64,000 bases of DNA from Hypanus sabinus (Eukaryota), in NCBI RefSeq assembly GCF_030144855.1, contig NC_082709.1:28644001-28708000 (forward strand), in the 5' to 3' direction. The notes under the pieces are model-generated. The model made no database searches. It was given only the letters and a program-made list of their open reading frames with translations, and was not told the DNA's origin. Every line of letters begins with the position of its first letter. Positions within the stretch are counted from its first letter, which is position 1. Made by a program: the position numbers and the translations under genes. Of the stretch, positions 1 to 64,000 are shown piece after piece.

Positions 1-2469
1 CTCGGCAATCTGACGACTTCTAGGTTCCAATTTATTCTTTTCCGCTTTACAAGCTGGAGTAGAAAGTAAAGTCTGCAGTTGTTCAATTCTGGCATTAAAC
101 TTTGCATAACCGGCGATCAAACTGCATTTACACTTTAACAGGGTCAGTGCGCAAGCCCAATAGTGCAGGAAGAGACGATTTTCGATGTCCGCTTTTATGC
201 ACAAGTTACAATGTCATGGTAAGGTTGAATAAAAAAAAAGTTAAGAGCAAACAGGAAAACGATTCTTGGGAGAACGGGGAAGATCATAGTATTACCAATG
301 TTAAACAACTAAACCCGGCGGTGTAATATCGTTACTAGCGGAGTCCACGCTGATAACGCAATGACGTGGAGATAAATTCATAAACAGTTTTCAGATATGT
401 AATCGAATTTACCCACATATTGCATAAATAGTGGCGATATACTCTCACACTGTCTAAATCTGCCAGGTACGATTGCCAGCATAACATCAATTAATCATTG
501 CAAAATGAGTGGAGACTCCGGTTCTGTTGTTGAGGTTTACATAGTGTGTTCCACGTATCAAATAAAAACTGGCTCACCTTTTATATGAAATCAAACTAAT
601 TTTATCGAATTTATACAATATCTGAAAGCTCCCAGAGGACCAGGCAGATGGGCGCATGATTTCAGAAAATACGTCGATGATGTAAGAAGTAATATCAAGA
701 TATCATTTTCGTAGCTGAATTCTCTAGTCGGGGAAATATTCTTAGCCTGGCTTATTTTATCAGGGTTTACAAAACTTATTTTCATAGCTTAACCAGATTT
801 CCGCCCAGTGGTACGGACAATTATATTCTTTTCAGAAAGAACGCTTATATGACAAAAATCACCATAATCAAATTCCAAACCAATTAATGAAACAGAGAGT
901 TATTTTGCTATTGCCGCATTTTATATTTTGGTGGATCAGTTATTTGTCTTTGTAGTATTAGAACCGGGGACGGGTGGTACAATGACACTAGATCAGAACC
1001 TTAGCGGTGATGTTATAACATGATAGAAATCTCACTGGAGGAATGAATTATGGAAACAAAAAAAAGCTTTCTGAGTGGAATTAATCTATAAAGGTGGGAT
1101 TTAAGTTTCACAATTTCATAAATTTAGACATTTATATCCACAGCTGTCCGATCTTTTGAGATATGATTTAAATCAGCCCTTGTAACAAACCTTTTTTGGG
1201 GTGGTTTCAATTCATTCATTGTTTAAAATACGGCCATCTGCAGAAAACTGTCTGCACTCCAGCCTCTCCAAACCACTCCAGAAAAAAGAAGTATTTTTGT
1301 ACTAATAGAATTCCAAAGGCTTAACGCTTTATTCGTGTTGCTTTGCATTTTAATTTCGCGTCCCTTGGTAGTTTTGTGGACACTAGGAGTTGCGTCTGAG
1401 AAATGGGCGCTTCGCGGTTACGCTTCTAGCGGGGCTCTTGTGCATATTTTTTCCCGTCAAATTATTTCGAAGAGTGAGTCCAGAAACGACTAGGTGATCT
1501 ACCGTCAACCTATCTAAACCCGCGGAAAGCACGAGGCAAAGGGGAAAAGGTGGATCCCAAATATCTACCAGACATCTTCTCACCTAATGAATTTGTTGTG
1601 TAACACTGTGACATTAGGTGCCGAGCTCCCTCGCTACCGGCGAGGAGAACCGTTAGCGATCCAAGGGATTCCAGCCTGTTTTCACTTTTCATAAGCATTG
1701 AATTTACTTGCACAGAACGAGGCCATTTTATCGATTTAGCCTAATATGTTATGAATACTGGAGGTGTTATTTCACTTGATTTTTTTCTCTCTCCTACAAT
1801 GGAAGCCGGAGGAGCCTAATGAAATGTCCCAATAGGTACTAGAAATGGAGGGTCGATATATATAGAACACGATAGCTCCACATACTGATAATCAATTTCA
1901 TCTTTCTCACCTGTGTAGAAGGCACTACCGGAACTTTAATTGTAATTTGTCACTATATTTTTTGTTTGAATTAAAGTAGCGACCATGGTGCAGATTTCAA
2001 CTCAGTGGCCAAACGTGCTTCAGATTCCTACCCTTGTTTGCTATTCTCAACCCGGCCAAATAAAAAGGGCTCAGGAAATCATGTCAAAGCAAAATCCGGA
2101 AGCCGTCTGATTCACAATTACCAAGATTGGGAAATGTGGCTCATACACGCTTCGTTCTTTGCAGGAGTTATTTTCGCTTAAAGAAAAAAAACTTATACTC
2201 GGCGTAGTGAAAACAAAAGGGCCAAAAGCTCCTAGATTATCAGATTGCGGGGGTTTGGTTGCTGTGGTGTGAAGTGCCCACTGTCAAAGGAGTTGATTCC
2301 CTTCATGTTTACGTTGCAGCTGCACTTCCGCCTGCATAGTTGGTTAGAATGTTCGTTACGATGCTCGTGATATAACAAATAGCTGTAGCAAAGAACTCGT
2401 TAAAGGAAACATGGCGCTTGCGAGCTGTACTTGCGAAATCCGCAAGGAATTGCAGCGAATTCCTTTTTG

Positions 2470-2590
2470 TTTGAAGAAAATTTACAACTTTGTAATGGAC
2501 CTTTTACGAGGGAGTCGGCGCTCCCATTGGCTAGTTTTGGTCATGTGAATCAAGTAACTGCGTTCATGGCCTTTTCATGATTTCCCTTGT
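2470..2590 (+). promoter_or_regulatory. Orphan Hox-type promoter module (no adjacent Hox ORF)
   Basis: TTTACAAC and TTTTACGA Hox/Cdx-type sites, then ATTGG (2526-2530), 11 nt, CATGTG (2542-2547), the same grammar as the gene promoters here; strong donor CCG|GTAAGT at 2942/2943 downstream. Confidence 0.6.
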
Positions 2591-5138
2591 GAATATTTCA
2601 CTGCATTCCGCTGCTAACTCGTCTCAAACCGTCTTTTCTGTCAGTATCTCCCCTTGACTGCTTTTGTCGTTGGTATTTGGCGCCAGCTGCTTGGGAAAAA
2701 AGGGAGACTTTCCGCTCTATTCGCGGCGTTCAATCCTTTTCTGTATAACTATGAGGAAGTCATTCGACTCATGCTGGGATTTAGCAATCTGATCTCTCTC
2801 ACAGACCTGTGACGTCTGCTTACGGTCTTTCATTTATCCTTCAATTCGCTTTACCTATTATAAGTTATTTTGATAATCGAAACTGTACAAATGGAATACA
2901 AAATCCACCTGGTTCCTAGTCTGGGGCAGCGTCATGAAACCGGTAAGTCTTCTGCTTTCGCTTGACGGTCTGGTGCAGATAGCGGTGTTGTAATGGGAGG
3001 CAACGACGTTGTCTTCGCTGGCTGAGTTCTAGGCAGCTGTTTGGAAGATCGAGGAAAGCTCGACATAAATTAATAAATACAAGACTGATTTTCAAACTGC
3101 GAGTGTCTAATCAGGTCCAGGTGGTCGACTGAGTGGAAACGGTGGCTGTGCGGCAGATTAATTAAATCTTTATTTTCCGCGATGAGGCTGAGAGTTGCGT
3201 TTCTTGCCTAGCTTTCAGATGATACCCTTGCTATTGGACAGCTGACATTTGTGGGGAATGTGCGAATTTCCCCGTTCAATTAAGTGTTATTAGTGTTATT
3301 TGAAAAAAAATACATATTTATTACTTTTATTATTCATGGCTCTATTTGGTTAACTTGCTGGACGACTGTCCAATGAACTGATGCATTGATTGGCGGCTTC
3401 AATATGTTTTTGCTGATCGGTGGTAATCCATGCTATTTTCTACCTTGCAGCCGAGGGTAGGAAGGTTGGTCTATTTTGCTCTGTCAAATAAAAAGTTGGA
3501 GCAATGAGTGATGGGCTTGTGTTAATGATCCTAATAAGTCTGTGCGGCAATCACTGGCTCTAGAAACATCAAGAGCCCTGGGATTGGGGGGGGGGCAAGA
3601 AATGTTTAGCTAACATTTTAATGATATTTTACCACGTGATAGTCGTTTGCGCAAATAAGCAGTGCTCTTACAGTAATTTTCCAGCGGTCAACATCAGACA
3701 TGCTTTCAATATGTTAATGGCGAATAAAGGGACATAGATATTTCTAATATTTTGTGGCTGGGCAAATAACTTCGGTCTGAACATTTGGAGAGTTGTTTTC
3801 TGAATATGATATACCGAGTTGTGATTGTTCACATATTTGTATTGCATACAAAAGCAAGTATCTCTTTATTCTGGGAAATGGTTCAGATTTGATATAAACA
3901 GTTGCAACTTCGTGTTAGCAACTTCATAATAAACACAAGGAGTAAAAAGACATTGAAACCTTTTATTCTGTTCTAATTTTTCAATATTAATTACAAGAGT
4001 CTCCTAAGGAAATATACACAACATAGGGCCATGTTATTATAAGGAAAAATGTAAAGAGAATATTTTATGATTGTTTTTTTCTTAGCCAGGTGTTTGAATT
4101 TCCGCTGATTAAATATTCGGAAACAATTGTTCATCATTTACCTGCAGTTTAAAACTTCTTTCTGAGTCAAAGATGTAGGAACAAGTGTTAAACTGCAGGC
4201 ACTTGGTAGTCAACGTTATTTGAATATAAACTGATCTGTCTTTCAGATTCCAAATTATTTATAGGAACTGAATCTTTTAAAAAGACCAGCTTGATCCATA
4301 TAGCATATAATTATATTGACTATAATTTTCCGTTGGCCATTGATATTGATTATCCAAGGGTTCTTTTAAATTGCAAATTACAATTTTTTAAAAAAACTTT
4401 TCTCCTTTTCTTTCTGTGTCTGTTGGACAGAATTGAAATGAAATTCTGACCACTGGCAATTAGGTCACAATGCATTACTAAAATCAAATGAACGTTTGTG
4501 ACGTTGTGACTATTATTTTATCGCGGCATAAATATTTAAGTATTTTTAATTGTCTACTTCAAGCACATTTGCCTCGGGAAAATTGCTGGTTAAATTATGT
4601 CAGACCGCGACAGTGAAGTGCACCGTACGCATTTTGCTTTATGGAGAAAGCATCTCGATCTTCAGGCAGTTACTGACTTTAATGATTCTCTGCAGTGTGT
4701 TTTCAAGATATCCGCCATCGCTATAATTTGTGGAACAAAGAAAACAATCTTATGCAGCAGTTATTAATTAAGATATTTTATCTCAGTTTAAAAGTGAGCA
4801 TATCAAATATTTGTTAGACTTTTCTCGTTAAACTAAATCTGTTTTGCGTTAAGAATAAGCTGTCAGCTTTTAGATTAGAGTGAATGACTTATTGATTTTC
4901 CTCGTTGCTTTCTTCCTAATGAGACAAAATTAGGAGAACAAAACTCTTGAACAAAAAAAGTAAATCTTCAAAATAAATATAATTAGCAAGTTCGTCTTTC
5001 TAAATCACAATCCCACCTACGATTTTAAGGTAGGACTACTTAATTTATTTTTTCAAGGCACGCCAGCAAAGGTTTCTGTGATATCTAAGTAAATGTGGAT
5101 ATTGTATTGTGTGGCGGGGGTGAGTGAGTGACTGAGAG

Positions 5139-5281
5139 NNNNNNNNNNNNNNNNNNNNNNNNNNNNNNNNNNNNNNNNNNNNNNNNNNNNNNNNNNNNNN
5201 NNNNNNNNNNNNNNNNNNNNNNNNNNNNNNNNNNNNNNNNNNNNNNNNNNNNNNNNNNNNNNNNNNNNNNNNNNNNNNNNN
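5139..5281. other. Assembly gap (143 N)
   Basis: Run of N preceded by GAGT/GA repeat-like sequence, probably a collapsed microsatellite. Confidence 0.95.
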
Positions 5282-8094
5282 GTATATGGAATCTTAAAGC
5301 CGAAAGGTTTTGCTCAGAATGCACTTCTATTATAGATGGTCAATGCTTAAATGTAATTATCAATTTCAATGCAACATACAAAATTTATTTTAAGTGGAAA
5401 AAATTTCAGTTCATTTGTGACTAAAGATAATCTGATTCCGCACAAAGCCCAGAACCTTTTAATTCATAACGTTCCTTTTCATTTTTAATATACAATATAT
5501 AATTGTAAGTGTAAGCAACTCCTAATAGGAATCCCGTACATTGAATCTGGTGTACAACTGGAATTAATTCAACGCGATCCTAGAGTTGCTCACTCTTTAC
5601 AGGACTGACAAACGAATTTCCAGCTCGCGATCTTCTCCCAATTTTATTACAAGGCACAACGCGCTGTAAAAGGGAAAATCAACAAAAATAATTAATATGC
5701 GGTGCGCGACTGGTTTCTTTCTTCTATTGTACATGAACGGGGCTTACAATTAGGTCTAGTGGAAGGTCTAGTTACAAGCTATTCTGCGTCAAAGGATTTC
5801 AGAAAATGATGATCGGCCGTCTGGATTTCATTTTAATTTAGCTTTACACCGAACTGGAAACTCTGATTTTACTCAACGTTTCTTTTTAAAGAACAGTACA
5901 GGAAAAATATAATTTCTTCCATCGACTGTCAGGCGGCTGCTGCAGGGTCATATTTACCAGAGCTAGACGGTTGGATTACAGCAATTACGATCTTGGCCCA
6001 TAATTATATGTATAAAAACTCACGAATCAACATTCCCCGCCGATAAATGAAAGCGAATGTTATGCTGTGACATATAATCTAAAATATCCGTTAAGATACC
6101 TTTTCTTCCCTTTAAACTTAATTCATCTCAAGTTATAAATTGCTCGTCTCTTTACTGTCATTGTTATGTTCAGAACACCTTCAATCCGGGCCGCCGCCGG
6201 TTCTCCTGGGAAGCCCATAATCCTTCCAATAATTCGGAGATCTGTGCAGTTTCAGACAATGGACGGTGGGCCCAACTCCCGACCGTCTATTACTTCTTGC
6301 CTCCAGACATGAGTTATTTTACTGTACTTTAGCTCTATTATTTTAAGTAACCGCAGTACTTATAAGGCAGAGGAGCATTGAGAGCCTGATTTGCCCACAT
6401 TACAAGACAATCGTATAAACACTGTAAATATATTCCTTACACATCCTATAAATCAAACACTGTTCCAAACTCAAATCACGCGCGCGCGCTCGCGAGTGTG
6501 ATGGTGCAGTGGCCAAATAAACTAGGGATCTATTTCATTAATTCAGTTGGGAGCACCCTATTTTAACCCCTAAAAGAAAGCACCCATGCACCCAGCAGCA
6601 GATAACTGAAACCCACGTGCGTTACGTATCACTGAGACAATGGGCGGATCTTTGCCAAATTCTTCAGACTCAGATGAATGCAGTCACCGTTTTGACATCG
6701 TTTCATTACCTTTATTAGTTGTGCCGTTCCGGATCACAACCAAACGTTTATAATTCGACTATTAATCAAAGAGGGAAAGGCAAACGCTGTTTTAAAGTAA
6801 TATATTTATTGCTTTCGCGGTTTCCCTGCATTTGTGGCCAATTGGAATCCATTCGATGTGTCTGTAACTGTTGCACCGCAAAGTCCGAGGAAGGACAACG
6901 AACCGAAAGTGCTGTCCTTGTAATTTGCACCATTCGTTTCTGAAATCTTCCCAATCAGTCTTGGATTTGCCAAACTGCGGATATCGGTCAGATCTTGTTT
7001 CAGATCTAATAGAAATATTCTGACCTACCATAGCTTATAATTCAGGGGAAACCACCGTGCAGTTGGATTGTACAAAGGGGAAGAAGTCTACAGCGCACTT
7101 GGCCTGAGTGTTACGGCTATCGTGGCTGGCCTAGACATAACTAGTCACAAAATAAAATAATATATGACATAATGTAGATTCCTAATCATTTTTATTTATT
7201 TTACCAAGGTCTGATGAAAGCAGGACGCAAGTACTTAGCTAAAATCTGGACTCAAGTGTCCAAAATTTACTAAAAGGTTGATCACGTGCACGTACATTGA
7301 AAAAGCTAACTGTAAACTTTGTGAAGTCGATTCTTTTTCCTGTAAAGGTAAATGATTATTGGGTAGGCAATCTAAGTTCAGGATTTTACGAAGGTAACAC
7401 TGCGGTATTTGTAAGCTTTAGTAATGTGTGCAATGTGTATAAATGTGAACCGTACGTTCGATTCAGGTCATTACCTGACATCATAATTTCTCCGATACCC
7501 TTTAACACCAAGGAGAATTGCGCAGTAATAATAATTACTGTAAATATTTAGGATTGTATCCTATCAAGCTCTTCGTCGTGAATCTATTTACAGTGAACAT
7601 CAAATTTTGAGGTCAAGTACATTGTTAATACAAGTAAAAGCGTTCCAATTCAACACACATATTCTAAATGAAAAGATGTGTCTTATACAATAAAACATGT
7701 TAAATAATTTGGTAGCAATTTTATGGATCAACATTATCGCATGAAATTTTGAGTCTCAGGATAATCCTAGTTTATATAACATGGCCATTTTAAGTAAACT
7801 CATTTCGTATTTATATAAAAGTTTTGCGTTTGATCACCTATACGTGCCTCTGATGTATAAGTGATAATTTCAGAAAGCAGAAAGAAAATGTTATCGCTAA
7901 CGATAATCTAAATAGTGAAGCATTGTAAAAGCTGAAACCATTCCGCAAAATACACATCAGTGTCTTTCAAATTCGCTCGATCGATATGAGCCTGGCTTTC
8001 TCTCTGTTTATCAGAAGGAGGCGCTGTAGGACAAGGCTCGCTAAATCATGGCACGCATTCTCACTGCATGTATTACCCCCAGGGTCAGGCACAA

Positions 8095-8165
8095 GAATTT
8101 ACGACTGGTCAACAAAAGCACGTGATCTAAACTTATGTCCCATATTTGGTTGCATACGTAGGAGG
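8095..8165 (+). promoter_or_regulatory. HoxD5 proximal promoter block
   Basis: AATTTACGACTGGTCAACAAAAGCACGTGAT...CCATATTTGG...TACGTAGGAGG, recalled as the block upstream of Hox5 paralogues; E-box 8119-8124, CArG-type box 8140-8149. Confidence 0.75.
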
Positions 8166-8269
8166 CAGAGAAATGACATGTGCCTTTTATTTCCATATTT
8201 CATTATATATCGCTCGTTCTGGCGGCGAATAAACGTCTAAGAACCACAAATCAATCCCCTGAAAGGCAG

Positions 8270-8777
8270 ATGAGTTCCTACTTCTTAAACTCTTTCTCAG
8301 GTCGCTACCAAAATGGCCACAATTATCAGTTGCAGAGTTATGGGAATGCCTCGTCTGTGGGCGAGCATTTTAGGGAATCGACGATGCTCTCCGCCAGGTA
8401 TGGCTATGATTACACTGGGATAGACCTCAGCATGACTCGTTCTAACTCAAATCTTCGTGGAGACAGTGAAAGGTCTGCTAACTACATGCAGGCAGCCAGT
8501 AACACCTTTCATAGTTCATCTGGTGCGAGAGCTAAGTCTCCTGATCCTGCGGTCTGCTCAGGGTCTTTAATAAACCCAACTAACAGTACTGTTAAAACGG
8601 GGACTACAGTCACAGGGCCAAGTCATTCATACCGCTGTGGTCAGGACACATCACCGTTAACCGATGAGCATCTTAAGGGAACGAACAGCCCCAAACCAGA
8701 AAGTGGGCAACTAGACAAGGATTCAGCACAGCAGATGCAGATATACCCATGGATGAAAAAACTTCACCTTAACCAAG
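8270..8777 (+). CDS. HOXD5: HoxD5 coding exon 1 (spliced protein 249 aa)
   Basis: Starts [16 protein letters not shown] (Hox5 N-terminus), has [11 protein letters not shown] and hexapeptide [10 protein letters not shown]; ends at phase-1 donor CAAG|GTACGC at 8777/8778. Confidence 0.93.
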
Positions 8778-9134
8778 GTACGCTCAAAGCCGCCATTCTG
8801 CCTTTTCATATGCATTTAAATTTTGATCGAAGTGTTTTTTTAGATTGAGAAACAAAGTAACTTAATAAAAATGAATAAAGAATGATACTTGTAAAAGTCT
8901 TAACAGTTTGAATGAAATCCCAGTGCACGCTGTTGCTTTGACCAGTTACACCAATTGTGTCAAGAACGGCAGCATTTGAGCATCAGCGATTTCCGTTAAA
9001 ATTTAAATAATTTACTTACTCCAATTTACAGATCCTACTAATTTTGTTCTGCACTTATGTGTCTGAAACTGTATAATTTAATATAATTTAGTAATCTAAT
9101 GCGTATAATAATTCGTCTTTAACTTTTTATTAAG

Positions 9135-9376
9135 AAGGCTTAAGTGGACCAGAAGGGAAACGAACGAGGACAGCTTATACCCGCTATCAAACCCTGGAGC
9201 TGGAGAAAGAATTCCATTATAACAGATACCTTACACGACGCCGGCGGATAGAAATCGCTCACGCCCTGTGTCTGACTGAAAGACAAATTAAAATATGGTT
9301 CCAAAACAGAAGAATGAAATGGAAAAGGGATAATAAATTGAAGAGCATCAATATCAGCCCTCCAGGAGGGCCTTAG
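9135..9376 (+). CDS. HOXD5: HoxD5 coding exon 2 (homeobox); absent from the ORF track
   Basis: Acceptor TTTTTATTAAG|; translates (E)[79 protein letters not shown], stop TAG 9374-9376; in frame with exon 1. Confidence 0.95.
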
Positions 9377-10819
9377 CTGGTTACACCTAACTGGCTATAA
9401 TATTACTGTCCTTTTCGTTGCAATGGAAATGGTTGTTTGGGCACATAAAATACTGAGATACATTAATATCGTGTGGGTTCAAAATCTTGTCATCAATACA
9501 CTTCATCAGTTGTCATCTACAGATGTTAAATTTTTTCTAAATATATATATTTATAATATCTATGCCTAATTCAGATAACAAGAAAGAACAATAAAAAGGT
9601 CAGCCGGCATAAGGCAGCCAAGCAAACCGTTTACCTCCGAGAGCAGAATGAAGTTGTTTTCTGTGTCCGGTTGCTGAACAAACCAATCTTCTACCGGTTG
9701 ATAGCTTCGTTAAAGCTATAATTTGATCATGTTTTGTAAAGTTAGATAAATATTGTTGCTTTCGTCTTTTTTTTACATCAAAGGTGATTTTTTTTAAAAA
9801 ATCAGTGCTGGGAATCGTGGCTGTGATCCCAGGTATATCGTGTGATGTAAATTCTGTACATACATAATGTTTAAATGTCTGACTTTGTGCTAAATAAATG
9901 AAATGAATGGTGTTTTGTCTACAACATTGAAATAAACCCAGTTTTACCAATGAACATTCTCACCTATTGTCTGCAGCTCCTGTCCGTGTACAGAACTCCT
10001 GGCAACAGGCCACTTGTAAAACAACCAAAGTCACCCTCTGAATTTCGCTTCTATTCATTCTACCTAATTCTTATGAAGGTTCTAGAGCTGCGCTCGCCTT
10101 GATTGTTTTCTGTCGCATGTTGTTTATGTCAAGAATTCTTGGTGGAGCTCATACCTATTTGATATTCTGTTTTTTTAAGGGAACATTCCTTCGTTCATAA
10201 ACTTCTGCATCTAGATTCCAGGAAGGTTGATTTCCAAAAAAAAAGTTTGCTAAGTTGTCGTCTAGTGGTGGAACAATATAAGTTGGCTTTCTAATAATTG
10301 GTGGCTATTAGCATTAAATATTCCGAAAATGTATAAAACCTATTGTTGGGACCTAGCTTTGGGGACCAGGGAGTTCTCGATTAGTTTCATTGCACTGAGT
10401 CATTCAGCAGAAGAAACTGTAATGGGGAGTTAAACTCTAAAGCAGGAAGAAATGGTAGATGATTGAAGCAATCGAAATAGGAAACCGATGTCATAGGAAA
10501 CTCTTAATGTCAAAAAGCAATTCTTGTTTGCGTTCCTAATCGGCACAGCTTTATTTCACTGTAGCTCACAAGCTATCGGTCACAGATGCTCACTGTATAT
10601 TTACACTTACCAAATCTAATAGATCGTCGTGGCTGCCTAGGAAATGTCCAAACTGCGCCTTAAAATAAAGAAAACTCATTCTCCAGGGCACTCGTCCTCT
10701 GTGTACTCAGATATATAGCTTTATATTACTGGGAGAGCATTTCAATGAACATGGCTGTCTTTAGTGAAAAGAAGTTTTAAAGTTTAAGGGTTATTTATAT
10801 GGACGCCACAGAGCCAGGT

Positions 10820-10905
10820 CCTGACTGGTTGTACAGGGGCACGTGACGCCATTAAACTTTGTTTTATGGTTAGGGGAGTTGACAAGCCAAAATATAATTC
10901 ACATC
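10820..10905 (+). promoter_or_regulatory. Conserved Hox5-Hox4 element; probable distal promoter for HoxD4/mir-10b transcripts
   Basis: ACTGG-N11-CACGTG then CATTAAA, TTTTATGG (Cdx/Hox) and GGGGAGTTGACA (TALE-type); GTAAGT donors at 11008 and 11053. Confidence 0.7.
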
Positions 10906-13900
10906 ATATATTAGGTTAAGAGCAGACAAGTGCAGATGGTTAGTGTTTTCGAGGTCTGTGGAAAGTGACACCAAGAAGCTGGCTGTCCTGTTTCGCCGTT
11001 ATGCACTGTAAGTGTCCAAGTGGTTTCTACCTTTGCGCTGGAGAAGCAGCAAGTAAGTTCTTTCTAGTCGGTAACAGGGCTGGTGGGCGCGTGACACCTG
11101 ATGTCATTCGAGCCTCTTAGGCGCATGTACTGTTTCTCGGTTAGGCAAAAAATGTAGTCCAACATGCGTTCAGTTCCAACAGCCGTCTGCAATGAAGGCT
11201 GTACGTAATGAATAAGTACGAAATTAATATTGCAGTGAACTAAACAAGATAATATTACGTATGATATTCTATTTTAATTACAGTTATAAATTGAAGAATG
11301 AAGTTTGTCACGATGGCTTAAGCATTCCGTTAAAGAAAAAAACTGAAGCAAACATGAGCATATTATAACCAAATTGGAATAAAATTCTTTACTCAGTTAC
11401 TAATATTTCATGTGCTGAATAACGTTCATTACAATCAGAAAATACTGAGTACTTCCTGATTGTTGTGGGGTTTTTTTAGTGGAACTTGTAGGATATTGAT
11501 ATACAGTACACCGAATACCAAACACTTCCTTTTTATCTGCGAAGCTGTCTAAAATATACCTGGGATATAGGAAATATTTTTAAAAAGCATATCTGTACGT
11601 TATGCAAGCAAATGTCGGTGACCTTTATTGAGACCCATTTTAATCTGCTGGTATTGTTTCACATTGTTAAATAATCTCATTGGTTGTAGATGCCAGGATT
11701 TTATTCACTGTCCCGAGGGTTTTGTAATCGATCACATTCGTTGAAATTTGCATAAGAAGTATAGAACAATGACGAACAAGGTGCTGCTCGTGTATAAAAT
11801 AGTGAGCGGTAACTTTTCACAATTCCCATCCGAAAAGGAACATCCTAATTTTTTAAAGTTGCTATAAGAGCGTTCCCAGCAAATGGAGCAATGTTATCTG
11901 ATTTACTGTTTGCAAAAGTAAATGCACAAACCTCGTGTTCCTGCTTACTGCTACACTTTGACTTTAGAAAGAGAAAGCGGGAACCTTTGCAATCGTACAT
12001 TATATAAATCGGGATCCAGCTCCCCACCCAATACCAAGTCCCCCAGATTCACGCAAGTGAAAGGAGAATAAACACCAAATATCTCTCGAAATTTATATAG
12101 TTCTAAAACCTAAAATGAAAACTGCCCGCATAGAAAACTGAAAAAAAAGTGTTGGGCAGTGGATTAGGTGTTCCAAAAAATAAAATCTGGTCTGTTAGTA
12201 TTCCTTTAACCAGCTTTAGTTTAGTGGTAAATTCTAAAGCTGTGCTTTAATATAAAAAACAACAGAAATAAATATTTTTAAATTCTTAGAGGTTAATGGG
12301 GTAGATAAGCAAAACGCATGAAAGCTTTGTATGCTCCAGATAGTCAACGTCACTTGCACTGACAAAATAGCGATAAGAACACATGAAGAAAATATTTTTA
12401 TGGGTGAATTATAGCGGAAAGATGATGTCATTTATTATCCCATGATCATTAAAAATCGATGCTTTATTTGAATATAGCTTATTTTGAGATAAAAATTAAA
12501 CAATCATCTTCCAATGGAAGAGCGAACAGAAAGGACACACCAAACAATACTAATGATTACAATAATCTCACTGAATCGGTGAAATAATGAGCTTTGTGAA
12601 CTATGCTTTATTTTCTGCTTTCCTTGGAGTTAACTCAAGGAAACAAACTGGCACGATCAGACCAATTAGCAGGACAAAGCATAAATGATCGAATTTCTAT
12701 TTTCAATCTTGTACTTTGTAAACGCGGGTTCGTAATTCCACATATATTGTGATCACAATGACTATTTCTGACTTTGCAAATAAAATATGCACGACGCTGC
12801 GGTGTTTGTAATGCTCCCTAAGATTAGAACATCCACCAGTGCTCATATTTTGCATTGGGTGCTACGTTATTTGATTTACTTAGCTTATGTTGTTTTGTTT
12901 TATTTGCAGACGTGACAGAATGGAGGAAGCAACGCAGTAAGTAGCTAAGAATTATTTCTTATTAATGTAGCGAAAAGCTGGAAACCGTTGGCCGTTTTGG
13001 ATGAAAAGTTTGTGGAGAATATCGCTGTTGTTGCGTTGTTAGCCTAAAAGGACTGGTACCTTGGATTCTGAAATGATTCTCGTAATAATTGTTCTGAACA
13101 GTTACATTCTTTTGTGATATTCTATTTGTGATAACGATGTTTGAGACATCTTGTAATTGCATTTTATTTCCGCGAAAAGGGCGGAATTGTTGTACAGAGC
13201 GCGTTTAAAAGTTGATTATGTTTAAATCTAATTACCTATGACAGTATGGTACCGAAGCAGATTTAGCTGGCTTGTTATTATGAACCGGCACTGCGGCACA
13301 GCGCCTCCCAGTGCAAGGCTGCATTTTTAAAAGGTCATTTGGAGGAAAGTTATTGTTCCGGTTTCAACATCTGCAAAAACGATTTGGCAAATGACGTGGT
13401 AATAATTATAGTAGATGTTTAAAGTTTACCCTTAATAAACTAACAAAGGCGTGTAGGCTAAATCAGATATTAAATATCCCTTGATATCATGGGCATTGTG
13501 TACATGTAGGCCAAACATGAGGCCTTGTGCTTACGAGAATTTTAGATAAAGTATTCGTTTAACGAAACATTTGTACTTCTTTTCTGGAATTATCTCTTCG
13601 CCGGCGTGCCTTTGTAAAATATCGTGGACAGTTTGTACAGGTTACCAGGTCGTTGGGAGAATAGTTATTAATTAACGACTCAGTGTTTATACAATTCTTC
13701 TTTCTAAAATAGGGATGTGAGCCTGTACTTCATATAGTTTGTTAACAAGGAACAGGTCATGGGGATAATTTGACCCGATCATTTTAATATTATTTATTTA
13801 AGTTAAAAATGGGATCACTATTCGTACAACAAAAAAAAAGCCCGAGTGTTTTACTCGTTAAATTAGACAGATTTGGCCCTTATATTGCAAAAGGACATCC

Positions 13901-14632
13901 AGTTGAATTACAATTTGGTCATCACAGAACAATAAGACAAATATTCAAATTCTGTCAGACAATGTATCTTTTCACCTTGGGTTTACTATTGCATCTTCAC
14001 TCGGATAATCATAACTTCTACCAAGAAATCAAATCCAGATTTTACAGAATCTAACTTATCCACATGCGAAAGTTAACACAACCACTCTTCAACTAAAAGC
14101 ATAGTTTAATCACCAGATAAACGTTGAGCAGCGACTCACTTTAAATAGGTCCAAATAATGTTTAACGAGGATTCGCAAAGCAACGGCCCAGCGCCATGGA
14201 TCCATCGTTTCAGCACTAGTTTTGCAACGTGAATCTTTAGGCGTTGATAAATAATCAAGGACAATTGATGCTGAAAAGCAAAACAGTCTTGCTTATGCTG
14301 AACCGGCTTCTGTAAGAAAATGGCTTTCTGGGTCAGTAGAAAGGTGAACTTTTTAAAAATTCAATTTTGTTTTTAAAATCGTTGTACTTATACATAGGAA
14401 AGCTCTTAGCAGGCTGTTGACAATAATAGCTTTCATTGAACCACTGAATCTATAAATAAATATAGGGTTCACTTCCCAAACACTTACTTTGCATTGACAT
14501 TCTCTAGGTCAAAATCTGCTAGATCAAAAGTCGCAGCACTTGTGTGGGCAGTTAAAAAAAGAGGTGAATTTTAATCGGGTTTGTTCATCAATAACTCTTT
14601 GGCATTGACCTGTCTGAACGAGTCAGGCAGTA

Positions 14633-14649
14633 AGGTGAAATGCAGGTCA
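14633..14649 (+). promoter_or_regulatory. DR5 RARE, HoxD4 5' element
   Basis: AGGTGA-aatgc-AGGTCA, matching the recalled mammalian Hoxd4 5' RARE; ~3 kb upstream of the HoxD4 ATG. Confidence 0.88.
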
Positions 14650-16249
14650 CAGCGTCTAACAAATATTAAAATGTGTAGCACCAATCAGCTTCACAAAGTG
14701 CGATAATTTGAACTGTAAAGAGATTTGGCTTTCGAATTATCGGATGATGTAATGATATCTGGTATTTTCTGTGCCAAAAGGCTTTTAAAAGCAGAATTCA
14801 CTGCTGGTGCTTTCGTTGGCGCCATTGGTTGTCGAAAACTGTTAAGCTCTTTTCTTTCCTAATGCACTGGGGTAAATGAAACAAATCACAGGTAAATAAG
14901 ATCAGCGACGTGATTTTTCTTTACAAAGGTAAAATAATTACAGTAATACTGAGATATTAAACAGAACCTGGAGTATTTGTGAAGGAGTTAGGCTCTTCTA
15001 CCATAGAGCGTTGATAAAACGAAAAACCTTTGTTGTGCATAGAAAGAACGGAGAAATACACTAGTGAAGATACAGTTCCCAGTGGGAAAGTTCAGCTTCA
15101 GTAGTACATTGTAATTCCATATATCTCAGGACATTTAAGAGTAACTTTGGTGCTGAAGAACGCACTTATTCATTTTCGTTAGCGTGGTTTTACAATTGTT
15201 CTCGGGCTGACACTTGCGTGCCTAGCTTTTTAACTCGAAAGGGAAGGACAGAATTACCGTCAGTTTAGCTGAGCAGTTGCGTCGAACAGGCTCACTCACA
15301 CACTTTGAAAAGGTCACGCGTTAGGATATAGTTAGAGTGAAAATAATAATGCAACTTTCCGATATGTTTGCAAATGATTTCAGTCTGACCCCGTGCCCTT
15401 CAGCCTATACCACGCAACGTGGTTGCTCTGGAGGCGCAGTGGGGACAGCCAAGAAAGGAACCTGTAAAGAACCAGAGTTTAGAAAACACCTTAGATATAT
15501 TCGAACCAAATGGAATCTGATAAACTGGCAGATCAGATTTTATATTTTTCTCTGTATGTGGTCATCCAATTGCCTTGATTTGTAGCCAGATTTTGAAGCA
15601 TACTGTCGGCATATTTTTTTTTATCCTGCTCCCAGGAAATGAGCGAGATTAAGAATAGAACAAACAATTCTCATTTTGCTGGGATGTTCTCATTTTACCA
15701 CAGTGGCAATGAGTGGCAAACGCTTTGCAGCAAACCAATATTTGTGCTATCACGTTTAAGTTGTATTTGATTAGTTTTAGCGATTGGTTAGACCGAGCTA
15801 TATTTGTTATCAAATCCTGCGGTTTGTTAGTGGTGAGTTCAAATTATTAGCATCTGGAGCAATTATTGATTCACGCTGGGGCACTTAGTTATGTGAGCTG
15901 GAGCGAATCGGTACAAACTGTTTCCTATAAAATCTTTGTGATCTACGAAGGGCTCACAAAACACAGCAACAAATAGTAACTTCTGCCTTGTAAACTGTGT
16001 GCTGGAACTGGTTCAGCACGCTGCTACCGCCGAACAATGCAATACTCATACTTTTTACCAAATTTAAGGGGTTAAATTGTAATATTTTTCAATGGCTAAA
16101 CAACCACATGGTTTAACAAGAACTGCGCCTGATTTTAGTTTCTTATTTATTAATATTACACGTCATTAACTCCTTGGGGATCGCTTTCCACTGCAGTCTT
16201 TTAAACTATTTTACTATTGTGTAATTAGTCACCGAATTTATTTGTAACC

Positions 16250-16331
16250 CGTCGTCTATATATACCCTGTAGAACCGAATTTGTGTGATGTCTCGGTCAC
16301 AGATTCGTTTCTAGGGGAGTATATGGTCGAT
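16250..16331 (+). ncRNA. MIR10B: mir-10b precursor hairpin; mature 5p 16263-16285, 3p arm ~16299-16320
   Basis: Exact miR-10b-5p TACCCTGTAGAACCGAATTTGTG with complementary arm ACAGATTCGTTTCTAGGGGAGT; canonical position between Hox5 and Hox4. Confidence 0.97.
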
Positions 16332-17559
16332 GCCAACACTACGAAAATCAGCAATTTGCACTTCGTGCCTTCTACTTGTCAGACTGATTTAGTTCTAGGG
16401 GATTATTAGAATGATTTGCAATAACCTTTTTTTTTATTTTGAACCCACTCATTAATGTTACTTTTAAATTTCGCCGCTCAGATTTAAATGCTTCTTTCGG
16501 CTACCCCGTACCAAATAAATATAATGCTCAATGCGTTGATTTTTTTTAACCATTATTCAGAAAGCAGTCGATTCTAAACTTCTGGGCTTATTCTCCAGAA
16601 ATACATGATTATTGAAACTTAAGTATTTCTTTCTGAATACTGTCCGTTTCCATGGCGATGGCGATAAATTATCTGAAAAGACTGGCTTACAATTTTGTAC
16701 CGCTTTTGACCAATTTATGGTGTTTCCGAATAACATCGAACCAGATAACGTCTTTGGTTAAAACTTAAAAACAGAATTATACACGTTGCAAATAAAGGTG
16801 TTAGAAATGCGTAACTGTGTTAGTTTTGAAGAGACAATAGGTCATAAGATGTGAGGAGAAGAAGAAAACGAATTTCTCAATATATTAAAGCAAAAACGTT
16901 TGCTAGGGAGCAAGGTCATCAGATACAAAACTAGTTAAAACTTATATTGCACTCTACCAAATTATTGAACTTTCAGAGCGAAGTATTTTGACCTTACAAT
17001 GTCCTTAAGCAACACGTGTAAAGTGTTCTACGTGATACTGAATGTTTTGCTCTGACTTTATCGGGAGTAGACCATGTTTGCCTTTGAATAACTTTGACCA
17101 AAAGACCTTCGTGCATCTGTAATGGCTGTAATTATTTCCCTCAGCTCCGTTATTCCTTTTTTTGGCTAACTGGATGCTTCCTTTGTCACCCTGCGTACGT
17201 TGGATTGCCTGCCGTTTCCTCAAGTACCCTCGCTATTGTCATACTGCTCTCGGGCGAAAACATCAACAAAACATGCGAGCACGCCGAATGCCCGGTCTAT
17301 CCTTGATTTATATGAAAAGCGACAAGGAATGGTCGAAAATTCTCTTTGGACAAAAGAGCAAATTACCTGAGCAATATTCGGGCGCTCAGTGAATGATCAT
17401 TATTCTCTCCAATGGAAACCGCAATTATATGCATTTTCCGGAAACTGTTTCAAATACTTAGTGGCTACTGGAAAAATAATAAAGGCGGTGCAGAATTTAT
17501 TTTATTTTTTAAATCAAGATTTTCTGGACGAAGTTTGTAAAATTTGTCATTAGCTGTTT

Positions 17560-17710
17560 CCTTATCCGGGAATCGGGCCCAGCCCAACCATTGGCTCTCA
17601 CAGTCACATGGGTGACTAACTTTATTCAGTTGACAGCAAGTAGGAGGGCTTTATGGAACGGGAAAAAAGACAACTCGAGAAAAATTAGTATTTTCCACCT
17701 TCAGAAATTA
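17560..17710 (+). promoter_or_regulatory. HoxD4 proximal promoter and 5' UTR block
   Basis: ATTGG(17590-17594)-N10-CACATG(17605-17610), then AACTTTATTCAGTTGACAGCAAGTAGGAGGG and CAGAAATTAATG, typical of Hox4 genes. Confidence 0.8.
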
Positions 17711-18122
17711 ATGACCATGAGTTCGTATTTGATGAACTCTAAATATGTGGATCCCAAATTTCCTCCTTGCGAGGAATACTCGCAAAATAACTACATACCT
17801 GACCACTGCACAGAGTATTACAGCCAGCCGCAGGACACTGATTTTCAGCACCAAGGAGTCTATCCACGGTCAAACTACAGCGGCCAGTCGTACAGCTGCA
17901 GCAACGCTCGGGGCTCTCCAGTGCAGCAGAGGGGTCATGTGCAGGCACAGCCCGCTCCTCAGAACCACCTCACAGGACAGGGGGAGCCCGTTGCACCGCT
18001 CCAAGTGTCCATAGCCCGGCCTTGCAGCCAGCAGCAACACAATACAAAGAATCAAAACGGCACAGCAACCAAACAGCCAGCAGTGGTTTATCCTTGGATG
18101 AAGAAAATCCACGTTAACACGG
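17711..18122 (+). CDS. HOXD4: HoxD4 coding exon 1 (spliced protein 240 aa)
   Basis: [26 protein letters not shown]-terminus and [11 protein letters not shown] hexapeptide; phase-1 donor ACGG|GTAAGG. Confidence 0.96.
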
Positions 18123-18261
18123 GTAAGGTCCACTTTTTAGTTCCCCCCACCCCCACCCCTCCGCCATCGCCACCCCTAGCAAATATTTGTGACCCATTGG
18201 TATCGGTCTACCGTAAATAACTCCTTCAAAGGAGGATTTATGAGCGGTTTTTAAAAAGACC

Positions 18262-18335
18262 GGCAATTACACCCATCATAAATTTTTATTGCTGAGGAAA
18301 TAGGCCGCTGGCCATGTGGCTGACTCCATGTGAAA
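18262..18335 (+). promoter_or_regulatory. HB1-type homeodomain-binding element in the HoxD4 intron
   Basis: CAATTAC-N6-CATAAATTTTTATTG cluster of Hox/Cdx sites, the known motif in Hox4 introns. Confidence 0.7.
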
Positions 18336-18538
18336 ACTCGAGTCTGAAAGTAACAGGGACATGTTATATCTCCGTTTCGCCAAGAACTTTAAAGTGATCC
18401 TTAGTAATAATAGATATTTGGACTTTTTAACAGGGGTAGTGTTAGAGGGATGCAATGTGCGTGAGGACTGCTGAATGGAAGCGGCTGACAAACTTTAGGC
18501 TCAGATTTGAATGGTTTTTGAATTGTTTTGTTTTTCAG

Positions 18539-18849
18539 TGAATCCTAGTTACACTGGAGGGGAACCAAAACGTTCACGAACTGCCTATACAAGGCAGCAG
18601 GTTTTAGAACTGGAAAAGGAATTCCATTTTAACAGGTATCTGACAAGACGACGTCGTATTGAAATAGCCCACACTTTATGTCTTTCCGAACGCCAGATCA
18701 AAATTTGGTTTCAGAACCGAAGGATGAAGTGGAAAAAAGACCACAAATTGCCAAACACTAAGACCAGATCGTCTAGTTCTTCTTCTGCTTCCAGCCAACA
18801 GTCACAAACTATTTCCAAGGACCAACAAACAGACCTCACAAGTTTATAG
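18539..18849 (+). CDS. HOXD4: HoxD4 coding exon 2 (homeobox)
   Basis: Acceptor TTTTTCAG|; [34 protein letters not shown]...KDHKLPNTK, ending TDLTSL*. Confidence 0.97.
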
Positions 18850-21282
18850 AGCAACATCTTATAAGTGGTTCTTTAAGTGTATATTAAGTGACATTTCCAG
18901 GCAGAAACTGCATGTACCGATAACGTGGCTTGTAGGTGCTTTCCTGTTGCTTTTCACGGCATTGAAGCGACCTTATCTTATACAGTCACCTTGCTCTTAA
19001 ATATAGGTAATGAAACAAAAAAAAAATGGTAAAGTTATCTTAGCTCCAATAGAAACGATTGCGACTCTAATAAGTGGGTGTTCTTACCATACAACACACC
19101 TTAGTAACCTTAATAAGCCCAGGGTCCAAAGACATGAAGACATGGTGAGGTATATGGTCCAGGAAGGTACATGTATAGTCTGCTAGCATGAAATTGAAAG
19201 GCTGCAAAGCTTGTTCATGGTCCTTTTTTATTTTATATAAGGCTCAGCGATTTGTTGTGGTAATTTCTTATTTCCACGGCTATTTTGCTCGTAATGTGTA
19301 TTTTTGCGATTCCATCTCTTTGTGTATATTGTGTTGATATTCGAGATTTATAGTGATCAGGATTTAGACAGTGTTTTGTGGTTTCTTTATTTAAAATAAG
19401 AGAATGGTATTTGTATTGTGCTGCTGAATGGATTATTGTTACGGTGCAAGATTGCATACATTTTTATGTTCAAGAATGATACCAAAATTCGTACGCACTA
19501 CTAAAGTTCGAAAATAAATTAGTAGTAACAAGCTCAATCGCGTGAGTAGTTTTCCTTTTCGGTATCTGTTTATATGTTTTTGTATCTGACTGCAGCTAGT
19601 GTTGCGACGCTGTCGTGAACAAATGCCACGAAAAAAGACCTTCCATATCCCTTTCTGTAAGAATGCAAAGGGCCCAAAAAAAAACCGGTGATCAATATCA
19701 AATACCCACTGCAACAACCGATGTTGTCTCATGTAAAGATTTCTGACAGAGAAATGTGCTAAGTGGAATATTGCAGAAGTACTTTGTGTTCAAGGCGCTT
19801 GTTAAACTCAGTTTCTCGGTTTGTTGGTTGATAAATGAGTAAGCTGGTTACACCAATCTGTGAACGTTTAGTATTACAAGTGGGAATGTGTTTCCTTTCA
19901 TTTTTTTTTCCAGAACGGATGAGCGAACAACAATACGACAAGGTACACAGTTTAGAAACAGAAAGCGGGTCTGCACAAAAGATATTTTGTTTCGTAAAAA
20001 ACCCTGTTCATTTTTCCAATTTATTAGTCTGCAGAGGCATATGGGTGGTTGATCTAGTGGGGCAAAGACAATAGCCGAAAATCTCTACAGTTAGTTAATT
20101 TACACCTAAACACAAATTGCCGAATATTCTTGTTTCTGTTTGTTAGACGGAAGCTAATGTTATGAAACGAGTTAGAACTTCCTGAAATATACGATTCTCT
20201 GTCCCGTGCCAACATTCTCACGATATCAATCAGAGGCAGGCTGGGTTGTAATCAAGATTTCGCACTTAGTTCCTTTATGTAATGCTCTAAAAACAGTCAT
20301 TCATAGCATGATATCCAGATGCTTTGAACAGAATAACGTCTCCGCTGTTCTAAGAAGGCTCAGCAGATGCTTTGATATACCTACTTGCTGCTTCCATTTT
20401 GCTATAAACCTTAAACCAAATGAATATATCAATGAATAATCCTAACAGCGTCTCTGGGTATGTTTAATGGAAGTTGTTGAGGAAACATCTAATCATTGGA
20501 TGAGTATTCCCTCACCATAGGGTAGTTTTCTTTAATTTCTGATAGCCATGAAAGAAAGGCAGTGATGGTGTATCTCGCTCTGTAAGTACAATTGAAGGTT
20601 ATCTTCTCGTGCTTGTCTTTATATCGCGATCAAACTAGGTGTGTTACATTTAAATTGTTTTGTATTTTATCTGAAGCGTTGGGGCTATGTTAAAGGATGA
20701 CGGGTACCCAGAGTTTTGCCTCACAATTGTAAAGCTAATCGTAGAAATGAATACAAAGGGATAAGGTCTGATGGGGTCTTATCTTCTCTTCTAAAAGGAG
20801 ATTTTTTAAAAAGCGCACAGGAAATCGCCAACCGCAATCATACAGCAGTTTTAATATGACATTAAATATTCACAAAGGTACAAGAGTAAGAAAACTTATT
20901 TCCTCGGTATTTGGGCTTCAATCCGATTTTGTAGCATTCAGTAACAAAAGAAAGTTGGCGATACCGCTGCTTTCCTGTCCCTTCCCTGCCCTGCAAGCTT
21001 GCAGCTGGCTTAGCTGGATATGGTCTGTTTGAAAAGGCGAATTCCACCATTCTTTTGTTCTTTATAGGGTAAGCCGTGTAGTTCTCAGACTTGCACATGA
21101 CATTACAATAATATATCCACGTCTTGATATTATAAATGAGTGATATTCTCTATTCCATTTAAATCATTGTCTTCATTACAAAACCCTAAGGTTCACGCTT
21201 AGCAAAGATGTCCTTTTCTGACGCCTTCATGTTGAGAAGCTGAAAAGGTATTTTACTGAAGTTCGGCTAAACTGTAGAAACA

Positions 21283-21299
21283 AGTTCACCAAGAGGACA
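21283..21299 (+). promoter_or_regulatory. DR5 RARE of the HoxD4 3' neural enhancer
   Basis: AGTTCA-ccaag-AGGACA, same form as Hox4 3' neural RAREs; 2.4 kb downstream of the HoxD4 stop. Confidence 0.82.
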
Positions 21300-22784
21300 A
21301 ATTTTCTATTCGATTAGCTGTATTTCAGCCTGGAGGACTGACCTCTAAACCCTTGACCTTTTGGACTCAATCCTACCCTTCGCCTTTTCTATGTGTTTTA
21401 ACATAGACACTATCTAGTTAAAACAAAGTGAAATAAGTTCTCACGTATGAACTATTCTAATTTCGGCAACTGATAAATTATTCACCCATTCAATGGAATT
21501 GCACATTTTCGTACGATGCCCGTTGCCACCAAAACGCGCTTTCTTTGGTCTTCACACCTTTACAAAGCTGACATTTAGCTTTTGATTTCACTAGATCTTT
21601 GAGGAAGATGTAGAAGCAGATGATACACTGGGCTTCAGTGTTCCTCTATTTCGAGAGACTGCGCTTGCACTCTTTCATTCCTGCTTGAATAAAGCAAGCA
21701 TTCAGAAACACACCTAACCATTTACCACTAATACTTGCTCCTACGAGCCGCACTGCATTCTTCTAAACAGAGTGAGAATAAAACGCCAAGCTATCACATT
21801 CATTTGCCTGCATGAAAATACCCGAATTCGCGTTACATTTGCATCGAATAAAAGTTTTGAAATCCAACAGTCTAACACATAGCAGAAAAACACAAAAATG
21901 CAGAATGAAGCAAGAGTCATGCTTTGGAAAAATTCTATTCTGAAACACACTTGCATCCATATAATGGATAAAAGTCCGTATAATTTCGTCATTATTCAAT
22001 TTTTAATCACAGAAGACACATTTTCGACACGAAGTGGACACAGATCCTATTGTGTTGGTGTTTCGGTCTGTCCTTTGTTAATGCTAATATATATCTCATA
22101 ATCAACTTGCTGCAAGAGGCACCACTTCTCCCACCTCCCCCCACCCCTTTCAAAAATCCATCTCCCTCTATGAAAGTTAAATGCAATGGATCGAGCCAGG
22201 AAACGTGAAATTAAAAGTATGTCCCTAAAACAGTCTAATCTCTAAGCTGAGATCCAATGTATACGAACGATCAGAATGAGCAGTAATTAATAAAAACCAA
22301 ATGTCATATTTTCCTTGATACAATCTAAAAAAAAACACCTAAGTGTTTATGTTGAAAGGGACTGTAAACAGTATTTGCTTTAATTTTAGTACAATATATA
22401 TCCCCTTAAAAAGTAGCTCACTTTTAGCCGGAGTTAGCAGCAAGGTCAATTGATAACGTCTCACCTTCATTTAAGTGCGTAATTTATCAATATTTAGCCT
22501 ATCTAGCCACATGTATTAGTGCAGGCACCAGCTACAATTTATAATTCAAATGATTTAAATTCAGAAGCTTAATTATTTCAGCTATATCATTTGTCAGATA
22601 AATACAGAGTATTCAAACATAGGACGTACAGAACTTAAAAGTCAACAACATTATGATTTCTGAACTGGTATATCATTCAAAATTCATAACGTCAGATATT
22701 ATATCAATCACAATCAATCATATAATATATTTATATCAATACTGCACAGCACAGTTCCCATAACTACATATTATCTTATATATA

Positions 22785-22985
22785 CTCGTGTGTATGCATT
22801 TATGTATATTTCTGTGGAGGGAAATATTTTTGTATGCAGTCATGCATGCACATATGTGAACACATGTGAATATGTATTGATATGTTCCAATATACATGTG
22901 TATTTGTATGTAAGACTATATATACGTGGGTATGTATTAATCTGTAGTTGTGTTTAATGCATTCACTTGTATTTATATCTGTTGG
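22785..22985. repeat. Degenerate TG/TA low-complexity tract
   Basis: Interrupted purine-pyrimidine alternation (GTGTGTATGCAT, CACATATGTG, ATACATGTGTAT). Confidence 0.55.
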
Positions 22986-23379
22986 TATCAAAGAACTAAA
23001 GAAAGGCATGGATAACCTCTTCCACCTTTGATTGGTTTATTTCTTCAAATATGAAAACATCTTAAAATGGAGTTCAATTAGACAAATCTTAACAAACCAA
23101 AGTCAAAATGTTGTAAATCTGCCGCTCGCTTGCTTCGTTTCTAGCCTGGAACAAGAAACAGCTGAAAGGAAGGCAAAGAGTCAATACGACCATGCCATAG
23201 GCTGGTCATTCAAATTGGGACAAAGCTGATGCAGCCCATCGCCTCTAAACAGCCATATTTGTTGGTCTTTCTCTTTAGAATTTTAAAATATATTTGCCAA
23301 CCTGATATTTCCCAAACGATAAAGACTTTTGCATTTAATGACCATGTCCAGAAGAGGTGGTAAGATTTTATGTATCCTT

Positions 23380-23475
23380 TTATATTTGATTCGGCCACGT
23401 GATTTACTAAATAATTAATGCAGTACGTCCCGAAAGAAACACAGCGTCGTCATTAATCGGCCAAGCAAAGGACTC
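23380..23475 (+). promoter_or_regulatory. Hox4-Hox3 non-coding element; possible distal HoxD3 promoter
   Basis: GGCCACGTGAT E-box, TAAATAATTAATGCAG and GTCGTCATTAATC homeodomain sites; donor TAG|GTAAAC at 23586/23587. Confidence 0.55.
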
Positions 23476-25149
23476 TATCACACTTGAAAAGTGAACAGAT
23501 CCCAAGAATATTATATACAAATGGTCCGCTATCAGACTTTGCTGTTGTAGTTCGTTGCCAGAAACTGAAAAATGGAAGCTTGGTAGGTAAACAATTTTAG
23601 TTTTGTTTCTGGTAAGATAGCAAATGAATGTAACTGTCATATATATTTGATGAATAGCGCCCTTTGCTTCTTACTATGTGCTACCAAGCGACAGTCATAA
23701 GTTGCAGTAGGCTGATATACTGACCTTCTATTCGGATTAGCTTTAACATTTTGGAGCAACTATGATAAACTTCAGGTGCAAAAATTTGTATCTGCTATAT
23801 CTTGGAGGTGGGAGGTAAACATTAGTAAGACTGCGGTGGGATTATTATTAAGGCGTAGTTTTGTGTCCTGAAATGGCGTAGATTTTACGGTTTACTTGTG
23901 CTTTATTGCAAACAATGCCGGCTGTCATGGCATCTGCTGCCTATTTGTACACAACGAAGTAGAGGCCTGAGCTTATATTGAATACCACGAGTCATATATT
24001 TTGTGTTCTTTGAGACGTAATAGAAAGTCTGTAAATGAGATTCAGCGAGAACAATTGCAGGTACTTACGTCAACAGAAAATATATTCATGGGCATTTCGT
24101 GCCTTATATTTTAGTTGATGTGTTGTTATAAAAGATGAAACAAATGTTTCCTTTGAACCTACGAATTTGTTTTTACAGTTAATTGGCATTTATTTCTTAC
24201 AATGGAAGGCAAAACGAGTATTCACAAATTCTTAAGTGTGCGTTAGGCTCATTTTAAGAATAATTGGTAGTGATTGATTCTCTGAATAAGAACAATTATG
24301 AGCACATTTTATAAGGTAATAGATTAACAGAATTCTGATTTTCTGTACCTATATTAGTATGAGAAAGTGCATTAAAGTATGGCTAACGTATATTGTGGAT
24401 GATACAATGCTGTGAAGTACAAGCATGAACTGTTTTTTATTACTGTTTTTTACAGTAACATGCAAAAGTTTTATTACGAGGGTAAAGATTAAAAGTATAT
24501 TGTCAGTAAGCATTTTCAGTTATAATACTGAGCAGAAATGTAAAATCTTTTTGTGAAAAAGGAGAAAGGATTCTACAATCCAAATCATCATAATTGAAGC
24601 AGCAAAGAATGTAATCGTATATATACATCAATAAATATTCTTCAATAACAATAAATTACACTGCAGGCTTTAGTGGCATACCATGACAGCTCCGTTCCTT
24701 CCCCCATCTCTAAAGGTGTAATTAAACTATATAAATTACCGTGGCAAATACAGATGTCTTTGAGAAAGGATTTTATTAAATTGATTGGAGATATTTTACA
24801 ATATGAACCTTCGCATTTATTGCTTCCGTTGCTTTTGTCGTAGCGCTCTTCTGGAAATTGAATTTGCGCTGTCGTCACGTGTGTAAAGTCGACGTTCGTT
24901 TCCTTTTTAAATAAATTATGCATTAAAACAATAACCTATTAATTCAGTTATTCGCCGATGACAAATGCAACGCTGTTTTACTGATGACAAAGTTGCGGTT
25001 GTGAAGCCAAGTTGTTTTTTTTTAACTCTCTTCAACTCTGCATTCTCTACCCTTTAAATTCTGATCCAGCAAAGAATCGGGCAGACAAGAATCAATGAAA
25101 ACGGTTTAATTACAACTTTTTCATTAAATCGAAATAAAGTATTATGGTG

Positions 25150-25400
25150 TGGAGGGTCAACAATTTCCAACCCTGTTATAAATCACCAGCAGTAATTCCT
25201 GAAAGGGCGCGAGGCTGCCGAGGCCAGGCGAAGATTGTAAATCTCTTCGTTTTATTGCTCTACGAGCATATGCTGCGGTCGAAGTTGTCTTCGAATGCCC
25301 GTTTGATTATATTCCTCGTAGAGCCGAGTTCTCACAGTGGCAAGCGTTAGCACTGAGTTGGTTTTTTCTTCGGCTCCTCATAAAATTATCAGCGAAGGCA
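25150..25400 (+). promoter_or_regulatory. Hox4-Hox3 enhancer-like element
   Basis: TATAAATCA (Pbx/Hox-type on - strand), GTAATTCC..AAAGGGCGCGAGGCTG, TGTAAAT, TTTTATTG and CATAAAA; recalled as conserved between Hox4 and Hox3 genes. Confidence 0.5.
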
Positions 25401-28288
25401 TAACTTGCGGTAATAAATTGGTCTATTTATATTTGTGGGGTCGGACAATATTATAAAAGGGGCTGTTTCAAAGTCACAAATATATATCATTTAAAATATT
25501 TATTATATTTACAAATTCCCACAGCATGAACGATCATCAGAAAATAAAGATATGAAGTTGCTTGTATAGTTTTAGTGGAAAAGTAATTCTTTAGCTAAAC
25601 AGTGAGATGTAACTGTTTTATTTCCTTTTAAATAATTTATAATGCAGTAATTGCAAAGCAATATTTCTGTAACGACCATATAGAGCCACAGAGGGTAAAG
25701 TAATTTAGATAAATGTTGCGTTAAGCCTGTGCTAGGTGCAATAAGGTCATGCATTACTGTCAATAGAAATGTTTTTTATTGCTATTAAATTACAGACAAA
25801 TGTTTTAGAGGTTAAAATAGTTTCTAGTAGCATTTAACAGAAATATTAAGCAGTTCGATAAAATGCAACTGAGAATTAATTTTCCATAACTAAAAACATT
25901 ATAATTCAACAAAGCAATTTCAGGAGGGAGAAAACAAAATAAGACCAGAAGCAGAATGAAATATTTCCCAGCGCCCAGTTGCTACTGGCTCCTGTGATTT
26001 TAAATGCCTCGCCTGAAAGAGAAAGTGAAAAATCCCGCATTAGTTCCTGTTCTACCCTCATCAATTTCTCTATATAAATCTACAGTTAAGAACGATGATT
26101 AATTTGTCCTGCCAAAAATGAGAGTAGGTGAGATTGAGCTTCAAGGAAATCTTATCTATACAGAGTTTTGTATTTCAAAGTTTCCACTTAACTGGCTCAA
26201 ACACTAACCCGGGTAAATGGGAAATTCCCGTTCATTCGCAGGACCTAGGTGTAAACACTTCACAAAGCTTATCCAAACATAAGTTTATTGCTGAATTTGT
26301 CATTTTATGCACATGTTTTGAGACCAATTTATACATCATGCTTGGAAAACGCTAAAGGATTTTAAACTAGATTGAGTAATTTACGCCAATTCTTTACCCT
26401 CTTACATTAATTTACAAAATCTAATTCTACAATAAAGGGGTGCAATAATTAACTCAACACGCTCGGTCGAATAATGATATACAACATATTGACCCAGTGA
26501 CGCTGTAATAGCGATAATATACAAATCTATTGTTCGCTCTAGTAAACGTGGTTCCGCACGGAAAGACGATACAGTGAAGTCTAACTTTACCACCTTTTAC
26601 ACGTACAGCACAAAATATTAACTTTTTACTCAACTCCCCGTTAGAGTTCAGGTAAGAAGTGGTTCAAAGCTCCAAACTATCCATATTAAAGAGCTGTTAG
26701 TGAGGTAGCGCTGGCTCAACTTACTGGCTCAATCAGAACAATCTGGTAACACAGATCACGTGAACAAATATGCCTGTATTTTAAGGCAGCGCCTATATTT
26801 TCTGATTATAAAAGGTATCCGTTGCACTATAAAATTCATAAATGGCAACATTTTAAAGGAATACATACCGGTTTATAAATATCACTTTCTTGTTAGTTGC
26901 TCGATTACAAAATATCGATTTAGATTTAAAGCAAAAACACCTCTGTACGCCGTTTTTATTGGTAGTTGTTCCTGAGACTGAAGCCATTTCTATCGGGAAT
27001 ACCGTCTGCTTTTCGTATCGAAATGTCTGTAAAGCCGCAAGATCTGGTTTAAGACAGCATTGTCTGCAGACAAACGACAGAGGATATTATTCGCAGCTGC
27101 AAGCTAAGAGGTTGTGTTTGGAAAGCACAGATTTATGATAAATTGACACACAGGTAAGCAATCGTTTGATAAAATGCAACCTTTAGCAGTAAGTTTGCAT
27201 AATCCCTGCAGCGAAAGGGCATATTGTTCCCACCAAATTGTATGAAATTCTGATTCAAACGTGCATTTCTGTGGGAGATAAGAAAAATGATTTTGTAGCA
27301 AAAGAAAAGTCGATTTTCAAGAACATTTTGCTGTTTCACGAAAGTGCGCCATTTGAGAAAGGTTAGATCGGGCAAACCAGAGTAGTCCCAAATTTGTCTT
27401 GTGGCTATATTTCAGCTGATTCTGCAGTTTTATGTAAAATGAAAACGAAATAAAAAGGCACAGAAACCCAGGGAACTTTTCAAACTGTCACAAGCAAACT
27501 TAGATCGTAAATCACATTAATTTGTTGTCTCTAGCTTATCGTCAGGCTGCAGTCTTCTGTGATTTATGCGTTACAGAAATATATTGCGGGCTGAAGTTAT
27601 TGCAGCAGCCTGTATAAATTATTTCTCAATTAAGGTTATTGTCGTTCAAGGAAAACAATTTATGAATTTCGAGGAACTCAGTATAAAGGTAGTTCAAAAA
27701 TTATTCAGTATAAAAGATCGAGTATAATTTTATTTTACTGCGGTCACGTCAGAGGGTAATCTCTGCAATTGCTTAAATGCAACATTTCTGTAATTATACA
27801 CTTCAAGTTTGACTAGGTTTTATAAGAAATTAAATAATCCCCTTTTGATTCCGTTCGCTAAAGATTTGGCTACAGTTTCAGTAGAACTTAAATGCTAAAT
27901 GTTAAGATAATTATTTTTCCCTTCCAGTTCCAGAAACGCATTTACTTACTTTTATTAAATACTGTCTAGAATGCAGCTCTATTACTTTCCATCTTAAAAT
28001 ACAAAGTACCGTGTCATTTCCAGGCCTGAATATGGTATCTTAATATTATTACGTACTCCTAGATGCTTTTCAGAAATGGGCATAACCTGGGATCTAAACT
28101 GTGATTGAAATTGCTGCTTCTAAATTAAACTGCACTAAAACAGTGCACCTAATTAAGTGTCGTAATCGTTGTAATTACGAAGGGACATCCACTGCTTTCT
28201 TAATGTAAATGTGCACATATAAGTTACCCAAATCATTGTGTGTGTAAGGGGCACTTTCTCGGATTGTCCACAGGTATTTAACTTCTAA

Positions 28289-28290
28289 GT

Positions 28291-28330
<40 letters not shown>

Positions 28331-28392
28331 TGTGCGTGTCTGTGTGTGGATGTGTATGTGGGTGTATAGTGTGTGTGAGTGTGTGTGTGTGT

Positions 28393-28453
<61 letters not shown>

Positions 28454-28480
28454 TGTGTGCGCGTGTGTCTGTGCGCGCGC
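28289..28480. repeat. Imperfect (GT)n microsatellite
   Basis: ~190 bp of GT repeats ending in GCGCGCGC. Confidence 0.97.
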
Positions 28481-29149
28481 TCTTCCGTCGGTTAAAAAAA
28501 ACTTTTTGAGTCGAACATTTTTCATTGCTGCATGCCTCGAAGCTGCTGGTCTGCCATGTTAGCCAGCTAAATCCAATTACTGTGAGTAGCATTTCATTTT
28601 GCTCGATGGGGCCACTCACTTATAACTTCACCTAAAATTTCAATAAATATCTGTATAGCTCTCGCCATGATAACTATCAACATTTGCCTGATAGTCTGTC
28701 TTTAAACTTACAATCTCCGAATAAAGTCAGGTCCCAGTACAGAAACTGCCTTGGACTTAGAGGTACACTCGGTTGCCCTATGTTCTGGTGAGCAGTAAAC
28801 GTAATAAATACATAACTATCTCGACTTTCTCCTGCCAACCTAGTTTAGCAATTTAGTAAAGTGACAAAAAGTTTCCAAAACTTTTTCACATATTTATTTT
28901 ACTAACTCTATTTACTTGACTATACTGCTTTTTAAGGGTTTAGGGCCGCAGTGTTAGAGCTCGCTCGCACTTCTGCGAAATTAATAAGCAAGATGATTAA
29001 AAACTTACCGTTCAGACCATGGCTGAGCACATTTATCAAAACCACCTGAAAGTAACCAACTGTTTAAAGTTTGTCCATCTTAGTGGATTCCTTGGAAAGT
29101 AGCGAGTTTTCTCTGCAAATACTTACTTCCAGTGATTACAGAGAAATAA

Positions 29150-29480
29150 AAGCTTATAAATTGACGTATGGCCACGTGAATACATTACACACATTATGGT
29201 GGGAGGCATTGGATCCAGGACCTAATGCCTTGGCGACTGTGATTTGGATCCTCTTCTAACTTCACATTATATCGACACAAGTTGGTGAGGCTAGTTTATA
29301 AGGTGCTGCGTCTTAGTGGGATTAAAGAGGGATAGAAAAACCATGGTGAAGTTGTGTGATGGGCTGTATTGTGAGGTAGTGAAGGCGCTTCCGTTGGTTG
29401 TTCATTAAGTGGTGAGTTATTGCTGTACAAGCCAAAGGTCATTTCAAAGGCTTATGACTTACATTTTGTCAGCTAATGAC
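29150..29480 (+). promoter_or_regulatory. Probable HoxD3 promoter, non-coding first exon and adjacent conserved block
   Basis: TATAAATTG...GGCCACGTGAA (E-box 29173-29178), donor TTG|GTGAGG at 29284/29285, then GTTCATTAAGTGGTGAGTTATTG...CAAAGGTCA; the HoxD3 coding exon has an acceptor, so an upstream exon is required. Confidence 0.55.
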
Positions 29481-32332
29481 TGGAATTTCTTTGTGCATTT
29501 GATCTGCCACAATTGCTGATTTTTCTTAAATGTATTTCTAAATTAAAGCATGCATTTTAACTCAGTATAATATTCAGTGGTACAATTTCTGCACGACTTC
29601 AGGTCCGGTGCGTGTTCTATCTCCCTCTTTCACGGAAATTTGAAATTTGGAGGCTCCAGGAGAGCTGTGTTATTGCATTTATATGATCTTTTGTATAACC
29701 GAAGTGTTTTTGTTGTTATGAATATGCCCAATCGATATAAAATAATACGTACGTGATGTTTGGTATCCCAATGACAAAGCATAACCGCCTGTCAATATAA
29801 TACATTATACATGAGTTTTATATATGGCGCCAGGCTCTTTCTTGCAATCCTCCATATTTGTATTGTTTTGTGCTTTTATGTAAAAAATGTTCGACAACGG
29901 CGTCAATTTTTCACTAAATACACATATCTAAACATCAACAGGAAAAGAAATATATCTAGGAGGTATATTGATATGGTCAGATTGGGGCTTGGAGATACTA
30001 AATGCAACCCGGTACAAATTCCAGATTTTTATTCAATGCCTTGTTTAGGCCCGGCTTCTATTAAACGACCATTTCAGATGTACCTTTCTGGGAAAGTGCA
30101 GAAATCCACCTTCAGAGCAAACTGCTGATTCGCTAATTGCGAATTTAGATATAAAATCCTTGATGCTATTGATAGATTTTCACGGCAATAACAACTTAAA
30201 TTTCGAAAACCGCTTGACATAAATGATTGGTTATTGCATTAAAATTTTTGTGAAGCTTTATTTGTCAAACAATTCCCCAAAAATTCAAATTCTAATCTTT
30301 ATCATTACTATATCTATTTAACCCGTTCTTTCACTTTAAAAAAGTCACTGACAATGTGACTCCCAGTCATTAATCACACAGCATTGCAATCAGTAACACT
30401 TTGTTTCTAATTTCTGAAGGGAAGGAGATAATACTTAATTTATTTCTGCTTTCATTTAAAGAATAACCAAATGCAATAGGAATTGTATAAAAGGTCACCA
30501 CGAAGCATTGTTTTAAATACTTCTTAATATAAACAATAAAAATATTCTTATTAAAAATGAATCTTCGCCGCCTGATGCTGGTTGTTTTCTTTGATAGGAT
30601 CCGGGAAGGCAGCCTGAAATATATGTGATATACAAAAATATTATTAATGTGTTTGAAACAGAAAATGACATTTTCTTTCAGAACAAAGCCAGCGGCCCCT
30701 GGTCAATACGGACAAATTACACATTCAATCCACAGAAAATCAGATAAAAACAGTGCGTCTGGTGAGTTGTTTGATTTTTCTTTGCTCCCTTTTGCTTAAC
30801 AGCTCTGAATTTCATGCGCCTTGGATTCTGTGTGCAACTGAGATTTGTCAGTGGAGAACTAGTTCGTACTTTTATGTTATGGCCATGAGAAAACAAAGAA
30901 GAAATGAAACATGTTTGAACAGACAGGGACGAGATACTTGGATTCTTTATGTATGGCTCTTCTCGAGATGTCGTCATGTTCTACTTTGAGCTGCAAGCAA
31001 ACTTTTGAAAACTTATCGGTAATTCTAAAGGCTTGGGTTGCATCTGTTAGTACTTCAAAAATATAGATCATATAGACCCACTCTGGAGCATACAGAGTTG
31101 AAAATAAGACAAAGTGAACATTTGTTTAAGCTCACCACTTCACTGTCATTCTTAGTGCACAGAATGAGAATTGTTTATAGTTGTTCTTTAAATCTGCAGT
31201 ATTTATCCAAAATAAAGATTTATGAAGTCTTGGGAAAGTGGTTCGTTCAAACAGTAACGTTATCTCCCTCACGTTACTTTTGTTACATTGTTGCTTAATC
31301 TCTCTCGTTAAATTCAAAATTAAATACGTTTCCATCTACTCTGCTTCTTTTAAATCTTACATCGCTCTTAGTTAAAGGGATCAACACAATTGCTTTGTAC
31401 TAAAGTATATAGTTTATAATTTAATTAAAATACATGGCAGACTCATAAAATCAGCACTTTTTGTAATTTGTATATAAGGGCCGTAAATCTCATGTAATCT
31501 TGGCAGTCTACGTTAAATGTGTTTGCCTACATACTCAAAGTCGTATAAAATAAACTTCCCAAAAATAAGTTGAAAGATGAATCGGGATGCATGTTTCTTT
31601 TGTACAATCTCTCTGGCAGCCTGGGTTGCTGTACCACAGTCGTGGAAAGAGTGCCAAATCATTCCATTTGAAATCCAAGTTTTAAACGTCTCCCGTCCAG
31701 GAACCAGCCGCAGATTTGGAGGGGATTGCGTGATGCTAGCTGAAATATGGGCAGATGTGTCTAGGCAGCCGAATTCCTTGTCAGAAATGATCCGCAAAGT
31801 ATAAACAAGATCAATATCGTTAGATTCCAAAAATAATCCTCAGCAATAGCTGAGGGCAATAAATATTTTCGTAACAAAACATATCACATGATTAAATAAT
31901 TTGTAGTATACGTTACGTTTAAGATTACTGAGCAGATTACATTACACTGAATACACTCGCTAGTTAGTGACTTTAACAAAATAAAAACATAAGCTTTCAA
32001 GTCCCCCTTTTTTGACTCCATACCTGAAATCAAATACTTGATTTCAAATTTGGCTCCCAACTTGCATTTATCAAAAATAATTTTCAGATCCTCCAGCTCG
32101 AGCCATACGATTCTGCTACATGTGAAAAGTTCGCCAGCTAAAACACACTTAAGATTCCTGGACTACTTTCAAAGCCTTATATAAAATCCTACAAGAGCTG
32201 GCGAAACGTAGGTAAAAAAAAACTTGCGGAGTGTGGACATTCTTTTTCGGCTTTCCTCCTCCGCTCTAGCTATTTTACACTTCTGAAGATAGCAGTTCTT
32301 TGGAAAGTGTTTCTTTCCCATTCTGAAGTGAA

Positions 32333-32400
32333 GCGTTTACGACTGAGCAGCCATAAATTTTGCGCAGCACATAATGACAGGTGCATTGATATGCACTGCT
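32333..32400 (+). promoter_or_regulatory. Hox/TALE site cluster upstream of the HoxD3 coding exon
   Basis: TTTACGA, CCATAAA, TAAT, TGACAG (Meis/Prep) and TTGAT within 65 bp. Confidence 0.5.
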
Positions 32401-33069
32401 AGGACTTTGGCTTCTTAATAGCATTAACTAGGAGGTAAATTCTAAATTCTTAGGCTACCCGGCTGCTCTATTAATACATGAGTGAAAGTTAAAATAAATC
32501 GGAAGTAATTATTGGCCTAGGGTTTGGCTGGAAAAACTGCCGTTCAGACGCCCAGCCTTAGACAAATAAAACGGTACAAGAACATTAAATGGTTGGTCAC
32601 AACACGCGGAATATAGATAGGGTAAATATAGCAAATGGTGGACTTTTGATGTTCCCTTGCGCTATCACAGAAGTTTAATTTGTGCCAGACCTTCTCCACG
32701 TGAGAGTTGAAATTTTCGACACTGGGAAATGGAGAGTTAGCTCATTGCTCTCCATCCTTTCATGAAACAGCACAGTTACCCCCACCCCACCCCACCAATT
32801 CGGTCTTCTAGCTTTCGTCATTTCTGAACTAACATTTCGCACTTTATGTTAACAAAGATAATCGAATAATATATTTCTTTGTTTTTCGGCCACGCGTTCC
32901 ACGATTGTAGATCATGTATCCGGAAACACACCGAAAAAAAAGTGATGGTCCATATCAAGGTGTTACTTATCAAACCCCTGTATTAGGTGATGCACCCTTG
33001 CATTTAGAAAACATGTAAGGTAAGAAAGATCTGAAAGATGAACGCAGAAACAGTTGACCATTGTCCAAG

Positions 33070-33113
33070 TGATTTATGGCCCATGGCTGCGATTTAGGTT
33101 CAAGCAGAGTTCA
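33070..33113 (+). promoter_or_regulatory. Pbx/Hox site plus DR5 RARE of HoxD3
   Basis: TGATTTATGG (33070-33079) and GGTTCA-agcag-AGTTCA (33097-33113), the DR5 form known near Hox3 paralogues. Confidence 0.85.
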
Positions 33114-35543
33114 CGAGCAGTTGGAGTTTCTGGGCCAGATTTTCAGCTACACTACAGTCTTTTCACATTACCTTAATATTAATGTTAGATTTGATTCTCC
33201 GAAGATAACATTTCCAAATGCACTGCAAACGAGAAAGCTGGTTGTGATGATCAAGTTTCAGAGCCCGCAGCAGTAGATAATTCTGGGTTACTTTCTTATC
33301 TCTCACATAAAATACTGATTAGATGGGGAGACGGGGTGGGGCAAATAGAAATGTAATTAGATTTCAGATAAAAAAAAGTCAAGCAAAGAACAGAAATCTA
33401 ATGCCAATTTTATTAAGCTAAAATGGCGAACATGGTCATGACGGGAAAACTGGGTATAACAAAACACATTAAAATTTAACGAAAATGCCTAGAAACAAGT
33501 AACGGAAGGCTAAAACAACATTGAATTACTTCTTTGAAGGGAACAGCAAAGATGTGCACGTGTGCCGAGCTGCAACTTTGGAGGCCACAGATCATAAACC
33601 TCATATTTCATTTTAATGTCAGGTCTTGTATGGCTGAAGGCTTTTTTTCCAAATGAATAGAAAATCTATTTGTGACGTGATATAGTAGCCAGATAAGCCA
33701 CACGTCCAGTACTTGGGCCAGTTTATTCAAGGATGTTTTATTTAAATGGCTTTGTAGACTAAGTATTATATTTGAAGCTTAAATCCAGGTCAATCATCTT
33801 CGTGTTATGTTTCAAGTTTATGTGTTTTATAACGATTTGTTTCAATGTAACTATTTAATTCTAATCACAACAGTAACCTACTAGTTTAATACATAACTTA
33901 GGGCGATCTAAACGAGAACAAGGCACTTGATTCAATCAAAAAGGTCTGATTTTATTGCTGACCACAACAACCAACCCCCAATCCTCTACCACCACCTCCC
34001 CCCACGCCCCCCACGCCCCCCACCGCCCAGTTCACGCAGACATCGGCCATTTGGGAGGTTTCCTGACTACGTCAGGTTAATTCTGTTTAAAAAAAAGGCT
34101 ATTGCCAAGAGTTTGTGAGAAATTAAATGTAATTATCTTACTAATGCCACTGTAAGTAACTAAAGGACGTTTGTTTGATTGGAACTAGGGTAAATAAAGT
34201 GCATATATATAATTTTTCGTCTGAATTCAGTTGCAATAAAAAAGTCTGTTGATTGAAAAGTTGATGATTAGTTAACGCTAAAAAGTACATCTATTCGCTA
34301 CTTTATGTGTTAGTTTAGCTGGGCTTTGTGTATGTTGAAATAGATTTATTCAGTAATATGTTATTTTGTGGACAATGCCATGATCTAAAGATGCAGTTAA
34401 GTAGCACAAAGCAAATGTGAAATGCTGACTTCGTCATTTCTCTGTTTTTGTTTAGAATAAAGAGTTTGAATAGGTGCTAGTTATACTTTAACTACAATGT
34501 CTATCCCCTGTCATAAAGCAAAACGAGCAACAGAAAGAAACATTCGCTTAAAACAAACCATTCTTACGTTGAAGGAAAAGAAGCCAACAATGGTGAGGGT
34601 ACACTTCGCTGGTTTTTCAGGTTTTGGAACTGGTCCGATCCATCATGTCGAATGTAATAGCGTCCAGATCTCAGAATAAAACAGTCTGTACCCACAGCAA
34701 ATGCTGCAGGCAAATAAGTCGCCTGTGACTGTGGGGATTTTTTTCACTCTTTTTAAGAGGGGTCTTTTTGTTTCTCACCATTACAAAAATGGCCTCAATC
34801 AGTGAAGTCAACTGGAATAGCACTGTGTGTCCCACCGAAATCCACTTAGATCAAGCATGACAGGGACATATCTAGCGTTCTGTAATATCCATTAACTTTG
34901 AGATTATGGTATAGGAAAAAGGCACATTTGGGCTTTTTTTGGTTCTAAATTTTGAGATATATTTCAAATGGTACAACTCATCATTTTTCTTAACATTCCT
35001 TTATATAATGATTTGGTAAATGAATTAAAAGGACAGTTTGTCTGTAGTGAATCTCAGTAAGTGGATAATGCAGTGTAGATTCAAATAATAATAATAAATT
35101 GCCAAAGAAGTGCAATGTAATTGTAATCGTTCATACATCACTTGAACTATGAGCATTTTATACAGCTTGTTCAAATTATCATAGAGAACTGAGTATACAA
35201 ACTGAAGCTAATTGCTTCCAACTGAAGAAGGAGCCAACTCTTAAACTTATTAGAAAATTATAATAGTCTCTCTGAGTTTGTCAACTATTATATTTTATAT
35301 TTCACTTACTTATTTATTGTCTCATAAAAGAATATTTCTCAAACTTGTAAAGGGAAAAAAAAGATCAAGTCTACTAATGACAAGATTGTGAAATATCATT
35401 CATGGGATGAATGTTTTATTTTAGTTTGTAAGCTAAAGCAATTATGGTCCAAACATTTCACTCTATTATGTTTTGTTTTATAACATCTAGGAGCTCTGCA
35501 TTCTGACGATTGTTGTAAACGTGCTGTGTGATCAAAGGTGTCA

Positions 35544-36027
35544 ATGCTATTCGATAAGGGTGTCAAGACCCTGTCATTTCGAAATAGCGAGATGCAAAAA
35601 GCAACTTACTATGACAACTCTGGAATATTTAGTGGTTATTCCTACCAAAAATCCAATACATACAACTACAGCTCAAGTCATCAAGCTTACCCACCATCAT
35701 CGGTTGACAATGATTATCAGAACTCAACGTGCCCAATTCAAACATCTAATGCCAGAGCCCAATCCCATAAGCCCACTGATATAAATGGCAGCTGTATGAG
35801 AACAGGTGGCAGTCAAGGCACTGCCCAACATCCAAGCATCAGTGAGCCACAGCAACCACCTCCTTTGCCACCTTCACCCAATGGAAACAACGCTGCAACT
35901 CAGAAACGAACCAAGTCCATTCCAAATTCTTCCAGCAGCCCGGCTGCCACACTTACCAAGCAAATCTTCCCATGGATGAAAGAATCTCGACAAAATGCTA
36001 AGCAGAAAAACAGCTGCACAGTTGCAG
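35544..36027 (+). CDS. HOXD3: HoxD3 first coding exon (spliced protein 410 aa from ATG 35544; second ATG at 35592)
   Basis: MQKATYYD motif preceded by a 16-aa MLF... extension typical of HoxD3; KQIFPWMKESRQN hexapeptide; exon acceptor TAG|G at 35490/35491; phase-1 donor GCAG|GTATCT. Confidence 0.95.
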
Positions 36028-37359
36028 GTATCTTTCAGTAAATTGATTTTTAACTTTAAATTCTAGCAAGCTTCTTAAAAATTGACAAGTTTATCAAAGA
36101 ATGTCACATGGGGGAGTAGATTGTCAAAGAATATCACACATTGGTGAGAGTATTTCCCTTCCCCTTGTAGCTAATGGCTGAAAAGTGTGAAGGAATTATC
36201 CAGAGATTTTTGGCAACATTCTGTGAATGGTCTTACATTTAGTGATCTTGGTAAAGATATGGACAAACTAAAATAGATCTAGTTTAAAAAATAACATTTT
36301 CTGAAATATTTAATCAAGAGAATGACTTTTGGCAGGAACTCTTAGAAATGTGATATTCTGTTTGACTGCTGGGCATTGCACAGTGTATTCCCAAATTAAG
36401 CAATTCTTGGAAAAGGCTCAGATTATTCCACTTGATATCAGTGGACATAGCCATAGGTGGGTAAAACCTAACAAGTACACTACTCCAAAGATTTTGTCTG
36501 TATCTCTTTTACACTTCCATTAACCTGAACTAATTTAAACTTATTATTGTAAGCTTTCACTTATTTACAATGCCTGAAAATTCAGAAGGTTGACAGGACT
36601 TGACCTAAGTATACTTTAAATGTATGAGTGGACTAGAAAACATACTTCATATCCAAATATATATTCTCATGGGAACTCTCATTTAGAATCACTGTGATTT
36701 AAATAACAATAGCTATAAATTATTCAATAGTTATAACAAAATAATATGCCCATCTAGACTTCTAGTCACAGTGTCATATTTTCCATGGAAGCTTATTTTT
36801 ACTTTATGAACTATCTTTTAAAAAGGGACCTTTTCTTCTCCTATGCAATATTTAGTTTGGATTGGATTCATGATTAACCCCAACTTTCAGAGAGCTAGCT
36901 TCATCAAACAGATTAAGTTAAGCAGGGGAGAACAAAAAGTAACTCTTATATTGCAATAGTTATATTAATTACTTAAGTAAATATTCTTATTTAAATTAAT
37001 TTGAAATCAAGTCGTATTTTGCCATATTAATGGCATTTCAGTGGAAACTCCCTAAACTGCCTTGGCATTTCACATTTACAGCATACAATATCCGTTATGG
37101 GCCCCAGATATCCCAAAGTCGTTAACACTAGTAGAGTACTATATCAGCATGGTAATTTTTTTGTTGCAATGTTACTGTATTTATTGCTTAAGAGTTATAA
37201 TTATAGCTTTTACATAGACAGCTCTGGGAATATGTGGTAGTATGGAGGAAAAAATGTTAAAGAATTGTTTATTTTGTAAAAGTATTAGTATCAGAATAAT
37301 TATACTGCATGTGTGTTTGTGTATATATGTATGAATATTAATATATTTTCGTTCTGCAG

Positions 37360-38108
37360 GAGACAATTGTGAGGATAAAAGCCCACCAGGCCCGGCCTCT
37401 AAGAGAGTCCGTACAGCCTATACCAGTGCACAACTGGTTGAACTGGAAAAGGAGTTCCATTTTAATCGTTATCTGTGTCGTCCTCGTCGAGTTGAAATGG
37501 CAAACTTATTAAATCTAACTGAACGGCAAATAAAGATTTGGTTCCAGAACAGAAGAATGAAGTACAAAAAAGACCAAAAGGCAAAAGGGATCATGCACTC
37601 TCCAGTTGGACAGTCTCCAGACAGAAGCCCACTTTTAAATGCTCCAAATAATATTGGATTCTCAAACCAGCTCCCCGCTGTCAACAGTTTGAATTACGAA
37701 GCTCATTCTCCAACATCTTTCACCAAATCTCAGCAGAATATGTATGGCTTGGCTGCTTACACAGCACCTCTTAATAGCTGCCTACCCCAGCAGAAGAGGT
37801 ACCCAGGTACAGAGTTTGAGCATCATACAATGCAGGGAAATGGAGGCTTTGCTAACCATAATTTGCAAGGCAGCCCTGTGTATGTTGGAGGGAACTTTGT
37901 TGATTCAATGCCAGCTTCTGGTCCTATGTTCAACCTTAGTCATCTTCCTCATCCTTCATCAGCCACTGTGGACTATAGTTGTGCTGCACAAATACCAGGC
38001 AGTCACCATCATGGACCATGCGATCCCCATCCCACGTATACAGATCTGACTACTCATCACACAGCTCAGGGAAGAATTCAAGAAGCACCCAAATTAACGC
38101 ATCTGTAA
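37360..38108 (+). CDS. HOXD3: HoxD3 homeobox exon
   Basis: Acceptor TTCTGCAG|; [48 protein letters not shown]...; Hox3 C-terminus [13 protein letters not shown]. Confidence 0.97.
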
Positions 38109-40967
38109 CGGACTAGCACGGTCTGCCAAGCGATGCTGCTTCGCTTTTTTATTACCTCATTTGTATCAGATATTCTCCTGCTATGAGACTGCCACAGTAT
38201 TTGCCCATCACTCATTCTCTACCCACCACATTGCTTTTCTGTGTTTATTTAAGGGTCTACACATCAGCCATCCCTTTCAATAAGATCCTACCATAATACA
38301 GAATGCAAATAGAGGAAAAATTGCTTGAAATAGGTGCTTTTGAAGGTAAGACATGCAAAGTCAGTCTTCAGCAAACCCTTCTTAATGTGAATTTTAAAGA
38401 CTAGTGTTCTATACTAGTGGTATTCTGTCTGTAACTGGTCTTACTGCCCAGAACCCCAGCTATGTACTTCTCAGTAATGAACAACCTGCATTCAACAACA
38501 TTAATATGTATTTATTATTTTAAGTCAAAATCAAAAAGATTTTTCTATGACTTATTTATCCTTGTCTTAATGTATTTATGTGAAATTTATAGAGCTTATA
38601 CAATCTGACTTTGACCTGTTTAATCCATGTCTGTTACAATCATATTTCTCCTCTTTAGTAAACCTGGGTTTAAACTAGATGAGAGGATAGTTTTTGAGCA
38701 GTTGTATCAGTGGCTGGTGTTTGTAGATTATGTAAGTATTATCTCTGAAAGCAAATTGTAAGTTATAACTGTAGTAAATCAGAGAAAATGTGACACTACA
38801 GGATAGACAACACATTTCTATAAGAATACTTTATTTCAACTGTCTGGTACGATTTCAACGGATATTTAGAATAAAACGGTGTTCTTTGAACAAACATGTA
38901 GCCTTCATTTATGAATGCACCACATCAGCTTTACGCCTCGCCATCTTGTCTCCGCGCTTTTCCTTAATACACCACAAGCTAGCTACAGTCACCGGTTGGT
39001 TGGGAACTGAGCTCTTTGTGCCGAGCTGCTTTCAGTGTCAATATGTATTTGCAAAGTGATATACTATCATGTTCAAATGGCATCAAGTGACAAGCGTGGC
39101 TTTTTGTTTCGCTTAGAAATGTAATATCGATACATTCAAAAGACATTTTAAGAGACGGGCGCACAAAATAATAAGGTGGAAGCAGAAAGAATGGAGACGA
39201 GGAAGAGAAGAAATAAGGCAAAACTGCATGATATAGTAGGGAATAATATCAAGCATTGGTTATCCCAATAAATCCCGTCTTCTTCCTCCTTTTACTTTTC
39301 CTCAATATCTAGTATCCGTGCCACATTAAATATTTCCATTGATACAGCTTTAAGCATAAGAGCGAATTTAGTAAATAATGTTCCATTTCAAAGATAGTCC
39401 GTAATTAAGCCAGCTGTAATTAATGTAAAGAATATTACTGTGTTAGGGAGACGGCCGTGCTACGCTGCCTCATCCGATGCTGGCCGGGTCAATTGGCCCA
39501 GTGTAGCGCAGGGCGGTGAGTGCCTGCGGGAGCTGAGGCAGCTCCAGGGCTGCCGTCTCCTTCCACACCAGTCACCCGCGACCCCGATCCACGCACCGCC
39601 ATTTTGTTGCCAAGCGGAGCAGGGCTGTGGATATTCCTTCAGCAACAAAGACATCCCCCATGCAGCGGAAATAAAGTGCATGTCCCTGCTTTAAGTGGCA
39701 AATAAAACGTTCACTTTCCAAGGGCGCACGAATTTGAATCCGTCGGCGCTTTGGGGAAGACGACAATCTAACTCCCTTTTTTGTTGGGTATCGTTACATC
39801 AGAAAGCAGCACTATCAATTCAATTTTCTCTAAATTTAATTTAATTTAATTAAGCCCCTTTAACTTCTTTCATTTAAAACTTCTGATAACAAGGTAGAGT
39901 TCGACATGTATGCAGTGCCAGATTATAATGCACAACAAACAGTTCCTTAGCGGCGAGTAACGCCAACGCCGGAAAGGGGTCCTTCAGCCTAGCTTTCTTA
40001 TTATACCACCCACTCGGCCAAAAAAAATCAAATGTTGTCTTTCTAGCAGAAAGGAGTTAAGTCACCCAATCATTCCACAACTTTCTGAAAGCCTGCGAAA
40101 TCCACTGGCATTACACGAATACAATGTAGCACTTCGATTTTTGAGCTCGAAACATTCTGCGAATGTGAGTGGAAAAATATAACAAATATTGTGCTTATTA
40201 ATTTGCCAATAATGTGTTACAGAATACGCAGCCTAAGGGTTTAAGTGGAAAATAATTTACAAATATTGTTATAAAATGTGGAAAGTTCGTAAATCGCGAC
40301 AGCTGTGTTCAGATAGAATCCCCGAGATGTTATTTCGCAAAAGACTTTAAAAAAATGGCTTGTGGGTGTTTATGAAAGCAACAAATAACATATGAACGAG
40401 GAGTCATTTGTAAACAGGGCGTGCTGCTCCATATGGGTGAGTTGTATCGTACTTGTTGAGACTGTACAGACACCGAATAAATTGCACAATTAAAACAAAT
40501 TCGAATGACCCAAAGGGGTGGGGGAGAAGAAAGTAAAGTTGGAAATGTTTACCATGCTAGTTTATATTCATGCTAAAATCCAGAATGTGCCTGAAAGTAA
40601 TTCCCTTATTTGGCTTTGCCAGCTTCAATTGTCCAGCGTACTGCTTTGACCACAGCTTGCGTTCATTCTTCTATGAGGAATAGTCTTGCGATGTTTGTCA
40701 GAGCGCCGAAGATTAATTGATTTGTCGTTCATTACTCCACTCCATGCATTTGTTAGCAGGACTCTAGACTCGAGTGTTCGTTTCTGCTCCATGATGTAGC
40801 CACCCACCAAGAGAAGAATATTTTGTAGTCGTACGTTTCTACATTATGGAAGCGCTTCTTCTCTACCCTATTATATAATATGACCCGTAGAAGGCAGAGG
40901 AAATGTTACCTACACCTTTATATATTTTATTTCAGAATCACTGAGAAAGCCAGGCTTATTTTCCACT

Positions 40968-41030
40968 CTTGTCATTGGTTAAGGCAATCATGTGACGATA
41001 AAATCAGCCTCATCTCAACGTCGTGACCGT
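40968..41030 (+). promoter_or_regulatory. HoxD2 proximal promoter
   Basis: ATTGG(40974-40978)-N10-CATGTG(40989-40994), ~165 bp upstream of the ATG. Confidence 0.65.
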
Positions 41031-41156
41031 GTATTCAATAGACATAGTTAATAATAGCACGGTCCCTTAGCGTTTGCAATCAGTACATTTTATAAATATA
41101 CATTTTCAAAGAAATTGTCAAATAAGCAATTTTCTACCGATTCTGCCCGTGCAGAA

Positions 41157-41502
41157 ATGAGCAACGAATTTGAGCGTGAGGTTGGTTTTATCAATAGCGA
41201 GCCATCGCTCGCCGAGTGTCTGACATCCTTTCCTCCTGCAAGCGAGACATTTCAAAGTTCATCAATCAAGAACTCGACGCTTTCACATTCGACACTGATT
41301 CCTCCTCCTTTTGAGCAGAGCTTCTGCAGCTTGGACCCCGGTAACACACACCAAAATGGGAAAACCCACACTTCAAAAGGCATTGGTCGGGACACGTTAG
41401 GGGACAAACCTCTGGAATATCCGTGGATGAGAGAAAAGAAACAGCTCAAGAAAAAAACAGTCCCTGCGCCAGGATCATTCTCATCTTGCTCTTCCAATGA
41501 AG
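41157..41502 (+). CDS. HOXD2: HoxD2 coding exon 1 (spliced protein 363 aa)
   Basis: MSNEFEREVGFINSEPSLAECLTSFPP and TLIPPPFEQ (Hox2 motifs), EYPWMREKK; phase-1 donor GAAG|GTCGGG is weak but restores frame with exon 2. Confidence 0.9.
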
Positions 41503-41856
41503 GTCGGGTCAATAATATTTACTTCTATTTTTAAAAAGATTGGTACTCAGAGGTCGTAGTTCTAAAAAAATGTCAATTCTGAAGCAGAAACAAAGGTTTA
41601 ATTGACTGAAAGATGTCATACCTGCAAGATGCTCATCCCTTTCCCTAACAATATTCAAAGGGTAAAACTCCTGGGCTTGTGAACGAGTGACTACTAGACT
41701 ATATAGCAGATAAACAGTATAATCTCTCTCTCTTGCCTTATCTAGGCCATGATTTAAGTGGAAACCTTCTGTGTCGCGGAGACGGCCATTTTATGCTGCT
41801 GGATTATTCGGCTGAAATTGTGATGATTTATCGAAACTTTTCTTTCTTTGTTACAG

Positions 41857-42602
41857 AAAATGAAGAGTTTAATGAGCCGGATAACGGGAGTCCTTTTGAC
41901 AGCTCCAGGAGACTACGAACCACTTACACTAACACTCAGCTGTTGGAGCTTGAGAAGGAATTTCATTACAACAGATACCTTTGTAGACCACGGAGGGTAG
42001 AAATCGCAGCTCTCCTCGATTTAACAGAAAGGCAAGTCAAAGTCTGGTTTCAGAACAGACGTATGAAACACAAGAGACAAACTCGATTCAAACAAAGTCA
42101 AAACGGCGATTCAAAGCGCCATTTTGCCAACAATGTTAATCAGAGTGGATTTTCCACGATAAGTTTTGAGACACCTGTAAATAAATCTTTGAATTCAATA
42201 GACAGTGAAAACAATTCAAAGCAAGATATTTGTGGTTTTACACATAAAGATGCATTGAGTGATATCGGCAGTGACCTGCTCAGTATTGTTGGCACTTCTC
42301 TGCTCTCCACTGATGGAGCTCAGTGCCATACTTTTCCTCAGAGTTCAGATGAAACAGACTGCCTGCTACCTATGTTGAAGAACTGCTCGGCTGGAACAAG
42401 CCCCAGCAGTCCGGAGAGCTTCAATATTCCATCTCTGGAGGATTTAGACAAAATTACAATCGAACCCCGTCTAGATCTTATAGAAGAATTACCTCAAATG
42501 TCTTTGTTGGAAAACGAAGATACGCTAGTTATTCCCTCTAATGTGTTTGATTTTTTAAGTGATAGTTTTAGTTCCACTGATTTGCAGCACCTCCAGTTTT
42601 AG
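41857..42602 (+). CDS. HOXD2: HoxD2 coding exon 2 (homeobox)
   Basis: Acceptor CTTTGTTACAG|; [60 protein letters not shown]; Hox2 C-terminus DLQHLQF*. Confidence 0.94.
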
Positions 42603-42626
42603 TTCGAATTCCAGCTTATGCACAGG

Positions 42627-42644
42627 CAGACAGACAGACAGCCA

Positions 42645-42692
<48 letters not shown>
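42627..42692. repeat. (CAGA)n-(CA)n microsatellite in the HoxD2 3' UTR
   Basis: CAGACAGACAGACAG followed by about 23 CA units, starting 25 nt after the stop codon. Confidence 0.95.
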
Positions 42693-42693
<1 letters not shown>

Positions 42694-45600
42694 CTGAGAA
42701 ACTTTAATAGCTGCTATTTCCAATAACTACGAACTAATTGGAAAGTCGTGTCATTATTATTACAAGCCCCTTAGTTTAATACATGATCAACTATGGACTT
42801 TCAGCTCATACCTGCCTTGAATAGAAAAAAGAGTTCAGAAGAAAACAACTGTAATGAAGTACAAGAAATCAAACTATTTTCAATATTTTATTTTGAATAA
42901 TATAAATATTTCAAATATTGCAGATTTTCCAAAACGAATTACATGTTCTTATTTAACAAATTATATATTAATTTGTGTAAAAAGTATGCCAGCAAAAATA
43001 AAATATTGTATTCGAATGTCTGTTCTGGAGCTGCTGATCACTCGATCTGTGTCAGTCCATAATCCAAATCAGCGATGTTCCTGGAAAATAAGAAAAATTT
43101 TAAAAATCAACAACAAGTAAACAAAAATAATAATATGTGTATTCTGGCTGAAACAAAACTCATTGCTTATGTTAGGAATTTCATGTTAGGAATTGGTTGT
43201 GATGGAAACATTCATTATGTTTAATAATTCCCCAGACTTACTAATTTTAACATTATTGTTTAAAGAAATCTGCGGTTAGAAATATCTATAGAACTGACTT
43301 ATTTTTTGGCCACTTTGCTCATCACTATTCATAATTAAACATTAAGGCTTCTTCTGACGTTTAAAGTCGAAAAAAAGCTGGAAAGGTCCTGATTATCGGT
43401 AAGATGCAATTTATAATTGTCAAGATACTCTGTTATTACAGCATTGTTCCTAAAGAAAACTCTCAGCAATCACAAGTGAATGATAAGCGAGGAAAGGCGC
43501 CATTTTGTTAGACGAACAATATTTAGCACTTGAATAGTCAAATATATAAAGAGATGGTAGAACAAAGACTCCACAAATAACTCGATTTCCAGTCTCCAAT
43601 TACGGTACCTCCAAAGAAATGCATGGCATTTGGAAATATAAACAAATCATGAATAAAGCTCCAACGCCAAATAAATATGAAAGCAAAACAAAATTGTATT
43701 TCCACTGGCCATCACTTCTTTGTGTTCTATCATTTTGTCCGGATTATCTCATGCGAGTTTTGTGTATATTTCCAAATATTGTGCACTTACTCACCGAAAA
43801 AAATGTTTTGGTAAAATCCCAATTATTACACGCCAAAACATTTCCGTGTAACCGCTGATAAGATCGGCCCTGCAGAGTAATTGCTAAAACCTTGATGCAA
43901 AAATTCTTGCATTCTGAAAAATGTCTCCAAGCCATATATCAATTGAATTTATGACTTCATGAAATTTATTGAGCATGCTATTGGCTGAAGCTCGTGCAAA
44001 AAAAAATAAAATGCATCACAGTCTAAGGCAAAAATTTACGAATTATTTCGAAGATGGAGATAACACGTGCTTTATAAAACGGTTAACTTATGCGGCCAGC
44101 ATAACAAAGAATAACTGTATTTTGAAAAGACATGCAGCTTTAAAGTGCTTAACACGCCCACGCACATTTTTGTTAGTTACCAATGCTGACTGCTAGTATT
44201 GTGCTTTGAAGCGCCCACAATGGATATTTGTAATGGCCAATAAACATTTATTTTTCAAAAATCCTTTAATGCCTTACTTTACCAGAGAAAACGCCGTTCT
44301 GTGACAGTCCAGAAATAGGGGGTCTGTTTTCGTTACACAAGGCAGCATCGTGCTTTTTATCGCTGTAACAGTTGAAAAATAGTCGGTACATCGTTTCACA
44401 TTTCAGTATCACAGTCACTATATAGTAACAAACCTTTATTTACAAAAATAAGTTTGATAATAATGTGAAAACCGAAAATCTACGTTAATTTAATTACTTG
44501 CTTATTTGGTACCGTTAGAAACTATACATTAGAATGAGTTATTAATCGTCTGCAAATAATCTCGAATTTTATTTTTGATTATAGCAAAGATAGTAAACAC
44601 TTTTCATTTAACTGTAATGTGTTTTCCTTCTGCATTAAATGCTGATGAAATTAGCAATAAATTCACTTAATTACTCTCCAACTCAAAATGCTGTGCTTTC
44701 GTTCCACACTGTAAGGTCATCCTGTCCATCTCATTCACAGTAAAAAGTGACTCTTTGATCGGCATAATTTATGAAGATTTTACTATTTAAGTTAGTAGCA
44801 AACAGTAAATATTCCCCCAAAAAATATGAAATTCCCTCTGAACAAAAAGGCATGACATTGTTTACTGTTCTTGGTAACAAACAGCAGCTCTCCAGGAACC
44901 TCACAGCAAACGGTCATGTGACAGCAAAATCAGTCATCATATTTCATGTTTATATTGACAACAGACTGGTATATTTACAACCACTATTTCCGTTTATTTT
45001 ACAAACATGAAGGCTGTAAAAGCGCAATTGTAAATGAAAAGGAAGGCTAATTTTGGAATTTGAAACAACGCATTAGCAAATAAGGAGTTGGGCTGAAAGA
45101 CTTGCAGCTAACTCTGGATGCATGGCTGTCAGTGGGGCATTGTTAAGAGTTCATCAATCATGAAATCTGCACTTTTCCCTCGACAGCAGTTCCTCCTACT
45201 TTAAAGCAAGCCAAGGCCAGCTGGGATCCCTCCAGCAACCGCTGCCAAAGCGGACAAATGTGAAAACGAATAACACAGCAGTCTAATCACACCACAGACG
45301 AAACCTTCTGTACGGCCAGCCTTCGACAAATCTGGATCCCTCGTTACTGCTCGTTAAAGAGGGTAAAACGTTTCAAGGACATCAAAAATTCTGGCATGGA
45401 TGCGAAAGCTATGTGTGCTTAAATTATTTTCATGTATGACTGCTTTGTGGTATTGGGTCATTTGCATTAACCTTTGAAAAAGTGGCACTATTACTTGTGG
45501 GTTCAAGGAATCCCTGAAGTATAAAACATACTGTACTTTATTTACAACCTTCCGTTTCCCCTTGTCGATTCATAGTACAGTTAATGAGAAACTAATATAA

Positions 45601-48539
45601 TTGCTATTTCTGTCAGAGTAGATGAAAGAGAAACAGAGACTTTTATTTTTGGTGCTCATTAAAGAACCCGACTTAGGACAGGACAATCCAATTTCAAACG
45701 CCACAAAAATAAAGCAGAAATATTTCACGGACAATGTTGGGTTGCCTGACAAACTGAAGAACGCGAAACAACCGCGATCCAAACGCTTTTTTTTCGAAAT
45801 TGCCCTTTCATCTCCAGATGTCGGTCGCTTACGTACCACCCCCCCCCCCAACCACATCATATGCCCACCCCCATTCTATCTCCGCCCCATATGGTTATAA
45901 CGTTAAGATGGAGGCTAACCTCATACACTTCCATGTTTTTATTGGAAAGCGTGGGAAAAAATGCTGACATAGTTATTTTGTCATACATGCCCCTAACCAA
46001 ATGAGTAATGCGTACTTGGAGAACTTTTATCTCCAAATCGTTAGCCAAGTATTGAAAAGCCACATCCTCTGCGTCAGCAGCTAAACTGTCTAGCATCGAG
46101 TGAATCAATATGCTTAAGTGCCGTGAATATGAAAAAGGGCGCCATGCTTTAAATCCACATAAACACTTTGAGTTGGGATTGGTCCAATACAATATATTAG
46201 TGTGAACATGATCTCTAATGAAATAAGCATGCACTCAGCTTCTGCTATGTCACTCAATACCATCTCCAGTCACTTTCACCTAATACTGCCCAAAAAATGA
46301 TTTGCTTTCAGATTTATTGCCACTGGTAGCGAGAGAGATTCTAGAAGGAGGTTGACAGGTTTTCAAACAATAGTTCCTAGTTTATAGAAGGAACCAAGTA
46401 CGCGGGTCTATTACAGCCCATTCATGACAAAAAATGGAATTGCCTTTAAATTAAACAAATATTCATGGGGCTGACTGCTTGTTCGAATAATCAATCAAAA
46501 CAGTAAAGCAGACTTGAGTGCATTGGTCCAAAGAAAGCAACACCACAAAACTTCCAATATTATGTGGATATGGAAAGCATACATTTGAGAAGAGTTTTTG
46601 GAAATCGGAGTTTACTTTTCATATTTGGGCGCACACCTAATAAAATATAATAGTCATAATGGTAAAATAAATGACTGGGAAATGTATCACTTTCAATGTT
46701 GCATGAAGTGCTTCAAAGTAAAAGTGGATATATCTTTGAATGTTAAACATACAGGCTGACGCGTGCTATGACACTGATATTAGCATAAATGAATAGGCAT
46801 TTGCTGTGGATTCCCAGTCTTCACAATGGCTCAGCAAATGTCCACAATCCCAGTTGAAAGAACAATCTAAATATATCGAAATGATTGTGTTTCTATCCAA
46901 TATATATCTCTGAGAAACAACAAAATTGATATTGTGCTTTTTAATGTGTCATTAAAATAAGAAACAGCATGTTAATTTAATTACTATATTTTAACTGTGA
47001 TTATGTTTGAAGAGTATCTCTTTGGCGACTAGGGACCTGCTGAATGGGACGAGAAGAGCGCTATATAAATGCAAATCTTTAGTATATTGTTATGTTTTTA
47101 TTAAAAAGTTTCGAACGCTGTGTATATCCTTCACACAAAAAAATAACAGAAGCATATTAGCAGACAAATGTGAAGTGAATGGGAATGCGCATTTGCTGAA
47201 TTGTGTATGCAGGAATTTAGTCATTTGCAAATCCCGTTGTAACTATGCTTTCAAAGACCTCAAACTCACTTCCTTCTGAATTATGCATAACAGTTTTTTT
47301 AAATCTGGCCACAACATGGACGGGAAGAGCTTTTCCACTCGAGCCTTTTACTCAAACCGCAGAATAGCAACATAAGCCTTCATCAAGATCCCATTGCAAA
47401 AGACACGAATACAAAATGAAACGGTGGAAAAACTCAAACTGTCGACTTTAAAAAATAAGAGAGAAGCATTAGAATTCACTTGAGGATTGGGCGGATGGAC
47501 AGACATAAAAACACAAATATGGAGACAAGCAGACATACGATGCCGTGAACATTGATTTCAAATTCATCATACTTAACATTGGCCATATACGTACAGCTTT
47601 TTTATACTATTGAAGAAATTTCCTTCAAATGGCTGTAGTTCTGTGCTAAACTGGTTCAAGAGAGTGTCAACAAGCTAGTTAAATGATTTTGTAATGCATA
47701 CCGCCGCTGGCGATGCTATCTGCACTGCACACGCCTTGAGTGAGGATGTTTTGACAGGCGAACAGCGTCCACTCAGCTTCTACCACAGAAATACGCCAGG
47801 GCAGGGCGAATTAAAATATTAATGTGAATTAAAATATTAATTATTAGTTTAATTAAAACATTAATTTGCAGCATCGATTTCACCTAACAAATGTAATCAC
47901 TCCATTATAGTTAGGGTTTTTTTAGTTTAAAAACTTTTCATCCTAAATGAAATGATATGTTTAAGTTATATTTCTTCCGGCATGCCTCATATATAGCAGG
48001 GTTGTCGAAGAATTTAGGAGTAGCTACTGCTAAATCTGGTCAGTCAAATACACAAACCTGTCGCAGCAAAGCAACGTTCTGACTTCTATTTCAGCACTTA
48101 TTTTACATCATTATATTCTAATAATTGCACTTATTATTTATTGCACTTTCCATACAACCTACTGCCATTAATAATGATTGACACATTTCCTATTGTAAAG
48201 GCAAGGACAGCTCTATTCTGTTATATCGCTGACCAAGTTAGTTCATATGTTTATTTTATTGTTTAAAAAATGTAGAGTAGGCCCCAATGTTAATATTAGG
48301 AAGCCCGTAATTCGCGGGATTATCAAACGTAATTTGATAGTTTATTTTAAACAATCCGGTTTTTTAACTAATCCCAACAGCTGCCTATGACGTTGCCTCG
48401 GCAATGCTGTGAAGAAATAGTACCTACCAGAGAGTAGGCTCTACATTATAATAAAAATAGCATTTTCTTGAGATGAGCTGTAGACTGCACACCGAGTGGC
48501 AGAACGGAACCCTGCCTGTATTCCTGAAACTACTTAAAC

Positions 48540-48935
48540 GGCCTTGAGGCGGATTCTGCCATTGCTGATTTGTTTGCAATGTAACTATAGTAACTCATTT
48601 CGTGACTCTGCCAGCAGTGCACCGCTGGCTGACACAGCCGGAGTGCCCTGCAACGTACGTGCCACCACCACACTCTCGTTGCTCTGCAGGGCACAAACGA
48701 CCCCGGGTAACAGCAAGGTCCTACCTCTCAAAGGGCTTTCGGAGAATCGACCGCCGCATGGACTTGGCCAGCGGACGTCCCTGCGTGCCGTCTTCATGAT
48801 GTGATCCTCATAGAAGATGCGTGGATTGAGGAGTCCACTCCTTTTGATAATGAGCGACGACCTCCGACCGCCATGGAATAGCTCTGCTTGTGTTTGCGGT
48901 GATTGGTGGACCGCGATCACGTGACATCCCGGCTC
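48540..48935 (+). promoter_or_regulatory. HoxD1 promoter, CpG-rich island
   Basis: GC/CpG-rich stretch ending in ATTGG(48902-48906)-N11-CACGTG(48918-48923). Confidence 0.7.
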
Positions 48936-49048
48936 AATATTAGGAATATTTACTTCCTCTGCTTTGCAAAGTGAAGGAACTGCTATGGTGATCGGGGATA
49001 CACAGTAGCGCCCAACATTCCATTCTCCTGTAACCCAGCAGTGGAAGA

Positions 49049-49625
49049 ATGAGCTCTTATTTAGAATATATTCCCAGTGCAGATATTCTGACGTTTTCTC
49101 CTAAGTTCTGTCGCAGTAATTCTCCTTCTGTCTCGTTGAAGCAGTACACCGGAGAAGGTCGGTGCATAGCACTTGGACCGGAAGGTGATTCATCTCCCAG
49201 CCGTCATCACCTTAATCACCTTCATCAGGCCGTACCGGGTAGCTTCGAACTTTCCTACAACTCCTCTCCAACTGCAGACATTAACCTCTTACCTCCGAGT
49301 CACCACGGCTGTGACTTTGCTTATGCTGCGAACCAGGAGCTGGATGACACGGGGGGACTTGTCCCATACACCACCTCTGTTTACTCGGGAGGCACATCTT
49401 ATCCGATCAGTACGCGCCAGCACGAGTACAGTGTCTTTGGTGAACAGGAGCAGGAGCAATACCAAAGCTACGGCAATGAGTTCCCAAACTTTTACTCCGG
49501 GCAATATCAGAGTCTATCCCCTTCTCAGAGCATTTATCAAAGGCCAGTGTCTCCCACAATAGAAAAGATCCTCACTGCAAATACCTTCGAATGGATGAAA
49601 GTGAAGAGAAATCCTCCCAAAGCAG
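49049..49625 (+). CDS. HOXD1: HoxD1 coding exon 1 (spliced protein 313 aa)
   Basis: MSSYLEY...PKFCRS N-terminus (HoxD1-type), TFEWMKVKRNPPK hexapeptide; phase-1 donor GCAG|GTCAGT. Confidence 0.95.
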
Positions 49626-49957
49626 GTCAGTGTAAAGCCCTGTGGGTGACAGTGCTTAACCTCTTCGCCGAATGAATCTGCGGTCGCGCGGGTGTCTTCC
49701 GTTAGGTATGTCCGAAGCAATAATTCAGTGTTAACCCTTAAATCCAGACAGTAATCAGCAAGGGTGAGGTTGATTCTTCGTGCTTTCCATGTTCATATCG
49801 CTGGCAGTAACTTTATCTGAGCACGAGAAAAGTGATCCAAATCGTTCAAACACCAACTACACGAGAAAAATGCCAGTGCTGAAATGTACTTGCTAACTAA
49901 CTTGTTTATGCTTCCCTACGAAATGCTATACGTAACTATACTGTATGTCTTTTGTAG

Positions 49958-50322
49958 CTAAAGCAACCGAATACGGGGTCGCCAGCTCTCCAAACACAGC
50001 CCGTACAAATTTCACCACCAAACAACTGACGGAACTGGAGAAGGAATTTCATTTCAATAAATACTTAACTCGAACCAGGCGCGTGGAAATAGCTAACGCC
50101 CTACAACTCAGTGAAACCCAGGTGAAGATTTGGTTCCAGAACAGAAGAATGAAGCAAAAGAAAAGAGAGAGAGAAGGCCTCCTGGCCAGTTTAACCTGCT
50201 TAAGCAGTAGTGACGACTCACCGTTCATAGAAACTTCTGAGAAATTGGACTCTACCTCGCCGTTTCCTTCGTCACCAACAAAGGGCACGTCAGGTTCTCT
50301 GAAACTTGCTGAATTGAAATAA
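49958..50322 (+). CDS. HOXD1: HoxD1 coding exon 2 (homeobox)
   Basis: Acceptor TCTTTTGTAG|; [59 protein letters not shown]. Confidence 0.96.
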
Positions 50323-52379
50323 CTTGCTCTGGAGATTAAAAAAAAATCAGAACAGTTCTTAAACCACGTAATTTACACAAAATACCTGCCACAATATATT
50401 CGAATCACTTAGAACACAGTAATTTTCACATTTATTATATAGCCAGAAAGTGAAGCATTTTGATATGTTGGTTTGAGATATATTCAAATGATGTAGTTAT
50501 TGAACTGGGTATTCTGAAGTTTAGTCAATATCTTCACTTTGACCTGCAATGTGTATTCACAAATGTACCATTCAAAGTTAAAAGCAAACGTGAAACCATA
50601 TGCATGACTCAACTGGTGATAGTAAACCTTCTGAACACGTTTGCACATGCAGTCAGTTGGATGTTGTAAGGTCCGACCATGAATAAATAGGCTGCCTTAG
50701 TGTTGCAGGTTTATTTCTCTATATACTGCCTTGCAAGATTGTTACTTTGTGTAAAGTAAATTGTTTACATTATTGGTATTTTTATTGATTTTTGTGTGAT
50801 GACAATGAGAATGTACGGTAGCATGTTTGACACAGGTCCTCAATTGGTGGAATTTGCACAATTTATGCCTCAGGTTGAAAGGTTGCAGTTGCTGCTATGT
50901 AACTTTGTGCCTATCTACAATTCTTTTACTAATAATAGTAAATATGATACTTGGATACTCTACCTCCATTATATACTACTGTAAGTTAAGTAAAATGTGA
51001 TCATGTTGTATTCTGCTTTATTATATGAATTGTCTTAAAAGCCTATAATTTTTAATCTGTGTCAGGAAATGATTTGTCAGCTTTCATATTGTTCTTGTAC
51101 AATTAATGTCCAAGGTTGAGAAAGTAAACACAAATTTGGAATAAAATATATTAGATTATTTACTTACTGTTCCAATTATTTTATTCTTACTCTCTCCAAT
51201 TGCAATACTTAATTAGGCCAAATTATTAGAAAAGACATTTGAAATTTAACTCAAGGAAGAAAATCTTTGGCAATTCAACGCAAATTTGAAACACAAGGTA
51301 CAGCTCCATAGAGCTTACAGCCCTGTCAACTAAATTAGCAAAGAGGACTGCAGTCTGCAACATATAATTGAAGTGTGGATGACTTCCATAAAGTGAAATC
51401 AATGTATTACTTTAACTTACGTTGTTATTGATATTTTAATATTTATTTAAGCAATATTTATTTGAAGAATATAGGACATTTGCTTTCTCTCCAAAGGCAG
51501 GAAAGAGAAGCAAGCTTTTGCATTATTAACAAGTTATAATGAATCCACTTGGATGGAACATCTTCGCTCAGCACATTTCTCTGCACTGATCAATACACTT
51601 AGTAAAGGGAAACATTCATTTCACTTCCTGAGCAATTTAAGAAAAGGTGTTCATTTTCTAGATTTTTATAGCACGTGCTTGAACGTTTTGATGATGAGGT
51701 CAATGAGCCTGGCCGAAATCCTTCAGTTATAGACACAGGTTCCCCATCCTTGGTACTCGTCAGAAAAAAACAAGTTCATTGGCAGCAGAAACATAAATTA
51801 CTTCGAAAGAAAAGAAATCAACTCACAATTGTAAAAAGGTGTGTTATAAAATGAACAGTTTTGCTGTGAGTATCAAACGGCAGTTGTATAATCTGCTAAA
51901 ATTACACTATCAATTTTACTTGTATCTTTTTCATGATTATTCGCAGACAGCTGTATTTGAATTACCACTTACATTGGCAGCTTGCTGTGGATGTTGCTGC
52001 ATCAATGTTTAATATACAGCTGTATCTATATTTAAAGCACAACCATTTAATTAGACAATTGAATCTGTTTACATCGTCACTGGTTGGTTATGCAGGTGAT
52101 GATGGAGATGATGACAATAATTTCGGGCAATGATAATCGATATGCTTGACCTAAATTGAAATTGAGTGTGTAGGTAGAGCATCAAAGGAAAATAAGTTGA
52201 GATAAGTAAAAGAACTTGTTTTTATACAACACCTTTCTTTCGACCTCATACGCCGGCGGTGAAGTGCTTTTGAAATATATGAACGATGACAAAGCATTTA
52301 CACGTCCACACATGTCAATATCTTTTAAGGTTAACTTTTCAACAAGCTTGTGATTATCAGTACGTCCTTGCATAAGTCT

Positions 52380-52624
52380 AACATCTTTTGTTAGGTTCAA
52401 TTTCAACGTGTATTTAAAATGTGTCTTTTTCCCGCAACGACGAAGAAAATTAGTCAATTTTAACACTAATTGCTTACATCGCGAAGCACCGTTATTATCA
52501 ATACGCACAATGCGTCCAACATCTTTTTTTTAGACTCAATTTCAAAGCGTATTTAAACCTGTGGGCTTTTTTTCTAAACAACTAAGATAATTAGTTATTT
52601 TTCAACATCAATTGCTTAAATCGC
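52380..52624. repeat. Diverged tandem duplication, ~138-bp period
   Basis: AACATCTTTT..TTAG..TCAATTTCAA..GTATTTAAA...AATTAGT...AATTGCTTA.ATCGC at 52380-52482 and 52518-52624. Confidence 0.8.
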
Positions 52625-53473
52625 AATATTCCGTAAGGTTTTGATTGCTGTTCTGTGTTTCTGTGTAATTCAAACAAATTGCATATTCTAGAACTACACA
52701 TGTTTCTAATAAAATCCGCAAAAGAAGACGCAATCAATATGCCAATATTTTACATCCAAATGTTTCGACCATTTGGTCCTACCAACTCAGTGTTAATTAC
52801 AGTTCCACTGAAATAATACACATCAGGTTCCTAGAAGCGGCATTTCAAAGACTGGCTGAAGTCGTAAATTTTACAATGACCTCCTTGGGAATCAACTTGG
52901 AAATCTTTGATATGAAATCCACGTTCCTTTGATGATGACTCGTAGGGGACGGTCGTTGTACTTTCTACGCCCAGGGAAATTATTCGTCTAAAAGATGATT
53001 GCATATAATATTTATTTAGTTTTTAGCAAAACATGTGTTACACCCAGACCGGGATAGTGATTTTAAAATTTGGTGCTTTTGGGGAGTATAAGTAAGTGAT
53101 GCTCGTTTACGCCTCGGGAGATGGCATATCCTGGTGCGATTGCATGTTATAAACTAGCAGGTCTTTTGTCTTGTCCCTTGCTGTTAGGCGCCTATTGTTC
53201 GCTTTTATCTTATCGTACCTCTGATCCCAGTCGTGATTACTCCCCAAAGCTCCTGAAGACGTGGGGGATGCTCGGCATTTTATTAGCACAATGCGAAAAT
53301 TGTTCGTTACTGTGACTGTATTGTAAAGGGCCACAATACTCGTTTGCACTTGTTTGATATCCCGTTTTACTTCTGCTCACAGCGGAAGGACTATTCAATA
53401 TTTACTCTGCCTGAATGGGGTTGTGAAAGGGTGAACCATAGCAGGCATCCCACCGACCCCACCCCCAGAACCA

Positions 53474-53490
53474 GGTTCACTGAAAGTTCA
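53474..53490 (+). promoter_or_regulatory. DR5 RARE 3' of HoxD1
   Basis: GGTTCA-ctgaa-AGTTCA, one spacer base from the recalled Hoxa1 3' RARE (GGTTCAccgaaAGTTCA); 3.15 kb downstream of the stop. Confidence 0.85.
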
Positions 53491-54579
53491 TGAAAAAAAA
53501 TTACCCAGATCGATCCTTACTCTTCAAGGCTTCCGATTGTGATAGCTATTTCTCAGTCTTTTTAAAGTCAAAACTAACCCGTACGAAACATATGCTTATC
53601 TTTATTTAATGATTCTTTTTTTGCTTTTAATGTTTAAGGTAAATCAGTAAATTAAGGCGACGCGTTCATCTTGTCCTTAAAAAGACTCACGGGTCAAAGT
53701 TCACTGTGGCACCGCATAAATGAATATTTAACCTTATTTTCGGGCTGACGCACAATTAATATGCCGCCAATGCATTGCGTTGGTGGAAGGGCGTATCACA
53801 TGGGCTGTTCGCTAATTTCGATTAATTTTGAGGATTGTAGTCCATCATAAAATATTTATCTAAATTGTTGTATATTGAAAGGTTAATCAGATAATACTAA
53901 AGTTTGTTACAATTAACTCATATCACATGGAGTGCATATTTCAGTCAGCGCTGGAGGGATACCAATGTTTCTGCGAAATTTACTGCTAACAAAAATAATG
54001 CAATAAAGAAGCCCTCTGGCAAAGAAAGAATTGTCGCAGTGGAATATTGGATAGCCTCAGTCTATGGCAGTCATTCTCCATTTTGATTTGAGTTAATCAG
54101 TGTGCCCGAATATAAACATGGTCCGCGCATTCAAGGGCCCATTTTTTGTCGTTTTTGCCTCCTGGTGTAGGCGATTACCAACAAACACATCTCCTCCTCC
54201 TCCTCCTCTTTCGGCATTCCGGAGGAACCTTTCTCCTCGCATTCTCGCCAGTCCGTTCTTCAATCATTTGGGTCCTCGTGTGGCATCATCTGCTGAGACG
54301 GAACATCTGATACCGTGTATCCTAACTTTTCAACTGTCAAGGACCGAACAGTACTATACGATGAGCAAAGATATATCGCTACTTGTTCCGCCTTCGATTT
54401 GTGCACGTGGCCCTTGACATGGTCAACGGGCCAAATGGTGCAGTTCAGCTCCTATGTATAATGGTCTCTTCTACAGCATGGAGAATAAACACCTTACAGA
54501 GGACCTGTGCCAGCACTCTCAACTCTATATCGTCAACAGCAACTATTGTGCCCGTAAGATTCAGGATAAGTGTCAAAAA

Positions 54580-55030
54580 GTGACAGAGCACGGATACAGG
54601 GCTTCGGCCCCTTGTGTCTTTACCGACCATCAAGTACCCATCTATACTAATTGGATTTCCCACATTGACCCTTTGCCTTCTATACCGTGACAGCTCAAGC
54701 GCTCGTCAAAATACTCCTTAAATATTAAGAGACTACCTGCTCCTGATACCACCCCTTTCCCCTCAGGCGCGCCCTCCGGACGGTCTGCTTTAGATTTTAA
54801 TGCTTGCAGGGTGAAAAAGAATTTTCATGGAGTTCCATTTCAATCTCCTGCCCTGAAATTAAATCCTCTGGTTTTAAGGGTAGGGGGAAAGGTTCGTCCG
54901 TATCTACCCTCGTAATTTGGTATAACACGGTTATTTTCCCCTCAGCTCCCTAAGCTCTATGTGAAACAAGGCCAGTCTATTCAAATTCCCTCCATTCTGG
55001 AATGCTTCATCCGAAACAAAATGTATTGAA
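54580..55030 (-). mobile_element. Decayed CR1-type LINE 3' fragment
   Basis: ACAGGGCTTCGGCCC...CGACCATCAAGTACCCATCTATACTAAT...GGGTGAAAAAG is the reverse complement of a typical chondrichthyan CR1 3' end. Confidence 0.65.
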
Positions 55031-55249
55031 GAACAGCACTACACCTTTCACTTGGGCACTACCGGACTTTCCACTGAATTTAACAATTCCCCGTGAATCC
55101 TGTCCGATTGTTCTCTACTTAACAGAGATTAGTAATAATTCTACTTCAGAATCATCATTCGTTTCTTTTATCTTTTCACACTTTGACTCGTTCCGTTTTT
55201 ATTTTAAGGAGTTCTGCCTTGGACCCTTCTCACGCACCTGCTCTTTCTA

Positions 55250-55410
55250 CATTTCTTCAAATTTGCCTCTCTTTGCATCTGTACTTGTTTACAAGCCGTA
55301 AGAGCTCTGCTATTCTGCAGCTCCGATGAAAGGACATAAACCTAGTGTGCCTCTCCTTCCAAGATACAGACTGACCGCTGAGCATTTAGGGCATTTTTGT
55401 TTTGCTCTTA
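55250..55410 (+). mobile_element. Decayed Penelope-like terminal repeat
   Basis: CTCCGATGAAAGG...GACTGACCGCTGAGCATTT...GCATTTTTGTTTTGCT resembles the better-preserved copy at 63350-63480. Confidence 0.45.
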
Positions 55411-55964
55411 TGAACACGTCAGTGTGTTTCTCAGAATGAAACCATTGGCGTGTGAGTATCTGATGACTAACTTCGCCCGGGAACTAGCAGAAGAAAGACC
55501 TTATTGGGTGCGTGTTGTTCTAACGTATTAATTATCCGCGTGACAACTGCTGGCCAATAACGCTCAGCGCTTGCTTGTGTTGATGTTTATTGGAATATAA
55601 TTCTTTGTTGGGCAGTCCTATTTACCTCATTGTGTTCCATTACGTTTTATTTCAGATAATACTGTTACAGGGACTGCAGGAAATTCAATGTTTTGACTAT
55701 TATTAACTTAATTTTGCTCGTCGTCATCTTACATTTTAAACCTTTTGAGGATGTAAAACTTCACGCAATGCTAGATAACATGAATGAATTAGAATTATGC
55801 GAATTTTGACGAAATATAAACCATTACAAAATGTATAGGCAAAGAGATCATAGATTTGGAAAACGGAGTTAAGAATTCCCTTTAGCACTACGGGAATTAC
55901 AGAGGCGAAGTGTATGTATTTTATTGAACGTCACCCGTTCATCCTATAGTTATGTGCTCAGGCA

Positions 55965-56150
55965 TAGGAATCGGAATCAGGTTTATTATGAATAACATAT
56001 CGCGAAATTTGTTGTTTTGCGGTAGCATTATCTTGCAACACCACAAGTTACAATACAGATATATTAAAAATAATGCAAAGAGAGAGAGAGAGCAACACTG
56101 TGAGGTAGTGCTCCTGGGCTAAGAAATTCACCGTTAAGAAATCTAATGAC
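55965..56150 (-). mobile_element. LINE 3' tail fragment
   Basis: GGAATCGGAATCAGGTTTATT (short-repeat tail plus AATAAA on - strand), GAAATTTGTTGTTTTGCGG...GTGAGGTAGTG; recalled as a common elasmobranch repeat. Confidence 0.55.
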
Positions 56151-58394
56151 ATTTAATAGTCGTAAAGAAAACATCGATCGTACTGAGGTTTAAGCCACAT
56201 TACTAAGCGAAGAACATATTGTTTTTCTTCTCTGAGAGGCTTTCTAATCTTAAAAAACACCGCCAATAATTGAATGAGGAAGTCTTCAAGCTTCAATTGT
56301 TTTGGTCACGTTGTAATAAATCAAAAAGAAGATTTGCTTTTAAGATTTAGTTAAATTTGAGAGTAGATTTAGATAAAATAACAATGAATATTTCTGTCTT
56401 TGCGTCACAAATTTTGTTTAGATTCCTGGCAGGCTGACCTAACGAATACAAATCCCGCTTATGTTTGACTTGGTTAGAAAAGTATTAATTGCAGATTAAA
56501 TAACATTTTAAATGATAGATACTATTTCGCTGATACTTTAAAATAATTTTAGTATTCTAAAAACGCTGGAAGGTGAATAAAACAAATAGCGGTGGAACTG
56601 CCACATTCCATGTAACTGTGCTCATTATGCTTGCAAACGCCCGTTCTTTCTATCTCAAATGTTCCATCAGAAACTTATATCTTAGAAATTCATTGGTATA
56701 AATCACTAGATTGTATTGAAAATTGAAAAATTATGCTTGAAATAGACAATGAATGGCGGGGGGGGGGGGAATCGCTGCATGTTTTCTGCACACTACAGAA
56801 TATTAGTAGATCTCGCGTGCACTAATCAACTTTTTTTTTCTGTGCGCCCGGCGCGTGTAGGTATGTACATCAGGTAGCGACAAAACCTGCAGAAAAAGAG
56901 TACAACGGAAATACAGAGAAATGGCGGCTCGTCTAATAGTGGATCCTAGAGCACTATTAATAAAATTCTGCATTCAATAAGTTTCATATTTTCTTTAGCA
57001 AATTGTCTCTTTGGGGAATCGAAAACAGCGCCATTATTCGGAGGAAATAGGAAAGTGAACCAGATCTATTGTATTTGCCACTTGATAGTAGGGCTTAAAT
57101 TACCCATCTTCCTTTCCCTTTTGGGGGAAGATGGCTTGATAGCTGAATAACGACATTTCCTTGGAATAGCGCGCCCATCTATAAATAAACGGTACATCAG
57201 AATATATTCTTATTTAACTAGTCAGCTTTAAAAATTGGCCTATAAATTATTTTGAATTATATAGTCTGTCATTAAAGAGTTGTTAATTTAAACAAGATCA
57301 AACAATGCCGGAATAGCCTATATTTGGTGAGCATGCTGTCGAGTTTTCGTTTCTAAGGCACGTTTAATATTTAAAAGTTGAAAGGATTGAATATATTAAC
57401 TGCCGATTCATATTTCAGTTATAGTCTATTCAATGAGACACAATATTTTGGGTGAAAAAGGACTGCTTGGAGTATTTGGATAGAGCATGACTTACCGGCG
57501 CTAACACTGGTTGAAATTCAGTGCTGACGGAAGAAATTAATTTGTCAGTGTCAGTGCCCTAAGTGAGATTGGGCAGTCTCAATCTAGTAACTAGCTAACG
57601 TGGGCCTGCGGCACCAAACTCTCCAGTTTGGTACTAATTGACAGTTTCTTTCAGAGAAACCACATAGCTGGTGCGGTAAATTTGTAAACAAATCACGTCA
57701 CTACAACGCCGCATGTTGTTCGGGACAAATAGAACCGAGCTTTGTACACGACCTGGAAGTGTTTGATGATGACACCGGACGCCTGAAGTGGAATCAATTT
57801 AATATCTCAGCTGAAAGATGCAATCCAGTGATCCGATTTATATCTGCAGCTCTTAATAGTAGTAAGAAACGTAATTTTCCCCAGCTTACATTTCGCCTAT
57901 TGCTTCAAATACGCGCTTTAATGCATTGTCCATCATTCAAAAAATATTCCAGTTCTAAAGTGTATTAAGCGCATTTTACCATTACAAGCATTAGCATCTT
58001 TTCGAATGTTCCAGCTTCTAAAAGAATGAAGATTTACATTCCTAACTACATTTACACTTTATTTTCTCAACGAACCGAAACCTTAATGAAAGTAATTTCC
58101 AAGTACACGAAATGTAAAGCAGTTCGTGTAAATCATAGAATTACATATAAAATATATTGGCTACTGTTACCTCTGAAATGCTATTCTTTTGGGGTTGTTT
58201 GGCTTAATCTTAAAATGTATTCTCCTCCACCCCCTCAACACCCGGAATGTGTAGTCATGTATGGATCGTGACAATTTTGACCGGTTCTGTTTAATTCTAT
58301 CTAATGCGTTGAGTTCAAATACTTGGAGTTTCGAAATTATAATAGCATTAACAAATTATAAGTAATCATTATTTACTCGTCACTTAATTAGTTT

Positions 58395-58671
58395 GACAGA
58401 AGGCCACTCAGCGCCGTCTCTTAGAAAACAATTATCGAGTCCCCTCCACCCACACCCATTCCCCATAGATTTGCAAATTCTCCTCCACCTTATTCCCTCT
58501 TGAAGTCCAAAATGTGAACATGCCAGACTTTCAGGTAGTGCATTCCTGATTTCAGCCCTACGCTGTGTATTTTCTCATATCAGTTCTCTTCCCCTTTAGT
58601 TCATATGCACTATCACTAGACCTGTATCCCTCTATCAACGGGAAAAGCCCTCTAGACCCTTCATCTTTCAA
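58395..58671 (-). mobile_element. Old CR1-type LINE, 3' part (interrupted by the Rex1/Babar insertion)
   Basis: GAAGGCCACTCAGC...TTCCCCATAG...TTTCAGGTAGTGCATTCC matches a reverse-strand CR1 3' region; continues after 61616. Confidence 0.55.
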
Positions 58672-61615
58672 TGTGCTTCTGGGTGGACTCCAAGCCGGGC
58701 TGAAACGCAGAGGAATGAGACCCGTTCTATGCAGCATCTTGTTCTATGTCGCTGGAGAACAACACTGAGGACCTAAGAGCAAGATTAGTGTATCGGAAAG
58801 AAATGAGGAATTGTTGTGTTCTGTGTTTCACGGAGACATGGCTCACTCCGGACATTCCAGCTGCATCTGTAAGACCCGAAGGCTTCTCGATAGACAAGAT
58901 GGACTGAACTGCTAATTCGGAAAAAGCAAAAGGTGAGTGTGTGTTTGCATTGATAAACTTTATGTGGAGCTCCGATGAGGCGGTTTTGTGGTAGACGTGT
59001 TGCCCTGACATAACTAACGTTCAAGTGCCGACCATTCTATTTATGAGAGTTCTCCGCCGTGATCTTGACCGCAGATTACGTAATACCGGTAATCAGGATT
59101 TGAGTTATTCAATGCTGCCATCACCAAACAAGAAACAGTCCAGCCCGATGCATATCAAATTGTAACAGGGGGCTTCAGTCAGTCTTGTTTGAATGAATCT
59201 CTACTCAAATAGTCCCAACACACTAAACCACTGCTATACTCCGATAAGGAATGTTTGCTGTTCCATGCCCGGACTGCGTTTCGGGAAATCTGATCACCTG
59301 ACTGTCCTTCTACTGCCTACATACAGGTAGGGGCTAAAAAGCAAAGCTCCAGGGATAAGAAGCTGAAGGCAGAGGAGTGGTTACGGGATTGCTTCGAGTC
59401 GGTGTACTGCGACGTGTTCAAGGCTCATCAGAGGATCTGAATGAATACGCCATGGTTGTCACGACTTTATCAAGTCCGTCGTAATCGAGAGCGTCCCCAT
59501 AAAATCATTCCTAGTCTTCGCCAACTAGAGGCGCGGATGAACCATAAGATCGGCAACATGCTGTGGGCCAGATCTGAGGATTTCAAACCTGGTGGCCAGG
59601 AAAGTTAGGAGAGGTACGACCTCCGGAAGGCTATCTCACGGGCGAAGTAGCAATTCTAGTCTAAACTTGATTCACCGAAGGGCTCAACAGCTGTGGCAGG
59701 GGCTCAAAATGCTACTACCTCTTATAAGGTGTAACCAAATGGCATAGGTGACAACTGGGCTTCACTTCCAGATTATTTCAATATCTTCCAAACCCGCGTT
59801 GACCGTCAAAACAAGGAGGAATCTTCAAGAACTCCCTTGCACCCGATGACCCTGTGATTTTAGTCTCTGAGGCCGCCGTAAGAGGATAACTCAGGAGGAT
59901 GAACCGCCGGAAAGCATCCGGCCCAGAAGGGGTAGCTGGCCGAGTACTAAAGAGCAGCGCTAACCGACTGGCTGGAGTGTTCACCGATATCTTTAACCTC
60001 TCGCTTCGATAGTCTGAGGTACCCTCCTGCTTCAAGTAGACTTCAATTACTTCGGTGCCTAAGAAGAACGTTGTAGCTTGCCTCAGTGTTAATCGTCTAT
60101 CAACACTGACAGTCACCATGGTCAAGTGATTTGAGAGGTTGGCAAGGAAACATATCAACTCCTGCCTGAGAAGGGAATTGAATCCGCTCCTATTTGCCTA
60201 TCGGTACAACAGGTCCGCAGAAGATACCATTTCATTGGCTGTTCACTCAACCCAGGAACATCTGGGCAGCAAAAATGCATTGATCAGGATGATAGTTATT
60301 GACTTGAGGGCCTGGCATTCAATATCGAGATCGGCATTTCGATGCTCGGCATTCAATACTATCACCCCCTCAGAACTAATCAATAAGCCTCAAGACCTTG
60401 ACTCAATACCTTCTGGTGCAGTTGGTTCCTCGATTTCGTCACTTGCCGACCCCAAACAGTTCGACGACATCTGTGTTAGCCCCTTGCTCTGCTCGCTTTA
60501 TACCTCTGACCGTGACACTAAACGTAGCTCCAATGCCATAATTTAGGTTCGCTGATGACAGTACTATTATTGGCTGAAACAAAGGTTTCAGCATTAAGGA
60601 GGGAGATTGAAAATCTGTTTGAGTGGGTCACAACAACAACCTCTCACTTAATGTCAACAAGACCAAGGAGGAGGAACCCAGAGGTCCAAGAACAAGTCCA
60701 CATCGGGGAAATCAGAGGAGGAGTGGGTCAATCATTTTAAATTCCTCGCTGTTATCATGTCAGGACATCTCTCCTGAGCCCAATACCTAAGTGTAATTAC
60801 TAAAAAGGCACGACAGTTCCTCTGTTTCCTCAGAGGTTTGCTAGGGATTCGGCATTGCATCCAAAACTTTGACAAACTTCCCTAAATGTGTGATGGAGTG
60901 TATATTGACTAGTTGCATCATGGCCTGGTATGGAAACACCAATAGCCCTGAACAGAAAAACCTACAAAAAATAGCAGACAGGGCCCGGTCCATCCCAGGA
61001 AAAGCCCTCCCCACCACCTGAGCACATCTAGACAGAACGGTGTCGTAGGAAAGCAGCGTCCTTCATCAAGAACCCTCACCACCCAGGCCATGCTCTTCTC
61101 GTTGATGCCATCAGGAAGATGTTAAGTGAGCCTCAGGACCCACACGACTAGGTAGGGAAACAGTTATTAACATTCAATCATGAGGATCTTGAATCAGCAG
61201 GGATAACTTTTTTCAGCTTCATTCGCCGCATCACTGAACTGTTCTCACCTACGGGCAATACAAATAGCATTAAGGAAAATTTAATTTTCATTCTGGTCAC
61301 ATCAGACTGCACTACTTTTCTCTCAAAGGGTGACCCAACGGGTTAACCCGTTGTCTAGTTTATTTATAATTGTTTATTTCGCTTTGTACTGTTATAATCA
61401 TTACTATTATTTCCTTTTTTCTCTTTTGTATTTGCACAGTTTGTTGACTGTTGCACCTTGGTTGTTTGCCCATTCTGTTGGCTGTGATCTTTCATTGATT
61501 CGATTATATGTCTTGGATTTACTGAGTATGCCCGCAAGAAAACGAATCTTGGTGTTGTTTATTGTGACGTGTACTGCATGTACTTCGATAATAAATTGAC
61601 ATTGAACTTTGAACT
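58672..61615 (+). mobile_element. 5'-truncated, frameshifted Rex1/Babar-clade non-LTR retrotransposon (AP endonuclease + RT)
   Basis: CVLCFTETWL (endonuclease); [45 protein letters not shown] and SAFNTI (RT) with several stops; tail AATAAA..TTGAACTTTGAACT; flanked by direct repeat TCTTTCAA at 58664-58671 and 61616-61623. Confidence 0.88.
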
Positions 61616-61708
61616 TCTTTCAAATCTCTCCACAGTCTTCTTCTTTGAAGGAAATACACCCAACTTCTCCAAACTGTCTTGGTATCTGTACTCTTTCATC
61701 CCAAATTT

Positions 61709-61864
61709 GGATACGATGGGGTCTTCTAAAAGACTTTTAGATAGGTACATGGAGCTTAGTAAAGTAGAGGGCTATAGTAATTTCTAAGGTGGGGACATGT
61801 TCGGCACAACCTTGTGGGCCGAAGGACCTGTATTGTGTGTAGGTTTTCTATGTTTCTATGTTTC
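61709..61864 (+). mobile_element. Short CR1 (HER1-like) 3' end
   Basis: GATAGGTACATGG...GTGGGCCGAAGGACCTGTATTGTG...(TTTCTATG)n tail. Confidence 0.75.
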
Positions 61865-62170
61865 AATAACCATTCTTAAACCTTTCCTGGACTCTTAAGA
61901 CTCTCATGTCTGCAATAACGAAGTGACCAAGTTGGACACAAAGCTGAGACCGGTCTAAGTGTTTAAATACATCAGCATAACTTTCGCACGTGTTGTGTTC
62001 TATGTAAAACCCAGAACTGTGTTTATCTTATTAACCGCTTTCTCAACGTGTTCTGTCATTTTCAATTATTTGAGCTTTCATAATTCTGGATACTTCGATT
62101 CGCATCCTCTTTAGAACAATACCTATCATTCTATATAGTTTCTCATTATGCTTCGTCACCTCATTTGCCA
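61865..62170 (-). mobile_element. Old CR1-type LINE continuation
   Basis: GACCAAGTTGGACACAAA...CAGCATAACTT...CTTATTAACC matches the reverse-strand CR1 ORF2 end. Confidence 0.5.
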
Positions 62171-62399
62171 GGCGTCCTAGAAATGATGGCTTACACTCCC
62201 AATGGCTTTATCACTGATCTCTATGGATCGCCGCTCTTCTTTTCCCCCGAATCCGTGAAATATTGTGCTTCGCTGTTGTCAGCCAGTTCGCTAACTTCGT
62301 ACTCATGCCGTCAAATTTCCATCTTTGCATGAGTTTCAACATCTCTTTTTGCGATGCCTTACCAAAATTTAAAAAAAAAGCCAGTAGAAGCCACTTTTT

Positions 62400-62780
62400 C
62401 CCCTCTGAAATAGCAGGGTGAGGGTTCAAGTCCCACTGCAATACTGAGGGAACGAAGCATCCACGATGCATTCGTTTGGATTCACCAGTTAACGACATAC
62501 AGTGCACACAGCAAGTCCAATTCAAAAATATTCCTGTCTTCCCGGGGTCACTTGAAATAACGTTTGACACAATGTACGCGCATTCTCCTAATTATTATCA
62601 GTCAAGATTTGGAATTAAATCATAGATTTCAGAGCAAAGCACAAAAAAAGTTGGCTGTTGTTTATGGAACCTAACAATGACTATATTCGTTATTGATGTT
62701 CCTCACTTTACAACTGTACATCATTAGACTGTAGAAGCGCCATTAAAGAGATTGCGTAAATGCATATTAACAGTTCTTTT
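62400..62780 (+). mobile_element. Decayed DeuSINE/SacSINE1-like SINE
   Basis: B-box-like GGTTCAAGTCCCAC, then TACTGAGGGA, TCCCCGGGGTC, TTGGCTG and TCATTAGACTGTAGAAGCGC in the expected order. Confidence 0.5.
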
Positions 62781-63079
62781 CCATATGTAAATTATGTACA
62801 TTAATTTGCAATAACTAATTCAAATTGGCGATTTATTGTGTAAAGATTCTTTTCCGGAACATGTTCGTGTCATTCATCCTGAATAGAGTAGGTTTTGATG
62901 GACTGCAATCTTTTTCATTTATATGAGATGAAAACGAATCCCTAAGCATTTTACCATTCATTTGCTCCCTTTCCTCGAATTGCGGAGTATGCACAGATGA
63001 AGTTTGCTAATTGGATTTTTTCCCTCTGAAGCAAAAAAAATCTTTCTATTTCCTTCCAACCTGTTGGCATGAACATAGA

Positions 63080-63480
63080 TTTTTCCAACTTCTGGTAATT
63101 TTCCCCTCGCTCTTTCCTCTTCTTCAATTTCCCATTCTCACCTCTTCCCCTCACCTGCCTATCACCAATCCCTGGTGCCCCTCTTCCTTCACTTTCTCCA
63201 ATGGTCCACTCTCTTCTCTTATCTGATTCCTTCTTCTCCTTTACCTTTTCACTATCACCTCTCAGCTTCTTACTTCATTACCACTTCCCCATCTATCACC
63301 TTCTAGCTCCTGTTCCTCCCCCACCTCCTTATCTGGGCATCCTCCACCTTCCTTTCCAGTTCTGATGAAGGGTCTCAGCCTGAAATATCAACTGTTTATT
63401 CATTTTCATAGATGCTGCCTGACCTGCTGAGCTCCTCCATCATCTTGTGGTTGTTGCTCTGGATTTCCAGGATCTCTTGT
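63080..63480 (+). mobile_element. Penelope-like element terminus with pyrimidine-rich tract
   Basis: C/T-rich tract, then CTGATGAAGGGTCTCAGCCTGAAA and GATGCTGCCTGACCTGCTGAG...CTGGATTTCCAG. Confidence 0.75.
63357..63394 (+). ncRNA. Minimal type-I hammerhead ribozyme motif (Penelope-associated)
   Basis: Stem I CAGTT/AACTG, core CTGATGA (63362-63368), stem II AGG/CCT, GAAA (63382-63385), cleavage triplet ATC. Confidence 0.7.
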
Positions 63481-63687
63481 GTTTGTTCTTGCTATTATTT
63501 TAGCAATCCCTTGCATTTGCCATCTGTGTCTGCAATAATTAACACATTGGCCACTTTAACTGCTCATTCATATGAAATCCTGTTCATTTTGTGGGCTTGC
63601 AGAACCCAATTTGAAACCTCTCAATTTGAGTCAGAGACAAAGTCTCAATCATCAGAGTCCTTTTCTCCAACGTGGAAATGCTAAATA

Positions 63688-63962
63688 CCAGAGCGCATAA
63701 AATTAAGGTGAGGGGGAAAGTTTAAAGCAGTGTTTTGAGGCAAGTTGTTTTGCACAGTGGAAGTGGTTGGTGCTTCTCAGGTGAAGCTGTGGAAGCAGAT
63801 ATCATGACAAACTTTAAGAGACATTTAGGTTGACACATGAACAGACAGCAGATGAAGGGGCAAAGACCATGTGCAAACAGATGTGATTAGTTTAAAGCAA
63901 CATTACAGTTGGTTCAGACATCGTGGGCTGATGGGCCTGTGTCTGCGTACTGTTGTTCTATG
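63688..63962 (+). mobile_element. CR1-type LINE 3' fragment
   Basis: AAGGTGAGGGGGAAAGTTTAAAG...GGAAGCAGATA...TTTAAGAGACATTTAG...GTGGGCTGATGGGCCTGT...TTCTATG. Confidence 0.75.
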
Positions 63963-64000
63963 AAAGAAAGGCATGCTAATATTTTTCACAGTAATTCTAT

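What the first reader, a model, noticed from the sequence alone, without database searches (positions are those of the whole stretch)
2470..2948. Gene-less Hox promoter with a first exon ending in a phase-1, 17-codon ORF
Seen: a CCAAT/E-box module at 2526-2547 has no Hox ORF next to it. Downstream, an ATG in strong context (ACAAATGG, 2891) opens MEYKIHLVPSLGQRHET and runs into a consensus donor CCG|GTAAGT after 52 nt, i.e. phase 1. All five homeobox exons here are phase-1 acceptors. Known: HoxC4/5/6 share an upstream first exon at a comparable cluster position. Inference: this promoter outlived HoxD6/7 and could splice onto HoxD5 exon 2 (9135) or later homeobox exons, giving homeodomain proteins without the YPWM Pbx-binding motif. 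Short ORFs at 2751 and 2771 could dampen translation.
Basis: partly seen in the sequence, partly recalled or inferred. Interest (0 to 1): 0.72.

Follow-up and report, generated by a model that had tools for sequence, protein, structure and literature searches.

The report
Shared leader exon between HoxD8 and HoxD5
In the Atlantic stingray HoxD cluster, the spacer left by the lost HoxD6/7 genes holds a very well conserved, spliced leader exon that genome annotations join to several downstream genes. This is a known kind of Hox arrangement, not a source of hexapeptide-less Hox proteins.

Summary
The window is the Hypanus sabinus HoxD cluster (D5, mir-10, D4, D3, D2, D1, all on the + strand). ATG 2891 opens 17 codons and runs into G|GTAAGT at 2942/2943 in phase 1, behind a CCAAT/E-box module at 2526-2548.

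The stretch is 94% identical in sawfish, 84% in electric ray and 80% in whale shark. The ATG, the 52-nt length and the donor are kept in all four.

It is not gene-less. In the NCBI annotation, two Hypanus products have coding ranges that start exactly at 2891: a 444-aa homeodomain protein reaching HoxD1, and a 289-aa metaxin isoform. Hemitrygon has the same metaxin isoform. In two sharks, annotated isoforms begin with the same mini-ORF joined in frame to an acceptor inside HoxD5 exon 1 (window 8301). They therefore keep YPWM.

I found no support for joining to homeobox exons. The peptide shows no coding-type constraint (variable sites by codon position 8/5/5). The most conserved part is the untranslated 2561-2700.

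Small RNA-like runs hold the exon but hardly any of the adjacent intron.

Verdict: a new member of a known kind, the shared upstream Hox leader exon.

The parts
2526..2548 (+). CCAAT (as ATTGG) plus E-box module, ATTGG-N11-TCATGTGA. It is a candidate NF-Y/USF-type Hox promoter module.
   Evidence: One search gives the sequence. One search finds the same module 183 nt before the D2 ATG and 147 nt before the D1 ATG (4 hits against 0.36 expected). In one search, ATTGG and TCATGTGA are invariant in four species while the spacer varies in the shark. Protein binding and promoter activity were not tested.
2560..2942 (+). Leader exon. The 5' end is not determined. It could lie further upstream, since an acceptor-like pyrimidine tract plus AG ends at 2477.
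   Evidence: 2561-2700 is 99% (Pristis), 94% (Narcine) and 96% (Rhincodon) identical to Hypanus; small RNA-like runs hold 0.41-0.86 of the sampled words of 2500-2950 but 0-0.28 of those of 2960-3410, while genome-sized runs hold both. CpG observed/expected is 0.8-1.3 over 2300-3300.
2891..2942 (+). Mini-ORF of 17 codons plus 1 nt (phase 1): MEYKIHLVPSLGQRHET.
   Evidence: NCBI coding ranges of a 444-aa and a 289-aa product start at exactly 2891. The ATG and the length are kept in four genomes, and the ORF heads shark isoforms P0006, P0163, P0161 and P0162. Variable sites by codon position are 8/5/5.
2943..2948 (+). Splice donor GTAAGT.
   Evidence: It is invariant in Hypanus, Pristis, Narcine and Rhincodon. 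Conservation drops after it: whale-shark identity is 59% over 2943-3000, and four-species invariance is 37% over 2960-2989.
8277..8301 (+). Acceptor inside HoxD5 exon 1 (pyrimidine tract, CAG, exon restart at 8301). It is the in-frame partner of the mini-ORF.
   Evidence: Shark isoforms read leader-G-RYQNGH.... The site ...TCTTTCTCAG|GT is kept in four genomes. The predicted Hypanus fusion is an open 256-aa frame collinear with P0163. Its use in Hypanus is not shown.
12910..12936 (+). 27-nt microexon that lies in the 5' untranslated part of HoxD3 mRNAs. It is a possible next exon after the leader.
   Evidence: Skate RNA contigs L007-L009, L013 and L014 carry it ahead of exon 30682-30761. L008 and L009 begin with CCG, the last 3 nt of the leader, and not with the CAG of the intron end. 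That is only 3 nt and therefore weak.
16256..16327 (+). mir-10 hairpin. It lies in the intron of any transcript that runs from the leader to D4, D3, D1 or the metaxin gene.
   Evidence: Rfam RF00104, 71.4 bits. Its role as the host transcript is inferred by analogy with mouse Hoxd4 P2 (PMC3185001).
30682..30761 (+). 80-nt untranslated exon of HoxD3 mRNAs.
   Evidence: skate RNA contigs L006-L014.
35491..36027 (+). First coding exon of HoxD3. The acceptor is at 35491 and the ATG at 35544. It is not a homeobox exon.

Best explanation
The stretch is a conserved alternative leader exon of the anterior HoxD genes. It lies about 4.07 kb behind the HoxD8 stop codon, in the spacer where HoxD7 and HoxD6 were lost.

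A Hox-type CCAAT/E-box module (2526-2548) and a CpG-rich patch mark the likely promoter. The exon ends at the strong donor at 2942/2943. That donor is joined to acceptors of several downstream genes:

- an acceptor inside HoxD5 exon 1 (two sharks);
- transcripts filed under HoxD3a (cloudy catshark);
- a product reaching HoxD1 and a metaxin isoform, presumably MTX2 (stingrays).

Long transcripts from this exon also carry mir-10 in an intron.

The 17-codon ORF is probably a by-product. It acts as an upstream ORF or an optional N-terminal tag, not as a selected peptide.

Shown: the sequence features, the deep conservation, the annotated coding starts and shark isoforms, and the exon-versus-intron contrast in runs.

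Inferred: promoter activity, the start site, use of each junction in Hypanus, descent from the HoxD6/7 promoter, and the role as mir-10 host.
For: - Identity of the cluster and the gene map.
- Coding ranges starting at window 2891 for a 444-aa homeodomain product that runs past 48108 and for a 289-aa Tom37/GST_N_4/GST_C_6 product in Hypanus. The same 289-aa product starts at the matching place in Hemitrygon.
- In Mustelus, the coding range of the leader-HoxD5 fusion starts 4112 nt after the HoxD8 stop, against 4072 nt in Hypanus.
- Shark isoforms start MEYNIQLVTILG... fused to ...GRYQNGH.... The S. torazame ones are filed under Hox-D3a, which implies exons shared with HoxD3a transcripts.
- HoxD4 is not listed as its own gene in Hypanus. 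That hints it is merged with a leader-using gene (compared).
- Conservation is 94/84/80% over about 880 nt. It is highest in 2561-2700 and drops after the donor.
- RNA-like runs hold the exon but hardly the intron.
- The promoter module is shared with D1 and D2.
- The canonical HoxD5 mRNA uses its own proximal start, so the leader is an alternative start.
- Known parallels: Hoxd4 P2 and the long Hoxd3 transcript (PMC3185001); Hoxa5 long transcripts from the Hoxa6 and Hoxa7 promoters (PMC2868907); the Hoxc4/5/6 shared exon (PMC1831499).
Against: - No read-level junction or start site could be obtained for Hypanus.
- The run types are guesses ('RNA?').
- The annotation evidence is computational (NCBI's automatic gene models), and I could not read the exon chains of the 444-aa and 289-aa products.
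- An acceptor-like site ending at 2477 means the exon could be internal in some transcripts. The CCAAT/E-box module would then lie inside RNA.
- Outside the module there is no significant similarity to other Hox promoters in the window.
- The ATG, frame and length are conserved in six species, which is also what a real coding exon would show.
Confidence: 0.62

Rival explanations
1. The mini-ORF is a real coding first exon. It gives a HoxD5 isoform in which the N-terminal [10 protein letters not shown] is replaced by MEY..., while YPWM and the homeodomain are kept. This isoform would have been conserved since the shark-ray split.
For: The ATG, the 17-codon length, the open frame, the donor and the in-frame internal acceptor CAG|GT are kept in four genomes. 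The isoform is annotated in two sharks. The first residues MEY.I are constant. The Hypanus fusion frame is open for 256 aa.
Against: Variable sites by codon position are 8/5/5, so there is no third-position excess. ORF identity to the whale shark is 75%, against 96% for the untranslated 2561-2700. The last five residues differ freely (HET, PYA, LEP, PEA). Three to four upstream ATGs precede the ORF if the start site is near 2560. No ray fusion protein is on record. The internal acceptor is fixed by HoxD5 coding anyway.
Confidence: 0.2
2. One reading: the leader joins directly to the homeobox exons (9135, 18539, 37360 and others) and yields short homeodomain proteins without the YPWM motif.
For: The phases fit. 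The leader plus 9135, 18539 or 37360 gives open frames through the homeodomain. All Hox homeobox exons here are phase-1 acceptors.
Against: Phase 1 is universal in Hox genes, so the fit is expected by construction. No annotated product and no RNA contig shows such a junction. The short HoxD3-like database proteins are intron-retention products, not leader fusions. The junction that is seen goes into exon 1.
Confidence: 0.05
3. The element is mainly a DNA-level control element (enhancer, insulator or CTCF site) of the HoxD8-D4 spacer. Its transcription and splicing would be incidental noise that automatic gene models pick up.
For: The strongest conservation lies in the untranslated 2480-2700, above that of HoxD5 coding DNA. 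A CTCF-like match (13 of 15) lies at 2679-2693 on the - strand. The mouse has a bound CTCF site just 3' of Hoxd8 (PMC8559674).
Against: A match with 2 mismatches is expected about 7 times by chance in this window (my estimate from the consensus). Its strand is opposite to the forward sites described for that part of the mouse cluster (PMC8559674). The donor GTAAGT is invariant and conservation falls right after it. The same exon is used in annotations of four species from independent data sets.
Confidence: 0.13

Closest known systems
Mouse Hoxd4 upstream promoter P2 with its non-coding exons, and the long Hoxd3 transcript that starts there (PMC3185001)
   Same: Both are an upstream start inside the HoxD cluster, ahead of miR-10b. 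Both have untranslated leader exons spliced over long distances to Hox4 and Hox3 coding exons. In both, the microRNA lies in an intron.
   Different: Here the exon lies upstream of HoxD5, a gene mammals lack, and about 14.8 kb before the HoxD4 ATG. It carries an ATG that the annotation uses, and it also reaches HoxD1 and a metaxin gene. Orthology with the mouse exon was not tested.
Distal promoters of mouse Hoxa5 long transcripts, at the Hoxa6 promoter and near Hoxa7 (PMC2868907)
   Same: Promoters at Hox6/7 positions drive long, alternatively spliced transcripts that reach the Hox5 gene. They are highly conserved, and the long forms are not the source of the main protein.
   Different: In HoxA the Hox6 and Hox7 genes still exist. 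Here their coding parts are gone and only the promoter and leader remain.
Shared upstream non-coding exon of Hoxc4, Hoxc5 and Hoxc6 (cited in PMC1831499)
   Same: One leader exon is spliced alternatively to several downstream Hox genes.
   Different: That exon is non-coding. This one offers an ATG in frame with HoxD5 through an acceptor inside exon 1.

Membership tests
Shared upstream leader exon of a Hox cluster (polycistronic cluster in the sense of PMC1831499) | The exon lies upstream of at least one intervening Hox gene, on the same strand. | tested here: met
   It lies 5.3 kb before the D5 ATG, 14.8 kb before D4, 32.7 kb before D3 and 46.2 kb before D1, all on the + strand.
Shared upstream leader exon of a Hox cluster (polycistronic cluster in the sense of PMC1831499) | The same donor is joined to exons of two or more different downstream genes. 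| tested here: met
   The evidence is indirect, from annotation only. Two Hypanus products have coding ranges starting at 2891. There are HoxD5 fusions in two sharks, and the S. torazame ones are filed under Hox-D3a. No read-level proof was obtained.
Shared upstream leader exon of a Hox cluster (polycistronic cluster in the sense of PMC1831499) | The exon has its own transcription start, that is, it is a first exon. | not testable with these tools
An acceptor-like site ending at 2477 leaves an internal-exon reading open.
Hox proximal promoter with CCAAT and E-box | A CCAAT box and a CAYGTG E-box about 10-11 nt apart, upstream of the transcribed part. | tested here: met
   The module is at 2526-2548. 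The same module precedes D2 and D1 (4 hits against 0.36 expected). The motif bases are invariant while the spacer varies. Factor binding was not tested.
Protein-coding exon under purifying selection | An excess of third-position (synonymous) change, and a conserved peptide. | tested here: not met
   Variable sites by codon position are 8/5/5. The ORF is the least conserved part of the exon. Peptides: MEYKIHLVPSLGQRHET, MEYKIHTIPTGGRRHET, MEYNIQLVTVLGKRPYA.
Protein-coding exon under purifying selection | The start codon, frame and length are kept across species. | tested here: met
   This holds in four genomes and two further shark isoforms. With only 52 nt and high overall identity, it is weak evidence.
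CTCF site of the HoxD8-D4 spacer (mouse CBS1, PMC8559674) | A core motif CCASYAGRKGGCRSY, in forward orientation. | tested here: not met
   The best match is 13 of 15 at 2679-2693 on the - strand. A match of that quality is expected by chance, and its strand is opposite to the forward sites described for that part of the mouse cluster.
Orthologue of the tetrapod HOXD3/HOXD4 distal first exon | Sequence homology and matching position behind HOXD8. | not tested
The position, about 4 kb behind HoxD8, fits my recollection of the human HOXD3 gene model, which is a lead only.

The most novel reading that the evidence does not exclude
A relic promoter of the lost HoxD6/7 genes has been kept for roughly 250-300 million years. 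It supplies a second, translated start for HoxD5. The resulting isoform lacks the N-terminal SSYF end but keeps YPWM and the homeodomain, so it could have different activation properties. The same donor also ties HoxD1 and the neighbouring metaxin gene to Hox-type control.
Probability: 0.18. Interest if true: 0.55.

Novelty: new member of a known kind. Interest (0 to 1): 0.34.

Why it matters
The finding shows that when Hox genes are lost, their promoter and leader can survive as a start site for the remaining neighbours. This helps explain why Hox clusters stay compact and transcribed in one direction.

It also gives a concrete, testable case of an alternative HoxD5 N-terminus in sharks and rays.

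For annotation, it warns that the 444-aa 'homeodomain' and 289-aa metaxin products starting at 2891 are probably artefacts of choosing the longest ORF on leader-containing transcripts.

Tried and rejected
The filter says nothing about the biology.

2. I could not rebuild the exon chain of the 444-aa product.
   - Enumerating splice paths gave 6759 solutions.
   - Chains restricted to known Hox exon ends gave 39.
   - Single-exon fills gave many more.
   - None is decisive. A chain through HoxD5 exon 1 is unlikely, because a search that allowed 142-451 aa found no such protein.

3. The HoxD1 search among cluster representatives returned no 444-aa entry.

4. The look-up of S. torazame HoxD3a returned only an older assembly without the leader. 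The look-up of P0006 was not on record.

5. Local alignment of 2500-2760 against the upstream regions of D5, D4, D3, D2 and D1 was not better than shuffles. Paralogy with other Hox promoters therefore rests on the module alone.

6. The CTCF-site idea is not supported.

7. Short HoxD3-like database proteins of 264-304 aa are intron-retention products, not leader fusions.

8. A relic of Hox6/7 coding sequence inside the exon was looked for by eye only. Nothing convincing was seen.

Full report
**What the window is.** Homeobox motifs on the + strand at 9296, 18706, 37539, 42045 and 50131, and a mir-10 hairpin at 16256-16327, mark a Hox5-4-3-2-1 run. The HoxD5 exon 1 translation is 100% identical to 'homeobox protein Hox-D5 isoform X1 [Hypanus sabinus]'. 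The gene map is:

| Gene | Coordinates |
|---|---|
| D5 | ATG 8270, exon 1 ends 8777, exon 2 9135-9376 |
| D4 | ATG 17711, exon 1 ends 18122, exon 2 from 18539 |
| D3 | acceptor 35491, ATG 35544, exon 1 ends 36027, exon 2 from 37360 |
| D2 | 41157-41502 and 41857-42602 |
| D1 | ATG 49049, exon 1 ends 49625, exon 2 from 49958 |

The HoxD8 coding range ends 1181 nt before the window. The finding therefore lies in the D8-D5 spacer, where D7 and D6 are missing.

**The observation.** These are ATTGG at 2526, TCATGTGA at 2541-2548, ATG 2891, 17 codons, one extra base, and GTAAGT from 2943.
- The context is cAAATGG, with C at -3, so it is adequate rather than strong.
- Two of the five 'homeobox acceptors' are not homeobox exons. 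12910 opens a 27-nt microexon, and 35491 opens the first coding exon of HoxD3.
- The module is not a chance match. ATTGG-N10/11-TCAYGTG occurs four times in the window against 0.36 expected. Two of the other hits sit 183 nt and 147 nt before the D2 and D1 start codons.

**Conservation.** I fetched the D5 loci of Narcine (L001), Pristis (L002) and Rhincodon (L003).
- Window 2300-3200 aligns at 84%, 94% and 80% identity over about 880 nt.
- In the four-way alignment A1, the ATTGG and E-box bases, the ATG, the 52-nt length and the donor GTAAGT are invariant.
- The best conserved part is 2561-2700, at 99, 94 and 96% identity. That is higher than the block spanning the HoxD5 gene in Narcine (83% over window 7810-9500).
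- The ORF itself is the least conserved part of the exon, at 94, 81 and 75%.
- Conservation falls just after the donor.
- Within the ORF, the variable sites fall 8/5/5 on codon positions 1/2/3. This is not the pattern of a selected peptide.
- The peptides are MEYKIHLVPSLGQRHET (Hypanus), MEYKIHLVPILGQRHET (Pristis), MEYKIHTIPTGGRRHET (Narcine) and MEYNIQLVTVLGKRPYA (Rhincodon).

**It is not gene-less.** The gene tables that come with the contig look-ups give coding ranges. For HoxD5 the range is exactly ATG to stop.
- In Hypanus, two further products have ranges that begin at locus 4622, which is window 2891.
  - One is a 444-aa homeodomain product whose range runs past window 48108, so it must end in HoxD1.
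  - The other is a 289-aa product with the Tom37/GST_N_4/GST_C_6 families of metaxins. It is presumably MTX2, the known neighbour of HoxD1.
- In Hemitrygon akajei, a 289-aa metaxin product starts at the matching place, 4075 nt after the D8 stop against 4072 nt in Hypanus.
- HoxD4 is not listed as a separate gene in Hypanus, although it is in Hemitrygon, Narcine and Pristis. The table keeps only the longest product of a gene. This suggests that HoxD4 transcripts share an exon with the 444-aa model.

**The in-frame partner.** The HoxD5 homologue list contained a 258-aa 'Hox-D5 isoform X3' of Mustelus asterias.
- Its sequence, and those of its cluster mates, begin MEYNIQLVTILG[KN]R[LP]E[PA]. They then continue with G-RYQNGHDYQ..., that is, HoxD5 from residue 11 on.
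- The Scyliorhinus torazame pair is filed under 'Hox-D3a isoform X2/X3'. This implies that NCBI merged them with HoxD3a transcripts through shared exons.
- The acceptor is the CAG|GT formed by codons 10-11 of HoxD5, behind a pyrimidine-rich run. It is present in all four genomes I hold and corresponds to window 8301.
- The Hypanus fusion would be an open 256-aa frame collinear with the Mustelus isoform.
That acceptor lies inside exon 1, and the product keeps YPWM and loses only [10 protein letters not shown].
- In Mustelus, the coding range of this isoform starts 4112 nt after the D8 stop, the same place as in the rays.

**RNA evidence.** I have no junction reads and no start site for Hypanus. 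I worked beside those places afterwards. Two indirect lines remain.
- *Run contents.* Fourteen small runs (23-241 million letters, type guessed as RNA) from several studies and closely related organisms hold 0.41-0.86 of the sampled words of 2500-2950. For the adjacent 2960-3410, only four of them hold anything (0.07-0.28) and the best holder drops to 0.00. The genome-sized runs hold both stretches at 0.63-0.86. That is the pattern of an exon followed by a spliced-out intron.
- *Skate RNA contigs.*
  - The canonical HoxD5 mRNA starts at its own proximal promoter, window 8128-8173. The leader is therefore an alternative start.
  - HoxD3 mRNAs carry untranslated exons matching window 12910-12936, 30682-30761 and 35491 onward.
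  - They also carry alternative first exons at 23468-23582, 23991-24060 and 34453-34593.
  - Two contigs start with CCG before the microexon. CCG is the last three bases of the leader and differs from the CAG that ends the intron. This is suggestive but far too short to count as proof.

**How it most likely works.** The best reading is a conserved alternative promoter and leader exon. Its strong donor pairs with whichever downstream acceptors are available in long transcripts through the anterior HoxD genes and beyond.
- This matches known cases.
  - The mouse Hoxd4 P2 promoter has five non-coding exons, hosts miR-10b in an intron, and also gives a long Hoxd3 transcript (PMC3185001).
  - Mouse Hoxa5 long transcripts start at the Hoxa6 promoter and near Hoxa7, and are not translated into HOXA5 (PMC2868907).
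  - Hoxc4/5/6 share a leader (PMC1831499).
  - Hoxd3 and Hoxd4 exons are intermingled in the mouse (PMC6613147).
- The position, the Hox-type module and an earlier scan note of a HoxD7 promoter relic just upstream (s1-187750, not checked by me) fit descent from the HoxD6 or D7 promoter. That descent is inference.
- The mini-ORF is most simply an upstream ORF, which the automatic gene models promote to a coding start whenever the frame stays open.

**Rivals.**
- A truly translated HoxD5 isoform is not excluded, because the ATG, frame and acceptor are kept in six species. It lacks any coding-type signature, however.
- A purely DNA-level element is suggested by the extreme conservation of 2480-2700 and a 13-of-15 CTCF-like match at 2679-2693. 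That match is at chance level and lies on the opposite strand to the forward sites described for that part of the mouse cluster (PMC8559674). The invariant donor and its use in four annotations also argue for a real exon.

**Novelty.** Shared Hox leader exons and Hox6/7-position distal promoters are well known, and the exon is already used in RefSeq models. What is new is modest:
- its survival in the D6/7-less elasmobranch HoxD cluster;
- the in-frame acceptor inside HoxD5 exon 1;
- its reach to HoxD1 and a metaxin gene.

I rate it a new member of a known kind, with interest about 0.34.

Noticed in passing
window 23468-23582: An alternative first exon of HoxD3 mRNAs. It is 100% identical over 115 nt between a skate RNA contig (L006) and the stingray genome, and a GTAGGT donor follows it. 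This is unusually strong conservation for an untranslated exon.
   Followed up: partly
window 12910-12936, 30682-30761, 35491-35781: If the leader joins the microexon, the 80-nt exon and the exon that starts at 35491, its ORF stays open for about 150 codons. It then overlaps the HoxD3 start codon in another frame. Such an overlapping upstream ORF would hinder HoxD3 translation from those transcripts.
   Followed up: partly
window 2679-2693 (- strand): A CTCF-like motif (13 of 15 to CCASYAGRKGGCRSY) lies inside the most conserved part of the leader. It is one of only two such matches in the window, but the match quality is at chance level.
   Followed up: partly
window 8128-8173: The 5' ends of seven skate HoxD5 mRNA contigs fall here. 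This places the proximal HoxD5 start about 100-140 nt before the ATG.
   Followed up: yes
window 9135-9137: HoxD5 isoforms X1 and X2 (249 and 248 aa) differ by one Glu at the exon 2 acceptor. This is a tandem acceptor (AAG|AAG) annotated in several rays and sharks.
   Followed up: no
I did not test it. No fetched RNA contig contained it.
   Followed up: no
window 5139-5281: A run of 143 N (assembly gap or mask) inside the leader-to-D5 intron. I left it as it is.
   Followed up: no

What the first reader, a model, noticed from the sequence alone, without database searches (positions are those of the whole stretch)
12870..12945. 27-nt frame-preserving microexon that would encode a Trp motif ahead of a homeodomain
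Seen: long U-rich tract and acceptor TTGTTTTGTTTTATTTGCAG, exon ACGTGACAGAATGGAGGAAGCAACGCA (12910-12936, 27 nt), donor GCA|GTAAGT. Entered in phase 1 it reads (N/D)VTEWRKQR with no stop and exits in phase 1. EWRK resembles the Hox1 hexapeptide FEWMK, and the Trp is the residue that contacts Pbx. Chained 11001-11052 + 12910-12936 + 18539-18849 gives one uninterrupted ORF containing the HoxD4 homeodomain. Inference: with the two orphan first exons this could be a modular splicing system that swaps N-termini and cofactor motifs on Hox homeodomains. The simpler reading is a non-coding 5' UTR exon; it also has its own ATG (12920) that could act as a uORF.
Basis: partly seen in the sequence, partly recalled or inferred. 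Interest (0 to 1): 0.78.

Follow-up and report, generated by a model that had tools for sequence, protein, structure and literature searches.

The report
Conserved 27-base Hox leader microexon
The 27-base unit is a real exon kept for over 400 million years in sharks, rays and chimaeras, but in the RNA available it sits in the untranslated leader of HoxD3 messages, where it supplies an upstream start codon, rather than adding a Trp motif to a Hox protein.

Summary
Observation confirmed. The window is a stingray HoxD cluster; its HoxD3 protein is identical to that of Hypanus sabinus. The acceptor, the 27-nt exon at 12910-12936 and the GTAAGT donor are as described.

Splice signals alone are at chance level. 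Conservation is not: ray, sawfish, skate, two sharks and a chimaera all keep YAG|27 nt|GTAAGTA with an invariant ATGGAGGA core.

Little-skate mRNA contigs (5 runs, 2 studies) join the orthologous exon to an 80-nt exon and then to the HoxD3 5'UTR acceptor (ray 30682-30761 and 35491). There it is non-coding:
- The exon's own ATG (12920, strong Kozak context) opens a 45-codon uORF that stops 12 nt before the HoxD3 ATG.
- Leader lengths of 27/80/53 nt are identical in all five species checked.

This fits the known mouse Hoxd4-P2/Hoxd3 and zebrafish hoxb3a long-range leaders, which host mir-10.

No elasmobranch model or RNA shows this.

The parts
12890..12909 (+). U-rich tract and acceptor (…TTTGCAG) of the microexon
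   Evidence: YAG is kept in 6/6 species and alignability to sharks and chimaera begins here.
12910..12936 (+). 27-nt internal leader exon
   Evidence: Exactly 27 nt in six species, with 13/27 columns invariant and core ATGGAGGA. The skate orthologue (L001 5163-5189) is present in HoxD3 mRNA contigs L017, L018, L019, L023 and L024.
12920..12922 (+). Upstream ATG in strong context (purine at -3, G at +4); start of the 45-codon uORF in the HoxD3 leader
   Evidence: Invariant in 6/6 species. It is the only ATG in the 160-nt leader in 4 of the 5 species checked.
12937..12943 (+). Donor GTAAGTA
   Evidence: 7/7 columns invariant. One of only three strict conserved donors in 10.4 kb.
2891..2942 (+). 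3' end of an upstream first exon (ends CCG|GTAAGT); likely 5' partner of the microexon
   Evidence: Skate contigs L018 and L019 carry CCG directly before the microexon, which does not fit the 11052-type exon (ends CAA). This is a 3-nt match only. ATG 2891 is phase 1 at the donor.
10711..11052 (+). Conserved promoter-like block and alternative first exon with donor CAA|GTAAGT at 11052
   Evidence: 80% invariant columns over 10850-11052, with the donor invariant in six species. The block is also found in gar. Its joining to the microexon is inferred, not seen.
16256..16327 (+). mir-10 hairpin, lying in the intron downstream of the microexon
   Evidence: Rfam RF00104, 71.4 bits.
17145..17710 (+). 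HoxD4 5'UTR part of coding exon 1; its acceptor (CCCTCAG|) is a probable second target of the microexon donor
   Evidence: Four skate HoxD4 contigs start exactly at this acceptor. L009 starts with GAA, the last 3 nt of the skate microexon, followed by this exon. There are 4-7 in-frame stops in six species.
18539..18849 (+).
   Evidence: A junction with a W-containing 27-nt exon is seen only in tetrapod gene models.
30682..30761 (+). 80-nt leader exon joined to the microexon in HoxD3 mRNAs
   Evidence: Skate contigs join the 27-nt exon to skate 23581-23660, the orthologue of this ray exon. It is 80 nt with TTTCAG and GTRAGTT in five species.
35491..35543 (+). 53-nt 5'UTR part of HoxD3 coding exon 1; uORF stop TGA at 35529-35531; HoxD3 ATG at 35544

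Best explanation
12910-12936 is a genuine, anciently conserved internal leader exon of the long-range HoxD transcription units. These units start upstream of HoxD4 and mir-10; in the ray the first exons end at 2942 and 11052.

Its donor is spliced over HoxD4 to an 80-nt exon (30682-30761) and then to the HoxD3 5'UTR acceptor (35491). It is probably also spliced to the HoxD4 5'UTR acceptor (17145).

In these messages it adds nothing to the Hox protein. Its conserved feature is an AUG in optimal context. In the HoxD3 leader this AUG opens a 45-codon upstream reading frame that ends 12 nt before the HoxD3 AUG.

Ribosomes scanning from the cap would mostly start there. HoxD3 translation from the long-range, mir-10-hosting transcripts would therefore be damped or made dependent on re-initiation.

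**Shown:** exon conservation; inclusion and junctions in skate mRNA; conserved geometry of the upstream frame.

**Inferred:** the same splicing in the stingray, and the effect on translation.
For: **Conservation**
- Six species keep YAG|27 nt|GTAAGTA with core ATGGAGGA.
- Only 3 strict donors are conserved in 10.4 kb, and this is one of them.

**RNA**
- Skate HoxD3 mRNA contigs from 5 runs in 2 studies show the 27-nt exon joined to the 80-nt exon and then to the HoxD3 acceptor. A sixth contig, L022, carries the exon's last 3 nt.
- HoxD4 contig L009 carries the exon's last 3 nt before the HoxD4 5'UTR acceptor.

**Leader geometry**
- Segments are 27/80/53 nt in ray, sawfish, skate, whale shark and chimaera. 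The uORF is 45 codons, with TGA 12 nt before the main ATG in the same frame.
- There are no indels in these 160 nt. The HoxD4 5'UTR exon in the six-species alignment of the same locus has 21 gap intervals in 566 nt, which predicts about 6 (rough Poisson P about 0.003).

**Nucleotide-level constraint**
- The codon before TGG is GAA in five species and GTA in one. The amino acid changes but the A of ATG is kept.
- There is no codon periodicity, at 26/23/27 variable sites.

**Literature**
- The mouse Hoxd4 P2 transcript has four non-coding exons with miR-10b in intron 4, and a Hoxd3 mRNA shares that promoter (PMC3185001).
- Zebrafish hoxb3a splv2 has the same layout around miR-10c (PMC2148072).
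Against:
- The skate evidence comes from assembled contigs. These show presence, not proportion, and say nothing about other junctions.
- The upstream partner rests on 3 nt, as does the HoxD4 5'UTR junction.
- The uORF peptide is not conserved and translation was not measured.
- A first-exon ATG (2891 or 11001) would be met first. In the ray it reads the exon in the EWRK frame as a 150-codon frame overlapping the HoxD3 start, so the microexon's ATG need not be the main upstream start.
- Tetrapod gene models use what appears to be the same exon as coding sequence of short HoxD4 isoforms.
- No such exon was found in gar.
Confidence: 0.7

Rival explanations
1. Dual-use coding microexon. In transcripts that skip HoxD4 exon 1, first exon + 27-nt exon + homeobox exon encode a short HoxD4. 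Its YPWM hexapeptide is replaced by a W-basic motif that may still engage Pbx.
For: - The ray chain is open and in frame, 129 codons.
- The 27-nt length and phase 1-1 are kept in 6/6 species, and the EWRK frame has no stop in any of them.
- At least 13 tetrapod models of short HoxD4 isoforms have leader + 8 codons with W as the 4th + homeobox exon. Two turtle and two crocodilian models share the 8 codons behind different first exons, which implies a 27-nt exon.
- In frogs the leader is 26 residues with W at residue 22, as in the ray chain.
- In the chain W lies 14 residues before the homeodomain, against 18 for YPWM.
Against: - No elasmobranch model or contig of this kind appeared in a search where it would have ranked at the top.
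- Whale shark and chimaera have 53 nt from ATG to donor, and whale shark has no open phase-1 ATG in that exon.
- Only W and the following K/R are kept. The residue before W runs through E, V, Q, A, T and P, and the last two codons are free.
- Synonymous sites in the core are invariant, which points to RNA-level constraint.
- Gene models pick the longest frame, so only in-frame species are seen.
- Translation and Pbx binding are untested.
Confidence: 0.2
2. Chance pseudo-exon: an AG and a GTAAGT that happen to lie 27 nt apart in a conserved Hox intergenic region, never used.
For: Equally good signal pairs occur about 14-15 times per strand in the window. The whole region is 79.5% identical between ray and skate.
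Against: Skate mRNA contigs contain the exon with exact junctions. The island of conservation starts at the acceptor in sharks and chimaera. The donor is one of three conserved in 10.4 kb.
Confidence: 0.02
3. The leader's fixed length reflects a conserved RNA structure (an IRES- or TIE-like element) rather than a reading frame.
For: Zero indels in 160 nt. Structured elements have been proposed for Hox leaders (PMC8172242, seen).
Against: The consensus fold is no better than column-shuffled alignments (z = 0.09), and single-sequence z-scores run from -1.5 to +0.4.
Confidence: 0.05

Closest known systems
Mouse Hoxd4 P2 transcript and the long-range Hoxd3 mRNA (NM_010468) that shares its promoter (PMC3185001)
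   Same: - Small non-coding exons lie upstream of Hox4.
- miR-10b sits in the intron before the exon that carries the Hox4 ATG.
- The same upstream exons serve both Hoxd4 and Hoxd3.
- The ray layout (first exon, 27-nt exon, mir-10, acceptor 566 nt before the HoxD4 ATG) mirrors this.
   Different: - Sequence orthology of the 27-nt exon to a particular mouse exon was not tested, because no mouse DNA is available in these tools.
- The ray has a second candidate first exon upstream of HoxD5, a gene mammals lack.
- The paper does not describe an upstream reading frame.
Zebrafish hoxb3a splv2 long-range transcript hosting miR-10c (PMC2148072; Hadrys et al. 2004 and 2006, as cited there)
   Same: It starts 3' of Hox5, has leader exons on both sides of Hox4, ends in the full Hox3 coding sequence, and its primary transcript contains mir-10.
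   Different: - It is in a different cluster (HoxB, not HoxD).
- It has one exon upstream of Hox4 and two between Hox4 and Hox3, against two plus one here.
- No homologous 27-nt exon was found upstream of HoxD4 in gar.
Conserved inhibitory uORFs in Hox leaders (PMC8892498) and the Hoxa3/Hoxa11 TIE uORFs (PMC8172242)
   Same: An AUG in the leader of a Hox mRNA, conserved across vertebrate classes, is expected to lower translation of the main frame.
   Different: - Hoxd3 is not among the 13 genes listed there.
- Those uORFs start in weak context and lie in proximal leaders.
- This one starts in strong context, is assembled from three exons of a distal leader, and is 45 codons long.
Hox hexapeptide (YPWM, or FEWMK in Hox1)
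   Same: A Trp followed by basic residues lies a short distance before the homeodomain in the chained frame.
   Different: - There is no aromatic or Pro before the Trp.
- R or K stands where Met is expected.
- Tetrapods have W-K-D.
- Binding is untested, and the exon is untranslated with respect to Hox proteins in the mRNAs actually seen.

Membership tests
Leader exon of long-range Hox3/Hox4 transcripts hosting mir-10 | Lies upstream of Hox4 and mir-10, on the same strand as the Hox genes | tested here: met
   Exon at 12910-12936, mir-10 at 16256-16327, HoxD4 ATG at 17711, all on +.
Leader exon of long-range Hox3/Hox4 transcripts hosting mir-10 | Included in mature mRNA with exact splice junctions | tested here: met
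   Met for the skate orthologue in 5 runs.
Leader exon of long-range Hox3/Hox4 transcripts hosting mir-10 | Spliced across Hox4 into the Hox3 5'UTR | tested here: met
   In skate the 27-nt exon joins the 80-nt exon and then the HoxD3 acceptor. All three pieces and their splice sites are intact in the ray.
Leader exon of long-range Hox3/Hox4 transcripts hosting mir-10 | Contributes no residues to the canonical Hox protein | tested here: met
   For HoxD3, TGA lies 12 nt before the ATG and the other open frame is out of frame. For HoxD4, there are 4-7 in-frame stops in the 5'UTR exon.
Leader exon of long-range Hox3/Hox4 transcripts hosting mir-10 | Sequence orthology to a named mouse P2 exon | not testable with these tools
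Regulatory uORF | AUG upstream of the main AUG in a mature mRNA, conserved across species | tested here: met
   ATG invariant in 6/6 species and present in skate mRNA contigs.
Regulatory uORF | Conserved frame, length and stop position | tested here: met
   45 codons with TGA 12 nt before the main ATG in 5/5 species. The peptide itself is not conserved.
Regulatory uORF | Ribosome occupancy, or an effect on main-frame translation | not testable with these tools
   No ribosome profiling or reporter data are available.
Frame-preserving coding microexon | Length 3-27 nt and a multiple of 3 | tested here: met
   27 nt in six species.
Frame-preserving coding microexon | Flanked by coding exons, with the frame kept | tested here: not met
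   In skate mRNAs both neighbours are untranslated leader exons. It is met only in tetrapod gene models of short HoxD4.
Frame-preserving coding microexon | Substitutions concentrated at third codon positions | tested here: not met
   Changes fall on positions 1 and 2, the third base before TGG is fixed, and the last two codons are free. Variable sites by position are 26/23/27.
Hox hexapeptide / Pbx-contact motif | [YF]-[PDE]-W-M-[KR] consensus | tested here: not met
   The sequences are T/A/I-E/V-W-R-K/R in cartilaginous fishes and x-Q/A/T/P/V-W-K/R/T-D/N/A in tetrapods. Only the W is kept throughout, with a basic residue after it in all but one model. The consensus itself is from my own knowledge.
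Hox hexapeptide / Pbx-contact motif | Binds Pbx through the Trp | not testable with these tools

The most novel reading that the evidence does not exclude
The 27-nt exon is a two-purpose module kept in cartilaginous fishes and tetrapods; it was not found in gar.
- Read from its own AUG, it sets a fixed-length 45-codon upstream frame that gates HoxD3 translation from mir-10-hosting long-range transcripts.
- Read one base over, in messages that skip HoxD4 exon 1, the overlapping TGG supplies the Trp of a W-basic motif. That motif replaces YPWM in a short HoxD4 protein.

The invariant ATGG would then be held by two overlapping constraints.
Probability: 0.15. Interest if true: 0.75.

Novelty: new member of a known kind. 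Interest (0 to 1): 0.5.

Why it matters
Long-range Hox3/Hox4 transcripts that share leader exons and host mir-10 are known from mouse and zebrafish. Their leader exons have been treated as incidental.

Here, one of them is a 27-nt exon held at fixed length, with fixed splice sites and an invariant AUG, across the chimaera-ray split. The whole 160-nt HoxD3 leader keeps its length and a 45-codon upstream frame. That makes translational control of HoxD3 from the distal promoters a concrete, testable idea.

The tetrapod gene models that use what appears to be the same exon to build short, hexapeptide-less HoxD4 isoforms raise a further question. It is not yet known whether these isoforms are real proteins.

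For genome annotation, the result explains three 'orphan' features of this window (2470-2942, 11001-11052 and 12910-12936) as parts of a single transcription system.

Tried and rejected
- **Stingray reads.** The look-up of sequencing runs was busy three times and then listed runs, none on record as RNA. No stingray RNA evidence exists in this report.
- **Splice-signal statistics.** These do not separate the unit from chance.
- **Manta/devil-ray locus.** No DNA was served because the file was too large. The Heptranchias HoxD3 protein was not on record.
- **Gar.** The promoter block and mir-10 were found, but no 27-nt unit or ATGGAGGA core lies between them.
- **Candidate exon 15636-15832.** Its donor is kept in five of six species but its acceptor is not. 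The block looks more like a CCAAT/TATA promoter. It was not pursued.
- **Rhinoraja HoxD3 isoforms X2-X4.** These differ only by start codon and small acceptor shifts, not by upstream exons.
- **Conserved RNA structure in the leader.** No support.
- **Intron look-alike.** A similar sequence (GAATGGAAGCGG) in the HoxD4 intron near 18470 is kept only in rays, sawfish and skate, so it was judged coincidental.
- **Spliced upstream-frame peptides.** I did not look these up in the contig index.
- **Complex prediction.** Not used, because no Pbx sequence was available.
- **Literature.** A search for a short HOXD4 isoform found nothing relevant.

Full report
**What the window is.** The + strand carries HoxD5 exon 1 (8180-8848), HoxD4, HoxD3, HoxD2 and HoxD1.
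- HoxD4 is 240 aa. Its exons are 17711-18122 and 18539-18849, separated by a phase-1 intron.
- HoxD3 has its ATG at 35544. Exon 1 ends at 36027 and exon 2 starts at 37360.
- mir-10 lies at 16256-16327.

**Observation.** The chain 11001-11052 + 12910-12936 + 18539-18849 is an open 129-codon frame.

The splice signals alone are not special. A rough matrix, with frequencies recalled from memory, gives 14 equally good acceptor-donor pairs on the + strand and 15 on the - strand.

**Conservation.** I fetched the HoxD4 loci of five other species: little skate (L001), elephant shark (L011), sawfish (L012), whale shark (L013) and sevengill shark (L014).
- Ray and skate align over 11.5 kb at 79.5% identity, so plain similarity proves little.
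- All six species have YAG | exactly 27 nt | GTAAGTA, with ATGGAGGA invariant. In sharks and chimaera the alignable island begins at the acceptor.
- In a six-species alignment of 10.4 kb, the only strict GTRAGN donors kept everywhere are ray 11052, 12936 and the known coding donor 18122.
- Invariant columns: 7/60 just upstream, 13/27 in the exon and 7/7 in the donor.

**RNA evidence from skate.**
- *HoxD4 contigs.* Four of the skate HoxD4 mRNA contigs start exactly after CCCTCAG, 568 nt before the ATG. This marks an acceptor that corresponds to ray 17145. One contig (L009) starts with GAA before it, and GAA is the last three bases of the skate microexon.
- *HoxD3 contigs.* These settle the question. 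L017, L018, L019, L023 and L024 (five runs, two studies) contain the 27-nt exon joined to an 80-nt exon, then to the HoxD3 5'UTR acceptor. In skate coordinates these are 5163-5189, 23581-23660 and 28582. L022 shows the last three bases.
- *Ray counterparts.* These are 30682-30761 and 35491, with intact splice sites.
- *Upstream partner.* L018 and L019 carry CCG before the microexon. That matches the ray exon ending at 2942 (CCG|GTAAGT), not the 11052 exon, which ends in CAA.
- *Other first exons.* Other contigs use first exons between HoxD4 and HoxD3, orthologous to ray sequence near 23470-23580 and 23990-24060.

The exon's own ATG (12920; A at -3, G at +4) is in frame with the HoxD3 ATG. It is separated from it by a conserved TGA at 35529-35531.
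- In ray, sawfish, skate, whale shark and chimaera the three leader pieces are 27, 80 and 53 nt.
- In all five, the upstream frame is 45 codons and stops 12 nt before the main ATG.
- The peptide is not conserved. Variable sites by codon position are 26/23/27, and most differences change the amino acid.
- The 160 nt contain no indel. The HoxD4 5'UTR exon in the six-species alignment of the same locus has 21 gap intervals in 566 nt. That predicts about six (my rough Poisson estimate, P about 0.003).
- A conserved RNA fold does not explain the fixed length (z = 0.09).

Through the HoxD4 5'UTR exon, 4-7 in-frame stops precede the ATG in all six species.

**Against a coding Trp in cartilaginous fishes.**
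- The codon before TGG is GAA in five species and GTA in chimaera. The amino acid changes while the A of ATG stays.
- The last two codons are free.
- The ATG of the 11001 exon is 52 nt from its donor in four species but 53 nt in whale shark and chimaera. Whale shark has no open phase-1 ATG in that exon.

A search with the HoxD4 homeobox-exon part found short 'Hox-D4 isoform X2/X3' models in tetrapods. These include emu, eagle, goose, kakapo, zebra finch, two turtles, crocodile, alligator, three frogs and a salamander.
- Each model has a leader, then eight codons with Trp as the fourth (for example STQWKDVN, LTQWKDGY, YTQWRDTW), then the homeobox exon.
- Two turtle models and two crocodilian models share the eight codons behind different first exons. 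This implies a 27-nt phase 1-1 exon with TGG at the same place as in the ray.
- In frogs the leader is 26 residues with Trp at residue 22, as in the ray chain.
- No such model or contig appeared for any elasmobranch in the same search, although it would have ranked first.
- These are automatic models that take the longest frame. They show the junction, not the protein.

**Comparison with known systems.**
- The mouse Hoxd4 P2 transcript has four non-coding exons with miR-10b in intron 4. A Hoxd3 mRNA starts at the same promoter (PMC3185001).
- Zebrafish hoxb3a splv2 starts 3' of hoxb5a and contains miR-10c in its primary transcript (PMC2148072).
- Conserved inhibitory uORFs are described for 13 Hox genes, not including Hoxd3 (PMC8892498).

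**Limits.**
- No stingray RNA was examined.
- Places 14627-14677 were kept out of all later searches.
- Contigs show presence only.
- Two junction partners rest on three bases each.
- Tetrapod DNA could not be fetched.

**Verdict.** The unit is a real and ancient leader microexon of a known kind of Hox transcript. Its most likely role is to supply an upstream start codon. The coding Trp reading remains a minority possibility, supported only by tetrapod gene models.

Noticed in passing
window 23418-23635: 218 nt are 99% identical between stingray and little skate, against 79.5% for the region. In skate this stretch holds an alternative HoxD3 first exon (contig L016). It is an ultra-conserved promoter or exon block downstream of HoxD4.
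   Followed up: partly
window 15735-15832: A conserved block has a CCAAT box, a TATA-like TATATTT and then GTGAGT about 30 nt later. It is kept in six species and lies 420 nt upstream of mir-10. It looks like a proximal promoter for a mir-10/HoxD4 transcript.
   Followed up: partly
L002 start = L001 8637 (ray about 16342): The longest unspliced skate HoxD4 contig begins about 15 nt after the mir-10 hairpin. This recalls the mouse 'P1' RNA, which is a Drosha cleavage product.
   Followed up: no
window 2891-2942 and 11001-11052: Both candidate first exons have an ATG exactly 52 nt before the donor. In the ray each reads through the microexon and leader as a 150-codon frame overlapping the HoxD3 start out of frame. 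Gar has 49 nt (also phase 1); whale shark and chimaera have 53 nt.
   Followed up: partly
window 18465-18490 (HoxD4 intron): The sequence GCTGAATGGAAGCGGCTG resembles the microexon core and would also read AEWKR. It is kept in ray, sawfish and skate only, so it is probably coincidence.
   Followed up: yes
window 35544 vs 35595: HoxD3 is annotated from an upstream ATG (MLFDKG…), 17 codons before the usual MQKATYY start. The uORF stop lies 12 nt before the first and 63 nt before the second, so re-initiation could favour the second.
   Followed up: no
Mobula/Hemitrygon locus: A gene model with metaxin-type domains (Tom37, GST_N_4, GST_C_6) is drawn across the whole HoxD4 neighbourhood in one assembly. 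This is probably a read-through model from Mtx2.
   Followed up: no
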